Below, piece after piece: positions 1-64,000 of a DNA stretch of 64,000 bases. Numbering within the stretch: the stretch's first letter is position 1; each line of letters starts with the position of its first letter. The stretch comes from Chloroflexi bacterium B3_Chlor (GTDB lineage Bacteria; Chloroflexota; Anaerolineae; UBA7937; B3-Chlor): NCBI GenBank assembly GCA_005223035.1, contig NJBK01000012.1, forward strand, positions 815 through 64,814, read 5' to 3'. Made by a program: the position numbers and the translations under genes. The notes under the pieces were generated by a model. It did not search any database and had not been told where the DNA came from. It saw nothing but the letters and a program-made list of their open reading frames with translations.

Positions 1-353
1 CTCTCCGTGGCCTCATCCGGGTCTTCCGTCACCCAGGAAACCTGTTCCCTGATGTTGGCCATCTGGAAGTTGAAAGCGTTCAGCCCTGCTTCCTCACATG
101 CTCGCCGAAAGGTGAGTTCGTGCATCAGGGGAGAGCAAGAGGCCACCACCACCCTGTTCAGTCCCAGCTCCTCGATCTCTTGCTTCAACAGGTCTTGACC
201 GGGATCCGAACACATATACTGATAGGTCCTGGCGCTCACCGCCCCAGGGAGTCCGGCGGCGTATTCTGCGAGTGCTTCCACATCCACTTTGTCCGCGATG
301 TTGGTCCCGCAATGACAAACGAAAACCCCTATCCTTCTTGGTCTGTTAGTCAT
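1..353 (-). CDS. hdrA: HdrA-like flavoprotein, N-terminal part only (gene runs off the left window edge); second hdrA paralog
   Basis: Absent from the ORF track because it is open-ended. Reverse complement from ATG 353..351 reads MTNRPRRIGVFVCHCGTNIADKVDVEALAEYAAGLPGAVSARTYQYMCSDPGQDLLKQEIEELGLNRVVVASCSPLMHELTFRRACEEAGLNAFNFQMANIREQVSWVTEDPDEA. About three quarters of these residues match the N-terminus of the complete hdrA at 1780..3747 by eye. Confidence 0.75.
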   Translation of the reverse strand, partial: MTNRPRRIGVFVCHCGTNIADKVDVEALAEYAAGLPGAVSARTYQYMCSDPGQDLLKQEIEELGLNRVVVASCSPLMHELTFRRACEEAGLNAFNFQMANIREQVSWVTEDPDEATE

Positions 354-373
354 GAGTTCCCATCTCCAGAATA

Positions 374-1570
374 TCAACTCTCGACGTTGCACATGGATTC
401 CAGCACCAGTTCGCTTATGTCCACGGCCCTCATCCTGATCTTGGCTTGGCGGGCGCCAGTAAGCAGCGTGCGCTTGCACTGCTGGCAGGCTGAAACAACC
501 GCCGCAGCCCCCGTCTCCTGAGCCTGCTCCATCCGTAGCACACCAACCTGGGCCGTCACCTCCCGGTCTGAGATCTCAACGTCGCCTCCGCCACCACAGC
601 ACATCGCGTCCTGACCATAGCTAGCCATCTCCCTGAACTCTAGCTCCGGAATGTTGTTCACGATGGCCCGCGGAGCATCGTACACCCCGCTCTTGCGACC
701 CAGGTCACAGGGATCGTGGTAGGTCACTACTCTATCCACCGGACCCAGCTGGATCCTATCTTCCTCTATTAGCCGCAAAAGATACTCGGTGGCGTGCAGG
801 ATCTCCAACTCCTGAGGCAACTCCACGAACTGAGGATACACATGCGTCCAGGTATAGTAGCAGGAGGGGCAGGTGGTCACCAGCTTTGTCGAACCCAGTT
901 CTTTCACGCGTTCCACATTGTGGGTCGCCAACTCCCAAACCAGCTCCTTCATCCCGCCGCCATACAGAGGATACCCGCAGCACCACTCCTGTCCCCCCAT
1001 AGTGGTGAAACCAACATGGGCAACCTCAAGGATCTGCACCAACGCCTGAGGTATGGTATAGGCCTGAGGGTAGAAGGCGGACACACATCCCACGAAGTAG
1101 AGAACTTCGGCCCCCTTCTTGGCCTCGATGTCCTCCGGCATGTGTTCCAGGTTCTCGGCCCAGATCAGCCGTGTCTCATTGTCGTCCCCGGAAATGTTGT
1201 ACTTTGTCGTCACCGTCTCCCGCAGCATACCGATACCATCGGGGATTTTCAGTCCCTCCTTCACCGCATACTGCTTCAGCATTAGCATCGTCTCGGTGAG
1301 GTCAATGCCCCTTGGACAGCGCACAGTGCAGGCCTTGCAGGTGGTACACAGCCAGAAGGTAAGGCTATTCACCACTTCGTCTTTCAGACCCAACTGGACC
1401 AGCTTCCACAACTGCCGCGGCGTATAGTCCATGGCATAAGCCGTGGGGCAGGAAGCCGAACAAGTGCCGCACTGGATGCACGCGCGCAGCACGTCCAGAT
1501 CCGGCGTGATCTCCGCCCCAAACTCGAAGTCTGGTGCCCGGGTCGTGAAATCCAGAATGTCTGTGCCCAT
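374..1570 (-). CDS. HdrD/DsrK-like Fe-S oxidoreductase (fused HdrC-type ferredoxin plus HdrB-type double CCG domain)
   Basis: Track ORF 374..1579. It has two ferredoxin motifs (CIQCGTCSASCP, CTTCKACTVRCP) and then two CCG domains (..WCCGYP..TTCPSCYY.. and ..MCCGGGGD..SACQQCKR..). Start moved to ATG 1570 behind GAGGGTGAGGG; the track start is GTG. Confidence 0.8.
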   Translation of the reverse strand: MGTDILDFTTRAPDFEFGAEITPDLDVLRACIQCGTCSASCPTAYAMDYTPRQLWKLVQLGLKDEVVNSLTFWLCTTCKACTVRCPRGIDLTETMLMLKQYAVKEGLKIPDGIGMLRETVTTKYNISGDDNETRLIWAENLEHMPEDIEAKKGAEVLYFVGCVSAFYPQAYTIPQALVQILEVAHVGFTTMGGQEWCCGYPLYGGGMKELVWELATHNVERVKELGSTKLVTTCPSCYYTWTHVYPQFVELPQELEILHATEYLLRLIEEDRIQLGPVDRVVTYHDPCDLGRKSGVYDAPRAIVNNIPELEFREMASYGQDAMCCGGGGDVEISDREVTAQVGVLRMEQAQETGAAAVVSACQQCKRTLLTGARQAKIRMRAVDISELVLESMCNVES

Positions 1571-1779
1571 AGCCCTCACCCTCTCAACACCTGCCCTGTC
1601 TGCGGCAACTCTCGAACCGACACTGTGAACTCGTCAACAAGTGGGCGAAACTCCACCCAACCACAGCCGAGGTATGACCTCGGCATTGTGTGAGCAACTG
1701 ATAGACTTGGTGCTCGCAAGATTGGCGTCGCGGTAGCTACAACGAGTACACGCACAGAGAACGAGGTACGGTGCATGTG

Positions 1780-3747
1780 TCAAGCTACCTCAACTAGCCG
1801 CAGAGCTCCCCGCATCTCTGCCACTAACTGCTCATCCGTGAAATGCAGCAGTGTGATCGCTCTGGAAAGGCAGTGCCCGACACAGGTTCCGCACCCCTTG
1901 CAGGCGGTCTCCTCCACTTGTGCGTGCCCTTGCACTAATGCGATGGCACTGTACGGGCAAGCCATCACACACTCACCACAGCCGGAGCAGCGTTCGACGT
2001 TCACTTGGGCGATAGAAGGCTCCAAAGCCACCCTACCCTTGTCCATCATGCCCAGAGCTACCACGGCCGCCGCCCCCGCCTGAGCCACGGTATCGGGTAT
2101 GTCTTTGGGCCCCTGACAAGCTCCGGCAATGAAAACACCATCGGAAGCAGTCTCCACCGGGGCGAGCTTCGGGTGTTTCTCCAGGAAGAAGCCGTCCGCG
2201 CTGCGGCTGAGGCCAAATGTATGCGCAACCTCCACCGCATCACGCCGTGGCTCCAGGCCTGTGCTCAGGATAACCATGTCCACAGGAATCCGGCGTAGCT
2301 GACCCAGCAACGTATCCTCGCATTTGACGATCAGCTTCCCCTCTTCCTCAGGTCCCTCGACGACATCGGTCACCTCTGCACCCTTGCCCCGGATGAAGAT
2401 GACCCCCTCTTTCAGCAACCGCTTGTAGAACTCCTCATACCCCTTGCCGAAGCTGCGCATGTCGATGTACAGTTCGTAGATCTGGGCGTCGGTGACCTCC
2501 TTCACCAAGTGTGCGAACTTCAGAGACCACATACAACAGACTCGTGAGCAGTAGACATTATACCTCTCGTCCCGGCTGCCAATGCAGTGCAGGATAGCCA
2601 CCCTCTCCGGCTCACGGCCATCTTTCAAGAGCACTTTTCCGCCGGTGGGCCCGGCGGCGTTGATCATCCGCTCGAACTCGAGGCTGGTCAGGACGTTGTC
2701 TAGCCTGTCATAGCCGTACTCCGGCGCCCGGATAGGATCGAATAGATCGAACCCGGTAGCGACGATGATGGTCCCCACATCAAGCTCGACGACCTCGTCC
2801 TCCTGCTCGAAGTCAACGGCGCCTCTTGGGCAGAGTTTCTGGCAAGCACCGCACTTCCCCTTCTGGAACCAGATGCAGTTCTCGGTGTCTATCACCGGGA
2901 CTCTGGGCACTGCCTGAGCGAAAGGCATGTAGATGGCTTTGCGGGTGCCGATCCCGGCGTCAAACTCACTCAGTATGTTCTTGGCGGGACACTTCTCCTG
3001 GCACAGACCGCAGCCCGTACACAGATCTTCGTTCACATAACGTGCCCTCTTTCGGACCTTCACCTTGAAGTTGCCAACGTAGCCCGAAACCTCCTCCACC
3101 TCACCATAGCTCAGGATCTCGATGTTTTCGTGCTGTCCCACGGACACCATCTTCGGCGTCAGTATTCAAGCCGAACAGTCCAAGGTGGGGAAGGTCTTGT
3201 GCAGCTGGGCCATGTAGCCACCGATGCTGGGCTCCCTCTCTACCAGGTATACCTGCTTGCCCGCATCGGCGATGCGGAGGGCGGCTTCGATGCCGGCGAT
3301 GCCTCCCCCTACTATCAGAGCGGCAGGTTGAACAGGAACCTCCTTGACGGCCAAAGCCTCATGATGGGCCGCCCTGTACACCGCGGCGGCCACCGCCCGT
3401 TTCGCCCCCTGGGTGGCCTCGTCGGGGTCCTCGGTCACCCAGGAGACGTGCTCTCGGATGTTGGCCATCTGGAAGAAGAAGGGATTCAGCCCGGCATCCT
3501 CACAGGCACGTCGGAAGGTGGTCTCGTGCATGAGAGGGGTGCAGGAAGCCACCACCACCCGGTTCAATCCCAGCTCCTTGATGTCCTCCTTGATCAACTC
3601 CTGGCCCGGATCGGAGCACATGTATGCGTAGTCGCGCGCTACCGCTACCCCCGGCAGTCCAGTTGCGTACTCCGCGACCGCCTCCACGTCCACTTTGTCC
3701 GCTATGTTGGTCCCACACTGGCAGACGTAGACACCTATCTTCTCCAC
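1780..3747 (-). CDS. hdrA: Heterodisulfide reductase subunit A, long bifurcating type, probable selenoprotein (655 aa, Sec at codon 194)
   Basis: Track ORFs 3166..3747 and 1780..3150 lie in one frame and are joined by TGA 3166..3168. Motifs present: the HdrA N-terminal domain (IGVYVCQCGTNIA..YMCSDPGQ), FAD GxGxxG (LIVGGGIAGIEAAL), and ferredoxin motifs CTGCGLCQEKCP, CGACQKLCP, CSGCGECVMACP, CKGCGTCVGHC. GTG start 3747 lies 8 nt after AGGGGGG. Confidence 0.85.
3120..3168 (-). other. In-frame UGA (3166..3168) read as selenocysteine, plus candidate SECIS hairpins immediately downstream
   Basis: The minus strand reads GAC TGT TCG GCT TGA ATA CTG ACG CCG AAG ATG GTG = D C S A U I L T P K M V. Candidate hairpins are GACGCC-GAAGAU-GGUGUC, starting 6 nt after the UGA, and GUGUCC-GUG-GGACA(G)C about 20 nt after it. 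The hairpins were folded by eye only. Confidence 0.65.
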
Positions 3748-3796
3748 ATCAAATACCCCCCTATCTTCGCCACACCAAATGCCTCTTAAGGAGCCC

Positions 3797-4675
3797 TCAT
3801 GTCATGTGAGGAGCCAAAAGGGCTGCAGCCGACACTAACTCCGTCCCCAGGCCAAGTTCCTCCCTGCCCAGCCCCAGGCTGACGCCGAGTAGCTGCGTGA
3901 AAAACAAGACTGGAAGGGAGAAATCGGTCCCAAACCGAGCGTTCACCTGGCCCTGATATGCCTCCACGTTGAGATGACAGAGAGGACAGGCCGTGGCAAG
4001 GCAACTGGCCCCTCTGCGCACCGCGTCGGCCAGCAGGTTGTGCACCAACTTCAGGGCTACTTCTTTCTTGTCGCTCATCATCAAGATGCCCCCACAGCAC
4101 GATGCTCTTAGAGGATAATCCACGACATCTGCACCGATCCAAGACAATAGGTCACCGAGAGCCGTGGGGAACTCCGCGTCATCAATCCCACTGGGACGGC
4201 TGAAGGCGCAGCCAAGGTAAGGGGCCACTTGCAAGCCCTCCAGAGGATGAGTCACCTTTTCCTGAATGGTCTCTTGACCTAGGTCGTTTACCAGTACCTC
4301 CAGCAGGTGGCGCACCCTCACCGATCCCCGGTACTCAAGATCAATTACCGCCAATGCCTCACCTACCCTCTCCCTCAGCTCAGCGTCCTCGGCGAGCCGT
4401 CGGTTGGTCTTGTCCATGATGCCGAAGCACCCGTTGCAGATGGTCACCAGATCGCACCCTGGGCTGTGTCTCTCGGCCAATCCCAAGTTTCGCGCATTGA
4501 GGGCGAAAGTGGAGAGACTCCGCAGCGAGTACGAGGGGCTCGTCCCGCAGCAATTCCAGTCATCCAGCTCCACCAATTCTAGACCTAGAGCCCCGGCGAC
4601 GGCCCAGGTGGAGAGATTGTAGGCTTTTGTACTCACCTCCTGAGAGCAACCGGGATAATAGGTGTACGCCATCAT
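3797..4675 (-). CDS. hdrB: Heterodisulfide reductase subunit B-like (two CCG domains)
   Basis: MMAYTYYPGC.. at the N-terminus, with CCG domain 1 (..WNCCGTS..ICNGC..) and domain 2 (..ASCCGGI..ACPLCHLN..). The start overlaps the hdrC stop (ATGATG / TGA). Confidence 0.85.
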   Translation of the reverse strand: MMAYTYYPGCSQEVSTKAYNLSTWAVAGALGLELVELDDWNCCGTSPSYSLRSLSTFALNARNLGLAERHSPGCDLVTICNGCFGIMDKTNRRLAEDAELRERVGEALAVIDLEYRGSVRVRHLLEVLVNDLGQETIQEKVTHPLEGLQVAPYLGCAFSRPSGIDDAEFPTALGDLLSWIGADVVDYPLRASCCGGILMMSDKKEVALKLVHNLLADAVRRGASCLATACPLCHLNVEAYQGQVNARFGTDFSLPVLFFTQLLGVSLGLGREELGLGTELVSAAALLAPHMT

Positions 4676-5244
4676 GCCTCCCCTTTCTCCTCGATGTACT
4701 CAAGCATCCTTGCCAAGTTCCGGCGTCCCTTGATCCTGCGCGGCAAGAGAGGAAACCGCCCACGCAACAGCATCTTCAGCCCAAACGGTGCCAGCTTGAT
4801 GAGTCCCAGAGGATTGAGCGTGCTCAAGAAATAGCGTATCATCAGTTCCGTCTCCGCGCTTCGTCCGTAGCGGTCGACGGTATTGACGAAAGCCTGATAT
4901 AGGGCCGGGCTCCCTGGAGGGTGGAGACCCCGCTCTACGGCCATCCGCTTGAGAAGGTACATGAAGTCGGTGAACTGGATTCCGGCTGGACAGCGAACCG
5001 TACAGTAGTAGCAAGAGGCACACAGCCATGGTGTATTGCTGCGCAGCACCCTCTCCAGTTGGTCAGCCCGCAGGGCAGCGATAATCTTGCGAGGAGTGTA
5101 ATCCATGGCATAGGCGGTGGGGCACGAAGCGGAGCACGTGCCGCATTGAATACATTCAAGCAGCTCCTTGCGGTGCCGGATAGCCTCTTCACCAAACCCC
5201 AAGTCCGATTCTCGTACGACCGAGTCCGCAACTTCTGTAGCCAT
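4672..5244 (-). CDS. hdrC: Heterodisulfide reductase subunit C-like (2x[4Fe-4S])
   Basis: CIQCGTCSASCP and CASCYYCTVRCP; 190 aa; ATG start. Confidence 0.85.
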   Translation of the reverse strand: MATEVADSVVRESDLGFGEEAIRHRKELLECIQCGTCSASCPTAYAMDYTPRKIIAALRADQLERVLRSNTPWLCASCYYCTVRCPAGIQFTDFMYLLKRMAVERGLHPPGSPALYQAFVNTVDRYGRSAETELMIRYFLSTLNPLGLIKLAPFGLKMLLRGRFPLLPRRIKGRRNLARMLEYIEEKGEA

Positions 5245-5250
5245 AAGTAC

Positions 5251-5658
5251 TTACCCTCCTAGCTCCTGGCCCGCTTGAGCTCGTAGCAAGATCTCTACCC
5301 ACTTCTCAGGGACGAGTTGCACCGCATCTAGCCCATGGATGGCTCTCAACTCGTTTATCCCCTTTCCGATAGGCAAAGCATAACCAGATTCTAGAACTCT
5401 CCTGAGATTAGCCTCATGTGCTACGGGAGGGTCTTCCTCCCGTCTCTTCTCCACCATAATGGCATGAATGTCCACCCCTTGGGGACAGACTTCCTGACAC
5501 CGCCAGCACGAGGAACAGAGCCAACTAGAGTAGTTATCCTCTCCAAGAAGGAAAGAGGTTATGGAATGAGCACCCAGCCTCTCTACGATGCACACTTCAC
5601 GGCACAGGCCACACTGGGTGCAATCCTCTAGTAGCGAATCCAGGCCTCCAACCGTCAC
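5251..5658 (-). CDS. hdrC: Second HdrC-like ferredoxin subunit (hdrC2)
   Basis: Track ORF 5251..5835 overlaps hdrB2 by about 180 nt. The conserved part starts near GTG 5658, which forms a GTGA overlap with the hdrB2 stop. Motifs: CTQCGLCREVC and CSSCWRCQEVCP. Confidence 0.7.
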   Translation of the reverse strand: MTVGGLDSLLEDCTQCGLCREVCIVERLGAHSITSFLLGEDNYSSWLCSSCWRCQEVCPQGVDIHAIMVEKRREEDPPVAHEANLRRVLESGYALPIGKGINELRAIHGLDAVQLVPEKWVEILLRAQAGQELGG

Positions 5659-6497
5659 GGCGAGCTCCCCAGAAGCTTCCCTGCCATCACGGGTCCGACA
5701 CCCAGTTCCGCTGGATCGATACCCATAGCCAAACCCACTAGCTGCGGCAGGGTCAACACCGGCATCTTGGATTCCGCACGACCCTCGTTCATTAGGCCCT
5801 GAAATCGTTCCAACAATAACTGACAGTTGCCACAAGCGTCTACTAATACGTCCGCCCCTGCAGCAGAGCTCAGCTTCCGTTGACCAGCCTCAAGACCTAG
5901 CTGCTCATTCACCAGATACAGAGTCGAACCGCAGCAATCGTACTCCGCGTCGTAGGGTACAACCTCCGCCCCGGTCAACTCCACGATGGAGCGCATGGCC
6001 TGGGGCTGCAGAGGATCGTCGAAACCAAGGACTTCGTGAGGTCGAAAGGCCTGGCAGGGGTGCGTCAGCGCGACCTTCAGCGACAACTCCACCCTCACTT
6101 TGTCCCTCATCCCCTCCAGTTGCTCGCTGAGGACCTGAACCAAGTGTATGACCCTCGTCCCTCCCTCGAAGTGCAATCCAATCTCATCCAGTCTTTCATT
6201 CACCACAAGGCGGAGGGAGGGATCCCGCAACGCTACCTCAGCCCGCAGCAGAGTGTTAGTGCAGTTGCCACAAATGGTCAAGACGGGGAACCCCATCCTC
6301 TCGGCGAGACTGAGATTGTAGGCCGCAAGGTAGAGCCATTTATCGGTGAAGGACTCCAACGGAGCTCCACAGCAAGCGGCGTGGGCGATACTTGCCGCAG
6401 AGATGTAAAGCTCCCTCAGCACCCTCTTGGCGGCCTTCTCGTACTGAGGCATGCGCTGGAGAACCAGACAGCCTGGGAAGAGCGCCATCCTCGCCAC
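5655..6497 (-). CDS. hdrB: Second HdrB-like subunit (hdrB2, two CCG domains)
   Basis: ..LFPGC.., ..AACCGAP..ICGNC.. and ..YDCCGST..ACGNCQLL... The start is either GTG 6497 or ATG 6488. Confidence 0.8.
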   Translation of the reverse strand: MARMALFPGCLVLQRMPQYEKAAKRVLRELYISAASIAHAACCGAPLESFTDKWLYLAAYNLSLAERMGFPVLTICGNCTNTLLRAEVALRDPSLRLVVNERLDEIGLHFEGGTRVIHLVQVLSEQLEGMRDKVRVELSLKVALTHPCQAFRPHEVLGFDDPLQPQAMRSIVELTGAEVVPYDAEYDCCGSTLYLVNEQLGLEAGQRKLSSAAGADVLVDACGNCQLLLERFQGLMNEGRAESKMPVLTLPQLVGLAMGIDPAELGVGPVMAGKLLGSSP

Positions 6498-6500
6498 AGT

Positions 6501-7565
6501 TCAACCAACCACTACCTTGGCGAAATCCGTCGGCTCGACCCCCGGAGATTCTATGCGATGCTTCTCATAGAACTCACTGATCGTCTCCTCGACCTCAGCT
6601 TCTTTCCTGCCGACCAGCGCCTGTGAAAGATCGGTCAACTTGTCAGCCGGGTAGAAGAAGAAGTCACCCGAAAGCGCAAGGGAGGTGATGGCGCCATCTG
6701 CGATCTCCACATCGCCCCGGATGAGGCCCCCTGGAGCCTTGTGAACCAGGTGTTTCACATCCACGCCAGACGCGATTCTGACCGTCCGTCCTTCCATCGG
6801 TCTGCCTATCTTGTACAGCCACTCCTCGTTCAAGAACTTGGGGGACAATCTAGACACCTCATTCCGCAACTCCTCGTCCACCTCTGCCCGGGGCAAAGGT
6901 CCCAAGAGCTTCTCGAAGTTCCGGGCCAGACTGGCATTGAGTGACTCCCTCGTCGGCTTCTCCGCCAACTCCCGTTTGATCGTGGTCAGGTTTTCCCTCA
7001 TGCTCTCGTAGACCTTGTCGCGGAACTTCTCGTCAGGGACCCTCAACACCCGGCTCATCATCTCGTAGTTGAAGTCAACGATCAGGTTGCCCACGAGGAT
7101 CAGGTAGTCGCCTATTTCCGCGGCACCATTGCCAGATATCTTTCGCTTCTTTGCAACAATATCGTTGACCGGTTTGTATTCCGCCGGGATGCCTATCTCC
7201 CGATAGGTTTCGATGGGGGGCTCCAAGAACTTGCGATAGAAGGTGGTCTTGTCGGATGGGGCCAAGGGGTTCTCCTTGTGTATAATCAACTGGTAGAACA
7301 GTTGGTCGCCATCCAGATAGACTCCCCCTCCTCCCACCTCCCGTCGGAACACGGGGATGTCATTGGCTCGGCAAAACTCCACGTCCACTTCCTTCTCCAG
7401 GTCCTGATGATAGCCGATGCAGACGTAGGGAGAGGCAGGAGAGAGCAGCACCAACGCCTCCCTGTGCAGACGAGGCAAAGCGTGGTAGGTCAGTTGTGAA
7501 TCGGGCCAGGGAACGCTCCCCAGGTCATAGAGATGCACTGGCGCCTCCAGCCGAATTATGACCAA
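6501..7565 (-). CDS. lplA: Lipoate-protein ligase (LplA-type catalytic domain plus C-terminal accessory domain)
   Basis: 354 aa with BPL/LplA-like blocks (..DIPVFRREVGGGGVYLDGDQLFY.., ..KISGNGAAEIGDYLI..). It sits directly upstream of the hdr genes. The TTG start is uncertain. Confidence 0.7.
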   Translation of the reverse strand: MVIIRLEAPVHLYDLGSVPWPDSQLTYHALPRLHREALVLLSPASPYVCIGYHQDLEKEVDVEFCRANDIPVFRREVGGGGVYLDGDQLFYQLIIHKENPLAPSDKTTFYRKFLEPPIETYREIGIPAEYKPVNDIVAKKRKISGNGAAEIGDYLILVGNLIVDFNYEMMSRVLRVPDEKFRDKVYESMRENLTTIKRELAEKPTRESLNASLARNFEKLLGPLPRAEVDEELRNEVSRLSPKFLNEEWLYKIGRPMEGRTVRIASGVDVKHLVHKAPGGLIRGDVEIADGAITSLALSGDFFFYPADKLTDLSQALVGRKEAEVEETISEFYEKHRIESPGVEPTDFAKVVVG

Positions 7566-7612
7566 GTCTATCTAATTATACCAGAATGAGCGGTGAATCT
7601 CAACAGAAGCGA

Positions 7613-8563
7613 TCACGCGACGAGCACGTCCAACATCATGGCCAGAAAAAGGACGAAGAGGTAGGGGCTGGAGAGCTTGAACATCACCCAGGCCTTCTCG
7701 CGCGAGGGATTCCGCGCCAAAATGACATTGCTGACGGTTATGACCAACCCAAGAACCAGGGCTGTGCTCAGATAGATGAGACCAAACCCTCCCACGAAGT
7801 AGATGGCTAAGGAACAAAGGTACATCAACACGACGGTAGCCATCGTGCAGCGAGTGGTCTTCTCCAGGGAGAGCACGGCGGGCAACATCGGGACGCTAGC
7901 TTTCTTGTAGTCCTCTGTATGGAATATGGCCAGGTTCCAGATATGATTGGGTATCCACAGCACCACAACTGCCGCGATGAGCAGCGCCTCGACGTCCAAG
8001 CTGTTCTTGACGACGGCCCAGCCGAAGAGAACAGGGATCCCACCGCTAAGTCCTCCTAGAATGATGTTCAGGGGGCTTCTCCTCTTCATCAACAAGCTGT
8101 AAACCAGGACATTGTCAACGAAGCCCAGAAGGCCCCATAGGAAGGCCAACGCATTGAGCGTCCATGCCAAGGCTAGTGAAACCACCGTCAAAAGAAGGCC
8201 CCAGTAGAGAGCCCTCTCGGGGGGATGGATCCTGCCACTCGGTATGGGACGCCGCCTGGTCCGCTCCATCACGCGGTCCAAGTCACGGTCGATATAGCAG
8301 GTTATGGTATTCGCTCCTGCGCAGCCCAGAGTGACGGCAACAAGGGCAGTCATGAAAAGGCTAGCGGGGAGATTCCATCCGTCGGCAGCGATGGCTATCG
8401 CAGCTAGAGATGTGAAGACCAGGAGAAGGACGGAAGCAGGCTTGGTGACTTCAACGTAGGGCCACAAGCCTCTCAGGGAAGAAACGGACCCTAGGCCGAT
8501 AGGTCGCTGAGTTTGTTCGCCTCCTTCGTATTCGGAATCGTAAGGCTGCACCACGACACCCAA
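7613..8563 (-). CDS. ctaB: UbiA-family prenyltransferase, probable heme O synthase (protoheme IX farnesyltransferase)
   Basis: Polytopic membrane protein. The motif NTITCYIDRDLDRVMERTRRRPIPSG matches my recollection of the CtaB/CyoE signature (YIDRDID..M.RT..RP). The start (TTG 8563) is uncertain. Confidence 0.65.
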   Translation of the reverse strand: MGVVVQPYDSEYEGGEQTQRPIGLGSVSSLRGLWPYVEVTKPASVLLLVFTSLAAIAIAADGWNLPASLFMTALVAVTLGCAGANTITCYIDRDLDRVMERTRRRPIPSGRIHPPERALYWGLLLTVVSLALAWTLNALAFLWGLLGFVDNVLVYSLLMKRRSPLNIILGGLSGGIPVLFGWAVVKNSLDVEALLIAAVVVLWIPNHIWNLAIFHTEDYKKASVPMLPAVLSLEKTTRCTMATVVLMYLCSLAIYFVGGFGLIYLSTALVLGLVITVSNVILARNPSREKAWVMFKLSSPYLFVLFLAMMLDVLVA

Positions 8564-8587
8564 CGTTCTTGACCCATCGTCAAGGGG

Positions 8588-9802
8588 TCAGTCTTCCATA
8601 ACCCTGGCTACCAGCTCCACTATGTCCAGTACCCTCATTCTCGCCTTTTCTTGGCGCGCCGCGGTCATCAAGGTCCGTTTGCATTGCTGACAGGCGGAAA
8701 CAAGAACTTGGGCCTCCGTGGCCAGCGCCTGTCGCAGCCGCCGAGCCGCCACCGCCCCTACCAATTCCTCATCGCACATCGCAACGTCACCCCCACCGCC
8801 GCAACAGAGGGCTTGCCGCCGGTTCTCCTCCATCTCAGCGAACGAGATACCGGGAATACTCCGTATCACACTCCTTGGAGCATCATATATGCCGCTGTTC
8901 CTTCCCAAGTCACAGGGGTCATGATACGTGACCAGCCGGTCGAACTCGTTCAGTTTAATGCGCCCCTCACCGATTAGTTCCAGCAGGAGCTCGCTCAGAT
9001 GCTGTACTTCGAAGCCCAGGGGTTCTCCCATGATTCTCGGGTACTCATGTAGCCACGTGTGATAGCAGGAGGGACACCCCGCCACTAGTCTGTGAGCCCC
9101 GATGCCTCTTATCGCCGCCACGCTATGCTCCACCAACTCCTTGATTGCACTTTCCATGCCAGCGATAATGAGCGGATATCCGCAACACCACTCTTCACCC
9201 CCCAGCGTGGTGAAATCCAGACCAGCTCTCTCCATCACCGTCACCGTCGCTTGGGGAATGCCATAGGTCTGAGGATAGAAGGCGGGTGTGCAGCCAACGA
9301 AGTAGACTATGTCCGCCTCCCGCTTGCCCGCTAGGCCCTCGGGTACCCGTTCCAGGTTCTCGCTCCAGATAAGGCGGTCCTGATTGTCGTCTCCAGAGAT
9401 GTTGTATCTCGTAGTGACCATCTCACGCAGAGTGTCGAAAGTCTCAGGGTAATGACCCAGATCGACCAGATGCTCCCGCATGGCAATCCACAGAGGACGA
9501 GTGTCTATTTTGACCGGGCATACCACCCTACAGCGTCCACAGAGGGTGCAATCGTAGACCCCGTCGGAGAATTCCTCCAAGGACTCATCAGCCGGGAACC
9601 TAGACCCAAACAGCCTGGCGCGGAACCCATACTGAGCCCCTATGAAAGACCTCATGCGGCGTATCTTGTCCGCCGGTTGCAGAGGCTCCTCACTTTTCTC
9701 CGCATACGTGGGGCACCACTTGACACACTCGCCGCAGCGAGTGCACGCGTCAAGCTCCATCAGCTGCTTGAATGAGTAGTGAGAGAGGTCAAACTTGCCC
9801 AT
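8588..9802 (-). CDS. HdrD/DsrK-like Fe-S oxidoreductase (paralog of 374..1570)
   Basis: CTRCGECVKWCP and CTLCGRCRVVCP, then CCG domains (..WCCGYP..GCPSCYH.. and ..LCCGGGGD..SACQQCKR..). The ATG start overlaps the stop of the upstream membrane subunit. Confidence 0.8.
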   Translation of the reverse strand: MGKFDLSHYSFKQLMELDACTRCGECVKWCPTYAEKSEEPLQPADKIRRMRSFIGAQYGFRARLFGSRFPADESLEEFSDGVYDCTLCGRCRVVCPVKIDTRPLWIAMREHLVDLGHYPETFDTLREMVTTRYNISGDDNQDRLIWSENLERVPEGLAGKREADIVYFVGCTPAFYPQTYGIPQATVTVMERAGLDFTTLGGEEWCCGYPLIIAGMESAIKELVEHSVAAIRGIGAHRLVAGCPSCYHTWLHEYPRIMGEPLGFEVQHLSELLLELIGEGRIKLNEFDRLVTYHDPCDLGRNSGIYDAPRSVIRSIPGISFAEMEENRRQALCCGGGGDVAMCDEELVGAVAARRLRQALATEAQVLVSACQQCKRTLMTAARQEKARMRVLDIVELVARVMED

Positions 9803-10643
9803 GAGTTACTCCAGCAGGCACCGAGGGGGTCTCCTCCCTCGGTAGGGAATTGACAGTGGCGATGATAGCGCCAGCCACAGCATGGAAGAACTTGCTGAAG
9901 GGGATGTACGCCACCACCACGGAGGAGAATATGGCATGAAACAGAAACAGCCAGTCATGGAGATCGGCCCACGGCAGAGGTGCAGTCCTCACCAGCGAGG
10001 CCACTGGGTAGCCGATGAAAGCATAGGCCGCGGTGGCAGGCAACTCCTCAAACTCGAAGCTCAGGCGGCATATCTCCGCCAAGTAGCCTGAGATCATGAT
10101 GACCACCAGTAACACGATGATCTGCATGTCCACCATTCGCGTGCGCATGTCCAGTTCCCTGATCACGTAACGGCGGACGATGACAATCATCAACCCCACC
10201 ATGACCACCAACCCCCCGAACTCGTTCAGGAAGGCCGTGATCGCATGATCTTTGTTGGCGAAAATGGAGGTGAAGAGATTATCCATCTTGAAGATGGGTA
10301 TCATGATGTCAACGCTTATGAAAGAGAAACCGCTCAGGATAGTCAGCAACACAATACCGCCGAACACGCAGAAATGGGCAGTCCAGCGCAACTTGTGCGC
10401 CCTGAACAAGGTAGGGTGAATCGCACCGTCCCAAATCAACACCCGTAGTAGAGCTCCCAACCTGGCGCTAAAGATCGTAGCCAGAGTGCTTCTAATCAGC
10501 AGGAACAGCTTCCTACGAGCGCTGATGTCACCTCTGCCGTTGACGGTCCCCTGAAGCCAAATCGTCAGGGTGAACACCGTCCCTGCGACGAAAACGATCA
10601 TAGCCGGTATGTGGAAGAGCCAGAATACGAGCATTATGTCCAT
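9789..10643 (-). CDS. Polytopic membrane protein, probable heme-b/quinone-interacting partner of the HdrD-like protein (DsrM/HdrE/NarI-like)
   Basis: 284 aa with about 6-7 hydrophobic helices carrying conserved-looking His residues (FWLFHIP, WTAHFCVF, LFLFHAIF, KFFHAVAG). It is translationally coupled to the HdrD-like gene. The family assignment rests on context. Confidence 0.5.
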   Translation of the reverse strand: MDIMLVFWLFHIPAMIVFVAGTVFTLTIWLQGTVNGRGDISARRKLFLLIRSTLATIFSARLGALLRVLIWDGAIHPTLFRAHKLRWTAHFCVFGGIVLLTILSGFSFISVDIMIPIFKMDNLFTSIFANKDHAITAFLNEFGGLVVMVGLMIVIVRRYVIRELDMRTRMVDMQIIVLLVVIMISGYLAEICRLSFEFEELPATAAYAFIGYPVASLVRTAPLPWADLHDWLFLFHAIFSSVVVAYIPFSKFFHAVAGAIIATVNSLPREETPSVPAGVTHGQV

Positions 10644-10922
10644 TCGTCAAACCCTATCTAGGACGGCGTCTGAAACGCACGGCCCTTTCCCAACCAGCTA
10701 CAGATCGTCGCCTTCCCAGACTGCATAGAGACAGCACGAACCTCTCGGTCGTAGATCTTGAAACATTCGGGGGAGGCCAACGGTCAATGCCTGCTGCCGC
10801 GCGCCGCCCTGCTCATCGGCCTCCCTTCGCGATACAGCAAGTCCCAGAACCAGGAGCATCCACCCGTCGAGAGGTGTGAGTCTCAGCCTTACGTTTCTTG
10901 CTGGAGAACTCTGGGCGAGATC

Positions 10923-11360
10923 CTAGGCCCCTTCGAGGATATCCTTGTACTTTTCTATCTCTGACTCTACGAACGACTGGAACTCGGCGTCGGAGGCCTT
11001 GAGCAGGTTATCAAGCTCGCCTAGATCGGAGGCCTCGATCTTGGCTAGCCAACCTTCGCCGAAGGGGTCCTCGTTGATCGGCGCCACATCCCATTCCAGT
11101 TCCTCGTTGGTCTCGGTGATGGCTCCGCTGACCATGGCCGCGATGCGACCGACCCACTTGCCGGACTCCATGGACATGAAGGTCTTGCCTTGCTCCACTG
11201 TGCGTCCAGTGCGTGGTACCTCAACGTATACAATCTCCTTCGATATCTTCTGGGCGAATTCGGTGACTCCCTGCGTCACCGCGTTACCCTCCACCAGAGC
11301 CCAGGCATGATTCTTGTCGTAGTACAGTTCATCCGGGAAGTTGTATTCGCCGATATTCAT
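10923..11360 (-). CDS. GcvH-like lipoate-binding protein (LbpA-like); no gcvT/gcvP nearby
   Basis: ..YDKNHAWALVEGNAVTQGVTEFAQ..VYVEVP..MESGKWVGRIAAMVSGAITETNEEL..DPFGEGWL.. = H-protein fold, with the lipoyl-Lys in ESGKW. Start set to ATG 11360 (MNIGEY) behind GGAGAGGAGG. The track start at 11387 would lie at the predicted transcription start. Confidence 0.8.
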   Translation of the reverse strand: MNIGEYNFPDELYYDKNHAWALVEGNAVTQGVTEFAQKISKEIVYVEVPRTGRTVEQGKTFMSMESGKWVGRIAAMVSGAITETNEELEWDVAPINEDPFGEGWLAKIEASDLGELDNLLKASDAEFQSFVESEIEKYKDILEGA

Positions 11361-11393
11361 GTCCTCGACACCTCCTCTCCAACTCATCGGGGA

Positions 11394-11402
11394 ATTCTAT
11401 CA
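11394..11402 (-). promoter_or_regulatory. Extended -10 promoter element TGATAGAAT upstream of the gcvH-like gene
   Basis: The minus strand reads ctgTGATAGAATtccccg, about 35 nt upstream of ATG 11360. The same 9-mer precedes the ArsB/NhaD-type transporter gene. Confidence 0.45.
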
Positions 11403-11616
11403 CAGGAGCGCCCGATCATCAAAGCCACAAACCCTTCCTGGCCGCTATCATACCACCCCAGGGTCAAAGTCAGGTCTGAATCTGGTCCTAATCTGGTCAT
11501 AGGGTCAATCGGAATGTGTCCGGACCTCCCTCAGACCAGGAAGGACCATGACTACCTCCCTCGGTATCTCGTCTGCGTTCCAGCTGATGCGCCAGGATCC
11601 AGCCTCAGGTGCAAGA

Positions 11617-12537
11617 CTACTTCCTCCTCGTGATCTGAAACCGATCAAAATCTCTGACTACAACGGTGTTGGGGAATATGGTCTGAGCCTCTTCCAGCAC
11701 CTCCCTCGCCGCATAGCGGCGCGATATGTGGTTGAGATACAATGTCCTCACGCCTGCCTCCCTGGCAAGGGTCACTGCTTGGGCAACGGTCAGGTGCCCG
11801 AACTGCTCCGCCAGTTCGCCTTCCGCAGAGAGGTAGGTGGCCTCGATTACCAAGCCATCGGCCCCCTGAGCGTAGGAGATGAGATCGTCAACTCGGCCAG
11901 CATCCCCGACGTAGACGAGCCTAGCCCCAGGGCGCGGATCTCCCAGCACTTGATCGGGGTGGACCACAGTCCCGTCAGCCAACGCGACCGCCTCACCACG
12001 CACCAGTCGCCTTCGCTCTTGTCCCGACGGCACCCCCAGTTCTTCCGCCGCCTCAGCCAGAAAAGGTCGCCTGCTTCGCTCCTCGAAAGTGAAGCCGAAG
12101 CAGCCTGGCCCACGATGAGTAACCGGGAAGGCAGAGAGTACAAAATCCTCATCCTCAAGCAGCACTCCCGGTGATAGCTCGATGAACTCCAACTCCAAGG
12201 GGGGCTTCGCCCCTCGTAAAACAACTCCGAATATGAGATCCTCCACCCTCTCCAGAGCCCATCTTCCGCCATAGATCTCCAGGGCGTCCACTGCCTCCCA
12301 ACGGCTGAACGTGGAGATCAGACCTCCCAGCCCCAAAATGTGGTCCAGATGCCCGTGAGTGAGAAGTATGCGCTTCAATCTCTTGAAACCCAGTCCACTT
12401 CTCAGCAACTGTCTCTGAGTTCCTTCGCCGCAATCAATCAGAAAACGGTAGTGCTTGTAGAGCACCACAGTCGCAGTGAGGTTTCTCGCCACTGAGGGAG
12501 CTGAGGCCGAGGTGCCCAGGAAGACGATTTCAAACAC
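11617..12537 (-). CDS. rnz: Ribonuclease Z (metallo-beta-lactamase fold)
   Basis: MFEIVFLGTSASAP..FLIDCGEGTQRQL..LLTHGHLDHILGLGG..; 306 aa. Confidence 0.85.
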   Translation of the reverse strand: MFEIVFLGTSASAPSVARNLTATVVLYKHYRFLIDCGEGTQRQLLRSGLGFKRLKRILLTHGHLDHILGLGGLISTFSRWEAVDALEIYGGRWALERVEDLIFGVVLRGAKPPLELEFIELSPGVLLEDEDFVLSAFPVTHRGPGCFGFTFEERSRRPFLAEAAEELGVPSGQERRRLVRGEAVALADGTVVHPDQVLGDPRPGARLVYVGDAGRVDDLISYAQGADGLVIEATYLSAEGELAEQFGHLTVAQAVTLAREAGVRTLYLNHISRRYAAREVLEEAQTIFPNTVVVRDFDRFQITRRK

Positions 12538-13600
12538 CGTTCCCTCCCCTTAGTGTCACTTTTCCCGGCCCTCCCTCCTGCCCTTGGACGACAAACTCCT
12601 TCCTCATGAATTGCTCCATAACCCAGATATTGGTCAACAGGTGCTGGGTGATACGGCAGGTGGTAAAGGACGAGTCACCTTCCGCCAGGGCCATGGGGAG
12701 AATAAGCTGATCGGCCAGATGCTGATCCAGGGCAGCTCCACCCCTGTAGTAGTCCAAGAATTCAGCACAGGCTCCCTCGGCCACCTTCTCCGCCGGCTTG
12801 CCTTTCCTCCCCAAGGAGGTGAACCCGGCCCTCGCATTCTCGAACTCGGCCACCAAGAATAGGGCGCTGCCGCGCCCCTTCGCCGGACCATCGACGATGT
12901 CGATTCGAGGATCGAAACCTTCACGCCTCAGTACTTTCTCGGCCTGGCGCTTCTGCCGCTCGGCTATGTGTCCGGGCAGGTTTGAGAGGGCTGATATGCC
13001 GTACAGCCCTTTCAGCCCTCCACGTTCGGTCAGCTCGAGCCCCGATATCCCCGACACTGGATGCCCCAGGCCGGTGATCTGGGCCGTGATCAGTCCTCCG
13101 CCGATGGGGTACCAGCCCCATCGCTCGATGTCCACTTGCGCGTGGATTCCCATCAGAGCCAAGGTCGGCAAATAGACCATTTTCAGGTAATGGAAGGGTG
13201 GGCTCCAAGCAACGTGAGTGCCTCCCCGCAGGACGAGCCTGGAGTTCCCATCCGCCAGGAGCAGAGGTGGAAGCAACGCTTGGAGAATCAAACTGGTGGC
13301 CCCGGCGCTCCCGCCTTTGCGCGCCTCAGCTACATCCAGCGAGTACTCGCCTCCACGAGGAGAGGAGCGCGGTGTGAAGGTCAGCGTTCGCGACCCCAGC
13401 TCCGCACCCTCCAGTTTGGCGCGACAAACCTGCGCCAGGGCGCGGACTCCAGTCAGGTGCTGAGCCTGCAGGCCGGGATTGGGGCGCTTGATGCGGATAT
13501 TATCGATCCGTATCGGTTCACTTAGTATGGCCGAGAGAGACAGCGAACTACGTAGTACCGCCCCGCCTCCCTCGCCATGAGAACCGTCTATGACCACCAT
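12530..13600 (-). CDS. rtcA: RNA 3'-terminal phosphate cyclase
   Basis: IDGSHGEGGGAVLRSSLSLSAI..; 356 aa; overlaps the rnz start by 8 nt. Confidence 0.8.
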   Translation of the reverse strand: MVVIDGSHGEGGGAVLRSSLSLSAILSEPIRIDNIRIKRPNPGLQAQHLTGVRALAQVCRAKLEGAELGSRTLTFTPRSSPRGGEYSLDVAEARKGGSAGATSLILQALLPPLLLADGNSRLVLRGGTHVAWSPPFHYLKMVYLPTLALMGIHAQVDIERWGWYPIGGGLITAQITGLGHPVSGISGLELTERGGLKGLYGISALSNLPGHIAERQKRQAEKVLRREGFDPRIDIVDGPAKGRGSALFLVAEFENARAGFTSLGRKGKPAEKVAEGACAEFLDYYRGGAALDQHLADQLILPMALAEGDSSFTTCRITQHLLTNIWVMEQFMRKEFVVQGQEGGPGKVTLRGGNGV

Positions 13601-13709
13601 CGACAGCTCTCTCCCTCACCAGCCTACTGTGCTGGCGTCAATCAACCCTTGAGGTGCCACTCTCAGACGAGCTCGCTGCTTGCCTCGGGTCTCCCAATCC
13701 GAAGCATCT

Positions 13710-14522
13710 TTAGCAATGCAGCAGAGTTCCTTCCTCGACCCGGCTATCCAGCAACGCCTTCCTGATCAGCCCCTCTTGCTCACCAGAGATGAAACGTACC
13801 GTGATAGCTGGGTGAGCCTCGATCAACTGGGACATGGTTCGCACTTTGGCCAGCATGCCCCCAGTCACGTCAATGCCATGGGAGCCGGTCAGCATTTTCT
13901 CTACCTCGGCAAACTTGGAGGCAGATATCTTCTTGAGAAGGCGGGCTGCTGGCTCTTTCAAAGGGTCTCCAGTGAATACGCCTTCCACGTGACCGGCCAG
14001 GATGATCCTTCGAGGGGCGAGATGGACGCCAAGATAGGCAAAGATCTGTTCCGTGGATATAATGGCAGTGCCACGCACTCTGTCGAAAGATACATCGCCA
14101 TACACCATTGGCACCAACCCCCGCTTGAGGGCCTCCTTGATCAGGGCCACCTCCAAATGAACCAGTTGCCCATCGTCGCACAGAGCCGAGGCGGAGGGCT
14201 GTATGGGGAGAACCGGTATCCTTTGGGCGAGCAGTAGGTCGGCAACGACCCGGTCTAGCCGGGCGGCCACCACCGCTGTCTCAGCATACCCCCACCAATC
14301 ATCGCTTTCGAGCAGCCCTTCATGGACGCCGTACTTGCTCGCAGGCGCATGGGCGAAGGATCCGCTGCCGTGCCCCAAGAGGAGCTTCAGATCAGGAGCA
14401 TGGTCCAGAGCCTCCCGTATCTCCTGGGCCACACGGCGAATGACCCTTTCCCTGGCCGTCTGCGGGGATCCCTTATCGGTGATCAGGGAACCCCCTAACT
14501 TGAGGTATACCAGTTCGCCCAA
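13710..14522 (-). CDS. Isopentenyl phosphate kinase (amino-acid-kinase fold)
   Basis: LKLGGSLITDK.., ..LLLGHGSGSFAH.., ..IDVTGGM..; 270 aa; clustered with mevalonate kinase. Confidence 0.7.
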   Translation of the reverse strand: MGELVYLKLGGSLITDKGSPQTARERVIRRVAQEIREALDHAPDLKLLLGHGSGSFAHAPASKYGVHEGLLESDDWWGYAETAVVAARLDRVVADLLLAQRIPVLPIQPSASALCDDGQLVHLEVALIKEALKRGLVPMVYGDVSFDRVRGTAIISTEQIFAYLGVHLAPRRIILAGHVEGVFTGDPLKEPAARLLKKISASKFAEVEKMLTGSHGIDVTGGMLAKVRTMSQLIEAHPAITVRFISGEQEGLIRKALLDSRVEEGTLLHC

Positions 14523-14540
14523 CCCCGTGCCATCCTGTGC

Positions 14541-15224
14541 TCAATCTCCAGTGCTCACGGACCTCCCCTTCGTGGCCAGCAGAACCACCGCCCTCTCAGA
14601 AGCTTGGGGCAGATATCTGACCCCTTTAGGCACTACGGTCATCTCGCCCCTTCCCAAGGTCACGGTGCCTAACTCGGTGCCCACGGTCAGACTATCCTCC
14701 TGCACCAGTAGGAGTTCACTTCCCCCGCTGCAGAGATGCTCCTCGCCCTCACCCTCGTATCGAACCACAGACAGGCACAGATCGTCCACGGCGATCAGTT
14801 CACGGGCTACGGACGGTTCCGTCAGCTGCAGGGCCTCGGCGCCGATGTTGACCGGATGAATCTTTCCTGCGCCTTCTAGCACAAACAGCCTCCGCTTGCC
14901 GTTCTGCCTGTTAGCGAAGACCTTCCTTTCGAACACCAGGGCTACCGCTCGGGAGACGGAACCGCAGCGGTGAGCGACCGCCTTGGGTATCACCGCCATC
15001 TCTCCACTGCGCAGCATGTTGTTGCCCCACTCACTTTCCAGAGCCAGCTCTCCATCCAGAACCAGAAAAAGTTGTTCCTGATCAATGTGTTTGTGCCACG
15101 CTATCATACCTTCACTAGTGAACAGGCGGGCCACGAAATCATCAATGTCGGCTAGATCAACAACCAGAAAAGGCTGCGTAAGGCCGTTAGCCTCCTCGAA
15201 CGCGTTGATCTTCGCAATTGGCAT
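14541..15224 (-). CDS. Bicupin-domain protein of unknown function
   Basis: Two cupin-like halves (..WHKHIDQEQLFLVLDGEL..GEMAVIPKAVAHR.. and ..GEEHLCSGGSELLLVQED..GEMTVVPKGVRY..). Confidence 0.55.
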   Translation of the reverse strand: MPIAKINAFEEANGLTQPFLVVDLADIDDFVARLFTSEGMIAWHKHIDQEQLFLVLDGELALESEWGNNMLRSGEMAVIPKAVAHRCGSVSRAVALVFERKVFANRQNGKRRLFVLEGAGKIHPVNIGAEALQLTEPSVARELIAVDDLCLSVVRYEGEGEEHLCSGGSELLLVQEDSLTVGTELGTVTLGRGEMTVVPKGVRYLPQASERAVVLLATKGRSVSTGD

Positions 15225-15262
15225 AGCACCTCCTGTGGTCTAGGCCAACTCAAGCCATCACA

Positions 15263-16285
15263 TCATTGTTCTTCTTCTGGCACTACAGACGACGCCGGAG
15301 AAGGCACAAGATCTTTGCTCGCCTCGACCTCCGCCTGGATCACACCGTCGGCTCCCTCGGCCTCCAAGGCATGCTTCACCTGCTCGCCCGTCTGCGCAGT
15401 CACCAGGGCGATCATGTTTCCGCCGCGACCCGCCCCCGACAGTTTCGCACCCAAGGCTCCGTGTCGCCTAGCCGCCCTCACCAGAGCATCCAGTCGAGAG
15501 GAGGACACCCCCATATCCTGCAGCAGGCGGTGGTTGTCGTCCATCAGACGCCCTACCTGCCCCACCTCTCCCCTCTCGATGGCCCAGCGGGCCTTCACAG
15601 CTATATCGCCCACACCGTCGAACAGGGCTTCATATCTTTCCTTGGATTCCTCCCATGCTCGACGGACTGCGCCAACCACTATCCTCGTGGGGCTCTCTGC
15701 CCCAGTATCCGCAATGACAAGTGACAGGGGTCTTCCTACTGGGAAGGTCTCCAACCTCTCACCGCGGACAAAGTATACCGGCCGTTCATACGCTATCACC
15801 GTATTATCTATCCCGCTAGCCGTGCCGTGATGCAGCTTCTCCACTTCGTACACCAGTCGGGAAACCTCTTCCGCAGTGAGTTTCTTGGAGAAGTGCTCTG
15901 CCACCGCCCTAGTCATTGCTGTAGAGACGGCAGCACCGCTACCTAGGCCTCGCGCAATGGGAATGCTGGACTCCACAGCTATCGTCAGATCCTGCTCCAA
16001 ACTCAAGCCGAGGTAGGTGAGAACATTCACCACCGTGGCTTGCAGAGGGCTTGCCGCTGACTTGCTCTCTCTCTGTCCCACGTGAAAAACGCGGCCCAGA
16101 TCCTTGGCCACGATGACGATCCCCTGCTCTTTCTCACCCTCTTCGACCGTCACTCGAGCCTGAACCTGGGTCACCGGCACCGCTATGGCTGGCCGGCCAT
16201 AAACCACAGCGTGCTCCCCCACGAGAATGATTTTCCCTGGCGCGTGAGCTATGGTCATCAATAGCGTGCCTTTCAGGCCATCCAA
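15263..16285 (-). CDS. mvk: Mevalonate kinase (GHMP kinase)
   Basis: APGKIILVGEHAVVYG, GLGSGAAVS, KLSGAGRGGNMIAL. Confidence 0.85.
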   Translation of the reverse strand: MDGLKGTLLMTIAHAPGKIILVGEHAVVYGRPAIAVPVTQVQARVTVEEGEKEQGIVIVAKDLGRVFHVGQRESKSAASPLQATVVNVLTYLGLSLEQDLTIAVESSIPIARGLGSGAAVSTAMTRAVAEHFSKKLTAEEVSRLVYEVEKLHHGTASGIDNTVIAYERPVYFVRGERLETFPVGRPLSLVIADTGAESPTRIVVGAVRRAWEESKERYEALFDGVGDIAVKARWAIERGEVGQVGRLMDDNHRLLQDMGVSSSRLDALVRAARRHGALGAKLSGAGRGGNMIALVTAQTGEQVKHALEAEGADGVIQAEVEASKDLVPSPASSVVPEEEQ

Positions 16286-16360
16286 ACTAGTATATCACAG
16301 GAGACGAAGTGTGTACAAGGAACTGGGGTGGCGGAACCGCACAGGAGGTGATAAGATCTT

Positions 16361-17659
16361 GTGCAGGAGGTTCGTTTCGTGGGAGAGTCAACCCTCCCCA
16401 TCGGGGAGTCAAATGTGCTGGTCACTCTGGGGATCCTGGTCATCAGCCTCCTGATGGTAGCCTTATTCTCCAGTTCTGAGGCCTCATTGATTTCGGTCAG
16501 CAAGATTCGCATCCGCAGCCTGGCAGAACAGGGCAACCGCGCCGCCCAAGCAGCCAGGGAACTATGGGAGAATCATGATAAGCTGTTCGCCACCATCCTG
16601 CTGATCGAGAACGCCTTCATCATCTTCGCCTCCTCAGTAGGCACCACCCTGGCCCTGCTGATCTTTGGTGAGCAGGGCGTGCTTGTGGCCAGCCTGGTTA
16701 TGACCGTGCTCATCGTGCTTTTCGGTGAGATAACCCCCAAGACCTTCGCCGCCCGCAACGCGGAGCGGACGGCCCTCCTGGTTGCCAGACCCATCAGCTT
16801 GATCGTAAAGGTGCTGACCCCGGTCATCTACATCTTCACCCTCATTGCCAACTCTCTCATAAGCCTGGTAAGCCGTGGCCGAGAGAGTCAATCCCCTTTC
16901 ATCACACCAGAGGAGATACTCTTGCTGGCCACGATCGGAGAAGAGCAGGGCACGGTGCTGGAGATGGAACGGGAAATGGTGCACAAGGTCTTCGAATTCG
17001 GCGAGCGTCACGTACGTGAGGTGATGATACCTCGGCCCGACATCGTGGGAATCGAAAGTGGCGAGACCGTCGATACCCTGTTGAGGACTTTCACCGGTTC
17101 CAGTCACTCTCGCTTCCCGGTGTACGGCGGTGACCTGGATAATATCATCGGTTTTGTCTCCATCAAGGACGTCTTACTCTCCATGGCCAAAGACACCGCT
17201 GCCCGTCAGGCACAGCTGAGCGAACTCGTCCGACCGACCATCTTCGTCCCCGAAACCAAGCAAGTCGGCAGATTGTTCCACGACATGCGCGTTCAGCACA
17301 TGCAGGTAGCCATCGTCATCGACGAATATGGTGGTACGGCGGGGATGGTAACACTGGAAGAACTGGTGGAGGAAGTAGTGGGACGTCTCACCGATGAATG
17401 GGTGACGGAGTCCCTGGTGGTGGAGATCGATGAGCACACGTTCCAGGTGGACGGCCTGATCCGCGTAGATGAGGTTAACAGTGAGCTGCGCATACAGCTG
17501 CCCGAAGATGACAACTACGACACCGTTGCCGGCTTCATCCTATGTCATCTCCGACACATACCCCAGGAGGGAGAAAAACTTCAGTGCGGTGATCTGACCA
17601 TCAGCGTTCAGAGGATGAAAGGCCCCAAGATAGAGAGCGTTTTGATCAAGACGAAGTGA
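16361..17659 (+). CDS. CNNM/CorC/TlyC-family protein (DUF21 membrane domain, CBS pair, CorC_HlyC domain)
   Basis: 432-aa ORF with this architecture read from the sequence. The more likely start is GTG 16379, 8 nt after GCAGGAGG. Confidence 0.8.
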   Translation: MQEVRFVGESTLPIGESNVLVTLGILVISLLMVALFSSSEASLISVSKIRIRSLAEQGNRAAQAARELWENHDKLFATILLIENAFIIFASSVGTTLALLIFGEQGVLVASLVMTVLIVLFGEITPKTFAARNAERTALLVARPISLIVKVLTPVIYIFTLIANSLISLVSRGRESQSPFITPEEILLLATIGEEQGTVLEMEREMVHKVFEFGERHVREVMIPRPDIVGIESGETVDTLLRTFTGSSHSRFPVYGGDLDNIIGFVSIKDVLLSMAKDTAARQAQLSELVRPTIFVPETKQVGRLFHDMRVQHMQVAIVIDEYGGTAGMVTLEELVEEVVGRLTDEWVTESLVVEIDEHTFQVDGLIRVDEVNSELRIQLPEDDNYDTVAGFILCHLRHIPQEGEKLQCGDLTISVQRMKGPKIESVLIKTK

Positions 17660-18110
17660 AGCAACCCCCTCGAATCTCCTCTATCCTCTGCCGCATTCTC
17701 TCCCAGTGAGTGCCCCTCCAATACACTTTATCACACTGCGGACACGAACTGAATTGCACGTGCTCACGGAAGACATAGGGCGGAACCCGGCCCTCAACTT
17801 CCTCCCTGTGAATTGGCTGCAGGGCCGTATTGCAGCGTGCACAGCGAGACAGAGAGCCATCCATGTCCAAATCGAGGTCGCGTAGCAGTTGTGCCAGCTG
17901 CTCCTCGAATCTATCGCTTGCAACGAGGAGAGACCTCAAGCCTTTCCGCCTGGTCAACTCCCGATCCCTGGTCAAGAGCATGCGCCCTTCCGCCCGCGCT
18001 ATACGTACCAGATCGTGATCTTCCAGTTGCGGGAAGTAGGCGGTATCGTACCCCAGAATGCGCAACCACTTCGCCAGGCGACCCAGCATAGCATCGGCAA
18101 GGAACTTCAT
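17646..18110 (-). CDS. Mut7-C-type (PIN-like) RNase domain protein with C-terminal zinc ribbon
   Basis: MKFLADAMLGRLAKWLRILGYDT..LLTRD.. followed by CARCN..CPQC. Its 3' end overlaps the convergent CNNM gene by 14 nt. Confidence 0.65.
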   Translation of the reverse strand: MKFLADAMLGRLAKWLRILGYDTAYFPQLEDHDLVRIARAEGRMLLTRDRELTRRKGLRSLLVASDRFEEQLAQLLRDLDLDMDGSLSRCARCNTALQPIHREEVEGRVPPYVFREHVQFSSCPQCDKVYWRGTHWERMRQRIEEIRGGCFTSS

Positions 18111-18125
18111 CTCGAGTACCAGACC

Positions 18126-18644
18126 CTATTTGCGCAGTCGCCACCTTCCGCGGTACGCGCCTTTCATTTCCTGCACGGTGACAAAGGCATCGTCGTCCAT
18201 GGCGCTGGCAGCGGCCATCACCGAGGGCACTTCTCTCCTCCTCACGACCGTCCTCACCATGTCAACTACGTTGGTCTGACCCACCCCCAAGAACTCCGTG
18301 GCACCGTAGCCATCGGCCCGGAGTGCTTCGGCTATCTCTGCACCCTTGCCCATGGAGATGAAGTTGACCTCGGCCAGACCAATGGCTAGCTTCTTCTCGA
18401 TAGTCATGCCGACAATGGTGCCAGTGGCAAAGCCTCCCGCGTAGGCAACGACGTTCCACCAGTTCCCGATATTGGTGACCACCGGGCTGATGGCTACCAA
18501 GAAGATGGTGACTTCGAAGAACCCTATCACGCCAGCCACCACCCTTCGACCGCGCACCGCCATGAGCATTCTGACCGTTCCCATGGACACGCCTATGAAT
18601 CGCAGGCAGAATATCAACAACGCACCAAGCAAGATCTCCATAGT
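18126..18644 (-). CDS. UPF0316/DUF2179-type small membrane protein
   Basis: Three N-terminal hydrophobic helices and a C-terminal soluble domain (..GYGATEF..VVDMV..). Start set to ATG 18644 behind TTGGAGGTTGG. The track start, GTG 18677, lies inside a U-tract. Confidence 0.6.
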   Translation of the reverse strand, partial: TMEILLGALLIFCLRFIGVSMGTVRMLMAVRGRRVVAGVIGFFEVTIFLVAISPVVTNIGNWWNVVAYAGGFATGTIVGMTIEKKLAIGLAEVNFISMGKGAEIAEALRADGYGATEFLGVGQTNVVDMVRTVVRRREVPSVMAAASAMDDDAFVTVQEMKGAYRGRWRLRK

Positions 18645-18677
18645 CCAACCTCCAAGCAAAGATGAGAGAGAGCGCAC

Positions 18678-18713
18678 AAAAAACGGCTTCCCTCGCCAGG
18701 TGACAAGGGAAGC
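18678..18713 (-). terminator. Intrinsic-terminator-like hairpin plus U6, inside the 5' leader of the UPF0316 gene
   Basis: The minus strand reads GCTTCCCT-TGTCACCTGGCG-AGGGAAGC CG TTTTTT and ends 34 nt before ATG 18644. Confidence 0.6.
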
Positions 18714-18774
18714 AAAGCCAGCGCCACGCGTTTGATCACACCGAAGCCCACCCTACCACCTCTTATGTAGAGGA

Positions 18775-18803
18775 ATCTTAACCACCTGCCCGAGCATTGT
18801 CAA
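18775..18803 (-). promoter_or_regulatory. Sigma70-type promoter TTGACA-17 nt-TAAGAT
   Basis: The minus strand reads cgcTTGACAatgctcgggcaggtggtTAAGATtcc. It lies upstream of the terminator hairpin above. Confidence 0.55.
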
Positions 18804-18964
18804 GCGTCAGCCGAGGAGATTTCCTGGAGGCTCTCCTGTGCTGAGAGTCGCGCCGGAATGGATTCCCGCGATAAGTTCCCAAAGTCCCTGCGGGACTTCA
18901 ATGGGCTGCGGCGCGGCGATATGCGGCGCCAGCGGAAAGCGTTGAGAAGCGCCTTTCCACACAC

Positions 18965-19957
18965 TCAGCCGAGGATTCCCCGGCTATACAACAGAAGCAT
19001 GGCGCCCACGTAGCCCAGGATAATCAGCAAGGCATCGACCTCTACGAAGAGGAAACGACGTTCGACCTGGGCCACAGTGCTGACCAATCCCACGCTGGTC
19101 AGCAATAAGCCGGCCAGCCCGGCCAGCGTCAGTGAGGGATCAACGACCCCCAAGAAGCGCCCTTGGAGATAGAAGACATCCGTCGAGCCCAGTGCGAAGA
19201 TATTGAAGATGTTGCTTCCGAAGAGATTGCCCACAGCCAAATCGTGGGCGCCTATGCGGCTCGCGGTCACAGCTGTAACCACTTCGGGCAATGAGGTCAC
19301 CAGGGCCACCAGCGCGATCCCGATGAATCCAGTGGTCAGACCGGTGATACCGGCTATGCCGACCGAGCTCCGGACAAGCCATGGTGTTACAATAACCAAG
19401 ACCGCAGCTGCCCCCATGAAGCAGACCACAGCCGAACCCAGCCCAGGCAGACCTTCCGCCTTCTCATCTGTCGTTTCAGTTGTCTGGCTACCAATGCGGT
19501 GTTTGGCATATATGAGCCGCATGCTGAGCCAGTACATGCCCACCAGGATCAGACTGTCCAGGCCAACCCAGGCGATCTGAACCCCAACGTCGGCCATTAC
19601 GAAGAACACCGCTGTGCCTGTGAGCAGAACTGCCAGACCTGCACTCAGGGCGTGGTTCATCGCCACCCGACGCAAGATCCGGGTTCGCGGGTTCATCAGG
19701 TCCAGCACTGCCAACATCAGCATGTTGAACATGCTGCTGCCGAAGATGTTGCCTGCGGCGAGTTCGGGTACTTGCTGATTAATGGAGCTGAGGGTTGTGA
19801 ATAGTTCGGGCAGTGAAGTGGCCCCGGCAAGGAGGAGCGTGCCGATGAACATGCCGCCCAGCTTCGTCCGCACTGCGATGGCGTCCCCACACTCAGCGAG
19901 TTTGATCGCTGCCAGCACGATCAGGACAGCGCTGATCAGAAACTCCAGCCAGATCAT
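18965..19957 (-). CDS. CaCA-family cation/Ca2+ exchanger (YrbG-like)
   Basis: Two alpha-repeats (GNIFGSSMFNML and GNLFGSNIFNIF) and about 10 TM segments. Confidence 0.8.
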   Translation of the reverse strand: MIWLEFLISAVLIVLAAIKLAECGDAIAVRTKLGGMFIGTLLLAGATSLPELFTTLSSINQQVPELAAGNIFGSSMFNMLMLAVLDLMNPRTRILRRVAMNHALSAGLAVLLTGTAVFFVMADVGVQIAWVGLDSLILVGMYWLSMRLIYAKHRIGSQTTETTDEKAEGLPGLGSAVVCFMGAAAVLVIVTPWLVRSSVGIAGITGLTTGFIGIALVALVTSLPEVVTAVTASRIGAHDLAVGNLFGSNIFNIFALGSTDVFYLQGRFLGVVDPSLTLAGLAGLLLTSVGLVSTVAQVERRFLFVEVDALLIILGYVGAMLLLYSRGILG

Positions 19958-20319
19958 TCCTCGTTCCCTGGTTGACCAAGTTCATCCGGCACGCCTTTCG
20001 CCGAGGAGAGCTCCCATGCGGCAAAGACCCCGGTCCTGGCCTGCATCAAATCACCGATGATTCCTTCAGCAGCCTCGAGACACATATCCACTGCGCCCGC
20101 ATCGGGCACTATGGCAAACAGGGTGTATTGAGACCTCTCGGCGCTCTCGGCCAATCCGGGCAAGCCATAGAGGTAGCGACCACGTACTCGTCGAGTCTCG
20201 CGGCGGTACGCGCCGACCGTCTCCACGATAGTAACCCCACTCACCCCCGCGGAGCGCCAGGCATCCAGCACCGAGTCAAGCTGTTTGGGGTCGTCGAGGA
20301 CAAGCATGATCATGTGCAT
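19954..20319 (-). CDS. Small PII-like-fold protein, translationally coupled (ATGA) to the exchanger
   Basis: The pattern is beta-alpha-beta, a basic loop (AYRRETRRVRGRYLYG), then beta-alpha-beta. The fold assignment was made by eye only. Confidence 0.4.
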   Translation of the reverse strand: MHMIMLVLDDPKQLDSVLDAWRSAGVSGVTIVETVGAYRRETRRVRGRYLYGLPGLAESAERSQYTLFAIVPDAGAVDMCLEAAEGIIGDLMQARTGVFAAWELSSAKGVPDELGQPGNEE

Positions 20320-20537
20320 GAGCCATACCCTCCACTACCTCAGGTCTTGCGTCGGTTCGGCCAGGGCTTGAACGGCGGCCTTGGAGAGTCCAGTCTCGCA
20401 CCTCAAGAGAGGCACGCGCCTCGGCAGGGAGTCGGGTCCCAGTTCCTTGGTGAACCTCATCCCATCACTATCCACAACAGAGAGCTACTCCCGCCAAGGT
20501 CGAGAATCACGAGGCGGTCAGGTGCGCCGACCTGCGT

Positions 20538-20972
20538 CTAACACACGACGCGCGCCTCTAGGCCCGTTTCGGCCTCAATCTCCGCCGCGAACTCCAGCAG
20601 ACTCTCTGGGGCGAAGGCGCATTCGGCATCGTCGCCCGTCGCTTGGCCCAGTACCACCATCGTGGCCCCTTCCTCGACGGCAGCTGCCTTGATCTCGGCG
20701 TTCACGTCTCCCTCGCGGAGGACATACCCGGCTTCCACTCCCTGCTTCTGTGCCCGTTCCTGAGCCATGATCAGCAGAAACTCACCCAGGTGCATCATCT
20801 CCTGGGCCACGACGTCTGGCCGCACGCCACGTTCGGTCTTGTTCAGGAAATCCAGATCGACCACATACAGGAACACCAACTCGTCGCCCCGCTCCCTGGC
20901 CATGGCGATAGCCGCATCCTGTGTCCGATAACTGCCCTCTCCACCCCGCGTGGGGCACAGAATCTTGCCCAT
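20538..20972 (-). CDS. Universal stress protein family
   Basis: MGKILCPTRGGEGS..ELVFLYVVD..MVVLGQATGD.. Start taken at ATG 20972. Confidence 0.6.
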   Translation of the reverse strand: MGKILCPTRGGEGSYRTQDAAIAMARERGDELVFLYVVDLDFLNKTERGVRPDVVAQEMMHLGEFLLIMAQERAQKQGVEAGYVLREGDVNAEIKAAAVEEGATMVVLGQATGDDAECAFAPESLLEFAAEIEAETGLEARVVC

Positions 20973-20987
20973 GTTATCCCCCGTCAA

Positions 20988-22715
20988 TTAGAACCGGATA
21001 AGAAGCCATATCGTGCCCATGGCTACGGTGATGATGGTCGCTGGTAGTCCTATCTTCAGGAACCTCATATAGCTAATGCGATAGCCAGCGCGCTCCGTGA
21101 TGCCTGCGGTGACCATGTTGGCCGAAGCACCGATCAAAGTACTGTTGCCTCCCATGGCTGCTCCCACGGACAGCCCGTAGAAGAGCGCCTTGTTGGATGC
21201 GCCTGGTATGGTCTTGCTCAGGAAGCCCACCACGGGCAACATCGCCGCCGTGAAAGGGATGTTGTCAATGAGTCCCGACATGAAAGCGCCCGCCCACACG
21301 ATGACCAGCAAGGCCAAGTTGAGGTTGTCGCCCACCAGCCTCTTGATCCCCACGGCGATGATGCTGATGAGGCCTACCTCTTGGATAGCTCCAATCACCA
21401 TGAATAGGGCGATGAAGAACATCAGGGTGGTCCAGTCCACGACTTTCAGCATCTCATCGATATCAGGTTCCACCACCAGCAGCATGAACACCGCGCCCAG
21501 CATGGCCGTCACGGCAGCTACCAGGTGAATCTGTTCACCAGCCACGAACACCACCAACATGAGGATGAAGATCGCGCCGGCCTTGCCCAGCGTCTTGGGA
21601 CGGGTGATGCGGCCGTCCTCCTTCAGCCGCTCCAGCAATGCTGGCGACAGTTCTAGGGCGGCGGCCCGGTACTCGTGGCGGTAAACCACCAGTACATACA
21701 CCGTTAGGGCGGCCAGCGCCATAAGCACACCAGGAGTGAGGTTAATCAGGAAATCGCTGAAACCGATGTCGGCGTAGGAACCGATGAGGATGTTGGTCGG
21801 TGTGCCGATGAGGGTACTGATGCCACCGATGTTGGAGGCCATGACCTCAGGCAAAATGAGCGAGCGGGGGTTGATCCCCAAGGCCAACGCGATCTCCAGG
21901 GTGATGGGTACCATCAGTAACATGGTCGTCACGTTATCCAACATCGCAGAGGCCACCGCGGTCAGGAGCATCAGGATGATGACGAGCAGCCAAGCGCGAC
22001 CTCGGGACAGGCGGTAGGCTTGATACGCCATCCACTGAAAGATGCCAGTGGTCTCCAGGATCCCAACGACGATCATCATCCCCAACACCAGGAAGATGAC
22101 ATCGAAGTCCACATATTGTAGCGCCTGCTCGAAGTCGAAGATGAACAGGTCGGGGTTCAGAGGCCGTCCCACGAAGCTCACGCCCAGAATGATGAACGCA
22201 CCCAACAACGCTGCCATGGTATTATGCAATCTCTCCAGGGCAATGAGGAGGAGCACAGACACGAAGGTGAGGGTGGCTATCCAGAAGCCCGGCGTGATTC
22301 GCCGCTCCAGAGTGATGTCCGCCAAACGCACGGTTGCCCCTTGCCGCAACAGGGCAAGCTCATCTGGTCCAGCTGTCCAGGTTGTGGACTGAAAATGAGG
22401 GCGCGCTATGTCCACCCGCAGCGACTCGATGGGACCGCTGGGCAGGTCAAGGGTGAAAGACCCATCGGCCTGGCTTTCTTCCGCCGCTACTGATTGCTCT
22501 CCCCCATCCAGGTAGACCACCACCTCGGCATTGCGCACCGCCTCACCCTGCGGATCAACCAGCCGCCCGACGATGCCTGGAGAATCAGAAACTGCGGCGG
22601 AGACTGGCAACGGGTGCTGGGACAAATAGCCTACCAGGACAAACAGAAGTAGCCCCATCGAGACCAAGAGAATGATCGGCTGGCCCCGACCATCGGGCGG
22701 GCTTAGTTCGGGCAC
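20988..22715 (-). CDS. ArsB/NhaD/CitMHS-superfamily anion permease with an N-terminal carboxypeptidase-regulatory-like beta domain
   Basis: The N-terminus reads IVGRLVDPQGEAVRNAEVVVYLDGG..DGSFTLDLP and is followed by about 10-12 TM segments. Start set to GTG 22715, 7 nt after GAAGGAGG. Confidence 0.65.
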   Translation of the reverse strand: MPELSPPDGRGQPIILLVSMGLLLFVLVGYLSQHPLPVSAAVSDSPGIVGRLVDPQGEAVRNAEVVVYLDGGEQSVAAEESQADGSFTLDLPSGPIESLRVDIARPHFQSTTWTAGPDELALLRQGATVRLADITLERRITPGFWIATLTFVSVLLLIALERLHNTMAALLGAFIILGVSFVGRPLNPDLFIFDFEQALQYVDFDVIFLVLGMMIVVGILETTGIFQWMAYQAYRLSRGRAWLLVIILMLLTAVASAMLDNVTTMLLMVPITLEIALALGINPRSLILPEVMASNIGGISTLIGTPTNILIGSYADIGFSDFLINLTPGVLMALAALTVYVLVVYRHEYRAAALELSPALLERLKEDGRITRPKTLGKAGAIFILMLVVFVAGEQIHLVAAVTAMLGAVFMLLVVEPDIDEMLKVVDWTTLMFFIALFMVIGAIQEVGLISIIAVGIKRLVGDNLNLALLVIVWAGAFMSGLIDNIPFTAAMLPVVGFLSKTIPGASNKALFYGLSVGAAMGGNSTLIGASANMVTAGITERAGYRISYMRFLKIGLPATIITVAMGTIWLLIRF

Positions 22716-22746
22716 GAACAACCTCCTTCGACATCCGGCAAATCCA

Positions 22747-22755
22747 ATTCTATCA
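22747..22755 (-). promoter_or_regulatory. Extended -10 element TGATAGAAT upstream of the permease gene
   Basis: The minus strand reads cttaTGATAGAATtgg, about 30 nt before the SD. Confidence 0.45.
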
Positions 22756-23095
22756 TAAGCCTGTGCCATCGGCTAGGATGCATCGAACTCGTGGGGAACG
22801 AAGTTCACACCTGCGGTCATCTGCGGGACTGAGGAGGTTGGGGAGCCCACCATCAACCATCAGGTCACTGACGCAGGGCCACCCCATCACCGCCGGGGAA
22901 GGATCCTGGGAGCGCGTGACGTCTCAGGGGAATTCCCAGGCCAAGGTTCTCGACTCATCGAGTTCCACGTTGCCGCCGGACGGGCTGGGCAAGGTGGTCG
23001 ACTGCCGGACCCGCTCTTGGTCGCACGCGACCGGAGGGACTCTGGTTTCAACAGGAGTAGTAGCGATGACCCCTGCCTGGCTCGGTCGGCAACCG

Positions 23096-24394
23096 CTATT
23101 CGTAACGCAGCGCATCGATAGGATTCAGACGCGCTGCCCTCAAGGCCGGATACAGGCCGAAGACCACCCCCACCACCAGGGAGAACGTTGTAGCCAACAC
23201 GATGGAGTTCACCGAGACCACGGTTACCAGATCCTCCGAGAGGCGGGATACTCCCTGAGAGATGCCATACCCCAGGAGGATGCCCACCGCTCCTCCCAGC
23301 AGGCTCAAGACCATGGCTTCCACCAAGAACTGCAGAAGGATGTCACGGCGCTTGGCTCCCACAGCCTTGCGGATGCCTATCTCTCGTGTGCGCTCGGTGA
23401 CCGAAACCAGCATGATGTTCATGATCCCTATCCCCCCCACGAGAAGGGAGATGCCTGCAACGGCTCCCAGGAAGAGAGTCAGTATGCCCGTCACCTCGGC
23501 CAAGATCTCTACCAGGTCGGCTTGATTGATCACGGAGAAATCATCATCGTCTTGAAAGGCGATGTCATGCCTACGTCTCAGTAGCTCGTTGATTTCCTCC
23601 GTGACTGCGTCCATGCGGTCTTCGGAAGTGACCTGAACGTACGTGGTCGTGACCAAGAATTGACCGGCAAGGTTGCGTTGCTGGGGAAACACTCTTACCT
23701 GTGCGGTACTGATAGGGACGAAGATGTAACCGTCTTCACTGCCCATGAAGCCGACTCCCTTTTCCTCCAACACACCTATCACGCGGAACGGGATGCGGTT
23801 GATCTTGATCGTTTGTCCCACAGGATAGGCACTATTGTTGAAGAGCTCCTCAGCAGCCTCAGAACCTAGCACTGCCACCCGGGCCCTCCTGTCCATATCC
23901 TGAGAAGTAAGGAATCGCCCGTAGGCCACCTCGAGGTTCCGCACCATGCCATATTCGGGCGAAACGCCCGCAACGGTGGTTCTCATCTCCTCACTACGAT
24001 GAGTAACCTGTCCACTGCCCTGCATCACGGGAGCCACGGCGGCCACATCGGGCACATTTCGCGAATCGCCGATAGCCTCCACATCATCGTATGTCAGCGA
24101 CTCCGTGAATCCACCGCCGCCCCCTTCCCCCATCTGCACCGGCAGTATGAACAAGAGGTTGGAGCCTGCGCTTTGAATCTGTTCGGTCACCGTCTGTTGC
24201 ACACCCTGGCCGATGGAGAGGAGGGCTATCACCGCCGCCACCCCGATTATGATCCCCAGCATGGTCAAGGACGAGCGCATCTTGTTAGCGTTCAAGGCTC
24301 CCGTCGCTACCCGCACGCTGTCAATCAGATCCACCTTGCGCCTCCTCAGAGAGCGGTGCCGACGAGACAGTTTCCTCTCGTACGATCTTCCCAT
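23096..24394 (-). CDS. MacB/FtsX-type ABC exporter permease
   Basis: ..[17 protein letters not shown].., a large periplasmic domain, and a C-terminal FtsX 3-TM bundle. It overlaps the ATPase gene by 74 nt, so the true start may be GTG 24334. Confidence 0.8.
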
Positions 24395-25034
24395 CGTGCA
24401 AGTGAAGGATCCTCTGCGTTTGTGACGCTATGCTAGGATCGTGAGTCACAAAAATCACCGTGATCCCCTGCTCCTCATTGAGACGTTTGAAGATGTCGAC
24501 GATTTCAGCCCCCACCTTGGAATCAAGGTTGCCTGTGGGCTCGTCCGCTAGGATTATTGAGGGGTTGCTGACCAAGGCCCGCGCGATAGCCACGCGCTGC
24601 TGTTCCCCTCCTGAAAGCTCATTAGGGTTGTGATTCGCCCGATCCCCCAAGCCCACGGCCTCCAGCGCCGCCACGGCCTGCTCCCGACGGTTCCCATCCC
24701 CACCGTAGAGAAGGGGCAGCTCCACGTTGCGCAGCGCTGAAGTGCGAGACAGGAGATTGAACGTCTGGAAGACGAAACCGATCTTCCGGTTCCTAATCTC
24801 AGCCAGCTCATCGTCGTCCAACTCCCCCACGTCTATGCCATCGAGGTAGTAGGCACCAGAAGTCGGCTGATCCAGACAGCCAATTACGTTCATCAAGGTC
24901 GACTTCCCTGATCCGGAGGGCCCCATGATGGATACGCTTTCTCCCTCGCGGACCTGCAGCGAGACTCCGCGCAGCGCGTGCACTTCCACCTCTCCCATTT
25001 TGTACACCTTGGTGACGTTGTCAATCTTGATCAT
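24321..25034 (-). CDS. ABC transporter ATP-binding protein (MacB/LolD type)
   Basis: Walker [10 protein letters not shown], signature LSGGEQQR, Walker B ILADEPT. Confidence 0.9.
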
Positions 25035-25063
25035 GGCTCACGCACCTCAGTATGTGTGGTCCG

Positions 25064-26452
25064 CTAGTGGGGTCCACCACCCATCATGCCCTGGCGCAGC
25101 CGGTCCATAGTGTCACTCCCGCCAATCACTACTTCATCCCCTTCTTGCAGACCGCTCAGCACCTCAGTGAAGGAGTCGTCCTGAAGGCCGATTTCTACAT
25201 CTGCGCTTTCAATGTCCCCATTCACCAACTTCGCTACGAAGAGGAGCCCCTCCTCCCTGTCTATGGATATGGCCCTGTTAGGAACGAGGAGAACGTCCTC
25301 TTTGCGCTGCGTGACGATGGTGATATTGACCGTCATGCCGGAACGCAACTCCACGACAGTCGAGTCGAAGGACACGCTGACCATGTAATTGACCGTTCCC
25401 AGTTCAACGGTGGCGACGGGAGCTATGAACTCTACGTGGCCCAAGAGTTCCTGCTCAGGGAAGGCATCGAGCGAAACCCACGCCTCCTGTCCAGCCTCCA
25501 CCTGGCCGATGTCTATCTCGTCAATATGGACATCCACATGGAAAGCGGAAGAGTCTATCAAGGTGATCATTGGCGTTCCAAGCCCTACCTGCTCGTTGAC
25601 CTCGGCGCCGATGAAGGCCACCGTTCCAGCGAAGGGAGCCACAATCGTCGCCCCTTCCAACTGCAATTGAGCCAGTTCCAGTGAAGCCCGGGCCTGGTCC
25701 ACCGCCACCTGTGCGATGATCAGATCCTCCTCACCAGCACCTTTCAACAAGTCATCCAATTGGCTTCGTGCCTGAGCCACCGCGGCCTCCGCAGCTCGGA
25801 GCTCGCTTTCGGTAGGGCCTGCCATCCTGATATTGTACGCTGCAAGAGCCTGTTCATAGTTGATGGTCGCCTGCTGCAATGCCACCGAGTGGGGCAGTGC
25901 ACCAATCCCTCCTACCCAGGCCCACTGGTCATACAGCTCTTGAGCTTCCTGAAGAGCGATCTCGGCCCTTCTCAGATCCGCTCTCGCCACTGTGATCTCA
26001 TCCTGGGTGGACCCATTCCTTAGTCGATTCAGGGCGGCATCCGCGCTTGCCAGATTCGAACGAGCGGCCTGTATGTCTTGGGCATCGGCGCCACCCTGGA
26101 TTCGGGAGAGGTTGGCCTCTGCGTTGGTCAGCCCCAACTCGGCCTGCGTCACCCCCAACCTCAACTCGGCTGTTTCGAGTTGGGCCAGGACGCCCCCCTC
26201 CGGCACGTCATCGCCCTCCTCCACCATGAGAGCTTCCAGTATGCCCCCGGTCCGGAAGGATAACGTGACCTGAGCTGCCGGTTGGACCGTCCCTGTTGCG
26301 TCGACGGTGGCCTCAATGTCACCTCGCTCCACGGTAACAGTATCCAGATCTTCAGCTAAGGCCCCAGTACTTGCGGAACCTTGCCGAAAGAACCAGTAAC
26401 CAACCGCCCCAACCGCCACAAGAATGACTGTGATAAATATCGCCCTACGCAT
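25064..26452 (-). CDS. HlyD/MacA-type periplasmic adaptor (membrane fusion protein)
   Basis: N-terminal TM segment, a long Ala/Gln/Leu-rich coiled-coil hairpin, and beta-barrel segments. Confidence 0.75.
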   Translation of the reverse strand: MRRAIFITVILVAVGAVGYWFFRQGSASTGALAEDLDTVTVERGDIEATVDATGTVQPAAQVTLSFRTGGILEALMVEEGDDVPEGGVLAQLETAELRLGVTQAELGLTNAEANLSRIQGGADAQDIQAARSNLASADAALNRLRNGSTQDEITVARADLRRAEIALQEAQELYDQWAWVGGIGALPHSVALQQATINYEQALAAYNIRMAGPTESELRAAEAAVAQARSQLDDLLKGAGEEDLIIAQVAVDQARASLELAQLQLEGATIVAPFAGTVAFIGAEVNEQVGLGTPMITLIDSSAFHVDVHIDEIDIGQVEAGQEAWVSLDAFPEQELLGHVEFIAPVATVELGTVNYMVSVSFDSTVVELRSGMTVNITIVTQRKEDVLLVPNRAISIDREEGLLFVAKLVNGDIESADVEIGLQDDSFTEVLSGLQEGDEVVIGGSDTMDRLRQGMMGGGPH

Positions 26453-26500
26453 CTCCTACCTGTTTACCTCCTGAAATGTCCTTCGCACCTCGTCATCCGC

Positions 26501-26526
26501 TGACTTCATCCAGAGAAAGGTTCATT
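26501..26526. promoter_or_regulatory. Conserved 26-nt motif, copy 1 (TGACTTCATCCAGAGAAAGGTTCATT)
   Basis: Nearly identical to 28207..28231. It lies 50-75 nt upstream of the macA-like start. Confidence 0.5.
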
Positions 26527-26628
26527 CTGTCTCGCAAACCCGACGCTGATCAGAAGCCGATACCGAGTTCACCACCTTCGAATCGCCAGACAGTGTCTCG
26601 ACCTCTCGCCACGGTGTGTGACCAGATT

Positions 26629-26901
26629 CTATTCGATGTCACCTTGGCCTACGGGAGTTGCTTCGATCAGTCTTTCGAACTCCGCCAGCCGTTCCATCGC
26701 GTGGCGGACAAACCCCGAGACGGTCTCCGCGGTCATCAAGGTCAGGACCCTCCCCCTGGCAGGGCCAAAGATAAGAAGCTTGGTCCCGGGCTCCAATCCC
26801 ATCTCACGCCGGGCCTGGGCCGGAATGACTATTTGGCCTCGCTCACTGACGGTGGTAGAACCATATAACTTGCCGGGGAAGCCTGATGGCTCGTGTTTCA
26901 T
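26629..26901 (-). CDS. AbrB/MazE/SpoVT-family DNA-binding protein
   Basis: ..TVSERGQIVIPAQARREMGLEPGTKLLIF.. = swapped-hairpin AbrB domain; 90 aa. Confidence 0.7.
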   Translation of the reverse strand: MKHEPSGFPGKLYGSTTVSERGQIVIPAQARREMGLEPGTKLLIFGPARGRVLTLMTAETVSGFVRHAMERLAEFERLIEATPVGQGDIE

Positions 26902-27006
26902 ACCCCCCTCCTCAACAGACGGTCAGCCAGCCAAGCGCGATCCCAATTCATGCCGTGTCCAGTGTCTCTAATCCGTAAGAATAGTATGATATCTCAAGCA
27001 ATTCAT

Positions 27007-27035
27007 ATAATACGGTAGAGATGGCACTTTGTCAA
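27007..27035 (-). promoter_or_regulatory. Sigma70-type promoter TTGACA-17 nt-TATTAT for the abrB-like gene
   Basis: The minus strand reads gcTTGACAaagtgccatctctaccgTATTATatg, within a locally AT-rich stretch. Confidence 0.55.
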
Positions 27036-27115
27036 GCATGAGCACAGCGACATTGACGTCGCAGTGGGACCAAATAACCGGTTAGCGGGGTATTCGAGTC
27101 CTGGCTGGCCACACC

Positions 27116-27871
27116 CTACCCCATGAACGAGGTTCCAACGAGCATCCCCAGCAAAGTGGGGGCGAGACCTACCAGGGCCGTCACCGCCCAGTAGCTGATG
27201 GCTCCAAGAGCGGTCTTCGTTGTCGTGGAACGGGTGCTCACCGCTAGGCCTATGGCCACTAGTACCAGGTGCCAGACGAGGAACACATCTATCTGACTCA
27301 GAATGCCGTAGAGCAGATTGCCCGAGCTCTGCGCCTGGTCGCTGGTAGCTACCAGGAAGGAAAGCCCTCGGTGAACCGCCAGTTGTCCGTTCAAGGCAAC
27401 GTAGATGGCCTGCACCAGATCCCGCAAGGCGAACGGCAACCAAGTCCACAAGACCAGAGTGACCATCTGTATGTACCTGTTGTCCGTCCCGAGAAGGTAA
27501 CTGACGAAGAACAAGATCGCCCCTCGGAAAAGCCAGGTCAAGATCAAACCCAAGATGCCGAAGGTGATTGCCGTCGCCGCCAGAAACAGGGGCGAAGTGA
27601 AGATGTCCAGGCTCCTCCTCACCTGCTCCCCTTGCTCGCCTGACAGGGAGCCCATTTGTGCCTCCATCTGCGCCTCCGCTTCCTGTCGACTCACCTCCGA
27701 CAGCAAAGGCGCTGAGACGACCGCAACGATGATCAGGGTCACGAAAATCATCAGGGCTGGGGCCAGCCACACTGGCCACCTGGGCTCCTTCATGACGTAG
27801 CGCAAGGTCTTCTTTGGCTGGTCTATCCAGCCGAAGAGAGCGCGCCAGATTCCAATCTTGTTCTCATTCAT
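27116..27871 (-). CDS. Yip1-domain-like polytopic membrane protein
   Basis: Five hydrophobic helices with an N-terminal MNENKIGIWRALFGWIDQPKKTL. Start taken at ATG 27871; the track start is 27985. Confidence 0.5.
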   Translation of the reverse strand: MNENKIGIWRALFGWIDQPKKTLRYVMKEPRWPVWLAPALMIFVTLIIVAVVSAPLLSEVSRQEAEAQMEAQMGSLSGEQGEQVRRSLDIFTSPLFLAATAITFGILGLILTWLFRGAILFFVSYLLGTDNRYIQMVTLVLWTWLPFALRDLVQAIYVALNGQLAVHRGLSFLVATSDQAQSSGNLLYGILSQIDVFLVWHLVLVAIGLAVSTRSTTTKTALGAISYWAVTALVGLAPTLLGMLVGTSFMG

Positions 27872-28206
27872 TGTGAGCGTCCTCCCATCGGTTGAAGGAG
27901 TTGCAGTACGAGCATTGGGCGGTTTGCGCCATCCACCATACCAGCCAGCAGCCAGTCGTCCCGCCTGCTGATAGCTTACTCCCACATGTTTGGCCTATTC
28001 TGCCACTCCACTAACGAGTGCTCGATCTCGCACCACGACTCAGTATACAACAAGGATCCCCCGGTTGCATCGGCCATCTGGCCGATTTCGCCATCGGCCG
28101 AGTGGTGAATCTTTCCATTGGCCAAGTGGCCATTTTCCTAGCCGCTGAGACGCCCGCGACGTCCCTGCGTGCGTCCTACGATCCAGTTCGCCCACTACGT
28201 ATGATT

Positions 28207-28231
28207 TGACCTCATCCAGAAAAGGTTCATT
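28207..28231. promoter_or_regulatory. Conserved motif, copy 2 (TGACCTCATCCAGAAAAGGTTCATT)
   Basis: Matches copy 1 with one mismatch and one 1-nt indel. It lies in the mreB-yip1 intergenic region. Confidence 0.5.
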
Positions 28232-28298
28232 TGGCCTTGTCGGCGGATGCTCTCGACATGGTTGAGCCCAACCCCTCTGATATTGCAGCTTCAGCCTT

Positions 28299-28337
28299 CC
28301 AAACAAGAAGCGCGTGGCCCAGCAGAGCAACACGCGC
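28299..28337 (-). terminator. Possible terminator after mreB
   Basis: The minus strand reads GCGCGTG-(14 nt)-CACGCGC followed by CTTCTTGTTTGG. The U-tract is interrupted. Confidence 0.4.
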
Positions 28338-28370
28338 CTACTCGCCATTAGACTGTGCCATCTCGGCACT

Positions 28371-29375
28371 CTACAGCTCAGGCAGAGTCCTTTTCAAGAC
28401 TTCATACTCCTCAAAAGCCCTGCCGCAACCCAGGGCTACGCTGGCGATGGCTTCGTCGGCAACATAGCAAGGGACGCCGAGTTCCTGTGTCAGGAAACGG
28501 TCCATATTCCGCAGGAGGGAGCCGCCGCCAGTCATGACCACTCCCCGATCTATGATGTCAGCAGCCAATTCGGGCGGGGTTTTCTCCAACACTCCCTTGA
28601 TCGCCAAGACAATAGTGGCCAGTGGCTCAGCAATCGCCTCCACCACCTCCTCGGATGAAACAGTCACGATTCTGGGCAAGCCAGCCACCACGTCCCGACC
28701 CCTGACCTCCATGGTTAGTTCCTCTTCCATGGGCATCGCGCTGCCGATCTGAAGCTTTACCTCCTCCGCGGTCTGGTCCCCGACCATCAGGTTGTATTTT
28801 CGCCTCATGTAGGCAGCAATTGCCTCGCTGATCTTGATTCCCGCCACTCTAACCGCCCCGCTGACCACGACGTCATTCATGGCGATCACGGCGGCCTCGC
28901 TGGTTCCACCACCAATGTTAATGATGAAATTGCCTGAGGGGGTGTCAATGGGCATGCCCGCGCCGAGGGCTGCCGCCAAAGGTTCAGGGATGAGATGCGC
29001 CACCTTGGCTCCCGCCTGAATCGCGGCGTCGTGAACGGCGCGCTTCTCCACTGTGGTCACCCCAATAGGAACGCCAATCATTATTTCAGGCTTGAAGAGG
29101 CGTACGCGCCCAACTATGCCGGAGATGAAGTAGCGGAGCATCAGCTCCGTCACTATATAGTCGGCAATGACGCCGTCACGGAGGGGAGACAGCACCTCTA
29201 TGCTCTCAGGAGTCCGACCCACCATCGCCTGAGCCTCGCGGCCCAAGGCCACAATTCTGTTGTCGTGGGCGGACAGGGCTACGATGGAGGGCTCGAAAAG
29301 CACAATCCCTTTGCCCTTGGTCCAAACTAGCACGTTAACCGTGCCCAGATCAACACCTATCTGCTTGGAGAACAT
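28371..29375 (-). CDS. mreB: Rod-shape-determining actin homolog MreB
   Basis: [12 protein letters not shown].., ..[12 protein letters not shown].., ..VMTGGGSLL.. Confidence 0.9.
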
Positions 29376-29417
29376 GTATACCCCTTACGGCACGCGGCAG
29401 ACATGAGGTCATCCTCG

Positions 29418-29861
29418 CTAGACCTCCTCCCTGGGCATTTCCATCCTGGGTCGGCGCCGCCTGCGCCGTGCGACCTTCAGCCGCACCCTGGAACGCCGCA
29501 GGGCTGCCTGCAAACGAGCCATGTCGAGACCTTCCGGCCTCTCTCGATATCGCCTCTCCGCTCGCTCCCTCGCCTCCTCAGCCCTTGCCAAATCTATCTC
29601 ATCTGCACGTTCCGCCACATCGGCCATCACGATGACTTTGTTACCTAGCACCTCAAGGAATCCACCGTGAACGGCAAATGACTCCTCCTCGTCCCCCTTC
29701 CTCAGCCTCAACTCCCCTATACCCAGTGCTGTGAGCAAAGGAGCGTGGCTCGGAAGAATGCCCAGTTCGCCATCAGCGCCAGGCGCAATCACCATGTCCA
29801 GACCGTCGTCTGAATGAACGATCCGTTCCGGGCTCACCAGCTCAAACCGCAGCTTTGCCAT
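29418..29861 (-). CDS. atpC: F1 ATP synthase epsilon subunit
   Basis: ..LRFELVSPE.. beta-sandwich plus a C-terminal helical hairpin, directly after atpD. Confidence 0.85.
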   Translation of the reverse strand: MAKLRFELVSPERIVHSDDGLDMVIAPGADGELGILPSHAPLLTALGIGELRLRKGDEEESFAVHGGFLEVLGNKVIVMADVAERADEIDLARAEEARERAERRYRERPEGLDMARLQAALRRSRVRLKVARRRRRRPRMEMPREEV

Positions 29862-29872
29862 CCACTCTCCCC

Positions 29873-31339
<1,467 letters not shown>

Positions 31340-31385
31340 CTAGCAATAGAACTCGTCTCACCAGCTCGGCTCTTGCGCCAGCATC

Positions 31386-32264
31386 CTATCCAGTCATCGC
31401 CCGCGCCTTGGACAAAGCTTCGGCGCCCCCAGCGATGTCCAGCAACTCCTTGGTGATAGCTTCCTGGCGAGCTCGGTTATAGGTCAGGGTCAAATCCTCC
31501 ACCAGGGCCTCCGCGTTTTCGGTCGCCGCACGCATAGCCACCATTCGCGCCGAGTGCTCGCTGGCCTGTGCATCTAGGATGGCCTGATAGATCTGCAATA
31601 CCGTGAAACCCTCCAAGACCTCACCTAAGACTGTTTCAGGGTCCGGCTCGATGGTATATGCTACGGCTCCGGCACCCTCCAGGATGGCTGGCTCGATGGG
31701 CATTAACTGTCGCGTAACCGGACGCTGAACCATGGTATTGACAAAATTTGCATAGATCAGACATATCTGATCAAAAGTCCCATCTAGAAACTGATCGATT
31801 ACCAGCCGGGCAATAGGGGTTACCTCTTTCAATGGCGGTTGGTCAGGCAAGCCCGAGAAATCCGCACAGATATCGGCCCCGTAGCGGAGCATGAAATCGG
31901 AACCTTTCCGTCCAATACTGACAATTCGCACAGGGGTCGTCTGGCGAGAGATGAAAGCAACCACCTCGCGTATGACATTAGTGGGCAGGCCGCCGCACAA
32001 TCCTCGGTCGGGTGTGATCACAAGCAGAGCAGTGTTTCTCACGGTACGTTCTTCCAGCAAAGGATGCAGGACCTCCCCCGCCGCCGGCTGGCTGGCGAGA
32101 TATGTCAGGATCTCCCAGGCCCTCTCGGCGTACGCCCGAGAGGCTAAGGTCCGCTCCTGAGCTCGCCTCATTTTGGAGGCCGATACCGCTTCCATCGCCC
32201 GCGTGACCTGGCCGATATTTGTCACGCTGCGAATACGTCTCTGTATTTCGCGTGCTGTAGCCAA
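31386..32264 (-). CDS. atpG: F1 ATP synthase gamma subunit
   Basis: ..IRSVTNIGQVTRAMEAVSASKMRRAQ.. and the C-terminal ..ITKELLDIAGGAEAL. Confidence 0.9.
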   Translation of the reverse strand: MATAREIQRRIRSVTNIGQVTRAMEAVSASKMRRAQERTLASRAYAERAWEILTYLASQPAAGEVLHPLLEERTVRNTALLVITPDRGLCGGLPTNVIREVVAFISRQTTPVRIVSIGRKGSDFMLRYGADICADFSGLPDQPPLKEVTPIARLVIDQFLDGTFDQICLIYANFVNTMVQRPVTRQLMPIEPAILEGAGAVAYTIEPDPETVLGEVLEGFTVLQIYQAILDAQASEHSARMVAMRAATENAEALVEDLTLTYNRARQEAITKELLDIAGGAEALSKARAMTG

Positions 32265-32350
32265 AGCAATCCCTCGCTAACTGACTATGGTGGTCATTCG
32301 GAAACTGGACCCGACCGAACCACCGTCCAGGCCCTTGCAGTCCCCAGCCC

Positions 32351-33865
32351 CTACGATACGGATTCCTTGTACTCCAGAATCATCTCACGAAGCTTGTTCT
32401 CGGTTTCCTCATCCAGCTGTTCTGTCTCCATGATCCGACCGCCAATCTCCGGATGCACCGAATCCATGAAGCGAAGGATCCCATCCGCCCAGTCCCTCAT
32501 CTCGTCAATAGCGACATCATCCGCACAGTCGTGCGTGACTGCGTAGATGAGCATGACCTGATGATCCAGCGGGACCGGATCATACTGTGGCTGCTTCAAT
32601 ATCTCGGTCAGCCGCTGGCCTCGCTCCAACTGATCCCTGGTAGCCTTGTCCAGGTCAGACCCGAACTGGGCAAAGGCAGCTAATTCGCGGAACTGAGCAA
32701 GCTCCAGCCGCAACTTGCCGGCCACGTCCTTCATGGCCTTAGTCTGCGCCTTGCCACCGACTCGAGAGACGGAGAGCCCCACGTTGATCGCCGGTCGAAT
32801 GCCGGCATAGAAAAGATCGCTCTCCAGGTAAAGCTGTCCATCGGTGATGGAGATGACATTGGTGGGGATATAGGTCGTGATGTCGCCCAACTGGGTCTCA
32901 ATGATGGGCAGAGCCGTCAGGCTACCGCCTCCAAAATCGGGGTGCATCTTCGCAGCTCGCTCCAGCAGACGGGAATGGAGGTAGAAGACGTCGCCAGGAT
33001 ACGCCTCTCGCCCAGGCGGACGGCGCAAGAGGAGCGACACCTGGCGATAGGCCCAGCCGTGTTTGGTCAGATCATCGTAGATAATCAAGGCATCCTTACC
33101 CCGCTCCATGAACTCCTCACCCATGGCGCAGCCTGCATAGGGCGCAATGTACTGCAGCGAGGCCGGCTCCGACGCCGAGGCCACCACAACAACAGTATGG
33201 TCCATGGCCTCGAAGCGCTCCAACGTCGCCACCACCTGAGCCACGTTGGCCCGTCTCTGGCCTATGGCCACATAGATGCAGATCAGGTTCTTGTCCTTCT
33301 GATTGATTATGGTATCAATAGCCAGCGCCGTCTTGCCCGTTTGACGATCACCGATGATCAACTCCCGCTGCCCTCGGCCGATAGGGAACATGGAATCAAT
33401 AGCCTTAATGCCCGTTTGAACGGGTCGGTTCACGGACTCGCGAACGGTTACATTGGGCGCGATCCTCTCTATGGGACGAAAGGCATCGGATTCGAAGGGC
33501 GCCTTGCCGTCAATAGGCATCCCCAGGGCGTTGACCACCCGTCCTACGAGGGCATCCCCTACAGGCACGGAGACGATGCGGCCAGTTACGCGCACCTCAT
33601 CGCCTTCCTCGATGTCAGTGTAGTCTCCCAGGATGATGATACCAACCTGGTCCTCCTCCAGGTTCAGAACCATCCCCAGCACGCCGGTTTTCGTGAACTC
33701 CACCAACTCACTGGCCATGACCGTCGCCAATCCGGTAGCTCTGGCGATGCCATCACCCACCTCGACCACCGTGCCTACATCTACGGCTCTTAGGGGAGCC
33801 TCAAAAATCTCGATTTGCCGCCTGAGAGCAGCGGTAACGTCATCGACCGGTGAGGCCATTAGCAC
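32351..33865 (-). CDS. atpA: F1 ATP synthase alpha subunit
   Basis: Walker [10 protein letters not shown] and ..[14 protein letters not shown].. Confidence 0.95.
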
Positions 33866-34009
33866 CTCCTCGCTTCCCTGCCATAGTTCTCGACATGCTC
33901 GACATGTAAGAGTGCGCGTCTGACCGTCCTCAATGGGCCAATACGGAGCTCCAGTGACAACATAAGCGCTTCCTGAACTCTACACCGCAGTGCCGCTGGA
34001 CAGTTGCGG

Positions 34010-34264
34010 TTACCGTCGCGCCGCCAGGGTCTGTGCAAGGGCGTCTAGCTTGCCCTTCACGCTACCATCTATGACCTGATCGCCTGCGCGGACCACGATG
34101 CCACCCAGGAGCGAAGGCTCAACTCCAAAACGGAGGTCCAAGCCCTGATTGAATCGAGCTTCCAGGCTCTGGCGGAGAGCCGACTGCTCTTCCTCAGTCA
34201 GAAGAACAGCGCTGCTTACCCTGACCGTCAGGTTCGAAGCTGCGGGTTTCTTGTCTTTGCTCAC
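34010..34264 (-). CDS. atpH: ATP synthase delta (OSCP) subunit, unusually short (84 aa, C-terminal domain only)
   Basis: ..SLLGGIVVRAGDQVIDGSVKGKLDALAQTL.. is the conserved delta C-terminus. It sits in the canonical slot between atpF and atpA, with an ATGA overlap onto atpF. Confidence 0.6.
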   Translation of the reverse strand: MSKDKKPAASNLTVRVSSAVLLTEEEQSALRQSLEARFNQGLDLRFGVEPSLLGGIVVRAGDQVIDGSVKGKLDALAQTLAARR

Positions 34265-34755
34265 CCCAGATCACCTACCTCAGCAATGAACTCTTGAATC
34301 AAGCGCCGATGAGCCTTCTCATCCAGAGACTCACCACTCACCTTACCAGCGGCCGCGAGAGCCAACTCCACGATTTGGTCCTGGGCCCCGATCAAGGTTT
34401 GACGTCGCAGAACCTCCATCTCATCCTGAGTCTTGCTGACCGTCTCCTGGGCCTCCGCGCGTGCCTTGGTCAGGATGTCCTCCCTCATTTTCTCGGCTTG
34501 CTCTGTAGCCTGAGCCAGGATGGAGCGGCGCTCCTCCCTTGCCTCCTCAAGCTGCTTCTCATATTCCTGCCTGGCTGCCTCTGCCTTGCTCCTTGCCGCC
34601 TCAGCCTCTTCCAGGTCGGTCTTGATCTTTTCGGAACGCCTGTCGAGCATCGCAATTATCGGCTTGTAGAGGAACTGCCGCAAGATGACGAGTAGCACAA
34701 TGAAGTTAACGATCTGGGAAATCAGATATCCCAGGTTGATTCCCAACCCTTCCAA
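34261..34755 (-). CDS. atpF: Fo ATP synthase b subunit
   Basis: One N-terminal TM segment and a long charged coiled coil; 164 aa. Confidence 0.8.
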   Translation of the reverse strand: MEGLGINLGYLISQIVNFIVLLVILRQFLYKPIIAMLDRRSEKIKTDLEEAEAARSKAEAARQEYEKQLEEAREERRSILAQATEQAEKMREDILTKARAEAQETVSKTQDEMEVLRRQTLIGAQDQIVELALAAAGKVSGESLDEKAHRRLIQEFIAEVGDLG

Positions 34756-34834
34756 GAGTACGCCTCCTTTCCATCATCGTCGCAGCCATTGAGTCGAGTG
34801 CGACGAATACACGACTGCGCACCGACGACTTCTC

Positions 34835-35062
<228 letters not shown>

Positions 35063-35113
35063 TCAACCCTCCTAATTCAGTTCTGAGATTGTGCCTTGAA
35101 ACCGCAAGTGAAT

Positions 35114-36106
35114 CTACTCCTCACTTTCCGGTCCGTGACCCAAAGTAGCCATGTGCATAAAGATCAGGGTCAGAAAGGCGAAAACAAAAGCCTGCATGAA
35201 CCCTACGAAAATCTCCAAACCCAGGAAAGGTACTGAGACGAGATACGGTACGATGAAAGCCATGACAGCAAGCAGTACCTCGCCAGCGAACACGTTGCCG
35301 AAAAGTCGGAAGGAGAACGAGACGATCTTGGCCAACTCGCTGACAGTCTCCAAGAGGCCGACTATCGTGTCAACGGGCCCCATCGGCCCCCTCAGGCTTA
35401 TGAACTTGCTGAAGTACCGTAGACCCTGGGCCTGAACCCCCACGACCTGGGTCGCGACCACGGAGATCAGGGCGAGAGACAACGGTGTGTTCAAATCGGT
35501 GGCCGCTGAGCGCAGGAAGGAGAAGACGGTCCATCCGGTTTCGTGTTCACCAACCTCACCTGGCTGTAGCAGCCCGATGTTGAACCCCAGGATAGAGACT
35601 TCTTGCAGTTGGTGACCTCCGTGATGAGCCTCATGGACCAGCCCCACACTGGCGAAGCCAGGGAGGATGCCCATCCAGTTGGAGACCAGCAGGAAGATGA
35701 ATATAGTGGCCACCAAAGGGAAGAATTGTCTTCCTCTGCTCCCAGCCACTGACTCGACCAGATTCAGCAGCACTTCCAAGCCCCACTCCACCAGATTCTG
35801 CAGGCCCGTCGGAACGACTTTCAAGTTGCGAGTGGCTAAGACAGACCCCACAATGAGAATCAGCATCGTTAACCAGGTAGCCAGCAAGGTGTTGGTGACT
35901 GAGAACCCGACGACGGGCAAAGTCAGAATGGGCTCTGCGGGGAGAGCGATTTCTGGCAGAGCCACAGGAAACTTCGTTGCCATGAAACCAAGGACCACTA
36001 CCAGGATGATCAGACCCAGACAACCTGTGCGAGTGATGCACCCCGATGCGCACCCCTCTTCGCCACCCCCCATGACATCGTCCATCACATCCTGCATAAC
36101 TTCCAT
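35114..36106 (-). CDS. atpB: Fo ATP synthase a subunit (with an N-terminal extension of about 90 aa)
   Basis: ..SFSFRLFGNVFAGEVLL.. contains the essential Arg. Confidence 0.85.
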   Translation of the reverse strand: MEVMQDVMDDVMGGGEEGCASGCITRTGCLGLIILVVVLGFMATKFPVALPEIALPAEPILTLPVVGFSVTNTLLATWLTMLILIVGSVLATRNLKVVPTGLQNLVEWGLEVLLNLVESVAGSRGRQFFPLVATIFIFLLVSNWMGILPGFASVGLVHEAHHGGHQLQEVSILGFNIGLLQPGEVGEHETGWTVFSFLRSAATDLNTPLSLALISVVATQVVGVQAQGLRYFSKFISLRGPMGPVDTIVGLLETVSELAKIVSFSFRLFGNVFAGEVLLAVMAFIVPYLVSVPFLGLEIFVGFMQAFVFAFLTLIFMHMATLGHGPESEE

Positions 36107-36117
36107 AGTCTACCTCC

Positions 36118-36342
36118 TCAGTCTTTTCCGTGGACGGGTTGTTCTGAATCCCCTTTCAGGGCTAGGACTGTCAGACGATAGACACCCCAAAGCCCGGCGG
36201 CCATCCCCGAGAAGATGAAGAACAGCGTGAAGACGGGCGAGGTATTCAATCTGCCGTCTATCCACAGGCCCACGAAAAGTCCAACCAGGATGAAAACGAC
36301 AATCGTCGCACCAACTTGGCCAACCAGACTCAACAGGCGCAC
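36118..36342 (-). CDS. AtpZ/AtpI-like small membrane protein
   Basis: Two TM segments (..VGATIVVFILVGLFVGLWIDGRL..FTLFFIFSGMAAGLWGVYRL). Start moved to GTG 36342, after AAGGGAG. The track start at 36420 abuts the -10 box. Confidence 0.55.
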   Translation of the reverse strand: MRLLSLVGQVGATIVVFILVGLFVGLWIDGRLNTSPVFTLFFIFSGMAAGLWGVYRLTVLALKGDSEQPVHGKD

Positions 36343-36431
36343 GTTAACTCCCTTGTACACAGTCGTTCCCTCCAACACGTGGCGCAAGAACTCCGTTCGC
36401 AGGCCCACGTCGTCTGGCAAAAAACCGTGCT

Positions 36432-36460
36432 ATTCTAGTGTAGTTCGGAAAACTTGTCAA
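36432..36460 (-). promoter_or_regulatory. Sigma70-type promoter TTGACA-17 nt-TAGAAT of the atp operon
   Basis: The minus strand reads cgcTTGACAagttttccgaactacacTAGAATagc. Confidence 0.6.
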
Positions 36461-36511
36461 GCGGCGGAGAGTCCGATTCGAATCTGACATACTTCCCGGA
36501 AGACCTGCCAC

Positions 36512-36889
36512 CTAGCTCTCACCTCGTCGCACCATGACCTGCGTCCCGTCTTTGACCGCCCTCAATACACTCGCGTCCCCAATTACCCGGCCAAAGACTG
36601 TCACCGCGCTGGCGGGGCGTATTTCGTCACCCTTGCTCGCGGGAGTGGGGCCGAAGAAGATGCAGAGGGCTCTCCCTGGAGGCCAATAGCCGAAATCCCC
36701 CAACTCCACCACCTCCCGGCCTGCCTCCAAGGGCAAGACCAAGGGGGTCGAGAAGTATATCTCGTCCCCCCAAGTGTTCACCACCCCCTCGATAGGTAAG
36801 CTATCCCACACAGCTTCAGCAGTTTCGGTCTCATTGAGCTCGGCACGGACGCTGACCTCACCAGCCGTTATCTGAATGTGGCGAACCAT
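36512..36889 (-). CDS. Cyclophilin-like-fold small protein (DUF3830-like)
   Basis: ..ITAGEVSVRAELNETETA..WGDEIYF..GDFGYWPPGRALCIFFG..; assignment is from memory of the family. Confidence 0.45.
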   Translation of the reverse strand: MVRHIQITAGEVSVRAELNETETAEAVWDSLPIEGVVNTWGDEIYFSTPLVLPLEAGREVVELGDFGYWPPGRALCIFFGPTPASKGDEIRPASAVTVFGRVIGDASVLRAVKDGTQVMVRRGES

Positions 36890-36910
36890 TTTCGTCCCCT
36901 ACAAGTTGTG

Positions 36911-36919
36911 CTATAATCA
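36911..36919 (+). promoter_or_regulatory. Extended -10 element TGCTATAAT
   Basis: The plus strand reads ttgTGCTATAATcag in the divergent intergenic region. It lies 160 nt before the radical SAM start, so its target is uncertain. Confidence 0.35.
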
Positions 36920-37076
36920 GCGAAGGTGTAGGAGCTGTGCGCGACGACACTCTTCACCAGATCCAGCTTACCCTGACCTCCACTTCCCGGTATTATATCG
37001 CATCCGCTGCCAATTGACCAACTGAACCATGAATTCCTCAAAAACACCGAGCGATCACCAGTCTAGGGAGGGGAGA

Positions 37077-37835
37077 ATGTCGGTCCTCAAGCTGCAGGGC
37101 GACGTCATCTACGGCCCGATCCACTCCCGACGCTTGGGCCGTTCCCTGGGCATTAACCTGCTGCCCACGATCCACAAACTCTGTACCTTTGATTGCATCT
37201 ACTGCCAATATGGGAGCTCTGACGCCGGGTCTATGCCTGAGGAACACACAGGGTTCCCCTCGCTGGAAACCGTTCTACAAAGCGTAGAGAAGGCTTTGAG
37301 TCAGCAACCGCCTCCAAACTACCTGACCTTCTCGGGCAACGGCGAGCCGACGCTACATCCTCGGTTCCCGGAGATCGTAGTAGAAGTGCGCCGCCTGAGG
37401 GACCGGATGTGCCCTGATGTCAGATTGGCTATTCTCTCCAACTCGTCTCGGATCCACCGTTCTGAGATCAGAGAAGCCGTACAGCAGCTGGATGACCCGA
37501 TCATGAAGTTGGACGCCGGTGATCCTGCGACCTTCGCACAGATTAACCGTCCTGTGCCGGGAGTCACGTTTGAGAAGATAATTGCTGGTCTGGCAGCCAT
37601 GCCTCGAGTCATAATCCAAAGCATGATCGTCGACGGCCCGCTTCAGAACGCGGAGGGTGAGGCCCATGAAGCGTGGCTCAGTACACTAGCTCAACTATCC
37701 CCGGAAAAGGTGCAAGTATACAGCACCGAGCGTCCAGTAGCGCAGACTGAGGTAGAAAGGGTATCCAAGGCAACCCTAGAGGAGCTAGCCCGGAACGCCG
37801 AGAAACGAACAGGCGTCCCGGTGAGGGCATACTAG
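37077..37835 (+). CDS. Radical SAM protein
   Basis: ..YGPIHSRRLGRSLGINLLP..CTFDCIYCQYG.. (CxxxCxxC). Start taken at ATG 37077. Confidence 0.7.
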   Translation: MSVLKLQGDVIYGPIHSRRLGRSLGINLLPTIHKLCTFDCIYCQYGSSDAGSMPEEHTGFPSLETVLQSVEKALSQQPPPNYLTFSGNGEPTLHPRFPEIVVEVRRLRDRMCPDVRLAILSNSSRIHRSEIREAVQQLDDPIMKLDAGDPATFAQINRPVPGVTFEKIIAGLAAMPRVIIQSMIVDGPLQNAEGEAHEAWLSTLAQLSPEKVQVYSTERPVAQTEVERVSKATLEELARNAEKRTGVPVRAY

Positions 37836-37864
37836 GGCCGGTCGGTCGAAGAAAGGCAACACCC

Positions 37865-38962
37865 ATGAGGATACTACACATCTACAAAGACTATTATCCT
37901 GTTGTGGGAGGCATGGAAAACCATATCAGGCTACTGGCTGAAGGGGCGGTGAAACAGGGAATGGAGGTCACCGTCCTGGTCACGAGTCTTACCCATTCAA
38001 CCGACATACAAGAAATGAATGGGGTCAGGATCATCAAGGCTGGAAGGCTGGCCACCCTGGCTTCCACCCCCTTGAGTTCCGCTCTCTTCTTGTGGGTGAG
38101 ACGTTTGAAGCCCGATATCACCCACTTGCACTCCCCATACCCGTGGGGAGAGATGTCCCATTTGATGTTCGGGCACAGTCAAAGAACGGTCATCACCTAT
38201 CAAAGCGACATCGTTCGCCAGAAAAGCCTTCTCAAGCTGTACCGCCCATTCCTGAGGCGCATCCTGAGAAGAGCGGACCGCATCATCGCCACCAGCCCCC
38301 AATATATCCAGAGTTCACCGCACCTGAGCCAGGTGGCGGACAAGTGCGTGGTCATACCGTTGGGTATTGACCTTGAACGCTTCCAAAAAGCCAGAAAAGA
38401 GGAAGTGAAAGAACTGAGGAGCAAATACAGCCCTCCTTTGCTCCTCTTCGTGGGCATACTCCGATATTACAAGGGGTTGGAGTATCTCATCAGAGCGATG
38501 AGACACGTGAATGCCCGGCTCCTGGTAGTAGGTTCAGGGCCCATGGCTGAAGAATGGCAGCACCTGACACTCAAACTGGGTCTAGCGGACAGGGTCTTCT
38601 TCGTCGGCCAGCACGTGGAGGACTTACCCGCCTATTATCAAGCCTGTGACCTTTTTGTGCTTCCTTCTTCCCACCGTAGCGAAGCCTTCGGCATGGTGCA
38701 AGTAGAAGCGATGGCCTGTGGCAAGGCGGTCATCTGTACCGAACTGGGCACTGGAACCTCCTACGTGAATGTTGACGGCGAAACGGGCCTGGTCGTGCCA
38801 GCCCGTGACGCCGATGCCCTGGCGCGAGCCATCAATCGCTTGCTGAGCGATGAGGGGTCCCGAGCACAGATGGGTGAAAGGGGGAAGAAACGGGCCATGC
38901 AAGAGTTCTCCCACGAAGTCATGAGAGACAGAGTCCTGGCGCTCTACGAGAGTCTCCTATGA
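37865..38962 (+). CDS. GT4-family glycosyltransferase
   Basis: ..LFVGILRYYKG.. and ..SEAFGMVQVEAMACGKAVICTELGTG.. (EX7E). Confidence 0.8.
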   Translation: MRILHIYKDYYPVVGGMENHIRLLAEGAVKQGMEVTVLVTSLTHSTDIQEMNGVRIIKAGRLATLASTPLSSALFLWVRRLKPDITHLHSPYPWGEMSHLMFGHSQRTVITYQSDIVRQKSLLKLYRPFLRRILRRADRIIATSPQYIQSSPHLSQVADKCVVIPLGIDLERFQKARKEEVKELRSKYSPPLLLFVGILRYYKGLEYLIRAMRHVNARLLVVGSGPMAEEWQHLTLKLGLADRVFFVGQHVEDLPAYYQACDLFVLPSSHRSEAFGMVQVEAMACGKAVICTELGTGTSYVNVDGETGLVVPARDADALARAINRLLSDEGSRAQMGERGKKRAMQEFSHEVMRDRVLALYESLL

Positions 38963-39102
38963 AGGTTGAATCCTGCTGTCAACTCGACTATCATAAGTAA
39001 GTCGAAATCGCCGTCGCTGGCGGCGGACGCAAGCCGTGCAAACCTCAACGTGCAACGAAATCAGTAACCGGTGTCACAAGGAAGACTGGACGTTAAGACG
39101 GC

Positions 39103-40071
39103 ATGAAGGTGCTTGTTACCGGTGGCGCGGGCTATATCGGCTCACATCTGGCCGACAGATTGCTGGCAGAAGGCCATCAGGTCATCGTCGTGGACAACCT
39201 CTCCCTAGGTAAGCTGGCCAACATCGAGCACAACCTGGAGAGCCCGGATTTTCGCTTCGTCGAAGGAGACATCCTTGACGTGCCCCTGATAGATGAACTG
39301 ATCGGGGAGTGTGAATTGATCTTTCATCTGGCGGCCGTGGTGGGGGTGAAACACGTCCTGACCGACCCTCTGCAGGCTATGATGACCAACGTGTGCGGTA
39401 CTGGGAGCGTCCTGCAGTCCGCCTGCCAGCATGGCCGCAAGGTAGTATTGGCCTCTTCCTCTGAGGTGTACGCCAAGAGTACGAAGGTTCCTTTAGACGA
39501 GGACGATGACCGCCTCCAGGGTTCGACCCAAGTCTCTCGTTGGTGCTACTCCACGGCGAAAGCCCTCGATGAGCATCTGGCACTTGCCTACCACCGCCAG
39601 CGGGACCTCCCGGTGGTGATCATCCGCTACTTCAATTCCTACGGCCCCCGACTGGACCCCCGGGGCTACGGCAGCGTGGTGGCGAAGTTCGTCAACCAGG
39701 CGCTTGACGGTCGGCCGATTACGGTTCATGGCGATGGACGACAAACCCGCTGCTTCACCTACATTGATGACACCGTCGAGGGCACGGTGCTGTCGGCCAC
39801 GGTTGAGGCTGCCAACGGGGAGGTATTTAACATCGCACGGGCAGAAGAGACGACGGTTCTTCACCTGGCGGAGATCATCAAAGACATGGCCAATTCCTCA
39901 TCAGACATCACCCTCGTGCCCTATGAGCAGGAGTATGGAGACGACTTCGAGGACATCAGGCGTCGCGTGCCCGCCGTGGACAAGGCGGAGCGGATTCTTG
40001 GCTTCAGGGCCCAGGTGCCGCTTGCTGAGGGATTGGAGCAAACCATAAGCTCGTTTCGGAGTGGGAGATGA
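39103..40071 (+). CDS. NAD-dependent sugar-nucleotide epimerase/dehydratase (SDR; UDP-glucuronate decarboxylase-like)
   Basis: VTGGAGYIGSHL and YSTAK catalytic motifs. Confidence 0.8.
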   Translation: MKVLVTGGAGYIGSHLADRLLAEGHQVIVVDNLSLGKLANIEHNLESPDFRFVEGDILDVPLIDELIGECELIFHLAAVVGVKHVLTDPLQAMMTNVCGTGSVLQSACQHGRKVVLASSSEVYAKSTKVPLDEDDDRLQGSTQVSRWCYSTAKALDEHLALAYHRQRDLPVVIIRYFNSYGPRLDPRGYGSVVAKFVNQALDGRPITVHGDGRQTRCFTYIDDTVEGTVLSATVEAANGEVFNIARAEETTVLHLAEIIKDMANSSSDITLVPYEQEYGDDFEDIRRRVPAVDKAERILGFRAQVPLAEGLEQTISSFRSGR

Positions 40072-41015
40072 AGATCCTGGTCACGGGCGGCGCTGGTTTC
40101 ATAGGCTCAGCCCTCGCCAATCATCTTATCAGCCTGGGACACCGTGTCCGAGCGCTGGATGACCTAAGTTCGGGAGATCCTTCCACCTTAGACAACGCTG
40201 TCTCCTTCACCCGAGGTGATGTACGCGATATCCCCAAGTTGTGGACCCTCCTGCGAGATGTGGAGTGTGTGTTTCACCTGGCCGCACGGGTTTCAGTCTC
40301 AGAGTCGATACTATACCCCGTGGAGTACAACGAGGTGAACGTGGGCGGAACCGTCAGCCTGATGACTGCAGCCCGAGATGCTGGGGTGCGCAGGGTCGTT
40401 CTAGCTTCCTCGGGGACCGTCTACGGGGAACAGGAGCAGCAGCCAGTGAAAGAAACGGCCATCATCCGTCCTCCCAATCCGTACGCAGTGACCAAGATAG
40501 CTTCTGAGTACTATCTGTCTGCCCTCGGTGCGCTTTACGACATAGAGGTGGTCATGCTTCGCATATTCAATGCCTACGGCCCTGGACAGGCGGTTCCCCC
40601 GTCACACCCACCGGTGATTCCACATTTCGTCAGCCAAGCCCTGACTGGAAGCACGCCAATTATCTTCGGGAGCGGCAAGCAGACCCGAGATTTCATCTAC
40701 ATCAGCGACGTGGTCAACGCCCTTACCACGGCAGGGTTGACTGATAACGTCAATGGATTCATCATCAACATCGGGGCGGGCCAAGAAGTAAGCGTCAACG
40801 ATCTGCTGAAGAAGATCGAGAACCTCTTAGGCAGGAGAGTGCCATCTTTGCACAACCCGACCCAAAGTGGTGGTGTATCCCGCCTAGTCGCGGAGACCAG
40901 CCTGGCCAGAAAGGCACTGGGGTTTGAGCCGAAGGTCGGTATGGATGAAGGGCTGCGCCTGATGCTATCCCACTATGAAAAGATCGTCCCATCCCCGACC
41001 GGCGTCCGGTCTTAG
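40068..41015 (+). CDS. NAD-dependent sugar-nucleotide 4-epimerase (SDR)
   Basis: VTGGAGFIGSAL and YAVTK motifs; ATGA overlap with the upstream gene. Confidence 0.8.
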   Translation: MKILVTGGAGFIGSALANHLISLGHRVRALDDLSSGDPSTLDNAVSFTRGDVRDIPKLWTLLRDVECVFHLAARVSVSESILYPVEYNEVNVGGTVSLMTAARDAGVRRVVLASSGTVYGEQEQQPVKETAIIRPPNPYAVTKIASEYYLSALGALYDIEVVMLRIFNAYGPGQAVPPSHPPVIPHFVSQALTGSTPIIFGSGKQTRDFIYISDVVNALTTAGLTDNVNGFIINIGAGQEVSVNDLLKKIENLLGRRVPSLHNPTQSGGVSRLVAETSLARKALGFEPKVGMDEGLRLMLSHYEKIVPSPTGVRS

Positions 41016-41097
41016 GTGGGGCTTGGCCGCGGTTCCAGAGAAAGCGCATTGGAAGCATATCTCGGTAGATGAAGTCCGCAAGTAACCAGGATTGAGC

Positions 41098-44000
41098 ATG
41101 CAAACCAAACTGGGCCTTTTCTGCGAGCGCGTCATCGAGGCCGGCTGGCTGGCGGCTGTCGTGGTCGTCCCTCTATTCTTCAATGTCTATAGCAGCCGGG
41201 TGTTCGAGCCTGACAAACTAAGCCTCCTCCGCTCCATCGCCTTAGTAATGGTCGCGGCCTGGTTGGTGAAGCTACTGGAAGCGCGGCTTGGGAGGGGCAA
41301 AAGCCCACTAAAGGAAAACGGAGGAGGAGTTTTGACCTTCCTTCGCCTCCCATTGGTGATTCCCACGCTGGTCATGGTGGGAGTCTATGTGCTGACCACC
41401 ATAACCTCAGTGGTTCCTAGAGTCAGCTTGTGGGGATCATACCAACGCCTACAAGGCACCTACACCTTCCTCTCCTATGTCGTGATCTTCATGCTGATGC
41501 TGGATACCCTCCGCTCGCGTCAGCAGTTGGAACGCTTGTTAACGGTCATCATTGTCACCAGCTTCCCCATTACGCTCTACGGCATCATACAGCATTTCGA
41601 ACTGGACCCGCTGCCCTGGGGTGGCGACGTCACAGCTCGAGTGGCGTCCAATATGGGTAATGCCATCTTCGTGGCGGCTTACTTGATCATGGTCGTCCCC
41701 CTCACTATGGGCCGGTTCATAATCAATCTACAGTCCTTTGGCGGGTCAGAAACGCTCCCCAGAGAGGGAAAAGCCAGCCCCCCACAACTCGTAGCCACCA
41801 CCAGTTATGTCTTGCTCTTCGCCCTCCAGGCCCTGTGTCTGGCGTACATCTTTGCCTATCAGCTCTTCTTTCTCTCCGATGTGACACATGTGGCCGGCGG
41901 GGCAACCTACTATCTTCTTCTGATCAGCAGTCTGTTAGCGTCTGTGTCAATGATCCTCTTCTCTCTGTTCATCGCCAAGAAGAAACACCTGCCACCTTCG
42001 GCGTGGGTGGCTGCCTACGTGATGCTCTTCGCCGGTCAATCCCTCTCCCTCTCCTACTTCCTTCTCTTGATCTTTCGGCTGAACTACGTAGTCCTGACCG
42101 GTGGTGTCTTCGCAGAGTTCGTGGCCCTGGCAGCGCTGATGATTCTCTTCGTAGTCTCCTTCTGGTTCACTTTCCGTGAGGAGGCCCTCGCTGCCCATCT
42201 CTTGGGGGTGCTATACGGCTTTGTCCTCACTATCCAGCTTATCTGTATCTTCTTCACCAAGAGCCGGGGCCCCTGGATAGGTCTGCTGGTAGGCCTATTC
42301 GTCTTCGTCTTTATCTTTGGGGTGAGACGCAGGATGACATGGCTTTGGGTGGGAGCGGCAGGAGTAGCCGTTGCTGGCATCCTATTCTTGGCAGCCCTCA
42401 ATGTGCCTGACACTCCCCTTACTCCTTTGCGAGAGATCCCCTACATAGGCCGCCTGGGAAGAGTTCTTGAAACAGACACGGGCACTGGCAAGGTGCGAGT
42501 CCTCATCTGGGAAGGGGTTCTTGATCTGATTGGTGCCCACGAGCCTATAGGCCTGTCCCCGGACCACCTGGACAGGTTGAACGTTATACGCCCTCTTGTC
42601 GGCTACGGACCAGAATCCATGTATGTGGCTTACAACAGATTCTACCCTCCCGACCTGGCCCATTACGAGGCTCGAAACGCCTCTCCAGATCGCTCTCACA
42701 ACGAAACCTTCGATGCCCTGGCGATGACAGGATGGGTAGGCTTCCTCTCCTACATGTTCCTGTTCTGCAGTCTCTTCTATTACGGCCTTAAATGGCTGGG
42801 CTTCGCCAGAGATCGGTTGCAGCGTACCATCTACGTGGTCTTGTGGATTCTCGGCGGGGTGTCCTTCGCCGTGGTCGTTCGACTATTGGAAGGCACTTGG
42901 CGCTTCTCAGGGGTGGCTCTGGCCGTCGGCATCACCTTCGGATTCCTCGCATATCTGGTCCTTCACGCCCTGTTCCTGTCGCGAGAGAAGGAAGAAGGAC
43001 CCAGAATCTCGTCCAAGGATCAGGTGTTGCTTATCGCCCTGTTCTCTGCCATCGTCGCGCACTTCATCGAGATTCACTTCGGAATCGCCATAGCCGCTAC
43101 TCGCACGTACTTCTGGCTATATGCAGCCCTGCTAGTGGTCATAGGTCTGTCCTTATGGCGCCGAGTCACAATCGAATCGGACCCCGAAGCCCCACCTCAG
43201 CCGCCGACGCGCCCCAGCAGATCCCGCAGGAGTCCCCGCCGCAGGAAGCCTGGAACGACGAGAGAACGGGCTGCCGCAGGTCCTTCGCTATGGAAACGAG
43301 TTGCGGACGTTATGCCGCTTACCATTGTGATGGGACTGATCATGGCCACTCTGGGTTTCGACCTTATCATCGCCCGGTTTGACCTGGCTGCCACCGGGTT
43401 CAGCGTTCTCTGGCTGCTGGTACTGACTTGGCTATCGGGCGGGGCCATCATTATGTTCGAGACGAAAAGACAGACCTCTCAACGGACTCAAGGCGGGGCA
43501 GTGATGTCCACGCTCGTATATGTCCTTATCAGCTTGGGCATCTTCCTCCTCTTTATCGTTCTCCACTACAACATAGTCAGCCATGAACCCCAAATAAGAA
43601 ACATAGATGATTTGGTGCGCTACTCCCAACTACTCTCCAACACCATTCTCATCTACTATGCCGCGGTCTTCACCATCATCATCCTTGTTACTCTGGCTCT
43701 GGCCAGTGAGAGCAGGCTTCCGCGAACTCTGTGCCGTTGGCCAAGCGTGGCGATTCTCATCGTCTTGACGGTTGGTGTCACTGCCCTCATCTTCGTGACT
43801 AACACGAACATAGTCAGGGCTGACATCCACTACAAGCAGGGTCTGAACTGGGACGAGGCGCAGCAATGGGACGCCAGCATAGCACTCTACAAGGAAAGCA
43901 TACGCTTGGCTCCAGGCCAGGACTGGTACTACCTCTTCATGGCACGAGCCATACTGGAGAAGGCCAGAACTCTCAGTGGGCAAGAGGAGGGTATCCTCTT

Positions 44001-44724
44001 CCAACCTGAGACCATCCAGGCTTTCCTTCGGTTAACGCCTCAGGAGGTGGCAGCGCTGAGTGCTGATGGGCTCTTCAACAGTGGCTCTGTGGTGTTAGAC
44101 AGAGCCAAGGAGCTCAACCTGCTAAACACAGATCACTCCGCCAACCTCGGCCGGATGTTCCGTATGTGGGCCGAGTCCAGCACGGATCCCCAGGATGTCC
44201 AAGACAGATGGGAGCAAGCGGTGAGCTACTACGAAGATGCCACGACCTTGAGCCCTCATAACGCTCAACTATTCAACGAATGGGGCCTGGTCTATTTCAT
44301 CGTCGGCAGATACGAGGAGGCCATCGCCAAGTATCAACAATCACTAGCGCTGGATGCTGAGTTCGTAGAGACCCACGTCCTGTTGGGAGACGCATACACG
44401 GTGCTGGGCAACACCGAGGCGGCAGCGGAGGCCTACCAGCAGGTCCTGGAAATCACCCCCGGCGAGGTCAAGCCTCACATCCAGCTCTGCACCTTCCTGG
44501 CCCAAGAAGGAAAGCTGGAGCAGGCCGTCGACTACTGTCTGAGTGCGATAGACCTCTCCCCCAACAACTATGAGGCTCATCGCAACCTGGCGATCATCTA
44601 TCGGGATCTGGGCCGCATCGAAGAGGCCTTAGCTGAAGCACTGATCTCTCGAGAACTGGCAAGCCAGGAAGAGAGACCGGCCTGGGATAGCTTCATCGCC
44701 GGACTAGAGGAGTTGAGCCGGTGA
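41098..44724 (+). CDS. Giant polytopic membrane protein: O-antigen-ligase/polymerase (Wzy_C)-like core, Pro/Arg-rich linker, additional TM block, C-terminal TPR repeats
   Basis: About 1208 aa with more than 20 hydrophobic segments, ..FFTKSRGPWIGLLVG.., the linker PPQPPTRPSRSRRSPRRRKPG, and TPR-like repeats in the last ~350 aa. Start taken at ATG 41098. Confidence 0.65.
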   Translation: MQTKLGLFCERVIEAGWLAAVVVVPLFFNVYSSRVFEPDKLSLLRSIALVMVAAWLVKLLEARLGRGKSPLKENGGGVLTFLRLPLVIPTLVMVGVYVLTTITSVVPRVSLWGSYQRLQGTYTFLSYVVIFMLMLDTLRSRQQLERLLTVIIVTSFPITLYGIIQHFELDPLPWGGDVTARVASNMGNAIFVAAYLIMVVPLTMGRFIINLQSFGGSETLPREGKASPPQLVATTSYVLLFALQALCLAYIFAYQLFFLSDVTHVAGGATYYLLLISSLLASVSMILFSLFIAKKKHLPPSAWVAAYVMLFAGQSLSLSYFLLLIFRLNYVVLTGGVFAEFVALAALMILFVVSFWFTFREEALAAHLLGVLYGFVLTIQLICIFFTKSRGPWIGLLVGLFVFVFIFGVRRRMTWLWVGAAGVAVAGILFLAALNVPDTPLTPLREIPYIGRLGRVLETDTGTGKVRVLIWEGVLDLIGAHEPIGLSPDHLDRLNVIRPLVGYGPESMYVAYNRFYPPDLAHYEARNASPDRSHNETFDALAMTGWVGFLSYMFLFCSLFYYGLKWLGFARDRLQRTIYVVLWILGGVSFAVVVRLLEGTWRFSGVALAVGITFGFLAYLVLHALFLSREKEEGPRISSKDQVLLIALFSAIVAHFIEIHFGIAIAATRTYFWLYAALLVVIGLSLWRRVTIESDPEAPPQPPTRPSRSRRSPRRRKPGTTRERAAAGPSLWKRVADVMPLTIVMGLIMATLGFDLIIARFDLAATGFSVLWLLVLTWLSGGAIIMFETKRQTSQRTQGGAVMSTLVYVLISLGIFLLFIVLHYNIVSHEPQIRNIDDLVRYSQLLSNTILIYYAAVFTIIILVTLALASESRLPRTLCRWPSVAILIVLTVGVTALIFVTNTNIVRADIHYKQGLNWDEAQQWDASIALYKESIRLAPGQDWYYLFMARAILEKARTLSGQEEGILFQPETIQAFLRLTPQEVAALSADGLFNSGSVVLDRAKELNLLNTDHSANLGRMFRMWAESSTDPQDVQDRWEQAVSYYEDATTLSPHNAQLFNEWGLVYFIVGRYEEAIAKYQQSLALDAEFVETHVLLGDAYTVLGNTEAAAEAYQQVLEITPGEVKPHIQLCTFLAQEGKLEQAVDYCLSAIDLSPNNYEAHRNLAIIYRDLGRIEEALAEALISRELASQEERPAWDSFIAGLEELSR

Positions 44725-45743
44725 TCAACCTTCTGCTCATCTTCACATGCGCGCTGCTTCTGGTCCTGGGCGCCACGCCAGTCGTTCGCCGTGTGGCCAG
44801 CCGCTTGGGGATCGTTGATCGCCCCGATTCCCGCAAACTGCATCGCTCTCCGGTGCCCCTGCTGGGAGGGATTGCCATCTACGCAGGTTTCATCGTGGCC
44901 CTGCTGCTTTTTGGCGAACGGTGGGTGGTCTCAGAGTTGATAAGCATTCTGGTGGGCGCGACCATAGTTTCCTTCCTCGGGATCTGGGACGACCGCTGGG
45001 GGGTGCGTCCCTTGTTGAAACTCGTGGGACAGACAGTTGCGGCCACCATAGTGATCATTTTTGGCGTTCAGGTGAGTTTCCTGCCCTACCCCGCTCTGAA
45101 TGTAGCGATCACTTTTCTCTGGATACTGGGCATCACCAACTCCTTGAACCTCCTGGACAACATGGACGGGCTTTCCGGAGGGGTTGGGGCCGTAGCCGCT
45201 GCGTTGTTTCTCTTGCTCGCGGCCATGAACGGGCAATATCTGGTGGGGAGCCTGGCTGCGGCCCTCATGGGGGTCTGCATCGGTTTCCTGTATTACAACT
45301 TCAATCCCGCGACAATCTTCATGGGCGATGCGGGGAGTATGTTCTTGGGCTTCATACTGGCAGTGGTGGGTATCAAGCTCCGCTTTCCCGGCCGCCCAAG
45401 CATGGTGACCTGGATGATCCCCGTGGTGGTACTTGGTGTGCCCATTTTCGACACGACACTGGTGGTCATCTCCCGCTTGCGCCAGGGCATGAACCCCCTG
45501 ATCCATCCCGGCAAAGACCACGTTTCCCACCGATTCGTACTGATGGGCCTGTCTCAGAGAAAAGCGGTGATAGTCCTCTATCTCATCTCTTGTGCCTTGG
45601 GCCTTCCCGCCGTCTTCATCATGCGAGCCGACTTTGTGCAGGCCTACCTCGTGGGAGCGGTACTGTTGCTGGTCGGGCTGACAAGTCTGATCGGTTTGGA
45701 AAGGGTGCGGCCAGTTGGAGGGCGAGATGAATCTAGAGCGTAA
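44721..45743 (+). CDS. Polyprenyl-phosphate N-acetylhexosamine-1-phosphate transferase (MraY/WecA family)
   Basis: ..LNLLDNMDGLSGG.. and ..NFNPATIFMGDAGSMFLG..; GTGA overlap with the upstream stop. Confidence 0.8.
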   Translation: MINLLLIFTCALLLVLGATPVVRRVASRLGIVDRPDSRKLHRSPVPLLGGIAIYAGFIVALLLFGERWVVSELISILVGATIVSFLGIWDDRWGVRPLLKLVGQTVAATIVIIFGVQVSFLPYPALNVAITFLWILGITNSLNLLDNMDGLSGGVGAVAAALFLLLAAMNGQYLVGSLAAALMGVCIGFLYYNFNPATIFMGDAGSMFLGFILAVVGIKLRFPGRPSMVTWMIPVVVLGVPIFDTTLVVISRLRQGMNPLIHPGKDHVSHRFVLMGLSQRKAVIVLYLISCALGLPAVFIMRADFVQAYLVGAVLLLVGLTSLIGLERVRPVGGRDESRA

Positions 45744-47070
45744 GATCGAGGAAAAGGAAGCTCGTATCTGCGTGATCGGGCTTGGGTACGTGGGACTGCC
45801 CCTTGCGGTGGAGTTCGCCCGCGTCGGCTTCCCCGTGACAGGGCTAGACGTGGACGAGGAACGGGTATCGGCTCTAAACCTCGGGCAGAGCTACATTCGA
45901 GATGTCGATGCCGCCGATGTGGCAGAAGCGGTGCAGGCAGGGCACTTTAGCGCCACCGGCGAGTATGACGTGTTGAAGGAGATGGATGTCATCCTTATCT
46001 GCGTCCCGACGCCCTTCACCAAGACCAAGACCCCCGACCTGTCTTACGTAGTGGCTGCTGCCCAGGAGATAACGCCGCGCTTGAAAGGAGGGCAGTTAGT
46101 CATCCTGCAGAGCACTACCTACCCAGGTACGACGGACGAGGATGTCCTGCCCATCCTGGAAGGCTCGGGATTGGTGGCCGGGAGGGATTTCCACCTCGCC
46201 TTCTCCCCCGAGCGCGTCAATCCCGGCGATAGCAAGTATACGGTCACGAATACGCCCAAAGTGGTGGGCGGCGTTTCCCCCCGCTGCGGAGAACTGGCCC
46301 AGCAATTGCTAAGGCATCTGATGCCAGACGTGTACCTCGTATCCTCACCTCGCGCCGCCGAGATGACCAAACTCCTCGAGAATATCTACCGCAGCGTCAA
46401 CATCGCCCTCATCAATGAACTGGCGAAGCTCAGCGAGCGTATGGGCATAGACATCTGGGAGGTTATCGAAGCTGCCTCGACCAAGCCCTTTGGCTTCATG
46501 CCCTTCTACCCAGGGCCCGGGGTGGGAGGGCATTGCGTGCCCGTCGATCCGTATTACCTCTTCTGGAAGGCCAGAGAGTACGATTTCTATCCTAGATTCA
46601 TCGAGCTGGCGGCCGAACTCAACCAGAGCATGCCCTACTTTGTAGTGACAAAGATAAACGAGGCGCTGAACGCCCAAGGCAAGAACCTGCGCAAGGCCAG
46701 GGTGCTTGTCCTGGGAGTGTCCTTCAAGCCCGATGTGGACGATGCTCGCAACTCCCCTGCCCAACGGGTTATTGAACTACTCTCGAGCAAAGGGGCCCAG
46801 GTGACATACAACGATCCCTATATTCCCCAGTTCACCGTGGGGAAAGACGTGTTCTACCACGAGGAATTGACCCTCGCCTCGACGCCTCTAACTCAGGAAC
46901 TCCTGGCGACTCACGATTGCGTGGTCATTGTCGCCGGTCACAGCTCCTATGACTATGATTGGATTGTGGCCCATGCCCCATTGGTGATCGACACGATGAA
47001 TGCCACCAGGGACGTGAGAGCACATCGGGAGAAGGTCTTCCGCATCGGGGCTCCCTCGCCCGGGCGATGA
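45727..47070 (+). CDS. UDP-N-acetyl-hexosamine (ManNAc/GlcNAc) dehydrogenase family
   Basis: ICVIGLGYVGLPLA and the catalytic ..GVGGHCVPVDPYY... Start taken at ATG 45727; the track start is TTG 45715. Confidence 0.8.
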   Translation: MNLERKIEEKEARICVIGLGYVGLPLAVEFARVGFPVTGLDVDEERVSALNLGQSYIRDVDAADVAEAVQAGHFSATGEYDVLKEMDVILICVPTPFTKTKTPDLSYVVAAAQEITPRLKGGQLVILQSTTYPGTTDEDVLPILEGSGLVAGRDFHLAFSPERVNPGDSKYTVTNTPKVVGGVSPRCGELAQQLLRHLMPDVYLVSSPRAAEMTKLLENIYRSVNIALINELAKLSERMGIDIWEVIEAASTKPFGFMPFYPGPGVGGHCVPVDPYYLFWKAREYDFYPRFIELAAELNQSMPYFVVTKINEALNAQGKNLRKARVLVLGVSFKPDVDDARNSPAQRVIELLSSKGAQVTYNDPYIPQFTVGKDVFYHEELTLASTPLTQELLATHDCVVIVAGHSSYDYDWIVAHAPLVIDTMNATRDVRAHREKVFRIGAPSPGR

Positions 47071-47074
47071 ACGG

Positions 47075-47986
47075 ATGATCCCTTCGGCCGTCGCAGATCT
47101 GATACGTCAGATGGCAGAGGACAGGACTTCGGGAGCCGTGGAGTTGACCCGGAAGGGTGCCGAGGCGCTGCTTCTGCTCGCCGACCAGACCACTGCGCAG
47201 GACACCTCGCAACTGCTCTCGGAGTTGCTCAGCACAGGAAGAGAGTTGATCAAGGCCCAATCCTCCATGGCTCCCCTTTTCAACCTGGTAAGCGCTGTAG
47301 TCTCAGGGCTCGAGACAGCGAAGGATGTGGGCGAAGCGAGGCGAACACTGGAAGCTACGGCCCGACGCTTCTCCGCCGATCTGGGCGTGAGGCGTGACAA
47401 AGTCGCTCTGGAAGCGCTTTCTCTCTTCTCTGACGGCCTCACCCTCTTGACGCACTCGCGCAGTTCCACGGTATTGGGAGCCCTCCTCCTGGCCAAGGAG
47501 CGGGGGCGTAGCTTCAAGGTCCTATGCACCGAATCCAGGCCTTTGTACGAAGGGCGAGAACTGGCCAGGGAACTGGCCGAGCAGGACATCGAAACCACAT
47601 TGATCACGGACTCCGCAGCGGCCCATTTCATGAGCAAGATTGATCTGGTCATCGTGGGGGCGGACAGTGTCTCCGCGGGGGGATTGGTGAACAAGATAGG
47701 AACGTACGGACTGGCACTAGCAGCGGCTGCCCAGGGAGTGCCCTTCTACGCTCTATCTGGGACCGAGAAGTTCCTGCCCGCGGATTACCCTCACATGGAG
47801 ATAGAGTTGAAGAACTCCCAAGAGCTATGGGAAGATCACCCTCCGACGGTGACGGTGCTCAACTACTACTTCGACGTCACGCCTCTGGAGTACGTCAGCG
47901 GGCTGGTGACAGAGAATGGGTTGCTCGGCCACGCTGACGTGGAGAGGATGGTCGGCCAGCTAGAGACACATGAGTTGCTTCGTTAG
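47075..47986 (+). CDS. eIF-2B alpha/beta/delta-family protein (sugar-phosphate isomerase type)
   Basis: ..LTHSRSSTV..CTESRPLYEGRELA..VGADSVSAGGLVNKIGTY.. Confidence 0.65.
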   Translation: MIPSAVADLIRQMAEDRTSGAVELTRKGAEALLLLADQTTAQDTSQLLSELLSTGRELIKAQSSMAPLFNLVSAVVSGLETAKDVGEARRTLEATARRFSADLGVRRDKVALEALSLFSDGLTLLTHSRSSTVLGALLLAKERGRSFKVLCTESRPLYEGRELARELAEQDIETTLITDSAAAHFMSKIDLVIVGADSVSAGGLVNKIGTYGLALAAAAQGVPFYALSGTEKFLPADYPHMEIELKNSQELWEDHPPTVTVLNYYFDVTPLEYVSGLVTENGLLGHADVERMVGQLETHELLR

Positions 47987-48015
47987 ATAGCACTAGGAGG
48001 ACCAAAAACCCTACC

Positions 48016-48840
48016 ATGGCAGAGCAAGTGAAGGTGGAGATCATCGCCGTGGGCAACGAGTTGCTCCTGGGCGATGTGCTGGATACCAACACCAACTGGC
48101 TGTGCAAGAGGATCACCGGCGTCGGCGGGCAGGTGACGAGGGCGGTGATGGTGAGAGATGAGCAGGAGGAAATCGTCGCCGAAATCAGGTCAGCGCTGGA
48201 GCGAGGATCGGAGTTGATCATCACTACGGGCGGGCTGGGTCCCACCGGGGATGACATCACCCTACAAGCGGTTGCAGAGGCAACGGGCTGTCCTCTGAAG
48301 TTGCACCGCGAAGCGCTGGCTCTGGTGAAGACGAGGTATCAGGAGTTGGCGAAGAAGCGGTACGTTGGGGACCCAGCTCTCACCGAGGCCAGGAAGAAGA
48401 TGGCCTACCTGCCTCGGGGAGCCAAACCAGTACCGAACCCTGTAGGCTCGGCTCCAGCGGTGATTCTAGAGGTAGGCAGGTCAATACTGGTCTCCCTACC
48501 CGGCGTGCCAGAGGAGTTGAAGGGCATCTATGAAGACACCCTGCAACCCACCCTGATGACGATGTTTGCCGACAGCTTCTACCAGGAAAGGGCCATCATC
48601 GCCCATTCCGGGGACGAATCGACGCTGGCGCCGATCTTGAAGGAGGTGGTGCACGCCCACCCCGCGGTCTATATCAAGTCCCGCGCCAGGCGCTTCGGGC
48701 CCGAGGTGGAGATCCTCATCACCCTCTCTTCCGCCGGCGATGGGAGGGAGGAAGTCGAGGGGAAGATAAGCAGCGCGCTGGAACAGCTCAAGACGAGTCT
48801 CGCCGAAGCAGAGATTGAAGTCGACCGAGCCGAGAGATGA
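48016..48840 (+). CDS. CinA-N-terminal-like molybdopterin-binding (MoCF_biosynth) domain protein
   Basis: ..EIIAVGNELLLGDVLDTNTNWL..TTGGLGPTGDDIT.. Confidence 0.7.
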   Translation: MAEQVKVEIIAVGNELLLGDVLDTNTNWLCKRITGVGGQVTRAVMVRDEQEEIVAEIRSALERGSELIITTGGLGPTGDDITLQAVAEATGCPLKLHREALALVKTRYQELAKKRYVGDPALTEARKKMAYLPRGAKPVPNPVGSAPAVILEVGRSILVSLPGVPEELKGIYEDTLQPTLMTMFADSFYQERAIIAHSGDESTLAPILKEVVHAHPAVYIKSRARRFGPEVEILITLSSAGDGREEVEGKISSALEQLKTSLAEAEIEVDRAER

Positions 48841-49031
48841 TCCTGCTTCCCGCTGGTGAGGGTGGCGTCAGGACTCAGTTCTCCACCACGCCTTGAGCCA
48901 CGTGTGTTTCATCGCATTGAGGGCCAGCCCCAGCCGCAGGGACGTCCATGCTGGCCCATTGATCGCGACGCAGGTCTCCCATTGAGCCTCGTGCCGCCCC
49001 ACAATCGCGATCAACACCTCTGCCAACTCCT

Positions 49032-49058
49032 GTAGGACAGGTTGCCAACCTGTCCTAC
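49032..49058. repeat. 27-nt perfect palindrome GTAGGACAGGTTG-C-CAACCTGTCCTAC (copy 1)
   Basis: 13-nt arms. It lies between convergent genes and overlaps the stop codon of 49055..49510. A second copy is at 54831..54857. Confidence 0.85.
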
Positions 49059-49510
49059 GGCTGGGGCTCCCTCCCCACCGTCCGCACCCGGTCGTAGTCC
49101 CTCCGCAGTTGGGCCAGGTCAGCGCGGCTGACCGGCTGATCTCCGTAGTGCACCCGCATGTAGGCAGCCGTGATCCGGTCTAGGGCCTCTTGCTGACCAC
49201 CGAAGGCTTCGGCCAGAACCGGTAAATAGTCGTCGGGGGGCTGAGCTGGACGCTGGGGATAACCTCGCTGCCCAGCCAGGCGGCACAGATTGGCGTACAT
49301 GTTCTGCAGGGAAATGGCTGCCAGCAACTGGCGACCGAACCCGAAGCGCCTCACCAGCCCGGCCTTCTCCCTCAGCCACTGTATCCCACGACCCAGGGTG
49401 CTGCCACCAAGCGTGATCTCCTCCTCGCTCTCCTCTTCGGCCTCGTCCCGGCGTGCGCGTGCGCGAATCTTATCCAGAGAGAGAAGGACGAAGCCGAGCA
49501 TAAGGAGCAT
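49055..49510 (-). CDS. Hypothetical protein, DUF4129-like C-terminus
   Basis: N-terminal TM segment, an acidic linker, and ..DDYLPVLAEAFGG..ITAAYMRVHYGDQPVS.. The family call is from memory. Confidence 0.4.
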   Translation of the reverse strand: MLLMLGFVLLSLDKIRARARRDEAEEESEEEITLGGSTLGRGIQWLREKAGLVRRFGFGRQLLAAISLQNMYANLCRLAGQRGYPQRPAQPPDDYLPVLAEAFGGQQEALDRITAAYMRVHYGDQPVSRADLAQLRRDYDRVRTVGREPQP

Positions 49511-49625
49511 CCGGCCCCAGAAAAAGGTTTGCCGCTGTGGTTGCTGATGATCAGGGCGCCCCCAGTATTGCGTTCCTCGTTGTCAACTCCGAAAACCGCG
49601 ACGTGGTTGAGCGTCGGATGCCCTC

Positions 49626-50306
49626 TCAGCCCACAATAGAGATCAACAGATCCACCATGGACCGCAGGATATTGACGTAGAAATTGCCCCCCAGGTCGCG
49701 AAATATCTGGAAGGGCAGGCCGGGAGCGCCGAAGAAGGGGCGCAGGGTCCAGGCCATCTGCGTTCCCACGAACCCGTAGACGAAGATCCAGATCCATAGA
49801 ATGAAGTTCCGGACCCCCATGCCCTTACCTTCGTGTACATGCCTCATCCCCTGCCACAGGAAGCTCAACCCCGCCACGCCGGTGATGGTCAGAATGCCCA
49901 CGTTGAGCAGCTTGTAAAACTGGTAGCTAGGCGCAGTGAGCCAGAAGAACAGGGCGATGGGCGCGAACGACAGGGTCAGCACCGCGGTGACAGCGATGGC
50001 GGTCATGATCAGGGCGAAGGTCTGCGCGAGCGTCAGCCGGGAGCCGAAGAGGAGGTTGAAGAAGTAGAGGGTAGGTAGGCAGATGGCTAAGGTTATCAGA
50101 TAGAGGATGGGAAGTTTGATGGCCGAGGAAAGCGCCTGCACGACGCTGTTTGAGATGCCTAGCACCGCCCCGTAGATGGCAAAGAAGAGCACCGCCCCGA
50201 TGAGCATGTTGCGGGTTTTGCGGCCGAGCTCGTCGCCCTCCCTTATCTCGTCGAAGAAACCGCCTCGGTTGCGTAAGATGCGCTCGATAACGTAGAATGG
50301 TTCCAT
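49626..50306 (-). CDS. Hypothetical polytopic membrane protein
   Basis: Six hydrophobic helices. Start taken at ATG 50306 (MEPFYVIERIL..). Confidence 0.5.
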   Translation of the reverse strand: MEPFYVIERILRNRGGFFDEIREGDELGRKTRNMLIGAVLFFAIYGAVLGISNSVVQALSSAIKLPILYLITLAICLPTLYFFNLLFGSRLTLAQTFALIMTAIAVTAVLTLSFAPIALFFWLTAPSYQFYKLLNVGILTITGVAGLSFLWQGMRHVHEGKGMGVRNFILWIWIFVYGFVGTQMAWTLRPFFGAPGLPFQIFRDLGGNFYVNILRSMVDLLISIVG

Positions 50307-50344
50307 GTTTCTGTCCTCCTCGTGGGCGAACTCTTCGTCCGCCT

Positions 50345-50806
50345 CTATAGTTGGGCTATGGTCACCAAGCTGAAGAAAGCCCAAACCCCGTAACCATAGC
50401 GCCAGTTCCTGAAGCTAAGGCCCGGCACCAACAGAGCAAGGATGGCCAAACAGGCGAAGACGAACGGTGTGGGACTGCCCTGCCAGTGGGCCAAAGTGCT
50501 TAGCAGGGGCAACAGGATCCACTTGAAGGTCAAGGCCAAGGCTACCGGTAGGAAGGCGGCCAAGACTGCCTGATTGGCCGAGTCGCAGTGTAGAAGGGCC
50601 AGCATTCTTCCCACTTCACGTGCATCACCGAAGTTACCCATGGCCGCCACTAGGCTCGCCTCGCTATCCAGCCCCCCTTCCTGCAGTTCGGCCGCAGCGT
50701 CTTCCAGGTGAACGCGAATCTCGCACAGAATCTCTTTCTCGGTTACGGGATCAACGCTCAGCTGGTTGGCTATCTCGGCCAGATACTTTTCCAATTCCTC
50801 GTTCAT
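50345..50806 (-). CDS. PadR-associated membrane protein, short paralog with an intact N-terminal helical domain
   Basis: MNEELEKYLAEIANQLSVDPVTEKEILCEIRVHLEDAAAELQEGG..GNFGDAREVGRML.. followed by about 3 TM segments. Confidence 0.55.
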   Translation of the reverse strand: MNEELEKYLAEIANQLSVDPVTEKEILCEIRVHLEDAAAELQEGGLDSEASLVAAMGNFGDAREVGRMLALLHCDSANQAVLAAFLPVALALTFKWILLPLLSTLAHWQGSPTPFVFACLAILALLVPGLSFRNWRYGYGVWAFFSLVTIAQL

Positions 50807-50904
50807 CGCCTAAGCAACTCCACAACGTAGAAAGACCGGCCCTCGCCCTGGAAACCTCCCGTGGCCCCGTATCCAATGTGCTCGTGGCCGGACTGCTCAT
50901 TTCC

Positions 50905-52138
50905 TTAACGTGTGCTCAGTAGGTTATCTCCTGTTACCATCGCCGCGTCGTCGGTCAAAGCGCCCCTCCCGTGCCTGACGTTAGTCAGCCGGCCTTGGCG
51001 TCCAATCCAATGATACATCACCGCGGCCAGAGCCACTGCCATCAAGAACTGGATAGATCCTATGGCCCGCATTAGCCAGTGCCAATCATCCAAATAGTAT
51101 GGGCGCACGGTGCCGCTAATGATTTCGCCACTGACCAGGGCGATGAAAACTGGCACTAACAACCCGCAAACCCGCCCCCGCGTCGAGCGCGAGAGCAATA
51201 CCCAGATGGGCGAAACTACGAGAAAGAATGTCGCAGGGATAACAGAGACCAGCGTCACAATTGTCGCGTTGGACGTCCATAAACCCAATGCGTAAGCAGG
51301 ATCGAAAATCCCGTCCACCAGAACAAACTCGGCAGCAACGACGATGAGGCCCGCCAGCAAGCCGTAACGCCGAGCCAGCGGCAGGCCTATCGCTACGGGC
51401 AGCAGGATCAAACCCATCCCCCAGAATGTGGGCGGTAGCGTGGCCAGAAGGGCCGTCCACCTATTCGGATTGCGATCGGCAATGGTTGAAGTGATAACGC
51501 CAGCCATCACAACCAGGAGCACCAGGCCAAGAAGGACCCACGTCAGTCGAGGAATACGGCTCCGGTGCTGTCTGTAAACACGGTACACGGCGAAGGCGCC
51601 AATTGCAGCAAGTACAACCAAAATCAGTACAGGGCCTGCGACTTGCCAAAATGGGCTGGTGTAGTCCACAAACGGAGGAGGCATCCACCGCCATACACCT
51701 ATGAGGATTATGCCCAATGCGGGAAAGCTCCAGACGGCAAGTCGGCGCTTGCGGACAAGCCCCGCGCCAATCAGCAGCACACATACAGCGATCAAGCCAC
51801 TCTCGTCGAGAGCGTGCCCGATGCTCGTCCCGAAGACCGCCTTGAAAAGGCCACTACTGGTGCCAATGGCGAACAGTCCAGGCAAGATAGCCAATCCAAC
51901 TTTCACCCAATCCGAGTCATTGTGCAAACGCCCCAGCATTCTTCCGACCTCCCGGGGTTCGCCGAAGTTGTCTGTCACTTGTGCCAGGCTCTCCCCCTCA
52001 CACAGTCCCTCTTCTTGCAGCTCAGCCATAGCTTCCTCCAGGTGAACGTATCTCGTCCAGAATCTCTTTCTCGGTTACGGGATCAACGCTCAGCTGGTTG
52101 GCTATCTCGGCCAGATACTTTTCCAATTCCTCGTTCAT
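50905..52138 (-). pseudogene. PadR-associated polytopic membrane protein, frameshifted near codon 30 (or split/truncated gene)
   Basis: ATG 52138 opens MNEELEKYLAEIANQLSVDPVTEKEILDEI, then the frame is lost (stop at 52022..52024). The main ORF 50905..52029 continues in another frame. Alignment to 50345..50806 shows a 2-nt deletion (GAGATTCGCGTTCACC versus GAGATACGTTCACC). Confidence 0.55.
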
Positions 52139-52236
52139 CGCCTAAGCAACTCCACAACGTAGAAAGACCGGCCCTCGCCCTGGAAACCTCCCGTGGCTCC
52201 TTATCCAATGCGCTCGCGGCCGCAGTGCTCGTTTCC

Positions 52237-53283
52237 TTACATTGTGCTCAGTACGTTACCTGCTGTTACCGTCGCTGCGTCGTCGGTCAAAGCGCCCCTG
52301 CCGTGCCTGATGTTAGTCAGCCGGTCTTGGCGTCCAATCCAATGATACATCACCGCCGCCAGGGCCAATGCCGTCAGGAACTGGGCAGATCCTATGGCCC
52401 GCATGAGCCAATGCAAATAGTATGGGCGCACGCTGCCGCTAATGATCTCAACACTGACCAGGGCGACAAACACTGGCAGTAACAACCCCCAAACGCGCCC
52501 CCGCGTCGAGCGGGAGGCCAATACGCAGATGGGCGAAACCACGAGAAAGAATACCGCAGGGATAACAGATACCAGCGTCACAATTGTCGGGTTGGACGCC
52601 CATATCACCAATCCGTAAGCAGGATCCAAGATCCAGTCTACCAGAACAAAGTCGGCAGCAACGACGACGAGCCCCGCCAGTAAACCGTTGCGCCGAGCCA
52701 GCGGCAAGCCTATCGCAACGGGCAGCAGAATCACACCTATTACCAACAGTGTGCCCGGTAGCATAACCGAAAGAGCCGCCCACTTATTGGCACTGCCATC
52801 GGCAATGGTTGGAGTGATAACGCCAGCCGTGGCCTCCAGAATCACGAGGCCAAGAAGGACCCATGCCAGCCGAGGAAGGCGGGTCCTGTGCTGTCTGTAA
52901 ACACGGCACACGGCGAAGCCGCCAATTCCGGCAACCACAGCCAGCAACACGTAAAAAGCCCTAATGAACCATATTAGGCTGGCTCCGTCTACAAAAGGGA
53001 GGCGCACCCACCACGATATACAGACGTATATTGCCGATAGAGGGAAGAGCAGTATTCCCAATGCGGGAAAGCTCCAGACCGCAATCCGGCGCTCGCGGGC
53101 AAACCCCATCCCAATCACCAGGACACACAAAGCGACGAAGCCACCTTGCTCGAGGGCGTGCCCGAAGCTCGTCCCGAAGACCGCCTGGAAAAGGCCAGTA
53201 CTGGTGCCAATGGCGAACAATCCAGGCAATATGGCCAATCCAACTTTCATCCAGTGCGTGGGGGTGGATGAGGAATTCCGCAT
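52237..53283 (-). CDS. Polytopic membrane protein, paralog of 50905..52029 that lacks the N-terminal soluble domain
   Basis: ..WMKVGLAILPGLFAIGTSTGLFQAVFGTSFGHAL.. with about 10 TM segments. Start taken at ATG 53283; the track start at 53403 overlaps padR. Confidence 0.55.
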   Translation of the reverse strand: MRNSSSTPTHWMKVGLAILPGLFAIGTSTGLFQAVFGTSFGHALEQGGFVALCVLVIGMGFARERRIAVWSFPALGILLFPLSAIYVCISWWVRLPFVDGASLIWFIRAFYVLLAVVAGIGGFAVCRVYRQHRTRLPRLAWVLLGLVILEATAGVITPTIADGSANKWAALSVMLPGTLLVIGVILLPVAIGLPLARRNGLLAGLVVVAADFVLVDWILDPAYGLVIWASNPTIVTLVSVIPAVFFLVVSPICVLASRSTRGRVWGLLLPVFVALVSVEIISGSVRPYYLHWLMRAIGSAQFLTALALAAVMYHWIGRQDRLTNIRHGRGALTDDAATVTAGNVLSTM

Positions 53284-53368
53284 TTCAACCTTCTTTCGCG
53301 GCACACGTCCTCGGCCTTGGTGAGGCAAGTGCGCATGACTGTTCCCTCCGCACGCTTGGCAATAGGAA

Positions 53369-53713
53369 CTAGCCAGAAACTGGCTCGGTGCCTCCCTCAC
53401 CAAGGATGCTCAGTAGCCTCTGAGAGAAGGTCGCCCACTCTTTCGCTGAATGGGCCAGCGCCCTTCTCCCTTCCTCAGTGATGTGGTAATACTTGCGAGA
53501 AGGCCCTTTCTCCACAACCTGCCACTCGCTCCTCAAGAGGCCGTCTTTCTCCATTCGATGCAAGGCAGGGTACAACGTACCCTCTTTGAAAGAGAAATAG
53601 CCGTCGCTACGATGCTTCAGCTCCTTGGCGATCTGATACCCATACATGGGCCTCTCGGCCAACATGTTCAGAATCAGCACCCTGCTACTGCCCTTCCTGA
53701 AATCTCTCTCCAT
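53369..53713 (-). CDS. PadR-family transcriptional regulator
   Basis: ..RVLILNMLAERPMYGYQIAKEL..FKEGTLYPALHRMEKDGLL..KYYHITEEG.. Start taken at ATG 53713 behind GGAGGACAGGG. Confidence 0.85.
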   Translation of the reverse strand: MERDFRKGSSRVLILNMLAERPMYGYQIAKELKHRSDGYFSFKEGTLYPALHRMEKDGLLRSEWQVVEKGPSRKYYHITEEGRRALAHSAKEWATFSQRLLSILGEGGTEPVSG

Positions 53714-53871
53714 GACCCTGTCCTCCAACTTTGTTTTCCCGGCGATGGTGCAGCTTGCGGGGCTCTGTCCAGCGAGGGTAACCTCTGGCTTCTAGCTGTT
53801 CCCGGTGTCCGACAGCGTCCGGTGCGGAACAAGCGTCAAATTGGGACGCCAGCCGCCTAGACCGTTATCAC

Positions 53872-54552
53872 TCAACCACACGCTCCCCTGATCAGCCACC
53901 AGTAAATGGTCGGTGGCAAGAACACTGGCCACAACAGCACAGATGGCACCATCCAGAGAGCGGCCATCACCCGCTGACCCAACGATAGGCCAGGAGCCCA
54001 GACCGGCATGTGCGATGGATCGTCTGGGTCAGCCAGTAGCTGAACCCACACTGCAAACACCAAGCCAGGGACCAGATAGATAATGATCGCTATCAGTAGC
54101 AACTTGCGCGTTGTTGTAACCCCTTCATAGCTGAGGTCACGAAGAATGCAGTACAGGATGAGGGCGCCAATAGCCAGCAGTATGACGTGAGGAATTCCAT
54201 ACCTCCAGTGTATGACAAATGAACCTGGATGGTCTGAGATCCCATAACCGTGACCTGCAAACCAACCGTAGATTGGGGGTAGCTGCAAGAGCGTCAAGAG
54301 AGAGTACCCCAGTCCTAAGATGAGCTTGAAGGGTCTTGCCCGTCGAAGTCCTAACGCCAGGGAAAGGATGGCAAGAACGATACCCGTGTACAAGGAGACC
54401 CGGCCCCACAATAGCACGTAATCATAGAATTCAGCCTCGGCTGGCCCGAGAGCACGATAGATAGATATGTAGATATATGGAAGCCCCAGAGCTATCGCTC
54501 CCAAGCTTCCTGCAAGCATCAAACCAATGTTCCTCATCGAATAGGTCCTCAC
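53872..54552 (-). CDS. Hypothetical polytopic membrane protein
   Basis: Seven hydrophobic segments and no recognisable motif. The start is GTG 54552 or ATG 54537. Confidence 0.45.
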   Translation of the reverse strand: MRTYSMRNIGLMLAGSLGAIALGLPYIYISIYRALGPAEAEFYDYVLLWGRVSLYTGIVLAILSLALGLRRARPFKLILGLGYSLLTLLQLPPIYGWFAGHGYGISDHPGSFVIHWRYGIPHVILLAIGALILYCILRDLSYEGVTTTRKLLLIAIIIYLVPGLVFAVWVQLLADPDDPSHMPVWAPGLSLGQRVMAALWMVPSVLLWPVFLPPTIYWWLIRGACG

Positions 54553-54633
54553 ATGATACGTGTGGCGACGCGAATCCCAGCGAAGCAGAATCGTGTGTTC
54601 GTCTAGTACATAGACTATCTATATACCTAGGAT

Positions 54634-54662
54634 ACTATACTACATTTTCAAGAAGTTGTCAA
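54634..54662 (-). promoter_or_regulatory. Sigma70-type promoter TTGACA-17 nt-TATAGT
   Basis: The minus strand reads gacTTGACAacttcttgaaaatgtagTATAGTatc, in an AT-rich patch upstream of 53872..54552. Confidence 0.55.
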
Positions 54663-54830
54663 GTCTGCCTCCAACACGGTGTGGAAAAACGCTTCCCGAA
54701 CCCAGCGGTGCACTGCGAGCCCTGCTGCACGACGGATTGTCCCAGGCCCCGGAGGTCTGCTATCCATCCTGCGAGGCCAAGTGAACTCCGTAGCGTTTTG
54801 CCCCCACGCCTGGGGGTGAACCGCAGTGCC

Positions 54831-54857
54831 GTAGGGCAGGTTGGCAACCTGTCCTAC
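54831..54857. repeat. 27-nt palindrome, copy 2 (GTAGGGCAGGTTG-G-CAACCTGTCCTAC)
   Basis: Differs from copy 1 at one arm position (a G.U pair in RNA) and at the centre base. It lies about 75 nt upstream of the GT2 gene. Confidence 0.85.
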
Positions 54858-54933
54858 GTTTGCGGTCGACGGGCGAAGATGCTATACTTGTCCAATTGTT
54901 GCTCGACCTAGCGACACATGAGGAGTGCATACT

Positions 54934-56436
54934 GTGGTTGTTCTGAGCATAATCTATGCCCTGGGGGCAGTCTGGCTGGTCCTCTACTCGCTGAACTACT
55001 TCGTGTTGACCTTCCTGCACTTGCGGCATCGAAAGGACAAGCTCTCCAATCCAACGTTGAGGAGCTTTCCAGACGTGACCGTTCAATTGCCCGTGTTCAA
55101 CGAGGCACACGTCATAGAACGTTTGATAGACAACGCAGTCCAACTGACGTATCCGCAGGACAAGCTCCAGATCCAGGTCTTGGATGATTCGACCGACGAA
55201 ACAACGCCCCTGGCCCAGGCCAGGGTGGCATATCATCGCGCTCAAGGGGTAGACATAGAACTGATCCATCGCGATAGCCGGGCCGATTTCAAGGCGGGGG
55301 CATTGCGAGAGAGCATGAAGAGGGCCAAGGGGGAATTCATCGCCCTGTTTGATGCGGACTTTCTCCCTCCTCCAGACTTCCTCTTGAAGACCATCCCCTA
55401 CTTTCTTTCGCACAGGCGCCTGGGGTTCCTTCAAACCCGATGGGGGCACATCAACCGCGCCTATTCACCCCTGACCCGCGCTCAGGCCATAGCGTTGGAT
55501 GGCCATTTCGGCGTGGAGCAGACCGCCCGGCACCGCACGGGCCTTTTCCTCAACTTCAACGGTTCCGCCGGTGTCTGGCGCAAGGAGTGCATCGAGGATG
55601 CTGGGGGCTGGCAAGGAGATACTCTCTGCGAGGACCTGGACCTGAGCTACAGGGCTCAATTGGCAGGCTGGGAACCGCTCTACCTGCAGGATGTAATCTG
55701 CCCGGCGGAGATCCCCCCTCAGATCCATGCCTTCAAGCGGCAGCAAGCTCGTTGGGCCAGGGGTTCGATCAGGTGCGCCATCAAGCTCTGGCGTCCAATC
55801 CTCAGGGCACCCGTCTCGCCCTTCAAGCGCCTTCAGGGCCTCATTCATCTGAGCAGTTATCTTGTTCATCCCTTGATGCTACTGATCCTGCTCCTCTCGG
55901 TCCCTTTGCTGATTGTGCGACAACCCGTTGCCTTTCCGTTGACTTATCTGAGTCTCGCCAGTCTGGGACCGCCGACCCTGTACGCACTGGCGCAGCAAAC
56001 CCTGTATTCCGACTGGCTCAAACGGATGCGATACTTCCCTCTTCTGGTTCTTCTGGGCACCGGGCTGACGCTGAGCAACGCCAGAGCCATGTACGAGGAG
56101 GTAAGGGGGAAAACCGAGAAGTTTGGCCGCACACCCAAGTTCAGCCTGGAGAAGCATCGAGACGACTGGAGAAGCAGTAGGTACGCTTTGTCCTTTGACT
56201 GGACGGCTTTGGGGGAGATGCTAGGGGCATTGTACGCCTTACTGGGAGTCGTCGTAGCCTTGCAGCAAGGCAATTACTTCGCCATACCGTTCCTCATGCT
56301 TTACGCCCTGGGGTTCGGCTGCGTGGCCTCACTCACCGTCCTTCATTCTGGGCTCGGTTGGACGCGAGATAGAGCCCCATTGACCAGGGCAGAAAGACCC
56401 CTCGCAGGGGGTGCTCACCCCACCTGGAGACGCTGA
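54934..56436 (+). CDS. Processive GT2-family glycosyltransferase (cellulose/chitin/glucosyl-lipid synthase-like) with C-terminal TM segments
   Basis: DDSTDET, FDADF, CEDLDLSYR and QQARWARG (QxxRW). Start set to GTG 54934, 8 nt after AGGAG; the track start is 54925. Confidence 0.8.
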   Translation: MVVLSIIYALGAVWLVLYSLNYFVLTFLHLRHRKDKLSNPTLRSFPDVTVQLPVFNEAHVIERLIDNAVQLTYPQDKLQIQVLDDSTDETTPLAQARVAYHRAQGVDIELIHRDSRADFKAGALRESMKRAKGEFIALFDADFLPPPDFLLKTIPYFLSHRRLGFLQTRWGHINRAYSPLTRAQAIALDGHFGVEQTARHRTGLFLNFNGSAGVWRKECIEDAGGWQGDTLCEDLDLSYRAQLAGWEPLYLQDVICPAEIPPQIHAFKRQQARWARGSIRCAIKLWRPILRAPVSPFKRLQGLIHLSSYLVHPLMLLILLLSVPLLIVRQPVAFPLTYLSLASLGPPTLYALAQQTLYSDWLKRMRYFPLLVLLGTGLTLSNARAMYEEVRGKTEKFGRTPKFSLEKHRDDWRSSRYALSFDWTALGEMLGALYALLGVVVALQQGNYFAIPFLMLYALGFGCVASLTVLHSGLGWTRDRAPLTRAERPLAGGAHPTWRR

Positions 56437-56639
56437 GCAGATGACAGGGTCGTCGACAAGCCTTGAGACTTCGCGACGAAGTCTTGGGTAAGGTCTGCAG
56501 ATCCTGCAAAGATACAGTCAGGGGCCTCCTGACCAACCCTCCTGCCTCTACTCCGTTCAGGATTGACTCCCAGGCCCCTATGTCGTATAATGTCACTGCT
56601 TCATCCCATGCGCAATACTGCCCACTCAGGAATCCTCCG

Positions 56640-57908
56640 ATGCAGATGAGCATTGTCATCCCAGCTCTCAACGAGGGGAGCAATCTAAGGCTGCTCCTAC
56701 CCCGGCTCCACCGAGTTGTCTCAGCTCTGGGGACAGAAGGGTATGAGACCATCGTGGTGGATGGGGGATCCACGGATGACACAGCGGAGGTTGCCAGCAG
56801 CCTGGACGCAAGAATCATAGTGCAGCAGGAGCCAGGTTATGGTGGAGCGCTGAAGGCTGGCTTCCGGATGGCGAATGGCAAGTACATCCTGACACTTGAC
56901 GCCGACCTATCCCATGATCCCGATTTCATCCAGCCGATGTGGGAGGCGAGGCAAGAGGCAGAGGTCATCGTCGCCTCACGATATGTTCCAAAGGGCTCAG
57001 CACAGATGCCCTTCGTCCGGAAGGTGCTCAGCATCATCCTGAACAGGTCTTTTACCAAGGGCCTATCCTTACCGCTCCACGACATTTCCAGCGGCTTCCG
57101 CCTGTACCGTTCCTCAACGGTGAAGAACATGCCCATCGAGAGCTCCGACTTCGACGTCTTGGAGGAGATTCTCATCCGCTGCTATGCCCAAGGGTGGAGG
57201 ATCAAAGAAATCCCTTTTCAATATCTTCCAAGACAGCGAGGGGATTCTCACATCAGCCTCCTCAGGTTCGGTCTTGCCTATCTGCGGACGTTCCGCCGCA
57301 TGTGGGAATTGAGAAACTCGGTCCTGTGTGCTGACTACGATGACCGGGCCTTCGAGAGTCGCATTCCGCCACAGAGGTACTGGCAGCGAGAGAGACATCG
57401 CATAGTCACTGAGTTTGCCGCCAGTGCCGGCTCATGCCTAGACATAGGATGCGGGTCAAGCAGGATACTCGCCAGCCTGGAGCAAGTGGTAGGAGTTGAC
57501 ATCCTCCTCAGGAAGCTGAGGTGGTCCAGGAAGTATGGCAAACCTCTAGTCAACGCCTCTATTTTCGATCTGCCCTTCTCGGATGCCACTTTCGATTGCG
57601 TGATTTCGTCCGAGGTGATAGAACACATCCCCGCCAGCGACAAGCCCTTTCTGGAGATGCGACGCGTTCTGAAGGACGATGGTCGGCTGATTCTAGGAAC
57701 GCCCGACTATGGAAGGTTATCCTGGCGCATCATTGAGGGCTTATATCACCGCCTGATACCTGGCGGGTATGCCGATGAGCACATGACGCAGTATAAGAAG
57801 GAAGAATTGGTGCGGTCCATGGAGGAGTTCGGCTTTCTCCTCCTGGATGCCAGGTACGTGCTAGGTTCAGAGATGATATTGCTCTTTCGCCAAGCCGACA
57901 CCGCTTAA
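56640..57908 (+). CDS. Fusion of a GT2 (polyprenyl-phosphate sugar synthase-like) domain with a class I SAM-dependent methyltransferase
   Basis: IVIPALNEGSNL, VVDGGSTDDT and LDADLSHDP, then LDIGCGSSRIL and FDCVISSEVIEHI. Start taken at ATG 56640. Confidence 0.75.
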   Translation: MQMSIVIPALNEGSNLRLLLPRLHRVVSALGTEGYETIVVDGGSTDDTAEVASSLDARIIVQQEPGYGGALKAGFRMANGKYILTLDADLSHDPDFIQPMWEARQEAEVIVASRYVPKGSAQMPFVRKVLSIILNRSFTKGLSLPLHDISSGFRLYRSSTVKNMPIESSDFDVLEEILIRCYAQGWRIKEIPFQYLPRQRGDSHISLLRFGLAYLRTFRRMWELRNSVLCADYDDRAFESRIPPQRYWQRERHRIVTEFAASAGSCLDIGCGSSRILASLEQVVGVDILLRKLRWSRKYGKPLVNASIFDLPFSDATFDCVISSEVIEHIPASDKPFLEMRRVLKDDGRLILGTPDYGRLSWRIIEGLYHRLIPGGYADEHMTQYKKEELVRSMEEFGFLLLDARYVLGSEMILLFRQADTA

Positions 57909-57984
57909 TGACCAGAGTGGGTGGCTTGCTATTGCTGCAAGGCATTAGGTCGACTAGGACCGGAGATCAGGGAGAACGCAACAG

Positions 57985-60075
57985 GTGCTGGAACCTTTCT
58001 ACTGCCCCGCCTCCGTGGCCATCATAGGCGCCTCTCGAGACGAGAACAAGCTTGGTCACGCCGTCCTCAAGAATCTTCTCGAATGTGGCTACGAAGGCCA
58101 GGTCTACCCTATCAACCCCAAGGCCGAGGAGATACTTGGCCAACGCGCCTATCCCAGCGTCCTGGCCGTCGCCGGTGACATAGACCTGACGGTGATCGTC
58201 GTACCTGACCGATTCGTGGCCGCCGTTCTGGAAGAGTGTGGGCAAAAGGGCGTCAAGGGCGTAATCGTCATCACCGCAGGTTTCCGCGAGATGGGCGGCG
58301 AGGGCATCAAGAAGGAGAATGAGCTGCTCGAGATCATCCGACGCTACAACATGCGCATGTTGGGCCCCAACTGCCTAGGAGTCATTGACACTATCTGCCC
58401 CCTTAACGCAACCTTCGCCAGGGGGATGCCTCGCCGAGGTGACATAGCCATGATGTCCCAGTCTGGCGCCCTATTGATCGCCATCCTCGATTGGGCCCTG
58501 GGTGAGGAGGTGGGCTTCTCCCGTTTCGTGAGCTTGGGCAACAAGGCCGATATCGATGAAACGGACCTTCTGCAATTATGGGACGAGGATCCTTATTCGA
58601 AGGTCATCGTGGCCTATCTGGAAGGCATCACCGACGGGGCGCAGTTCATGGAAATCGCTCAGCAGGTCACGAGGGACACCCCCATCATCGCCATCAAAGC
58701 GGGCACCAGCGACGCCGGCGCCCGTGCCGTCTCCTCCCATACGGGCACGTTGGCAGGCTCAGAGAGAGCGTACGACGCCGCTTTCAAGCAAGCAGGGGTA
58801 ACAAGAGCTGACTCGGTGGAAGAGTTGTTTGACTATGCCCACGCCTTCGCCCAAGCCCCACCGCTCAAGGGCGATAGCATCGCTGTGGTCAGCAACGCCG
58901 GTGGTGCTGCGATCATGGCTACAGATGCCCTCGATCGAGCGCAACTGCGCCTGGCCTCCCTTGAAAGAGAGACTATAGAACTGTTGCAGACTCGCCTCCC
59001 ACCCGGATCCAGCGCCCTGAATCCTGTGGATGTGCGAGGTGATGCTGACGAAGAGAGATACAGGTTTGCCCTGGATACCGTGTTGCGCGATGAGAACGTG
59101 GATGGCGTGATCGCCATCCTCATTCCGCAGGCAGTGACTAAGGTGGCGGAGACCGCAAATGTCATCGCTGATGTAGTGCAAGGACATGACAAGCCTGTGC
59201 TGCCCTGCTTCATGGGGCAGCATACGACCCAAGTCGGCATCGAGATCCTTCGCGATCGCAAGATTCCGAACTATCATTACCCGGAACGGGCTGTGAATGC
59301 CATGAGGGCCATGGTGGGACGCTGGCGATGGTTGGAACGGCCTCCCAGGGAGATTGAGAAGTTCGATGTCCGCCGTGATCAGGTAGAGGGCGCACTGGCG
59401 CAGGTGCGGGCCGACGGTCGCCTCACGGTCGGAGATGCCGAAGCGAGACAGATCATGGAAGCCTATGGCATAACTATTCCTCAGGCGCAGCTAGCCCATG
59501 ATCCAGATGAGGCTGTCGAAATAGCGCAAAGAATCGGTTATCCAGTGGTCATGAAGATAGCCTCTCCCGACATCCTTCACAAGACCGATATCGGTGGCGT
59601 GAAGCTCAATCTGATGGGAGATAGCGACGTCAGGGATACCTTCGACTTGCTGATGTATCGCGCCAGCCGATATATGCCCGAGGCCGACATCTGGGGTGCC
59701 CTGGTACAGAGAATGGTCCCCCAGGGCAAGGAGGTCATCATAGGCATCAATCGCGATCCCCAGTTCGGACCGTTATTGCTCTTGGGGCTGGGAGGCATCT
59801 ACGTCGAGGTCCTCAAGGATGTTAGTTTCCGCATCGCTCCCATAACTCGCTGGGAGGCCGAGGAGATGATCACCGAGCTGAGGTCTTACCCCTTGCTGCG
59901 GGGGCTTCGGGGCGAGAAACCATCGGATTTGGAGGCCATCGCAGACTGTATGCTACGGGTCTCTCAGCTGGCGGTGGATTTTCCTGAGATTGTGGAACTG
60001 GATGTCAATCCGCTGATCGTCCACGAGGAGGGCAAAGGAGCAGTGGCCATAGACATGCGCCTCGTACTGGCCTGA
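57985..60075 (+). CDS. ADP-forming acetyl-/acyl-CoA synthetase (fused alpha-beta, NDP-forming family)
   Basis: CoA-binding N-terminus (VAIIGASRDENKLGHAV), succinyl-CoA-ligase-like domains, and a C-terminal ATP-grasp (..YPVVMKIASPDILHKTDIGGVKLN..). Confidence 0.85.
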   Translation: MLEPFYCPASVAIIGASRDENKLGHAVLKNLLECGYEGQVYPINPKAEEILGQRAYPSVLAVAGDIDLTVIVVPDRFVAAVLEECGQKGVKGVIVITAGFREMGGEGIKKENELLEIIRRYNMRMLGPNCLGVIDTICPLNATFARGMPRRGDIAMMSQSGALLIAILDWALGEEVGFSRFVSLGNKADIDETDLLQLWDEDPYSKVIVAYLEGITDGAQFMEIAQQVTRDTPIIAIKAGTSDAGARAVSSHTGTLAGSERAYDAAFKQAGVTRADSVEELFDYAHAFAQAPPLKGDSIAVVSNAGGAAIMATDALDRAQLRLASLERETIELLQTRLPPGSSALNPVDVRGDADEERYRFALDTVLRDENVDGVIAILIPQAVTKVAETANVIADVVQGHDKPVLPCFMGQHTTQVGIEILRDRKIPNYHYPERAVNAMRAMVGRWRWLERPPREIEKFDVRRDQVEGALAQVRADGRLTVGDAEARQIMEAYGITIPQAQLAHDPDEAVEIAQRIGYPVVMKIASPDILHKTDIGGVKLNLMGDSDVRDTFDLLMYRASRYMPEADIWGALVQRMVPQGKEVIIGINRDPQFGPLLLLGLGGIYVEVLKDVSFRIAPITRWEAEEMITELRSYPLLRGLRGEKPSDLEAIADCMLRVSQLAVDFPEIVELDVNPLIVHEEGKGAVAIDMRLVLA

Positions 60076-60402
60076 CGCGGATTCAAGGCTGTTTTGCTGG
60101 AGGGGCTGCATCCCAGAATTGGCGGGAGTTCGGGACAATGGTTAGCCACACAGGTAATGCAAGCTTTCAGTCCGCCCAGTCTAGCATCCTGAGTAGCGCG
60201 GAACAACGTGGAGCGCCTATCGCAGGGTGCGGGTTTACAGCGACTGGTCACGTTTGCCGCATCCTTCGATACGGCCTTCACTACGGTTCGGCCGACTCAG
60301 GAAACTTCGATGTTTGGCGCTACAAACTTGGGACGCACCCTGCTGGAGGGAAAGCCTTGTACCACGCGGGTTGGCCATGCAAGAGGGAAGAGAGGTAGCT
60401 CG

Positions 60403-61470
60403 ATGGCAACACTATACGTCGCGTCAACAGAAAGCGCATCAGGGAAAACCGCCCTCTGCGTAGGCTTGGGGAAACGGCTACAGAGGGATGGTTTCTCCGT
60501 AGGTTACATGAAACCTATCAGCTTAACCGCCAGACCTCTCGAGGGTGTGATCGTTGATGAGGATGCGCAGTTCATCAAGAAGGAGCTTGAACTGCAGGAA
60601 CCGATGTCCGATCTGGTGCCCATACCTCTGGACCCCCTTGCCGTAGAATCCATCATGAAGCAGCAAAAGTGGCTGGACTACCCTCAGAGGCTCCTGGAAA
60701 CCCACACTCGCGTTGCAGGAGACAAGGACGTGATGCTGTTAGAAGGCGTGGACCGTCTGAGCGCAGGTGGACTGGTGGGGCTCCCCGCCAACGAGGTCTG
60801 TCAGTTACTGGACGCGAAATCCCTGACGGTTATCAGATACGTCGGCTTGCTAACCTTGGATCCGGTGTTGTTCTACCGGGGCATACTGGGCGACTCCATG
60901 GTCGGTGCCGTCATGAACAGCGTCTCTCAGCGACTGACGGACTCGGCACAGGAGATAGCCAAGCCCTACCTCCAAAGGGAAGGCATATTGGTCTATGGCA
61001 TACTCCCTGAGGACAGATTCCTCATGTCCGTCAGTGTCAGCGAACTGGCACAGGCCCTGGAGGTGGACATAATTGCCCGCGCTGACAAGGGCGGGGAGTT
61101 GGTGGAGAACTTGATGGTTGGAGCCATGACCAGTGATATCGCCCTCAGCTACTTCCGCCGCAAGCCCAACAAGGCAGTCATCACCGGTGGTGACAGGTCT
61201 GATATCCAACTGGCAGCGCTGCAGACCTCCACCAAATGCCTCATCCTGACGGGAAATCTCCGTCCGCAGGACATGATCCTGGGTGTTGCAAAGGAGAGCG
61301 GTGTGCCCATCATCGTCAGCAAGCACGATACCCTGACTACCGTGGAGATCGTCGAACGCTTTTTCGGCAGGGCCCGTTTCCAACAGGAGAAGAAGATAGA
61401 ACGCTTCGAGGAACTTCTCGACGAGCACTTCGATTTCACCAGCCTTTATGTCACTTTGGGACTGAAATAG
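60403..61470 (+). CDS. BioD-like NTPase plus DRTGG domain protein (resembles the N-terminal regulatory half of long phosphotransacetylases)
   Basis: MATLYVASTESASGKTALCVGL.. and ..AVITGGDRSDIQLAAL... Start taken at ATG 60403 behind GGGAAGAGAGG. Confidence 0.65.
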   Translation: MATLYVASTESASGKTALCVGLGKRLQRDGFSVGYMKPISLTARPLEGVIVDEDAQFIKKELELQEPMSDLVPIPLDPLAVESIMKQQKWLDYPQRLLETHTRVAGDKDVMLLEGVDRLSAGGLVGLPANEVCQLLDAKSLTVIRYVGLLTLDPVLFYRGILGDSMVGAVMNSVSQRLTDSAQEIAKPYLQREGILVYGILPEDRFLMSVSVSELAQALEVDIIARADKGGELVENLMVGAMTSDIALSYFRRKPNKAVITGGDRSDIQLAALQTSTKCLILTGNLRPQDMILGVAKESGVPIIVSKHDTLTTVEIVERFFGRARFQQEKKIERFEELLDEHFDFTSLYVTLGLK

Positions 61471-62787
<1,317 letters not shown>

Positions 62788-62920
62788 GCAGCCTCCCTGA
62801 CGCCCTGGGATGGCGCACAGGGGCTCGGATGACTTCAGCGCCTATCTCTTGAGCTACGGAGGGTAGTTGTCTGACGTTGTCTCTCTCCTCATGATGGTGG
62901 TGCGAAAGCGGCGCGGTCCG

Positions 62921-63979
62921 CTACAGCGATTGGTCAGGCTCCTCGCCTGGTAGTGTATGGGTCTTAATGTCGTTTATGGCCTCAAGCAGCCTAATTGTGG
63001 CATCGCCGTCAAGTGTCCCACCCGTATACCTGACCTCGTAGAGGCCCTCGACATTTGAAGGAAGGCTAATACCCTCCCTCACTAGGAGAATAAACCGACG
63101 CCCATACAACGCCATGGCAGCACCGATCTCAATCAAGACATTTGGGTTGAGAACCTTGTGCTCCTCCGCGTCCGTGTTGATCAGTGTCATATCTTCCTTC
63201 ACGTGGATTATTGCGGCACCACACATGCGCATGTCATTCATTACTTTGTCGGGGACGGGCTGTGAGACAGTTTGCCTATCGGCAGCGACCACTGCCTCAA
63301 GTTCTCCGAAGCTCAAGAGTTTCTTAATTGGCCCCACGAGACCCTTCTCTTTGCCGTGGGCAACGAACACCCGCTTCTTTCTCGCAGCGAAGATAGGCTT
63401 ATCGTCTGGAGACGGTTGAGGAGATTCATCCACTATTGGTTGTTCTTCGACAACCGTGGAAGGCTTGGAGGGGGGTGCAGCGCCGGGTGGTTGCTCGATC
63501 TCTGGTGGGTGTTCGACGGCAGAAAGATCGACATACCTTTTGCCCTTGATATCTGCTAGGAATCCAACAGATTCTGCGCCCTCAAGGATGAGAGAAAGGG
63601 CATCTTTTGCCCTGTCTCTTGGGACGCCCATGTCAACGAGAACATTGACGGCAATGTGTTCCCTGGGAAGGGGGGAGCCCTCATACTTGCGAAGGAATTC
63701 ACCGACAATGCGGGGTGTGAGCAGCGCTTCTCTGCGGGCTCTCGAGTCATCGCCTTCTTCGAGCGGTGTAAGAATCCGTGTGGCCAATGGCTGAACCTGA
63801 ATGAGCTTCGCCGAGGCTCCGCCATGGGTTAGCCCGTAGGCGATGGCTGCACCACAGAGTATTCTGAAATAGCTTGAACTCGGCTCCAGGTTCATCGCTT
63901 GCGCAACTTTTAGGGGAGGCGTGTCATCGAATGCGTAGTTGTTGGCTATTGCCTTTGGTATGCGAAGGGCTTGGTCCAA
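62921..63979 (-). CDS. Two-domain protein with an unknown N-terminal domain, a Pro-rich linker and a C-terminal TIR-like nucleotide-binding domain (CAP12/Pycsar-effector type)
   Basis: The C-terminus reads RVFVAHGKEKGLVGPIKKLL..AAIIHV..NPNVLIEIGAAMALYGRRFILLVREGISLPSNVEGLYEVRY, which follows the VF(I/V)xHG .. NV(I/L)xExG .. LPS(D/N)..G pattern of that family as I remember it. The upstream neighbourhood lies beyond the window. Confidence 0.55.
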   Translation of the reverse strand: MDQALRIPKAIANNYAFDDTPPLKVAQAMNLEPSSSYFRILCGAAIAYGLTHGGASAKLIQVQPLATRILTPLEEGDDSRARREALLTPRIVGEFLRKYEGSPLPREHIAVNVLVDMGVPRDRAKDALSLILEGAESVGFLADIKGKRYVDLSAVEHPPEIEQPPGAAPPSKPSTVVEEQPIVDESPQPSPDDKPIFAARKKRVFVAHGKEKGLVGPIKKLLSFGELEAVVAADRQTVSQPVPDKVMNDMRMCGAAIIHVKEDMTLINTDAEEHKVLNPNVLIEIGAAMALYGRRFILLVREGISLPSNVEGLYEVRYTGGTLDGDATIRLLEAINDIKTHTLPGEEPDQSL

Positions 63980-64000
63980 ACTTGTTCTCGGAACATCGGA

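Follow-up and report, generated by a model that had tools for sequence, protein, structure and literature searches.

In an uncultured Anaerolineae (Chloroflexota) MAG, a GcvH-like protein of a distinct subfamily is encoded together with a lipoate-protein ligase and Hdr-type proteins with intact catalytic motifs. The presence of a putative lipoyl carrier, a ligase, and four Hdr-type modules in one operon, in an association that recurs across phyla, suggests that the long-sought disulfide substrate of Hdr-type enzymes outside methanogens is lipoate bound to a protein. The lipoyl arm would serve as a dithiol/disulfide couple that moves between the soluble HdrABC-type modules and the membrane HdrDE-like ones. 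We give this proposal about an even chance of being correct, and no description of such a shuttle was found in the searchable literature.

The window analyzed is a stretch of 64,000 nucleotides, and its positions 1-11402 carry 12 co-directional minus-strand genes. The gene calls and gene order of an initial annotation were borne out by open reading frame (ORF) and profile-model matches, with two corrections. Its count of thirteen genes is reached only if HdrA is taken as two ORFs, and a spacer given as 209 nt is 200 nt long. The features of the locus, beginning at its 5' end, are:

11394..11422, minus strand: sigma-70-like promoter candidate 5' of the GcvH-like gene (TTGATG-17-TAGAAT, with TG; consensus match only)
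10923-11360, minus strand: predicted GcvH-like lipoyl carrier, GKW subfamily, 145 aa (PF01597, 3.5e-32)
11157..11159, minus strand: AAG codon of the predicted lipoyl-lysine K68, at a beta-hairpin tip between strands 60-66 and 69-74
9789-10643, minus strand: NarI/DsrM/HdrE-type membrane cytochrome b, 284 aa (PF02665, 38.5 bits against a cut-off of 22.9)
8588-9802, minus strand: HdrD-like protein 1 (hdrD1), 404 aa, two 4Fe4S (cubane) and two CCG motifs, both complete
7613-8563, minus strand: heme O synthase (CtaB/CyoE), passing NF003349 and TIGR01473 (266 bits against a cut-off of 246)
7575..7603, minus strand: strong sigma-70-like promoter candidate 5' of lpl (TTGAGA-17-TATAAT, 11/12; consensus match only)
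6501-7565, minus strand: lipoate-protein ligase of the fused LplA+LplB type (LplA-B_cat and LplB C-terminus)
5655-6497, minus strand: HdrB2, two complete CCG motifs, 143 bits against methanogen HdrB
5251-5658, minus strand: HdrC2, about 135 aa, two CxxCxxCxxxC motifs, GTG start
4672-5244, minus strand: HdrC1, 190 aa, two 4Fe-4S motifs
3797-4675, minus strand: HdrB1, two complete CCG motifs, 174 bits against methanogen HdrB
1780-3747, minus strand: HdrA, full-length methanogen-type selenoprotein, 655 aa, 772 bits against 8rvu HdrA
3166-3168, minus strand: in-frame TGA (predicted Sec) in hdrA, aligned to a Cys in TLDCSMCIL of solved HdrA
1580-1779, minus strand: intergenic spacer between hdrA and hdrD2, 200 nt
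374-1579, minus strand: HdrD-like protein 2 (hdrD2), HdrC+HdrB fusion type, two 4Fe4S and two complete CCG motifs
3-353 (feature listed as 1..353), minus strand: second hdrA (hdrA2), first 117 codons, cut by the window edge

Overlapping and abutting reading frames argue for one or two transcripts. The dsrM and hdrD1 frames overlap by 14 nt, the lpl stop codon lies 3 nt ahead of the hdrB2 start, the GTG start of hdrC2 overlaps the hdrB2 stop codon (GTGA), and hdrC1 and hdrB1 overlap by 4 nt. The locus leaves no room for additional genes, and the hdrA/hdrD2 spacer yielded no terminator-like site and no Rfam match. None of the scanned window ORFs is dsrE/tusA, lipA/LipS, gcvT/P, or lpd, as the initial annotation had already reported for sulfur transferases and lipoyl synthases. 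The window has no etfAB either, and sulfur transferases, gcvT/P, lpd, and etfAB are also missing among conserved neighbors. The genes upstream of the locus have housekeeping functions (tRNase Z, RtcA, and IPK).

The carrier ORF extends to 11387; the ATG at 11360 is the preferred start, being preceded by a GGAGAGGAGG ribosome-binding site and agreeing with the 145-aa gene call in a 94% relative (L081). The protein has no Cys and ends in a helical extension. Its AF2 model (pLDDT 83) superposes on H-proteins with a TM of ~0.8, and both the H-protein fold and the hairpin Lys are retained. K68 is invariant in 46 locus orthologues, which share FMSmESGKWVGR, and in 37 subfamily representatives, which share an invariant G-K-W-x-G around this residue. 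Other positions depart from canonical sequences. The residue at K+4 is R/K in 25 of the 37 representatives but D/E in 73 of 93 canonical sequences, and the HEW Glu, present in 57 of the 93, is outside the five commonest residues at its position in the 37. Based on pea H-protein structures, we take the acidic K+4 residue and the HEW Glu to hold the aminomethyl-lipoyl arm. The carrier passes the NCBI GcvH subfamily model NF002270 but, at 93.8 bits, fails the TIGR00527 equivalog cut-off of 115.85. Judged by these sequence features, it belongs to a distinct, non-canonical GcvH subfamily; the NF002270 pass and the GcvH label given by every pipeline count against a lipoyl-Hdr reading.

The full gene order is present in at least eight related MAGs (L002, L005, L006, L008, L010, L012, L014, and L015; 66-89% identity), and parts of the arrangement recur in hundreds of loci. 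This gene arrangement is far beyond chance. Since the hdrC1B1A block is missing from a 94%-identical relative and from others, the locus is, by its gene content, modular and not the single new complex that had been suggested. A survey of 118 loci chosen solely by the DNA motif for MESGKWVGR spans Chloroflexota, Thermodesulfobacteriota, Syntrophaceae, Syntrophorhabdus, and Spirochaetota, and in 91 of these loci an Hdr-type gene or Lpl lies within 3.5 kb of the carrier. The carrier's 8-kb block includes an HdrD-like gene in 80 loci, Lpl in 36, and HdrA in 25; about one quarter have no nearby Hdr gene, and most of these are cut close to the carrier. The commonest adjacent partner is the membrane HdrD/NarI-like pair, and not the two HdrBC pairs that were emphasized initially. 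When HdrD1 was used as the starting point, the carrier was found within 5 kb in 18 of 25 orthologues and, in three more, on the same contig at a distance of about 6 kb, and the same HdrD1/carrier neighborhood exists in Syntrophomonas and a Geoarchaeota MAG. Thus, the synteny survey proposed earlier reveals a linkage that holds in relatives as well as in other phyla and that outlasts rearranged order and orientation. Together with the distinct carrier subfamily, this linkage favors the functional tie between the ligase/GcvH pair and Hdr that had been postulated. Weighing against a lipoyl-Hdr reading, the ligase is frequently apart from the carrier, and deltaproteobacterial loci have an AMP-binding ligase in place of Lpl. 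A total of 451 relatives of the ligase are present in genome_contigs, and the 80 best-matching ones are all from Chloroflexota.

The carrier might instead be a true H-protein whose glycine cleavage/synthase partners are encoded at another site, with the Hdr modules replacing or supplementing the L-protein. Hdr would then either re-oxidize dihydrolipoyl-H to quinone or use formate to reduce lipoyl-H for reductive glycine synthesis. The H-protein fold, the lysine, and the NF002270 match are compatible with this explanation, as are the lack of lpd in the window and the recurrence nearby of genes for formate dehydrogenase and for a formate/nitrite-transporter-like protein (assigned by sequence only). 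However, the failed equivalog model and the replaced acidic K+4 and HEW Glu residues speak against such a role, and the GcvT and GcvP families are absent from the recurrent neighbors of the 118 motif-selected loci and of 80 further loci. Overall, we consider this explanation unlikely.

The HdrA protein is full-length and of the bifurcating type. It is collinear with solved methanogen HdrA (8rvu) over residues 3-650 and scores 841 bits on an HdrA2 model, whereas the match to sHdrA (6tjr) is 162 bits only and covers a partial stretch. The in-frame TGA falls at a cluster-binding Cys position that is Sec in some methanogen HdrA proteins. All 33 HdrA genes of L001-L080 share this TGA; the hairpin 3' of the TGA is weak (z = -0.86). 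These results agree with the methanogen-like, Sec-containing HdrA of the initial annotation. The first 117 codons of hdrA2 encode a sequence 80% identical to the HdrA N-terminus, and in relatives hdrA2 also carries a TGA and is followed by genes for MvhD, an FdhB-like protein, and FdhA. An Hdr-associated formate dehydrogenase, HdrBCA-MvhD-FdhBA, has been predicted in marine Chloroflexi and Desulfobacula (PMC5736913). The duplicated hdrD-hdrA genes noted earlier are real, but by gene content hdrD2-hdrA2 is the start of this previously predicted operon. The lipoyl carrier, ligase, and membrane HdrD module are not part of the operon as described, and the window ends inside hdrA2.

HdrB1, HdrB2, HdrD1, and HdrD2 each retain two complete CX31-39CCX32-36CXXC motifs. 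In EtfD, C-T and His substitutions create a non-catalytic wire (PMC13083937), and none of the four proteins has these substitutions. HdrB1 and HdrB2 are 36% identical, and both score as ordinary HdrB in comparisons that covered methanogen HdrB. HdrD2 shares 47% identity with HdrD1 and, in its N-terminal part, 45% with HdrC1. In the cytochrome b, H90, H236, and H254 are 93-97% conserved among 69 homologues, and the 18-residue spacing of H236 and H254 presumably is that of the NarI helix V pair. Heme O synthase keeps the same position in close relatives, and its mid-operon location is not accounted for by a lipoyl-Hdr reading. The best solved relative of HdrD1 is EtfD (9ojn, 130 bits), an ETF:menaquinone oxidoreductase and not a disulfide reductase, which also counts against that reading.

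This similarity raises the prospect that the membrane pair performs no thiol chemistry and instead conducts electrons, as an EtfD/EMO-like wire or a Tmc/Hmc-like conduit. In that case the GcvH-like protein would be employed otherwise, for example as a lipoyl relay to 2-oxoacid dehydrogenases, as an antioxidant lipoyl protein such as streptococcal GcvH-L, or as a docking or regulatory subunit. In close relatives, periplasmic multiheme cytochromes are swapped in, as in Hmc/Tmc; GcvH-Lpl pairs also occur alone; and fusions of Lys-less GcvH domains to an FAD-oxidase-HdrD protein indicate that the fold can act without lipoate. Nevertheless, HdrD1 retains the CC pairs of a catalytic site and has neither the His nor the Thr of EtfD, the carrier does not vary at the Lys or in the residues flanking it, the conserved neighbors include neither etfAB nor AhpC/AhpD-type partners, and the carrier accompanies HdrD more often than Lpl (80 versus 36 of 118 loci). 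Such a wire or conduit therefore seems improbable. The EtfD/EMO systems (M. smegmatis 9ojn; Syntrophus EMO) share the cytochrome b plus HdrD-like architecture, which links a cytoplasmic donor to menaquinone, whereas the subunits are separate here.

A lipoyl-protein-dependent Hdr network might operate as follows. The co-encoded Lpl(AB) ligase would load lipoate or octanoate onto K68, and the dithiolane/dihydrolipoyl arm would act as the thiol/disulfide substrate at CCG-type noncubane-cluster sites. The soluble modules (HdrB1C1 with selenoprotein HdrA; HdrB2C2; and HdrD2-HdrA2 with the MvhD/formate dehydrogenase of relatives) would use flavin-based bifurcation or confurcation to tie the turnover of the lipoyl disulfide, whether reductive or oxidative, to ferredoxin and formate. 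The formate link is backed by the recurrence of MvhD, FdhA, and the formate/nitrite-transporter-like gene among the neighbors. The NarI-like cytochrome b and HdrD1 would link the lipoyl couple (~-290 mV) to the menaquinone pool or, in close relatives, to periplasmic multiheme cytochromes. The module occurs in syntrophs and fermenters, which would also be compatible with the alternative direction, in which quinol and ferredoxin are confurcated to formate. The lack of a linked lipoyl synthase counts against lipoyl-Hdr chemistry.

The logic would be that of methanogen HdrABC and HdrDE with CoM-S-S-CoB, or of the DsrMK-DsrC system, except that lipoate bound to a protein would be the carrier. Methanogens likewise pair a soluble disulfide reductase with a membrane one (cytochrome b plus HdrD). 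Their HdrABC-MvhAGD and Fdh-Hdr complexes (PDB 5odc, 8rvu, 7bkb) resemble the modules found here in the collinear HdrA, in HdrB and HdrC with all cluster ligands, and, in relatives, in the MvhD and Fdh that follow. Unlike those systems, the locus has a bacterial host and a lipoyl protein and ligase in the operon, has no hydrogenase, and gives no hint of CoM or CoB. DsrMK(JOP)-DsrC also combines a NarI-type cytochrome b and a CCG protein with a small protein-borne thiol/disulfide carrier, whose gene may be close by or distant. However, HdrD1 falls far short of the DsrK model (108 bits, cut-off 400) and is no orthologue of DsrK, neither dsrAB nor dsrC was seen here, and the carrier chemistry would be lipoyl instead of a Cys pair or trisulfide. 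Another related case is the Culexarchaeia Ehe/HdrA2B2C2 cluster, which contains a GcvH gene and for which the authors speculated that a lipoyl disulfide might serve HdrB (PMC9723716). That case is archaeal, confined to a single lineage, tied to a membrane [NiFe]-hydrogenase, and without a ligase, an HdrD/NarI partner, or a subfamily analysis (PMC9723716).

The sHdr-LbpA hallmarks claimed at first amount to a resemblance. The sHdr-LbpA systems of types I and II (Hyphomicrobium, Aquifex, Acidithiobacillus) also cluster a GcvH-like protein with a single lipoyl domain and its own ligase with two HdrB/HdrC-type pairs and HdrA, and type II has an EMO-type membrane module (PMC11094781) to which HdrD1 is related. 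A divergent sulfur-oxidizing version, in which sulfane sulfur on the lipoyl protein would be offered to HdrB-type sites and electrons would pass to quinone, is nonetheless very improbable. HdrA is the long, Sec-containing methanogen type (772 bits, as opposed to 162 with sHdrA), the genes run B2-C2-C1-B1-A, the carrier lacks the two strictly conserved Cys of LbpA (PMC6067878), and no sHdrH, etfAB, or LipS1/S2 is present. Furthermore, DsrE/TusA/rhodanese, the obligate companions of sHdr (PMC11094781), are absent here and among conserved neighbors, and the hosts are anaerobic fermenters and syntrophs. Finally, housekeeping gcvH and lpl genes might merely sit beside unrelated hdr operons, as the upstream housekeeping genes, the frequent occurrence of rpsT next to the carrier in the 118 loci, and the internal promoter-like sites might hint, but this is highly improbable given the cross-phylum linkage despite changes of order and orientation, the 3-nt lpl-hdrB2 gap, and the separation of the carrier subfamily from canonical GcvH.

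The key result is the gene linkage of a small GcvH-like lipoyl carrier protein with Hdr-type genes. In the window, positions 1-11402 hold twelve minus-strand genes, all in the same direction and with short gaps or overlaps between them, whose identities were assigned by Pfam and NCBIfam scans. In the 5' to 3' direction of the operon, they are:

10923-11360, minus strand: GCV_H protein (the carrier)
9789-10643, minus strand: NarI-family membrane protein
8588-9802, minus strand: HdrD-type protein with two 4Fe-4S and two CCG domains (HdrD1)
7613-8563, minus strand: heme O synthase, exceeding both equivalog cut-offs
6501-7565, minus strand: lipoate-protein ligase (Lpl), fused LplA+LplB
5655-6497, minus strand: HdrB2
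5251-5658, minus strand: HdrC2
4672-5244, minus strand: HdrC1
3797-4675, minus strand: HdrB1
1780-3747, minus strand: HdrA, 655 aa
between HdrA and the second HdrD-type gene: spacer of 200 nt
374-1579, minus strand: second HdrD-type protein (HdrD2)
3-353, minus strand: second hdrA (hdrA2), initial 117 codons, ending at the window edge

The content and order of genes in the initial annotation are borne out, but its count of thirteen becomes twelve and its 209-nt spacer measures 200 nt. The NarI-family gene (dsrM) and hdrD1 overlap by 14 nt, hdrC1 and hdrB1 overlap by 4 nt, the GTG start of hdrC2 overlaps the stop codon of hdrB2, and only 3 nt separate lpl from hdrB2. Because of these overlaps and the 3-nt gap, translational coupling is suggested at these four junctions. 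Promoter-like sites are present 5' of the GcvH-like gene and 5' of lpl, the latter with 11/12 matches. All close relatives keep the heme O synthase gene (7613-8563, minus strand) at this place between hdrD1 and lpl, and no heme-copper oxidase gene is found within the window.

To sample the carrier widely, loci were picked by a degenerate DNA pattern for MESGKWVGR, with neighboring genes ignored in the selection, and at least 120 stretches were found in the genome collection. Among the 120 stretches listed, most are from Chloroflexota, 26 are from Thermodesulfobacteriota or 'Deltaproteobacteria' (Syntrophaceae, Syntrophorhabdus), three are from Spirochaetota and two are from Nitrososphaerota. 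An Hdr-type gene or Lpl lies within 3.5 kb of the carrier in 91 of the 118 confirmed loci among these stretches, and 18 of the remaining 27 loci are cut off less than 1.5 kb from the carrier gene. An unbiased census of neighbors in the 118 listed loci, made with no greedy filtering and with family names assigned on Pfam or homology evidence, gave HdrD-like proteins (80), Lpl (36), HdrA (25), an AMP-binding ligase (23, deltaproteobacterial loci), rpsT (22), HdrB (12) and cytochrome c (11). The reverse test, starting from HdrD1, places a carrier within 5 kb in 18 of 25 orthologs; a further three have one on the same contig, some 6 kb upstream. A NarI-like gene always precedes HdrD1.

The linkage also extends to a contig of the Bacillota syntroph Syntrophomonas (L256), with the order GcvH-HdrD-Lpl, and to a contig of the archaeon Geoarchaeota (L277), where GcvH adjoins NarI-HdrD. 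The carriers of these two are more divergent, reading QSGKWAGK and ESGRK, respectively. In certain MAGs whose ligase is alone or accompanied by hdrC1B1A, GcvH-NarI-HdrD is found on a separate contig (e.g., DUEK01, JACIWQ01, JADBJJ01, JBMFKS01 and SOHZ01). Thermodesulfobacteriota and Syntrophaceae loci that have the GKW-type GcvH with HdrD and NarI, or with HdrCBA, carry a 525-aa AMP-binding, acyl-CoA-synthetase-like gene in place of Lpl (e.g., L099:7044-8000, L118:2893-4470 and L144:4868-6445). Full-text literature searches returned nothing linking GcvH to HdrD or HdrABC in bacteria, and nothing on the HdrD/NarI partnership, the ligase or the carrier subfamily in this context. A single earlier suggestion that the lipoyl group of GcvH might serve HdrB concerns Culexarchaeia (PMC9723716).

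Every public source labels the carrier GcvH. The H-protein fold with its lipoyl-Lys at a hairpin tip is predicted to be kept, as an AF2 model (pLDDT 83) superposes on H-proteins with a TM-score of about 0.8 and places K68, the predicted lipoyl-Lys, at the turn joining strands 60-66 and 69-74. The protein passes the broader subfamily model NF002270 (125.7 vs 117 bits), but it scores 93.8 bits with the gcvH equivalog TIGR00527, below the cut-off of 115.85, and it lacks the canonical ESVKA(A/S)(S)D motif. There were 7362 relatives among 1.84 billion representatives, only eight of them at E <= 1e-30, and the top ranks are all of the GKW type. The stretch FMSmESGKWVGR is invariant in 46 orthologs, which also have a C-terminal extension. 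The residues that distinguish this subfamily from canonical H-proteins are as follows.

Residues in GKW-type carriers (n=37) and canonical H-proteins (n=93)
G-K-W-x-G around Lys: invariant in GKW; commonest canonical residues, position by position, V-K-A-V-S
Residue K+4: R/K in 25/37 GKW; D/E in 73/93 canonical
HEW Glu: outside the five commonest residues in GKW; present in 57/93 canonical

In the most serious rival explanation, the carrier would remain a component of glycine cleavage or synthesis, and Hdr modules would take the place of the L-protein. Its fold, its lipoyl-Lys and its match to the broader family model are what would be expected of such a protein, but the equivalog score and the substituted residues are not. 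The acidic residue at K+4 and the HEW Glu presumably hold the aminomethyl-lipoyl arm in pea H-protein structures; if so, their loss in the GKW type argues against a role in glycine cleavage. Gene context also stands against this explanation, since neither GcvT nor GcvP families occur among the recurrent neighbors in the census of 118 listed loci, and gcvT and gcvP are never among the conserved neighbors in 198 sampled loci. We consider it unlikely. When a canonical Chloroflexota GcvH (from Herpetosiphon) was used for the scan, the best 80 loci spanned many phyla and none came from GKW-bearing MAGs.

Certain Hdr-related proteins carry GCV_H domains of another kind. A 1436-aa fusion (L046:5141-9451, plus strand; compare P0241 and L185:1262-1627) combines three GCV_H domains in tandem, none with the lipoyl-Lys, with a following FAD_binding_4/FAD-oxidase_C part, a pair of 4Fe-4S motifs and a pair of CCG domains. 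A 1391-aa protein of this architecture is the top match of the representative search, and in L185 a Lys-less GCV_H copy adjoins a GKW copy.

The initial annotation had recognized in this locus the hallmarks of sHdr-LbpA, the lipoyl carrier and Hdr-like system of sulfur oxidizers. However, the gene order differs, the short sHdrA and the LbpA Cys pair are missing, and no sulfur transferases were found in the genes scanned; with four defining features absent, the locus is neither an sHdr type I nor a type II cluster by published definitions (PMC11094781). The type I core is a syntenic shdrC1-B1-A-H-C2-B2 array (PMC11094781), whereas the order here is B2-C2-C1-B1-A, with no gene separating hdrA from the HdrC/B pairs. 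The window HdrA has 655 aa, in contrast to the short flavoprotein sHdrA (about 340-350 aa) of types I and II. LbpA has, besides the conserved Lys, two strictly conserved Cys residues, one N-terminal and one C-terminal, that are absent from GcvH (PMC6067878). The window carrier has the Lys without either Cys; indeed, it contains no Cys at all, as is also true of 39 of 47 single-domain orthologs. On its sequence, the carrier is best described as neither LbpA nor a standard H-protein.

Whereas sHdr-LbpA systems come with DsrE, TusA or rhodanese, none of these was found in the locus, among the recurrent neighbors of 198 related loci or among the scanned window ORFs, a scan that covered small ORFs in the rest of the window non-exhaustively. 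The sulfur oxidizers use sLpl(AB) with LipS1/LipS2. The window has a fused LplA+LplB ligase, and no LipS-like gene is nearby. Nor were gcvT/P, lpd, lipoyl synthase or etfAB seen among the scanned window ORFs, in agreement with the initial remark that dsrE/tusA and lipoyl-synthase genes are missing. The one radical-SAM gene of the window (37029-37835) can be set aside as a lipoyl synthase, as it matches no LipA or LipS model. Type II clusters combine shdrC1B1AHB3 with etfAB and emo; the window lacks etfAB, and its HdrD1 and cytochrome b are EMO-related but keep the catalytic CCG motifs. A search of plasmids with HdrB1 returned just two unrelated records (Picosynechococcus and Ilyobacter).

All four CCG proteins (HdrB1, HdrB2, HdrD1 and HdrD2) have two complete CX31-39CCX32-36CXXC motifs, and HdrC1 and HdrC2 have two 4Fe-4S motifs each. 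Because both motifs are complete in every CCG protein, the locus encodes four potential disulfide-reducing sites along with one candidate disulfide carrier. As in HdrDE/DsrMK-type modules, a NarI-family cytochrome b adjoins a protein with two 4Fe-4S and two CCG domains, namely HdrD1. Of the four canonical His positions, the NarI-like subunit keeps three, which are highly conserved; two of these lie 18 residues apart, the spacing of the helix V pair in NarI.

Among solved proteins, HdrD1 is most closely related to mycobacterial EtfD. In this ETF:menaquinone oxidoreductase, the CCG domains now form a shielded electron wire with non-catalytic clusters (PMC13083937). The first CCG domain of EtfD has C-T instead of CC, a His completes its second cluster, and a linear 3Fe-4S cluster is held via a His/Cys pair (PMC13083937). 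At the positions of TCTG and CPHC in EtfD, HdrD1 reads WCCG and CPSC; with its catalytic Cys residues kept and no etfAB nearby, it is not EtfD/EMO proper. DsrMK proper is likewise rejected, since the DsrK model NF045796 gives 107.8 bits against a cut-off of 400, and the TmcB and HmcF models fall far under their cut-offs. By analogy, the locus would work most like the HdrABC/HdrDE pair of methanogens, or like DsrMK-DsrC with a different carrier.

This analogy extends to the soluble subunits, as the HdrA domains, the HdrB CCG motifs and the HdrC 4Fe-4S motifs match those of bifurcating methanogen HdrABC, in which HdrB has two CX31-39CCX35-36CXXC motifs. HdrA aligns end to end with the solved methanogen HdrA (772 bits, residues 3-650), but with the sulfur-oxidizer sHdrA 6tjr it gives just 162 bits over residues 320-567, the FAD domain. 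Besides the N-terminal cluster domain and the FAD domain, it has ferredoxin domains, inserted as well as C-terminal (Fer4 at about 236-310 and 580-634), and this collinear alignment confirms the methanogen-like form that had been described at the outset. The in-frame TGA, at 3166-3168, aligns to the second Cys of TLDCSMCIL and occurs at the same codon in 33 of 33 HdrA genes in the best 80 of 451 ligase-related loci. A 6-bp hairpin begins 8 nt 3' of the TGA, although it is weak and no more stable than shuffled sequences, and an Rfam scan of the window gave no SECIS-type match. Sec-containing HdrA is already known from Chloroflexi and Deltaproteobacteria; the in-frame TGA is real, but its probable reading as Sec is not new. 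Many additional HdrD2-HdrA pairs occur within single Anaerolineae MAGs (L241 and L224-L275; the order in L241 is HdrB1-HdrA-HdrD2-HdrA-HdrD2-HdrA), which suggests that Sec-HdrA modules have greatly expanded in these genomes.

In the species-representative genome set, 451 relatives of the ligase were found, of which the best 80 are all from Anaerolineae, Thermoflexia or other Chloroflexota MAGs. The survey of related neighborhoods that the initial annotation had proposed shows, by tblastn mapping, that the complete gene order is kept in eight loci (L002, L005, L006, L008, L010, L012, L014 and L015). The locus is also modular. The hdrC1-B1-A block is missing from L001, L003, L009, L011 and the 94%-identical L081, where hdrB2-hdrC2 is followed directly by hdrD2-hdrA2. 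Three genes stand in place of the 284-aa NarI-like gene in L006 and L008-L015 (e.g., L008:4705-7744). They encode a multiheme cytochrome c, a protein resembling cytochrome b561 and a fusion of the type cytochrome c3::NarI, and are proposed to form an Hmc/Tmc-like transmembrane conduit that would feed HdrD1.

The window ends in hdrA2, and the genes past coordinate 1 were read from relatives rather than from the window contig. In the relatives, the genes 3' of hdrA2 are those for FlpD/MvhD, an Fe-S protein resembling FdhB and the molybdopterin protein FdhA; L008, for example, has FlpD/MvhD and FdhA there, candidates for the MvhD and electron-input module of bifurcating HdrABC. Because of this arrangement, hdrD2-hdrA2 in the window is assigned to the predicted start of an Hdr-associated formate dehydrogenase operon. 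An operon of this name was predicted earlier for marine Chloroflexi (PMC5736913).

All functional statements about this locus we infer from gene context and motifs. The ligase would place lipoate on K68, and the lipoyl disulfide/dithiol couple would then be reduced or oxidized at the noncubane clusters. Soluble modules containing HdrA might exchange electrons between this couple and both ferredoxin and formate by flavin-based bifurcation, and the cytochrome b-HdrD1 pair might connect it with menaquinone or, in relatives, with periplasmic cytochromes c. The lipoyl couple has a potential of about -290 mV and formate of about -430 mV. Electron flow from formate to ferredoxin and lipoyl, and from dihydrolipoyl to menaquinone, would be thermodynamically feasible. 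The reverse route might also operate, in which quinol reduces lipoyl at the expense of proton-motive force and confurcation with ferredoxin then yields formate. This direction would suit the syntrophs and fermenters that are among the carriers of the module.

Genes of the HdrABC and HdrD types occur widely among bacteria and archaea in which coenzymes M and B are not made. To our knowledge, DsrC of sulfate reducers is the one settled thiol/disulfide substrate of their products, with LbpA of sulfur oxidizers a partial answer. We tentatively propose, with somewhat less than even confidence, that in many non-methanogenic anaerobes the Hdr-type enzymes have lipoate on a dedicated GKW-type carrier as their physiological 'heterodisulfide'. 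This lipoate would cycle between soluble bifurcating or confurcating HdrA(BC/D)-MvhD-Fdh and membrane HdrD-cytochrome b, linked to quinone or cytochrome c, in a loop like that of methanogen HdrABC/HdrDE, and would form a sixth kind of lipoate-dependent system. The same reading would cover Anaerolineae, syntrophic Thermodesulfobacteriota, Spirochaetota, Syntrophomonas and some archaea. If it is true, lipoate gains a new role, the coupling of formate, ferredoxin and quinone pools in abundant sediment and digester Anaerolineae and in syntrophs is explained, and a systematic misannotation is mended, as all pipelines call the carrier 'glycine cleavage system protein H'. The locus and its relatives offer a concrete, clonable candidate, a small lipoyl protein with a sequence signature and its own ligase, encoded beside the reductases, which makes the substrate question testable in vitro.

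The remaining genes of the window are of the housekeeping type, encoding tRNase Z, RtcA, isopentenyl phosphate kinase (IPK), mevalonate kinase, F-type ATP synthase, MreB, envelope polysaccharide functions, ADP-forming acetyl-CoA synthetase and enolase. The IPK passes the archaeal IPPK model and the mevalonate kinase gene is nearby (13710-14522 and 15263-16285, respectively, both minus strand). Together they indicate the alternative mevalonate pathway, which is usual in Chloroflexota. Scans of the window for Rfam families and tRNAs gave zero matches. Four ORFs of 226-388 aa in the region 50905-55449 have no Pfam match at E <= 1e-6:

50905-52029, minus strand: ORF without Pfam match
52237-53403, minus strand: ORF without Pfam match
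53872-54552, minus strand: ORF without Pfam match
54760-55449, minus strand: ORF without Pfam match

Some of these may be spurious antisense ORFs in GC-rich DNA. Finally, a 352-aa protein encoded at 62921-63979 (minus strand), which has no NCBIfam match, carries a CAP12/Pycsar-type TIR effector domain (PF10137, 6e-17) and is a possible anti-phage defense gene product.

Follow-up and report, generated by a model that had tools for sequence, protein, structure and literature searches.

A reading frame interrupted by a single TGA

The window, i.e. the whole stretch of 64 kb of DNA that was analysed, carries on its minus strand a predicted gene for an HdrA-type protein, which the list of open reading frames (ORFs) splits in two. 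The features of this gene are the following.

1780..3747, minus strand: complete hdrA gene, 655 codons plus stop, with a GTG start at 3747 and the terminal TGA at 1782..1780
3166..3168, minus strand: in-frame UGA at codon 194, candidate selenocysteine (Sec) codon within the motif C191-x-x-U194 (DCSAU)
3148..3150, minus strand: ATG called as start of the 456-aa ORF, an internal codon corresponding to Met200 of the conserved PKM motif

The two listed ORFs, 3166..3747 (minus strand, 193 aa, GTG start) and 1780..3150 (minus strand, 456 aa, ATG start), lie in the same frame, and translation of 3747..1780 on the minus strand yielded 655 residues with a sole internal stop, the TGA at window positions 3168..3166 (codon 194). 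At the junction the minus strand reads GAC TGT TCG GCT TGA ATA CTG ACG CCG AAG ATG GTG TCC, corresponding to D C S A * I L T P K M V S, which places the TGA in the context FPTLDCSA-*-ILTPKM and leaves the frame unchanged across it. Neither half of hdrA contains another stop or a frameshift; both are intact and share 80-90% identity with their orthologues. TGA terminates about 28 of the window's 61 large ORFs, from which we conclude that the host genome uses TGA as a normal stop codon and has not reassigned it genome-wide. All further in-frame TGA candidates of the window were discarded, since they either terminate a gene in the usual way, with the following gene happening to share its frame, or lie in a frame that is not coding.

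The joined product is related to the long HdrA proteins of methanogens

The domain order of the 655-aa protein comprises an N-terminal Cys-rich iron-sulfur domain, a thioredoxin-reductase-like FAD domain, an inserted ferredoxin and a C-terminal ferredoxin; Pfam profiles matched Pyr_redox_2/FAD as well as Fer4, the latter at residues 236-310 and 579-634. Residues 3-650 align with the solved HdrA chains 8rvu, 5odc, 9sfi and 7bkb, which are 643-671 aa long, with E values from 1e-195 to 5e-231. The best NCBIfam match was HdrA2 (841 bits, cut-off 1100), and HdrA reached 639 bits (cut-off 1400), both scores being below the equivalog cut-offs. Judged by its sequence, the protein is a member of the HdrA family in the long form of the methanogen type, but no equivalog of the methanogen enzyme. 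The genes for the F-ATPase and MreB in the window identify the host as a bacterium and, since such a host is without CoM/CoB metabolism, the substrate would have to differ from the archaeal one and is likely to be some disulfide or compound other than CoM-S-S-CoB.

By homology, residue 194 is predicted to form a C-x-x-U pair beside the FAD. The equivalent residue of archaeal HdrA was described as a ligand of the [4Fe-4S] cluster in the N-terminal part of the partner protomer (PMC9012536), while another view assigns it to a Cys-Sec relay linking the N-terminal cluster and the FAD (PMC13518236).

TGA occupies a conserved cysteine position in many hdrA copies

When the joined 655-aa product was aligned with its homologues, the column of codon 194 turned out to be a Cys/Sec column: Cys is present in 119 of 120 full-length homologues, and residue 194 aligns with Cys197 of 5odc_A and with the selenocysteine (X197/U197) of 9sfi_A, the HdrA of M. 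maripaludis. A lone Trp at this column (P0019) was considered as a mistranslated TGA, but its codon is a genuine TGG, in a paralogue of the Cys type on a Dehalococcoidia contig. At the nucleotide level, the same codon was compared in 96 hdrA copies from 77 genome loci of Chloroflexota and archaea, the TGA copies coming from independently assembled GTDB species genomes, and was found to be TGA in 51, TGT in 26 and TGC in 19 of them. Among the 19 closest loci, which are of the Anaerolineae type (L001-L019), 26 of 27 copies carry TGA, and the pattern DC[S/A]A-TGA-ILTPKM was recovered from at least 120 metagenome contigs. No break occurs at this site in any of the 45 Cys-type copies or of the 120 full-length homologues.

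The five codons that follow the TGA (+1 to +5) encode the peptide ILTPK, which is fixed in the 51 TGA copies although each codon occurs in two to four synonymous forms, and we conclude from this that the stretch between the TGA and the called ATG is translated. The Met of the PKM column, from which the 456-aa ORF was called, is invariant across 120 homologues. Together these data agree with what the earlier note had read from the DNA, namely that hdrA carries an in-frame UGA without a change of frame at a position where HdrA proteins have a conserved Cys, that ILTPKMV continues the HdrA motif, and that ORF calling mis-split the gene; its statement that HdrA is a recognised selenoprotein family is likewise supported by the literature (PMC1794560).

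A hairpin downstream of the UGA has the properties of a bacterial SECIS

Two hairpins had been proposed as possible SECIS elements downstream of the UGA, and both can be formed from the sequence.

3143..3160, minus strand: first hairpin, GACGCC-GAAGAU-GGUGUC, sharing nucleotides 3148..3143 with the putative SECIS hairpin and competing with it
3131..3149, minus strand: second hairpin, probable bacterial SECIS, with 5' arm U3149-C3142, loop G3141 U3140 G3139 and 3' arm G3138-A3131

Only the second one, GUGUCC-GUG-GGACA(G)C inside 3149..3131, stood up as a SECIS candidate. Counted from the U of the UGA, it spans nt +20 to +38 with the loop G28 U29 G30, beginning 16 nt past the UGA codon, and its 7 pairs (5+2 bp) are interrupted by one G x G mismatch; the outer pairs U20-A38 and G21-C37 were refined from relatives, in which the mismatched G22 x G36 is a G-C pair. 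The loop begins 24 nt 3' of the UGA and the energy is -8.2 kcal/mol. Bacterial SECIS elements were defined by a loop of 3-9 nt, a stem of 4-16 bp, a G in the first two loop positions, a distance of 16-37 nt from the UGA and a minimum free energy (MFE) of at most -7.5 kcal/mol (PMC13188914), and the second hairpin agrees with this definition in its 3-nt loop, its stem of at least 4 bp, the loop starting with G-U, its spacing and its energy.

The first hairpin, at -8.7 kcal/mol, is slightly more stable than the second one, and the unconstrained MFE structure of the window sequence prefers it together with a short 4-bp stem, whereas the second hairpin is the MFE structure (-8.2 kcal/mol) when the first 12-16 nt are kept single-stranded. 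We rejected the first hairpin as a SECIS for its loop, which begins 11 nt after the UGA and thus outside of 16-37 nt, for its lack of conservation (-9.1 to -1.4 kcal/mol across the Sec copies, essentially absent in the Dehalococcoidia type), and also because its 5' arm, which lies nearest to the UGA, is assumed to be unwound by the ribosome during decoding of that codon. This arm consists of Thr and Pro codons that are fixed by the protein, and the first hairpin is probably incidental.

The comparison between copies points to the second hairpin as well. RNAalifold returned it as the consensus structure in both clades, i.e. in 29 Anaerolineae-type copies and also in the Dehalococcoidia type, and an equivalent hairpin is present in 51 of 52 Sec copies. 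Its mean energy was -8.68 kcal/mol in the 52 Sec copies compared to -2.63 kcal/mol in 45 Cys copies (Mann-Whitney p 2e-16), most of the latter forming a weak hairpin or none, with two exceptions. Synonymous sites are frozen in codons +7 to +11 of the 29 Anaerolineae-type copies and in codons +7 to +13 of 22 Dehalococcoidia-type copies, while the flanks vary. The stems of the two clades share the position of the G28 U29 loop but are offset by 1-2 nt and, since MAFFT holds the codon register, a joint structural alignment was not possible and the two registers were tested separately. Copies were assigned to a register by their predicted fold (184 of 191 fell into the two), which slightly biases the pairing percentages; with this bias, 97.4% of the cells were paired in the Anaerolineae register, compared to 28-60% in slid controls, and 100% in the Dehalococcoidia register. 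Within the Anaerolineae clade covariation is thin, with a single double change and six of eight pairs that never vary. In the Dehalococcoidia register three pairs are changed on both sides, and none of 500 shuffles reached the score. Rfam gave no match at gathering thresholds over the whole window, and a permissive scan of 3050-3250 (E up to 10) returned IRE_II and miRNA matches at chance level and nothing SECIS-like. On the basis of the structural criteria and the conservation, the hairpin at 3149..3131 is likely to be the SECIS of hdrA.

Selenocysteine machinery and other selenoprotein genes in the lineage

The status of HdrA as a selenoprotein family is well established (PMC1794560, PMC13188914). 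Neither a tRNA-Sec (ARAGORN) nor signature motifs of SelA, SelB and SelD were detected in the 64-kb window or in 198 fetched loci, where the motif searches matched EF-Tu and IF2 only. Twelve related Anaerolineae loci, among them L003, which is syntenic with the window and encodes an HdrA 88% identical to the one studied here, carry an fdhA gene with TGA at the catalytic Sec position (HCARL*HSSTV), and the hairpin that follows has a GGUCU loop in which G23 and U24 are placed as in E. coli fdhF. Single-cell genomes of Anaerolineales were reported to encode SelB together with Sec-containing formate dehydrogenases (PMC4959059). In the literature that we searched for Chloroflexi, formate dehydrogenases were the only selenoproteins mentioned (PMC4959059, PMC5736913, PMC3971608).

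Probable recoding to selenocysteine and alternative explanations

We consider it very likely that 3747..1780 is one gene for a 655-residue flavin/iron-sulfur protein of the HdrA type, in which codon 194, a UGA, is decoded as selenocysteine, and that it belongs to an Anaerolineae (Chloroflexota) bacterium. A ribosome arriving at the UGA would by then have melted the competing first hairpin, so that SelB-GTP-Sec-tRNA(Sec) could bind the second hairpin and deliver selenocysteine, giving rise to full-length HdrA.

The TGA might instead be a nonsense mutation or a sequencing or assembly error, in which case hdrA would be a pseudogene or the true codon TGC or TGT. The neighbouring mvhD is decayed, and the TGG at this codon in one Dehalococcoidia contig indicates that single-base oddities do occur in metagenome assemblies; nevertheless, an accident hardly accounts for the recurrence of TGA at the identical codon in 51 independently assembled copies and on at least 120 contigs from metagenomes, for two intact halves that are so similar to their orthologues, and for a hairpin specific to TGA copies that comes after the codon. 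The comparative data thus effectively refute this explanation, and we attribute next to no probability to it. HdrA could also naturally consist of two polypeptides, one of 193 aa ending in DCSA and one of 456 aa whose first codon is the ATG at 3150, and this ATG, five codons past the TGA, indeed leads ORF callers to precisely these two products. The invariant ILTPK with its synonymous variation in 51 copies is however a signature of translation, the Met is the conserved PKM residue of unsplit homologues, and the 45 Cys-type copies and 120 full-length homologues are continuous at this site, none of them being naturally split there; moreover, a split would cost the protein residue 197, to which solved structures assign a functional place (PMC9012536). 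We therefore regard two separate polypeptides as highly improbable.

Somewhat less remote, yet still improbable, is that the UGA is read as Trp, Cys or Gly through a suppressor tRNA, near-cognate decoding or a local recoding without Sec machinery, with the hairpin being merely stimulatory. Stem-loops 3' of stop codons can promote read-through in general, and in the 64-kb window tRNA-Sec and sel genes were not found, both of which would fit such decoding. Against it stand the use of TGA as the stop of about half of the window genes, the coincidence of the codon with the known Sec site of archaeal HdrA, and the G-U loop and spacing of a bacterial SECIS in the hairpin; in addition, relatives carry fdhA as a second, classical selenoprotein gene with a canonical SECIS, and SelB was reported in Anaerolineales (PMC4959059).

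Likeness to known selenoprotein systems

Compared to the Sec-HdrA of Methanococcales (M. maripaludis U197, 9sfi; M. jannaschii), the predicted protein has the same four domains over the full length (PMC13518236), and the putative Sec occupies the homologous residue in the motif DCxxU-ILxPKM. The SECIS of the Methanococcales hdrA genes is located in an untranslated region, whereas that of the window hdrA would lie inside the coding sequence after the UGA, i.e. in the bacterial mode. The partners differ too, being Vhu/Fwd for the HdrA of Methanococcales, and two HdrB/C sets and HdrD-like proteins in the window, with FdhA(U) in relatives. Bacterial HdrA selenoproteins were previously described in Deltaproteobacteria and Clostridia, including Syntrophobacter fumaroxidans, Syntrophus, Moorella thermoacetica and Carboxydothermus (Zhang et al. 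2006, PMC1794560). These genes resemble the window hdrA in having an in-frame UGA and a downstream SECIS in the coding region (PMC1794560); they are frequently present more than once in a genome, beside the selenoprotein genes MvhD/FrhD, FdhA and GlpC, and the phylum is a different one, since the present cases belong to Chloroflexota (Anaerolineae, Dehalococcoidia).

The reference bacterial SECIS, that of E. coli fdhF, is an in-ORF hairpin 3' of the UGA with a small apical loop opening with G-U. The hdrA hairpin is similar to it in the position within the ORF and in the G-U opening of a small loop, but the loop G-U is located at nt 28-29 of hdrA as opposed to nt 23-24 of fdhF and of the fdhA genes of relatives, numbered from the U of the UGA, and the hdrA hairpin has a 3-nt loop, lacks the bulged U and has a stem of unrelated sequence.

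Gene neighbourhood

The following genes and profile matches in the window are relevant for the possible role of HdrA.

3797..4675, minus strand: hdrB, directly upstream of hdrA, with two CCG domains (Pfam); NCBIfam CoB_CoM_SS_B at E 3e-60, below cut-off
4672..5244, minus strand: hdrC, upstream of hdrB, a 4Fe-4S dicluster protein (Pfam Fer4_8); NCBIfam CoB_CoM_SS_C at E 1e-20, below cut-off
374..1579, minus strand: HdrD/GlpC-like protein, downstream of hdrA, with Fer4 and two CCG domains
10923-11387: GcvH-like protein, GCV_H profile matches
6501-7565: lipoate-protein ligase LplA (Pfam)

HdrA and the adjacent HdrB and HdrC probably act together as a module for electron bifurcation. The order of the GcvH-like and LplA genes is kept in L003, while the adjoining mvhD is visibly decayed in the genome studied here, indicating that some erosion of the cluster has taken place.

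The cluster resembles sHdr-LbpA systems in its two sets of Hdr B/C-type proteins, a fused HdrC/B-like protein and a small ORF after hdrA (PMC6067878, PMC11094781), and also in that a GcvH-like lipoate carrier and a lipoate-protein ligase share the cluster. However, sHdrA is short, with about 350 aa harbouring a single Fe-S cluster and FAD, compared to 655 aa here, and the sHdrA structure 6tjr_A aligns with residues 320-567 of the window HdrA only. No DsrE, TusA or rhodanese Pfam domains were found among the approximately 60 window ORFs scanned. Given the length of HdrA and the absence of these sulfur transferases from the window, we rejected membership in the sHdr-LbpA systems and consider the likeness a resemblance only.

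As a speculative and rather unlikely possibility, the Sec-HdrA might be part of an undescribed Anaerolineae complex, i.e. a formate-driven or similar bifurcating Hdr whose "heterodisulfide" would be a protein-bound lipoamide/dithiol, and which would bridge HdrABC and sHdr-LbpA. The parts of such a complex would comprise the long HdrA(U) in two copies, two HdrB/C sets, HdrD-like proteins, the Sec formate dehydrogenase seen in relatives, and the GcvH-like lipoate carrier with its own ligase.

Implications for annotation and for the HdrA family

The encoding of selenocysteine as such leaves existing knowledge unchanged: since HdrA is already an established selenoprotein family, the Anaerolineae case would add one more member, a routine further HdrA selenoprotein. 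It would nevertheless bring Anaerolineae and Dehalococcoidia into this family and identify these bacteria, which are abundant in sediments and the subsurface, as users of selenium. With regard to annotation, hdrA should be called as one 655-aa selenoprotein gene instead of two ORFs. At least 190 hdrA copies from genomes and metagenomes of Chloroflexota are mis-split in this way, so that ORF-based protein predictions probably list many HdrA(U) proteins as fragments.

A smaller novelty lies in the RNA, as the two Chloroflexota clades appear to have evolved different SECIS stems at one site, which provides a pair of well-supported natural bacterial SECIS variants for a residue whose role as cluster ligand or in a Cys-Sec relay is debated (PMC13518236). 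Within this novelty, the SECIS RNA seems to force residue changes at otherwise conserved positions, e.g. from Gly to Arg.

Recurrence of an in-frame UGA at a conserved cysteine position of hdrA

The minus strand near position 3180 reads GAC TGT TCG GCT TGA ATA CTG ACG CCG AAG ATG GTG TCC, and translation of 3747..1780 gives 655 residues; the one stop inside this frame is codon 194, within FPTLDCSA*ILTPKMVSVGQH. Rereading and translation of the sequence confirmed the coordinates, the frame and the peptide around the TGA that the earlier note had reported, and both hairpins that it described are present in the window as stated. The reading frame comprises:

3168..3166, minus strand: in-frame TGA, codon 194 of hdrA
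3166..3747, minus strand: ORF call of 193 aa, GTG start
1780..3150, minus strand: ORF call of 456 aa, ATG start, sharing its frame with 3166..3747

Of the window's 61 large ORFs, about 28 end in TGA, so the genetic code of this genome is not reassigned.

In an alignment with the best 120 full-length homologues, the codon-194 column contains Cys in 119 sequences and Trp in one, with hardly any variation in the surrounding motif, KTFPTLDC[S/A]A-x-ILTPKM. In a fragment alignment, residue 194 falls on Cys197 of the HdrA chain 5odc_A and on X197 (selenocysteine) of 9sfi_A from M. maripaludis, which bears out the proposal that the stop occupies a conserved HdrA Cys position. The M. maripaludis structure paper names this residue Sec197/U197 and proposes that a Cys-Sec pair lies between the A3 cluster and FAD (PMC13518236); according to the summary of prior structural work in PMC9012536, Cys197 is a ligand of the partner protomer's N-terminal [4Fe-4S] cluster. 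That HdrA is a recognised selenoprotein family, as also claimed before, agrees with the literature, in which it has long been described from Sec-using archaea, Deltaproteobacteria and Clostridia (PMC1794560, PMC13188914). The lone Trp (protein P0019; L078, 1242-3200, a Dehalococcoidia metagenome contig) is encoded by a genuine TGG in an otherwise Cys-type HdrA paralogue; an error or a damaging mutation explains it, rather than a TGA translated wrongly.

When one genome per GTDB species was scanned, 77 loci were obtained, holding 96 hdrA copies whose homologous codon is TGA in 51, TGT in 26 and TGC in 19. Within the 19 closest loci, which are of the Anaerolineae type (L001-L019), TGA is present in 26 of 27 copies, the one without it being in L015. 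The degenerate DNA pattern DC[S/A]A-TGA-ILTPKM matched at least 120 metagenome contigs, and at least 191 TGA copies were pooled from genome loci, metagenome contigs and the window. Because the TGA recurs at the homologous codon in both genome loci and metagenome contigs, we reject an error or a private nonsense mutation as its origin. The TGA is separated from the "annotated" ATG by five codons, which encode an ILTPK peptide that is invariant in the 51 copies, with two to four synonymous codons at each position. This pattern looks like translated sequence under purifying selection, and we therefore rule out a natural split into two polypeptides and retain a single reading frame.

Just after the Sec-UGA (region 3163-3171, minus strand), 44 of 52 Sec copies use AUA as the Ile codon vs 1 of 45 Cys copies, and the Ala codon preceding the UGA is GCU or GCC, invariant inside each clade. 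Both codons lie outside the SECIS hairpin, and their bias may represent a codon-context effect on UGA decoding.

Identification of the probable SECIS element

The earlier note had offered two small hairpins downstream of the UGA as possible bacterial SECIS elements:

3160..3143, minus strand: hairpin 1, GACGCC-GAAGAU-GGUGUC, -8.7 kcal/mol in the window
3149..3131, minus strand: hairpin 2 (SECIS), loop 3141..3139

Bacterial SECIS elements are expected to have a loop of 3-9 nt with a G within its two opening positions, a stem of 4-16 bp, a distance of 16-37 nt from the UGA and an MFE of at most -7.5 kcal/mol (PMC13188914). Hairpin 2 lies within all of these bounds, with a 3-nt loop beginning G-U, a stem of 5+2 bp, a spacing of 24 nt and -8.2 kcal/mol, and an equivalent hairpin is found in 51 of the 52 genome-derived Sec copies. 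TGA-bearing copies fall into an Anaerolineae and a Dehalococcoidia type with different stems, and RNAalifold predicted one hairpin per clade. Counting the U of UGA as +1, the Anaerolineae-type hairpin pairs U20-A38, G21-C37, (G22 x G36), U23-A35, G24-C34, U25-A33, C26-G32 and C27-G31 around the loop G28 U29 G30; the Dehalococcoidia-type hairpin has the arms U20..C26 and G30..A36 and the loop G27 G28 U29. Although the stems are unlike, G28 U29 is located in the loop of both.

Across the 29 different copies of the Anaerolineae type, no change occurs in codons +7, +8 and +10 (GUG UCC, GGA), variation at codon +9 is confined to the third base, a loop nucleotide, and CAG is used in 25 of the 26 copies that encode Gln at codon +11. 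The codons on either side of this stretch vary freely. The stretch GCC UCG GUG AGG UCA CAC GAA is likewise frozen in the 22 Dehalococcoidia-type copies. Compensatory variants from metagenomes include G-C in place of G22 x G36 (the common GGACGCC form) and A-U / C-G in place of G22-C36 / U23.G35 (AUGACGUCC-GUU-GGACGUCAC); in the Dehalococcoidia register, C-G / A-U replace U25-A31 / C26-G30, and G-C replaces C23-G33. With the register of each copy set by its predicted fold, the two registers took 184 of the 191 TGA copies. In the Anaerolineae register 97.4% of cells are paired vs 28-60% in slid controls, one pair is changed on both sides and six of eight pairs never vary; in the Dehalococcoidia register 100% are paired, three pairs are changed on both sides and none of 500 shuffles reached the covariation score.

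The mean fold energy of the homologous 22-nt stretch is -8.68 kcal/mol in Sec vs -2.63 kcal/mol in Cys copies, and in Bathyarchaeia Cys-type genes with the identical peptide MVSVGQH, varied codons disrupt the stem. The Dehalococcoidia SECIS (e.g. L037, L039, L042, L047) encodes Arg (AGG) at a site occupied by Gly in 117 of 120 Cys homologues, and Ala-Ser replaces Thr-Gln; judging from these substitutions, RNA structure overrides protein conservation in this type.

Hairpin 1 is about as stable as hairpin 2 in the window and is chosen by an unconstrained fold. However, its loop begins only 11 nt past the UGA, short of the 16-37 nt range; the 5' arm consists of the Thr and Pro codons, with a free Thr third position (A, G or C); and across Sec copies the energy spans -9.1 to -1.4 kcal/mol, with the hairpin essentially absent in the Dehalococcoidia type. 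A ribosome holding the UGA in its A site would keep the first 12-16 nt single-stranded, and when these were forced single-stranded, hairpin 2 became the MFE structure. From this we conclude that, of the two suggested hairpins, only the second acts as the SECIS; hairpin 1 is incidental or, at most, an alternative fold in competition with it.

Two Cys-type (TGT) hdrA genes (L033, ~2950; L044, ~10574) carry a strong 8-bp hairpin at the exact SECIS position (AUGAGCUUGGUAGGAGCUCAU, -9.5 kcal/mol, and a -7.6 variant), which may be fossil SECIS elements after Sec-to-Cys conversion.

Evidence for Sec decoding in the lineage and proposed mechanism

Neither tRNA genes, Rfam matches nor SelA/SelB/SelD domains were found in the 64-kb window, and no tRNA-Sec or sel signature motifs in the 198 fetched loci. 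The lineage evidence for Sec decoding is good. In locus L003, whose HdrA is 88% identical to that of the window and which shares its gene order, hdrA is followed downstream by mvhD, a gene of HdrD-like type, another hdrA whose homologous codon is likewise TGA, and a gene for a molybdopterin formate dehydrogenase that a TGA interrupts. The alpha subunit of the latter (16691-18808) has its in-frame TGA at HCARL*HSSTV, the catalytic Sec motif. This fdhA(U) is located 3-6 kb downstream of hdrA in 12 Anaerolineae loci (L001-L005, L009, L010, L012-L015, L017), and its TGA is followed by the hairpin GUGGCC-GGUCU-GGCCGC or the compensated GUCACC-GGUCU-GGUGAC, with loop G23 U24 at the E. coli fdhF position. 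By these features, fdhA(U) is a predicted second selenoprotein gene in the hdrA cluster of relatives. In L015, fdhA(U) is present and hdrA is Cys-type. Anaerolineales single-cell genomes encode SelB and Sec-containing formate dehydrogenases (PMC4959059), and other Chloroflexi reports agree (PMC5736913, PMC3971608).

The hdrA gene thus carries a UGA and a conserved hairpin as recoding signals, and the structural position of residue 194 is also established. Following the established bacterial pathway, SelB-GTP-Sec-tRNA(Sec) would bind the hairpin 16 nt past the UGA codon, and Sec insertion would yield a full-length 655-aa HdrA with a C191-x-x-U194 motif, by homology the flavin-based bifurcating subunit partnering the adjacent HdrC and HdrB. 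At the sequence level, the gene qualifies in every test as a bacterial selenoprotein gene and a member of the HdrA selenoprotein family. Since the literature found describes formate dehydrogenases only, with no other Chloroflexi selenoproteins in searchable publications, the presence of HdrA(U) in Anaerolineae and Dehalococcoidia seems to extend the HdrA selenoproteins in a way that is unreported, if unsurprising. The chief practical consequence is the correction of a widespread mis-split hdrA annotation.

Identity of HdrA and its gene neighbourhood

Pfam identified a pyridine-nucleotide-disulfide/FAD domain and two ferredoxin-type 4Fe-4S regions in the hdrA product, and its alignment with solved structures of methanogen HdrA (chains 8rvu, 8rvv, 5odc, 9sfi, 7bkb; E 1e-195 to 5e-231) covers residues 3-650. 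The top NCBIfam matches, HdrA2 and HdrA, both remain under their equivalog cut-offs, and by this measure the protein is not an equivalog of the methanogen enzyme. The window also encodes an F-type ATP synthase operon, MreB and MacB/FtsX, and its host is a bacterium. The nearest hdrA loci all derive from Anaerolineae/Anaerolineales MAGs (protein identity up to 90%), and the top full-length Cys-type homologues (65-74%) from Anaerolineae, Dehalococcoidia and Bathyarchaeia.

The minus-strand cluster runs as follows:

GcvH-like, NarI-like, HdrD-like, UbiA, LplA, HdrB, HdrC-like, HdrC, HdrB, HdrA, mvhD remnant, HdrD-like, second hdrA

The mvhD (FlpD) gene after hdrA (1576-1779, minus strand) is decayed, with its N-terminal (..YLVLCACTRCSYRDANLAS..) and C-terminal (..VDEFTVSVRELPQTGQVLRG*) parts in different frames and about 215 nt missing relative to the intact 138-aa MvhD of the syntenic L003 (11965-12381). 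The N-terminus of the second hdrA paralogue (MTNRPRRIGVFVCHCGTNIADKVD...) lies at 1-353 (minus strand) and continues past the left window edge. Because the equivalent copy in L003 (13605-15566) has TGA at the Cys197-equivalent codon, the window genome probably encodes at least two HdrA selenoproteins.

Within the Hdr cluster (3797-11387, minus strand), a GcvH-like lipoate carrier (10923-11387) and the lipoate-protein ligase LplA (6501-7565) neighbour two HdrB/HdrC sets, HdrD-like proteins, a NarI-like membrane protein and UbiA, an order kept in L003; no glycine-cleavage T or P genes are present near the GcvH-like gene in this region. A GcvH-like carrier and LplA among Hdr genes resemble sHdr-LbpA systems, but we reject this reading of the cluster, since its HdrA is of the long form and sulfur transferases are absent.

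Elsewhere in the window, a 352-aa protein with a CAP12/Pycsar-type TIR effector domain (62921-63979, minus strand) is a candidate anti-phage defence gene unrelated to hdrA. An amino-acid-kinase family protein (isopentenyl-phosphate-kinase-like) adjoins a GHMP kinase (mevalonate-kinase-like) at 13710-16285 (minus strand), a pair consistent with the mevalonate pathway of Chloroflexota.
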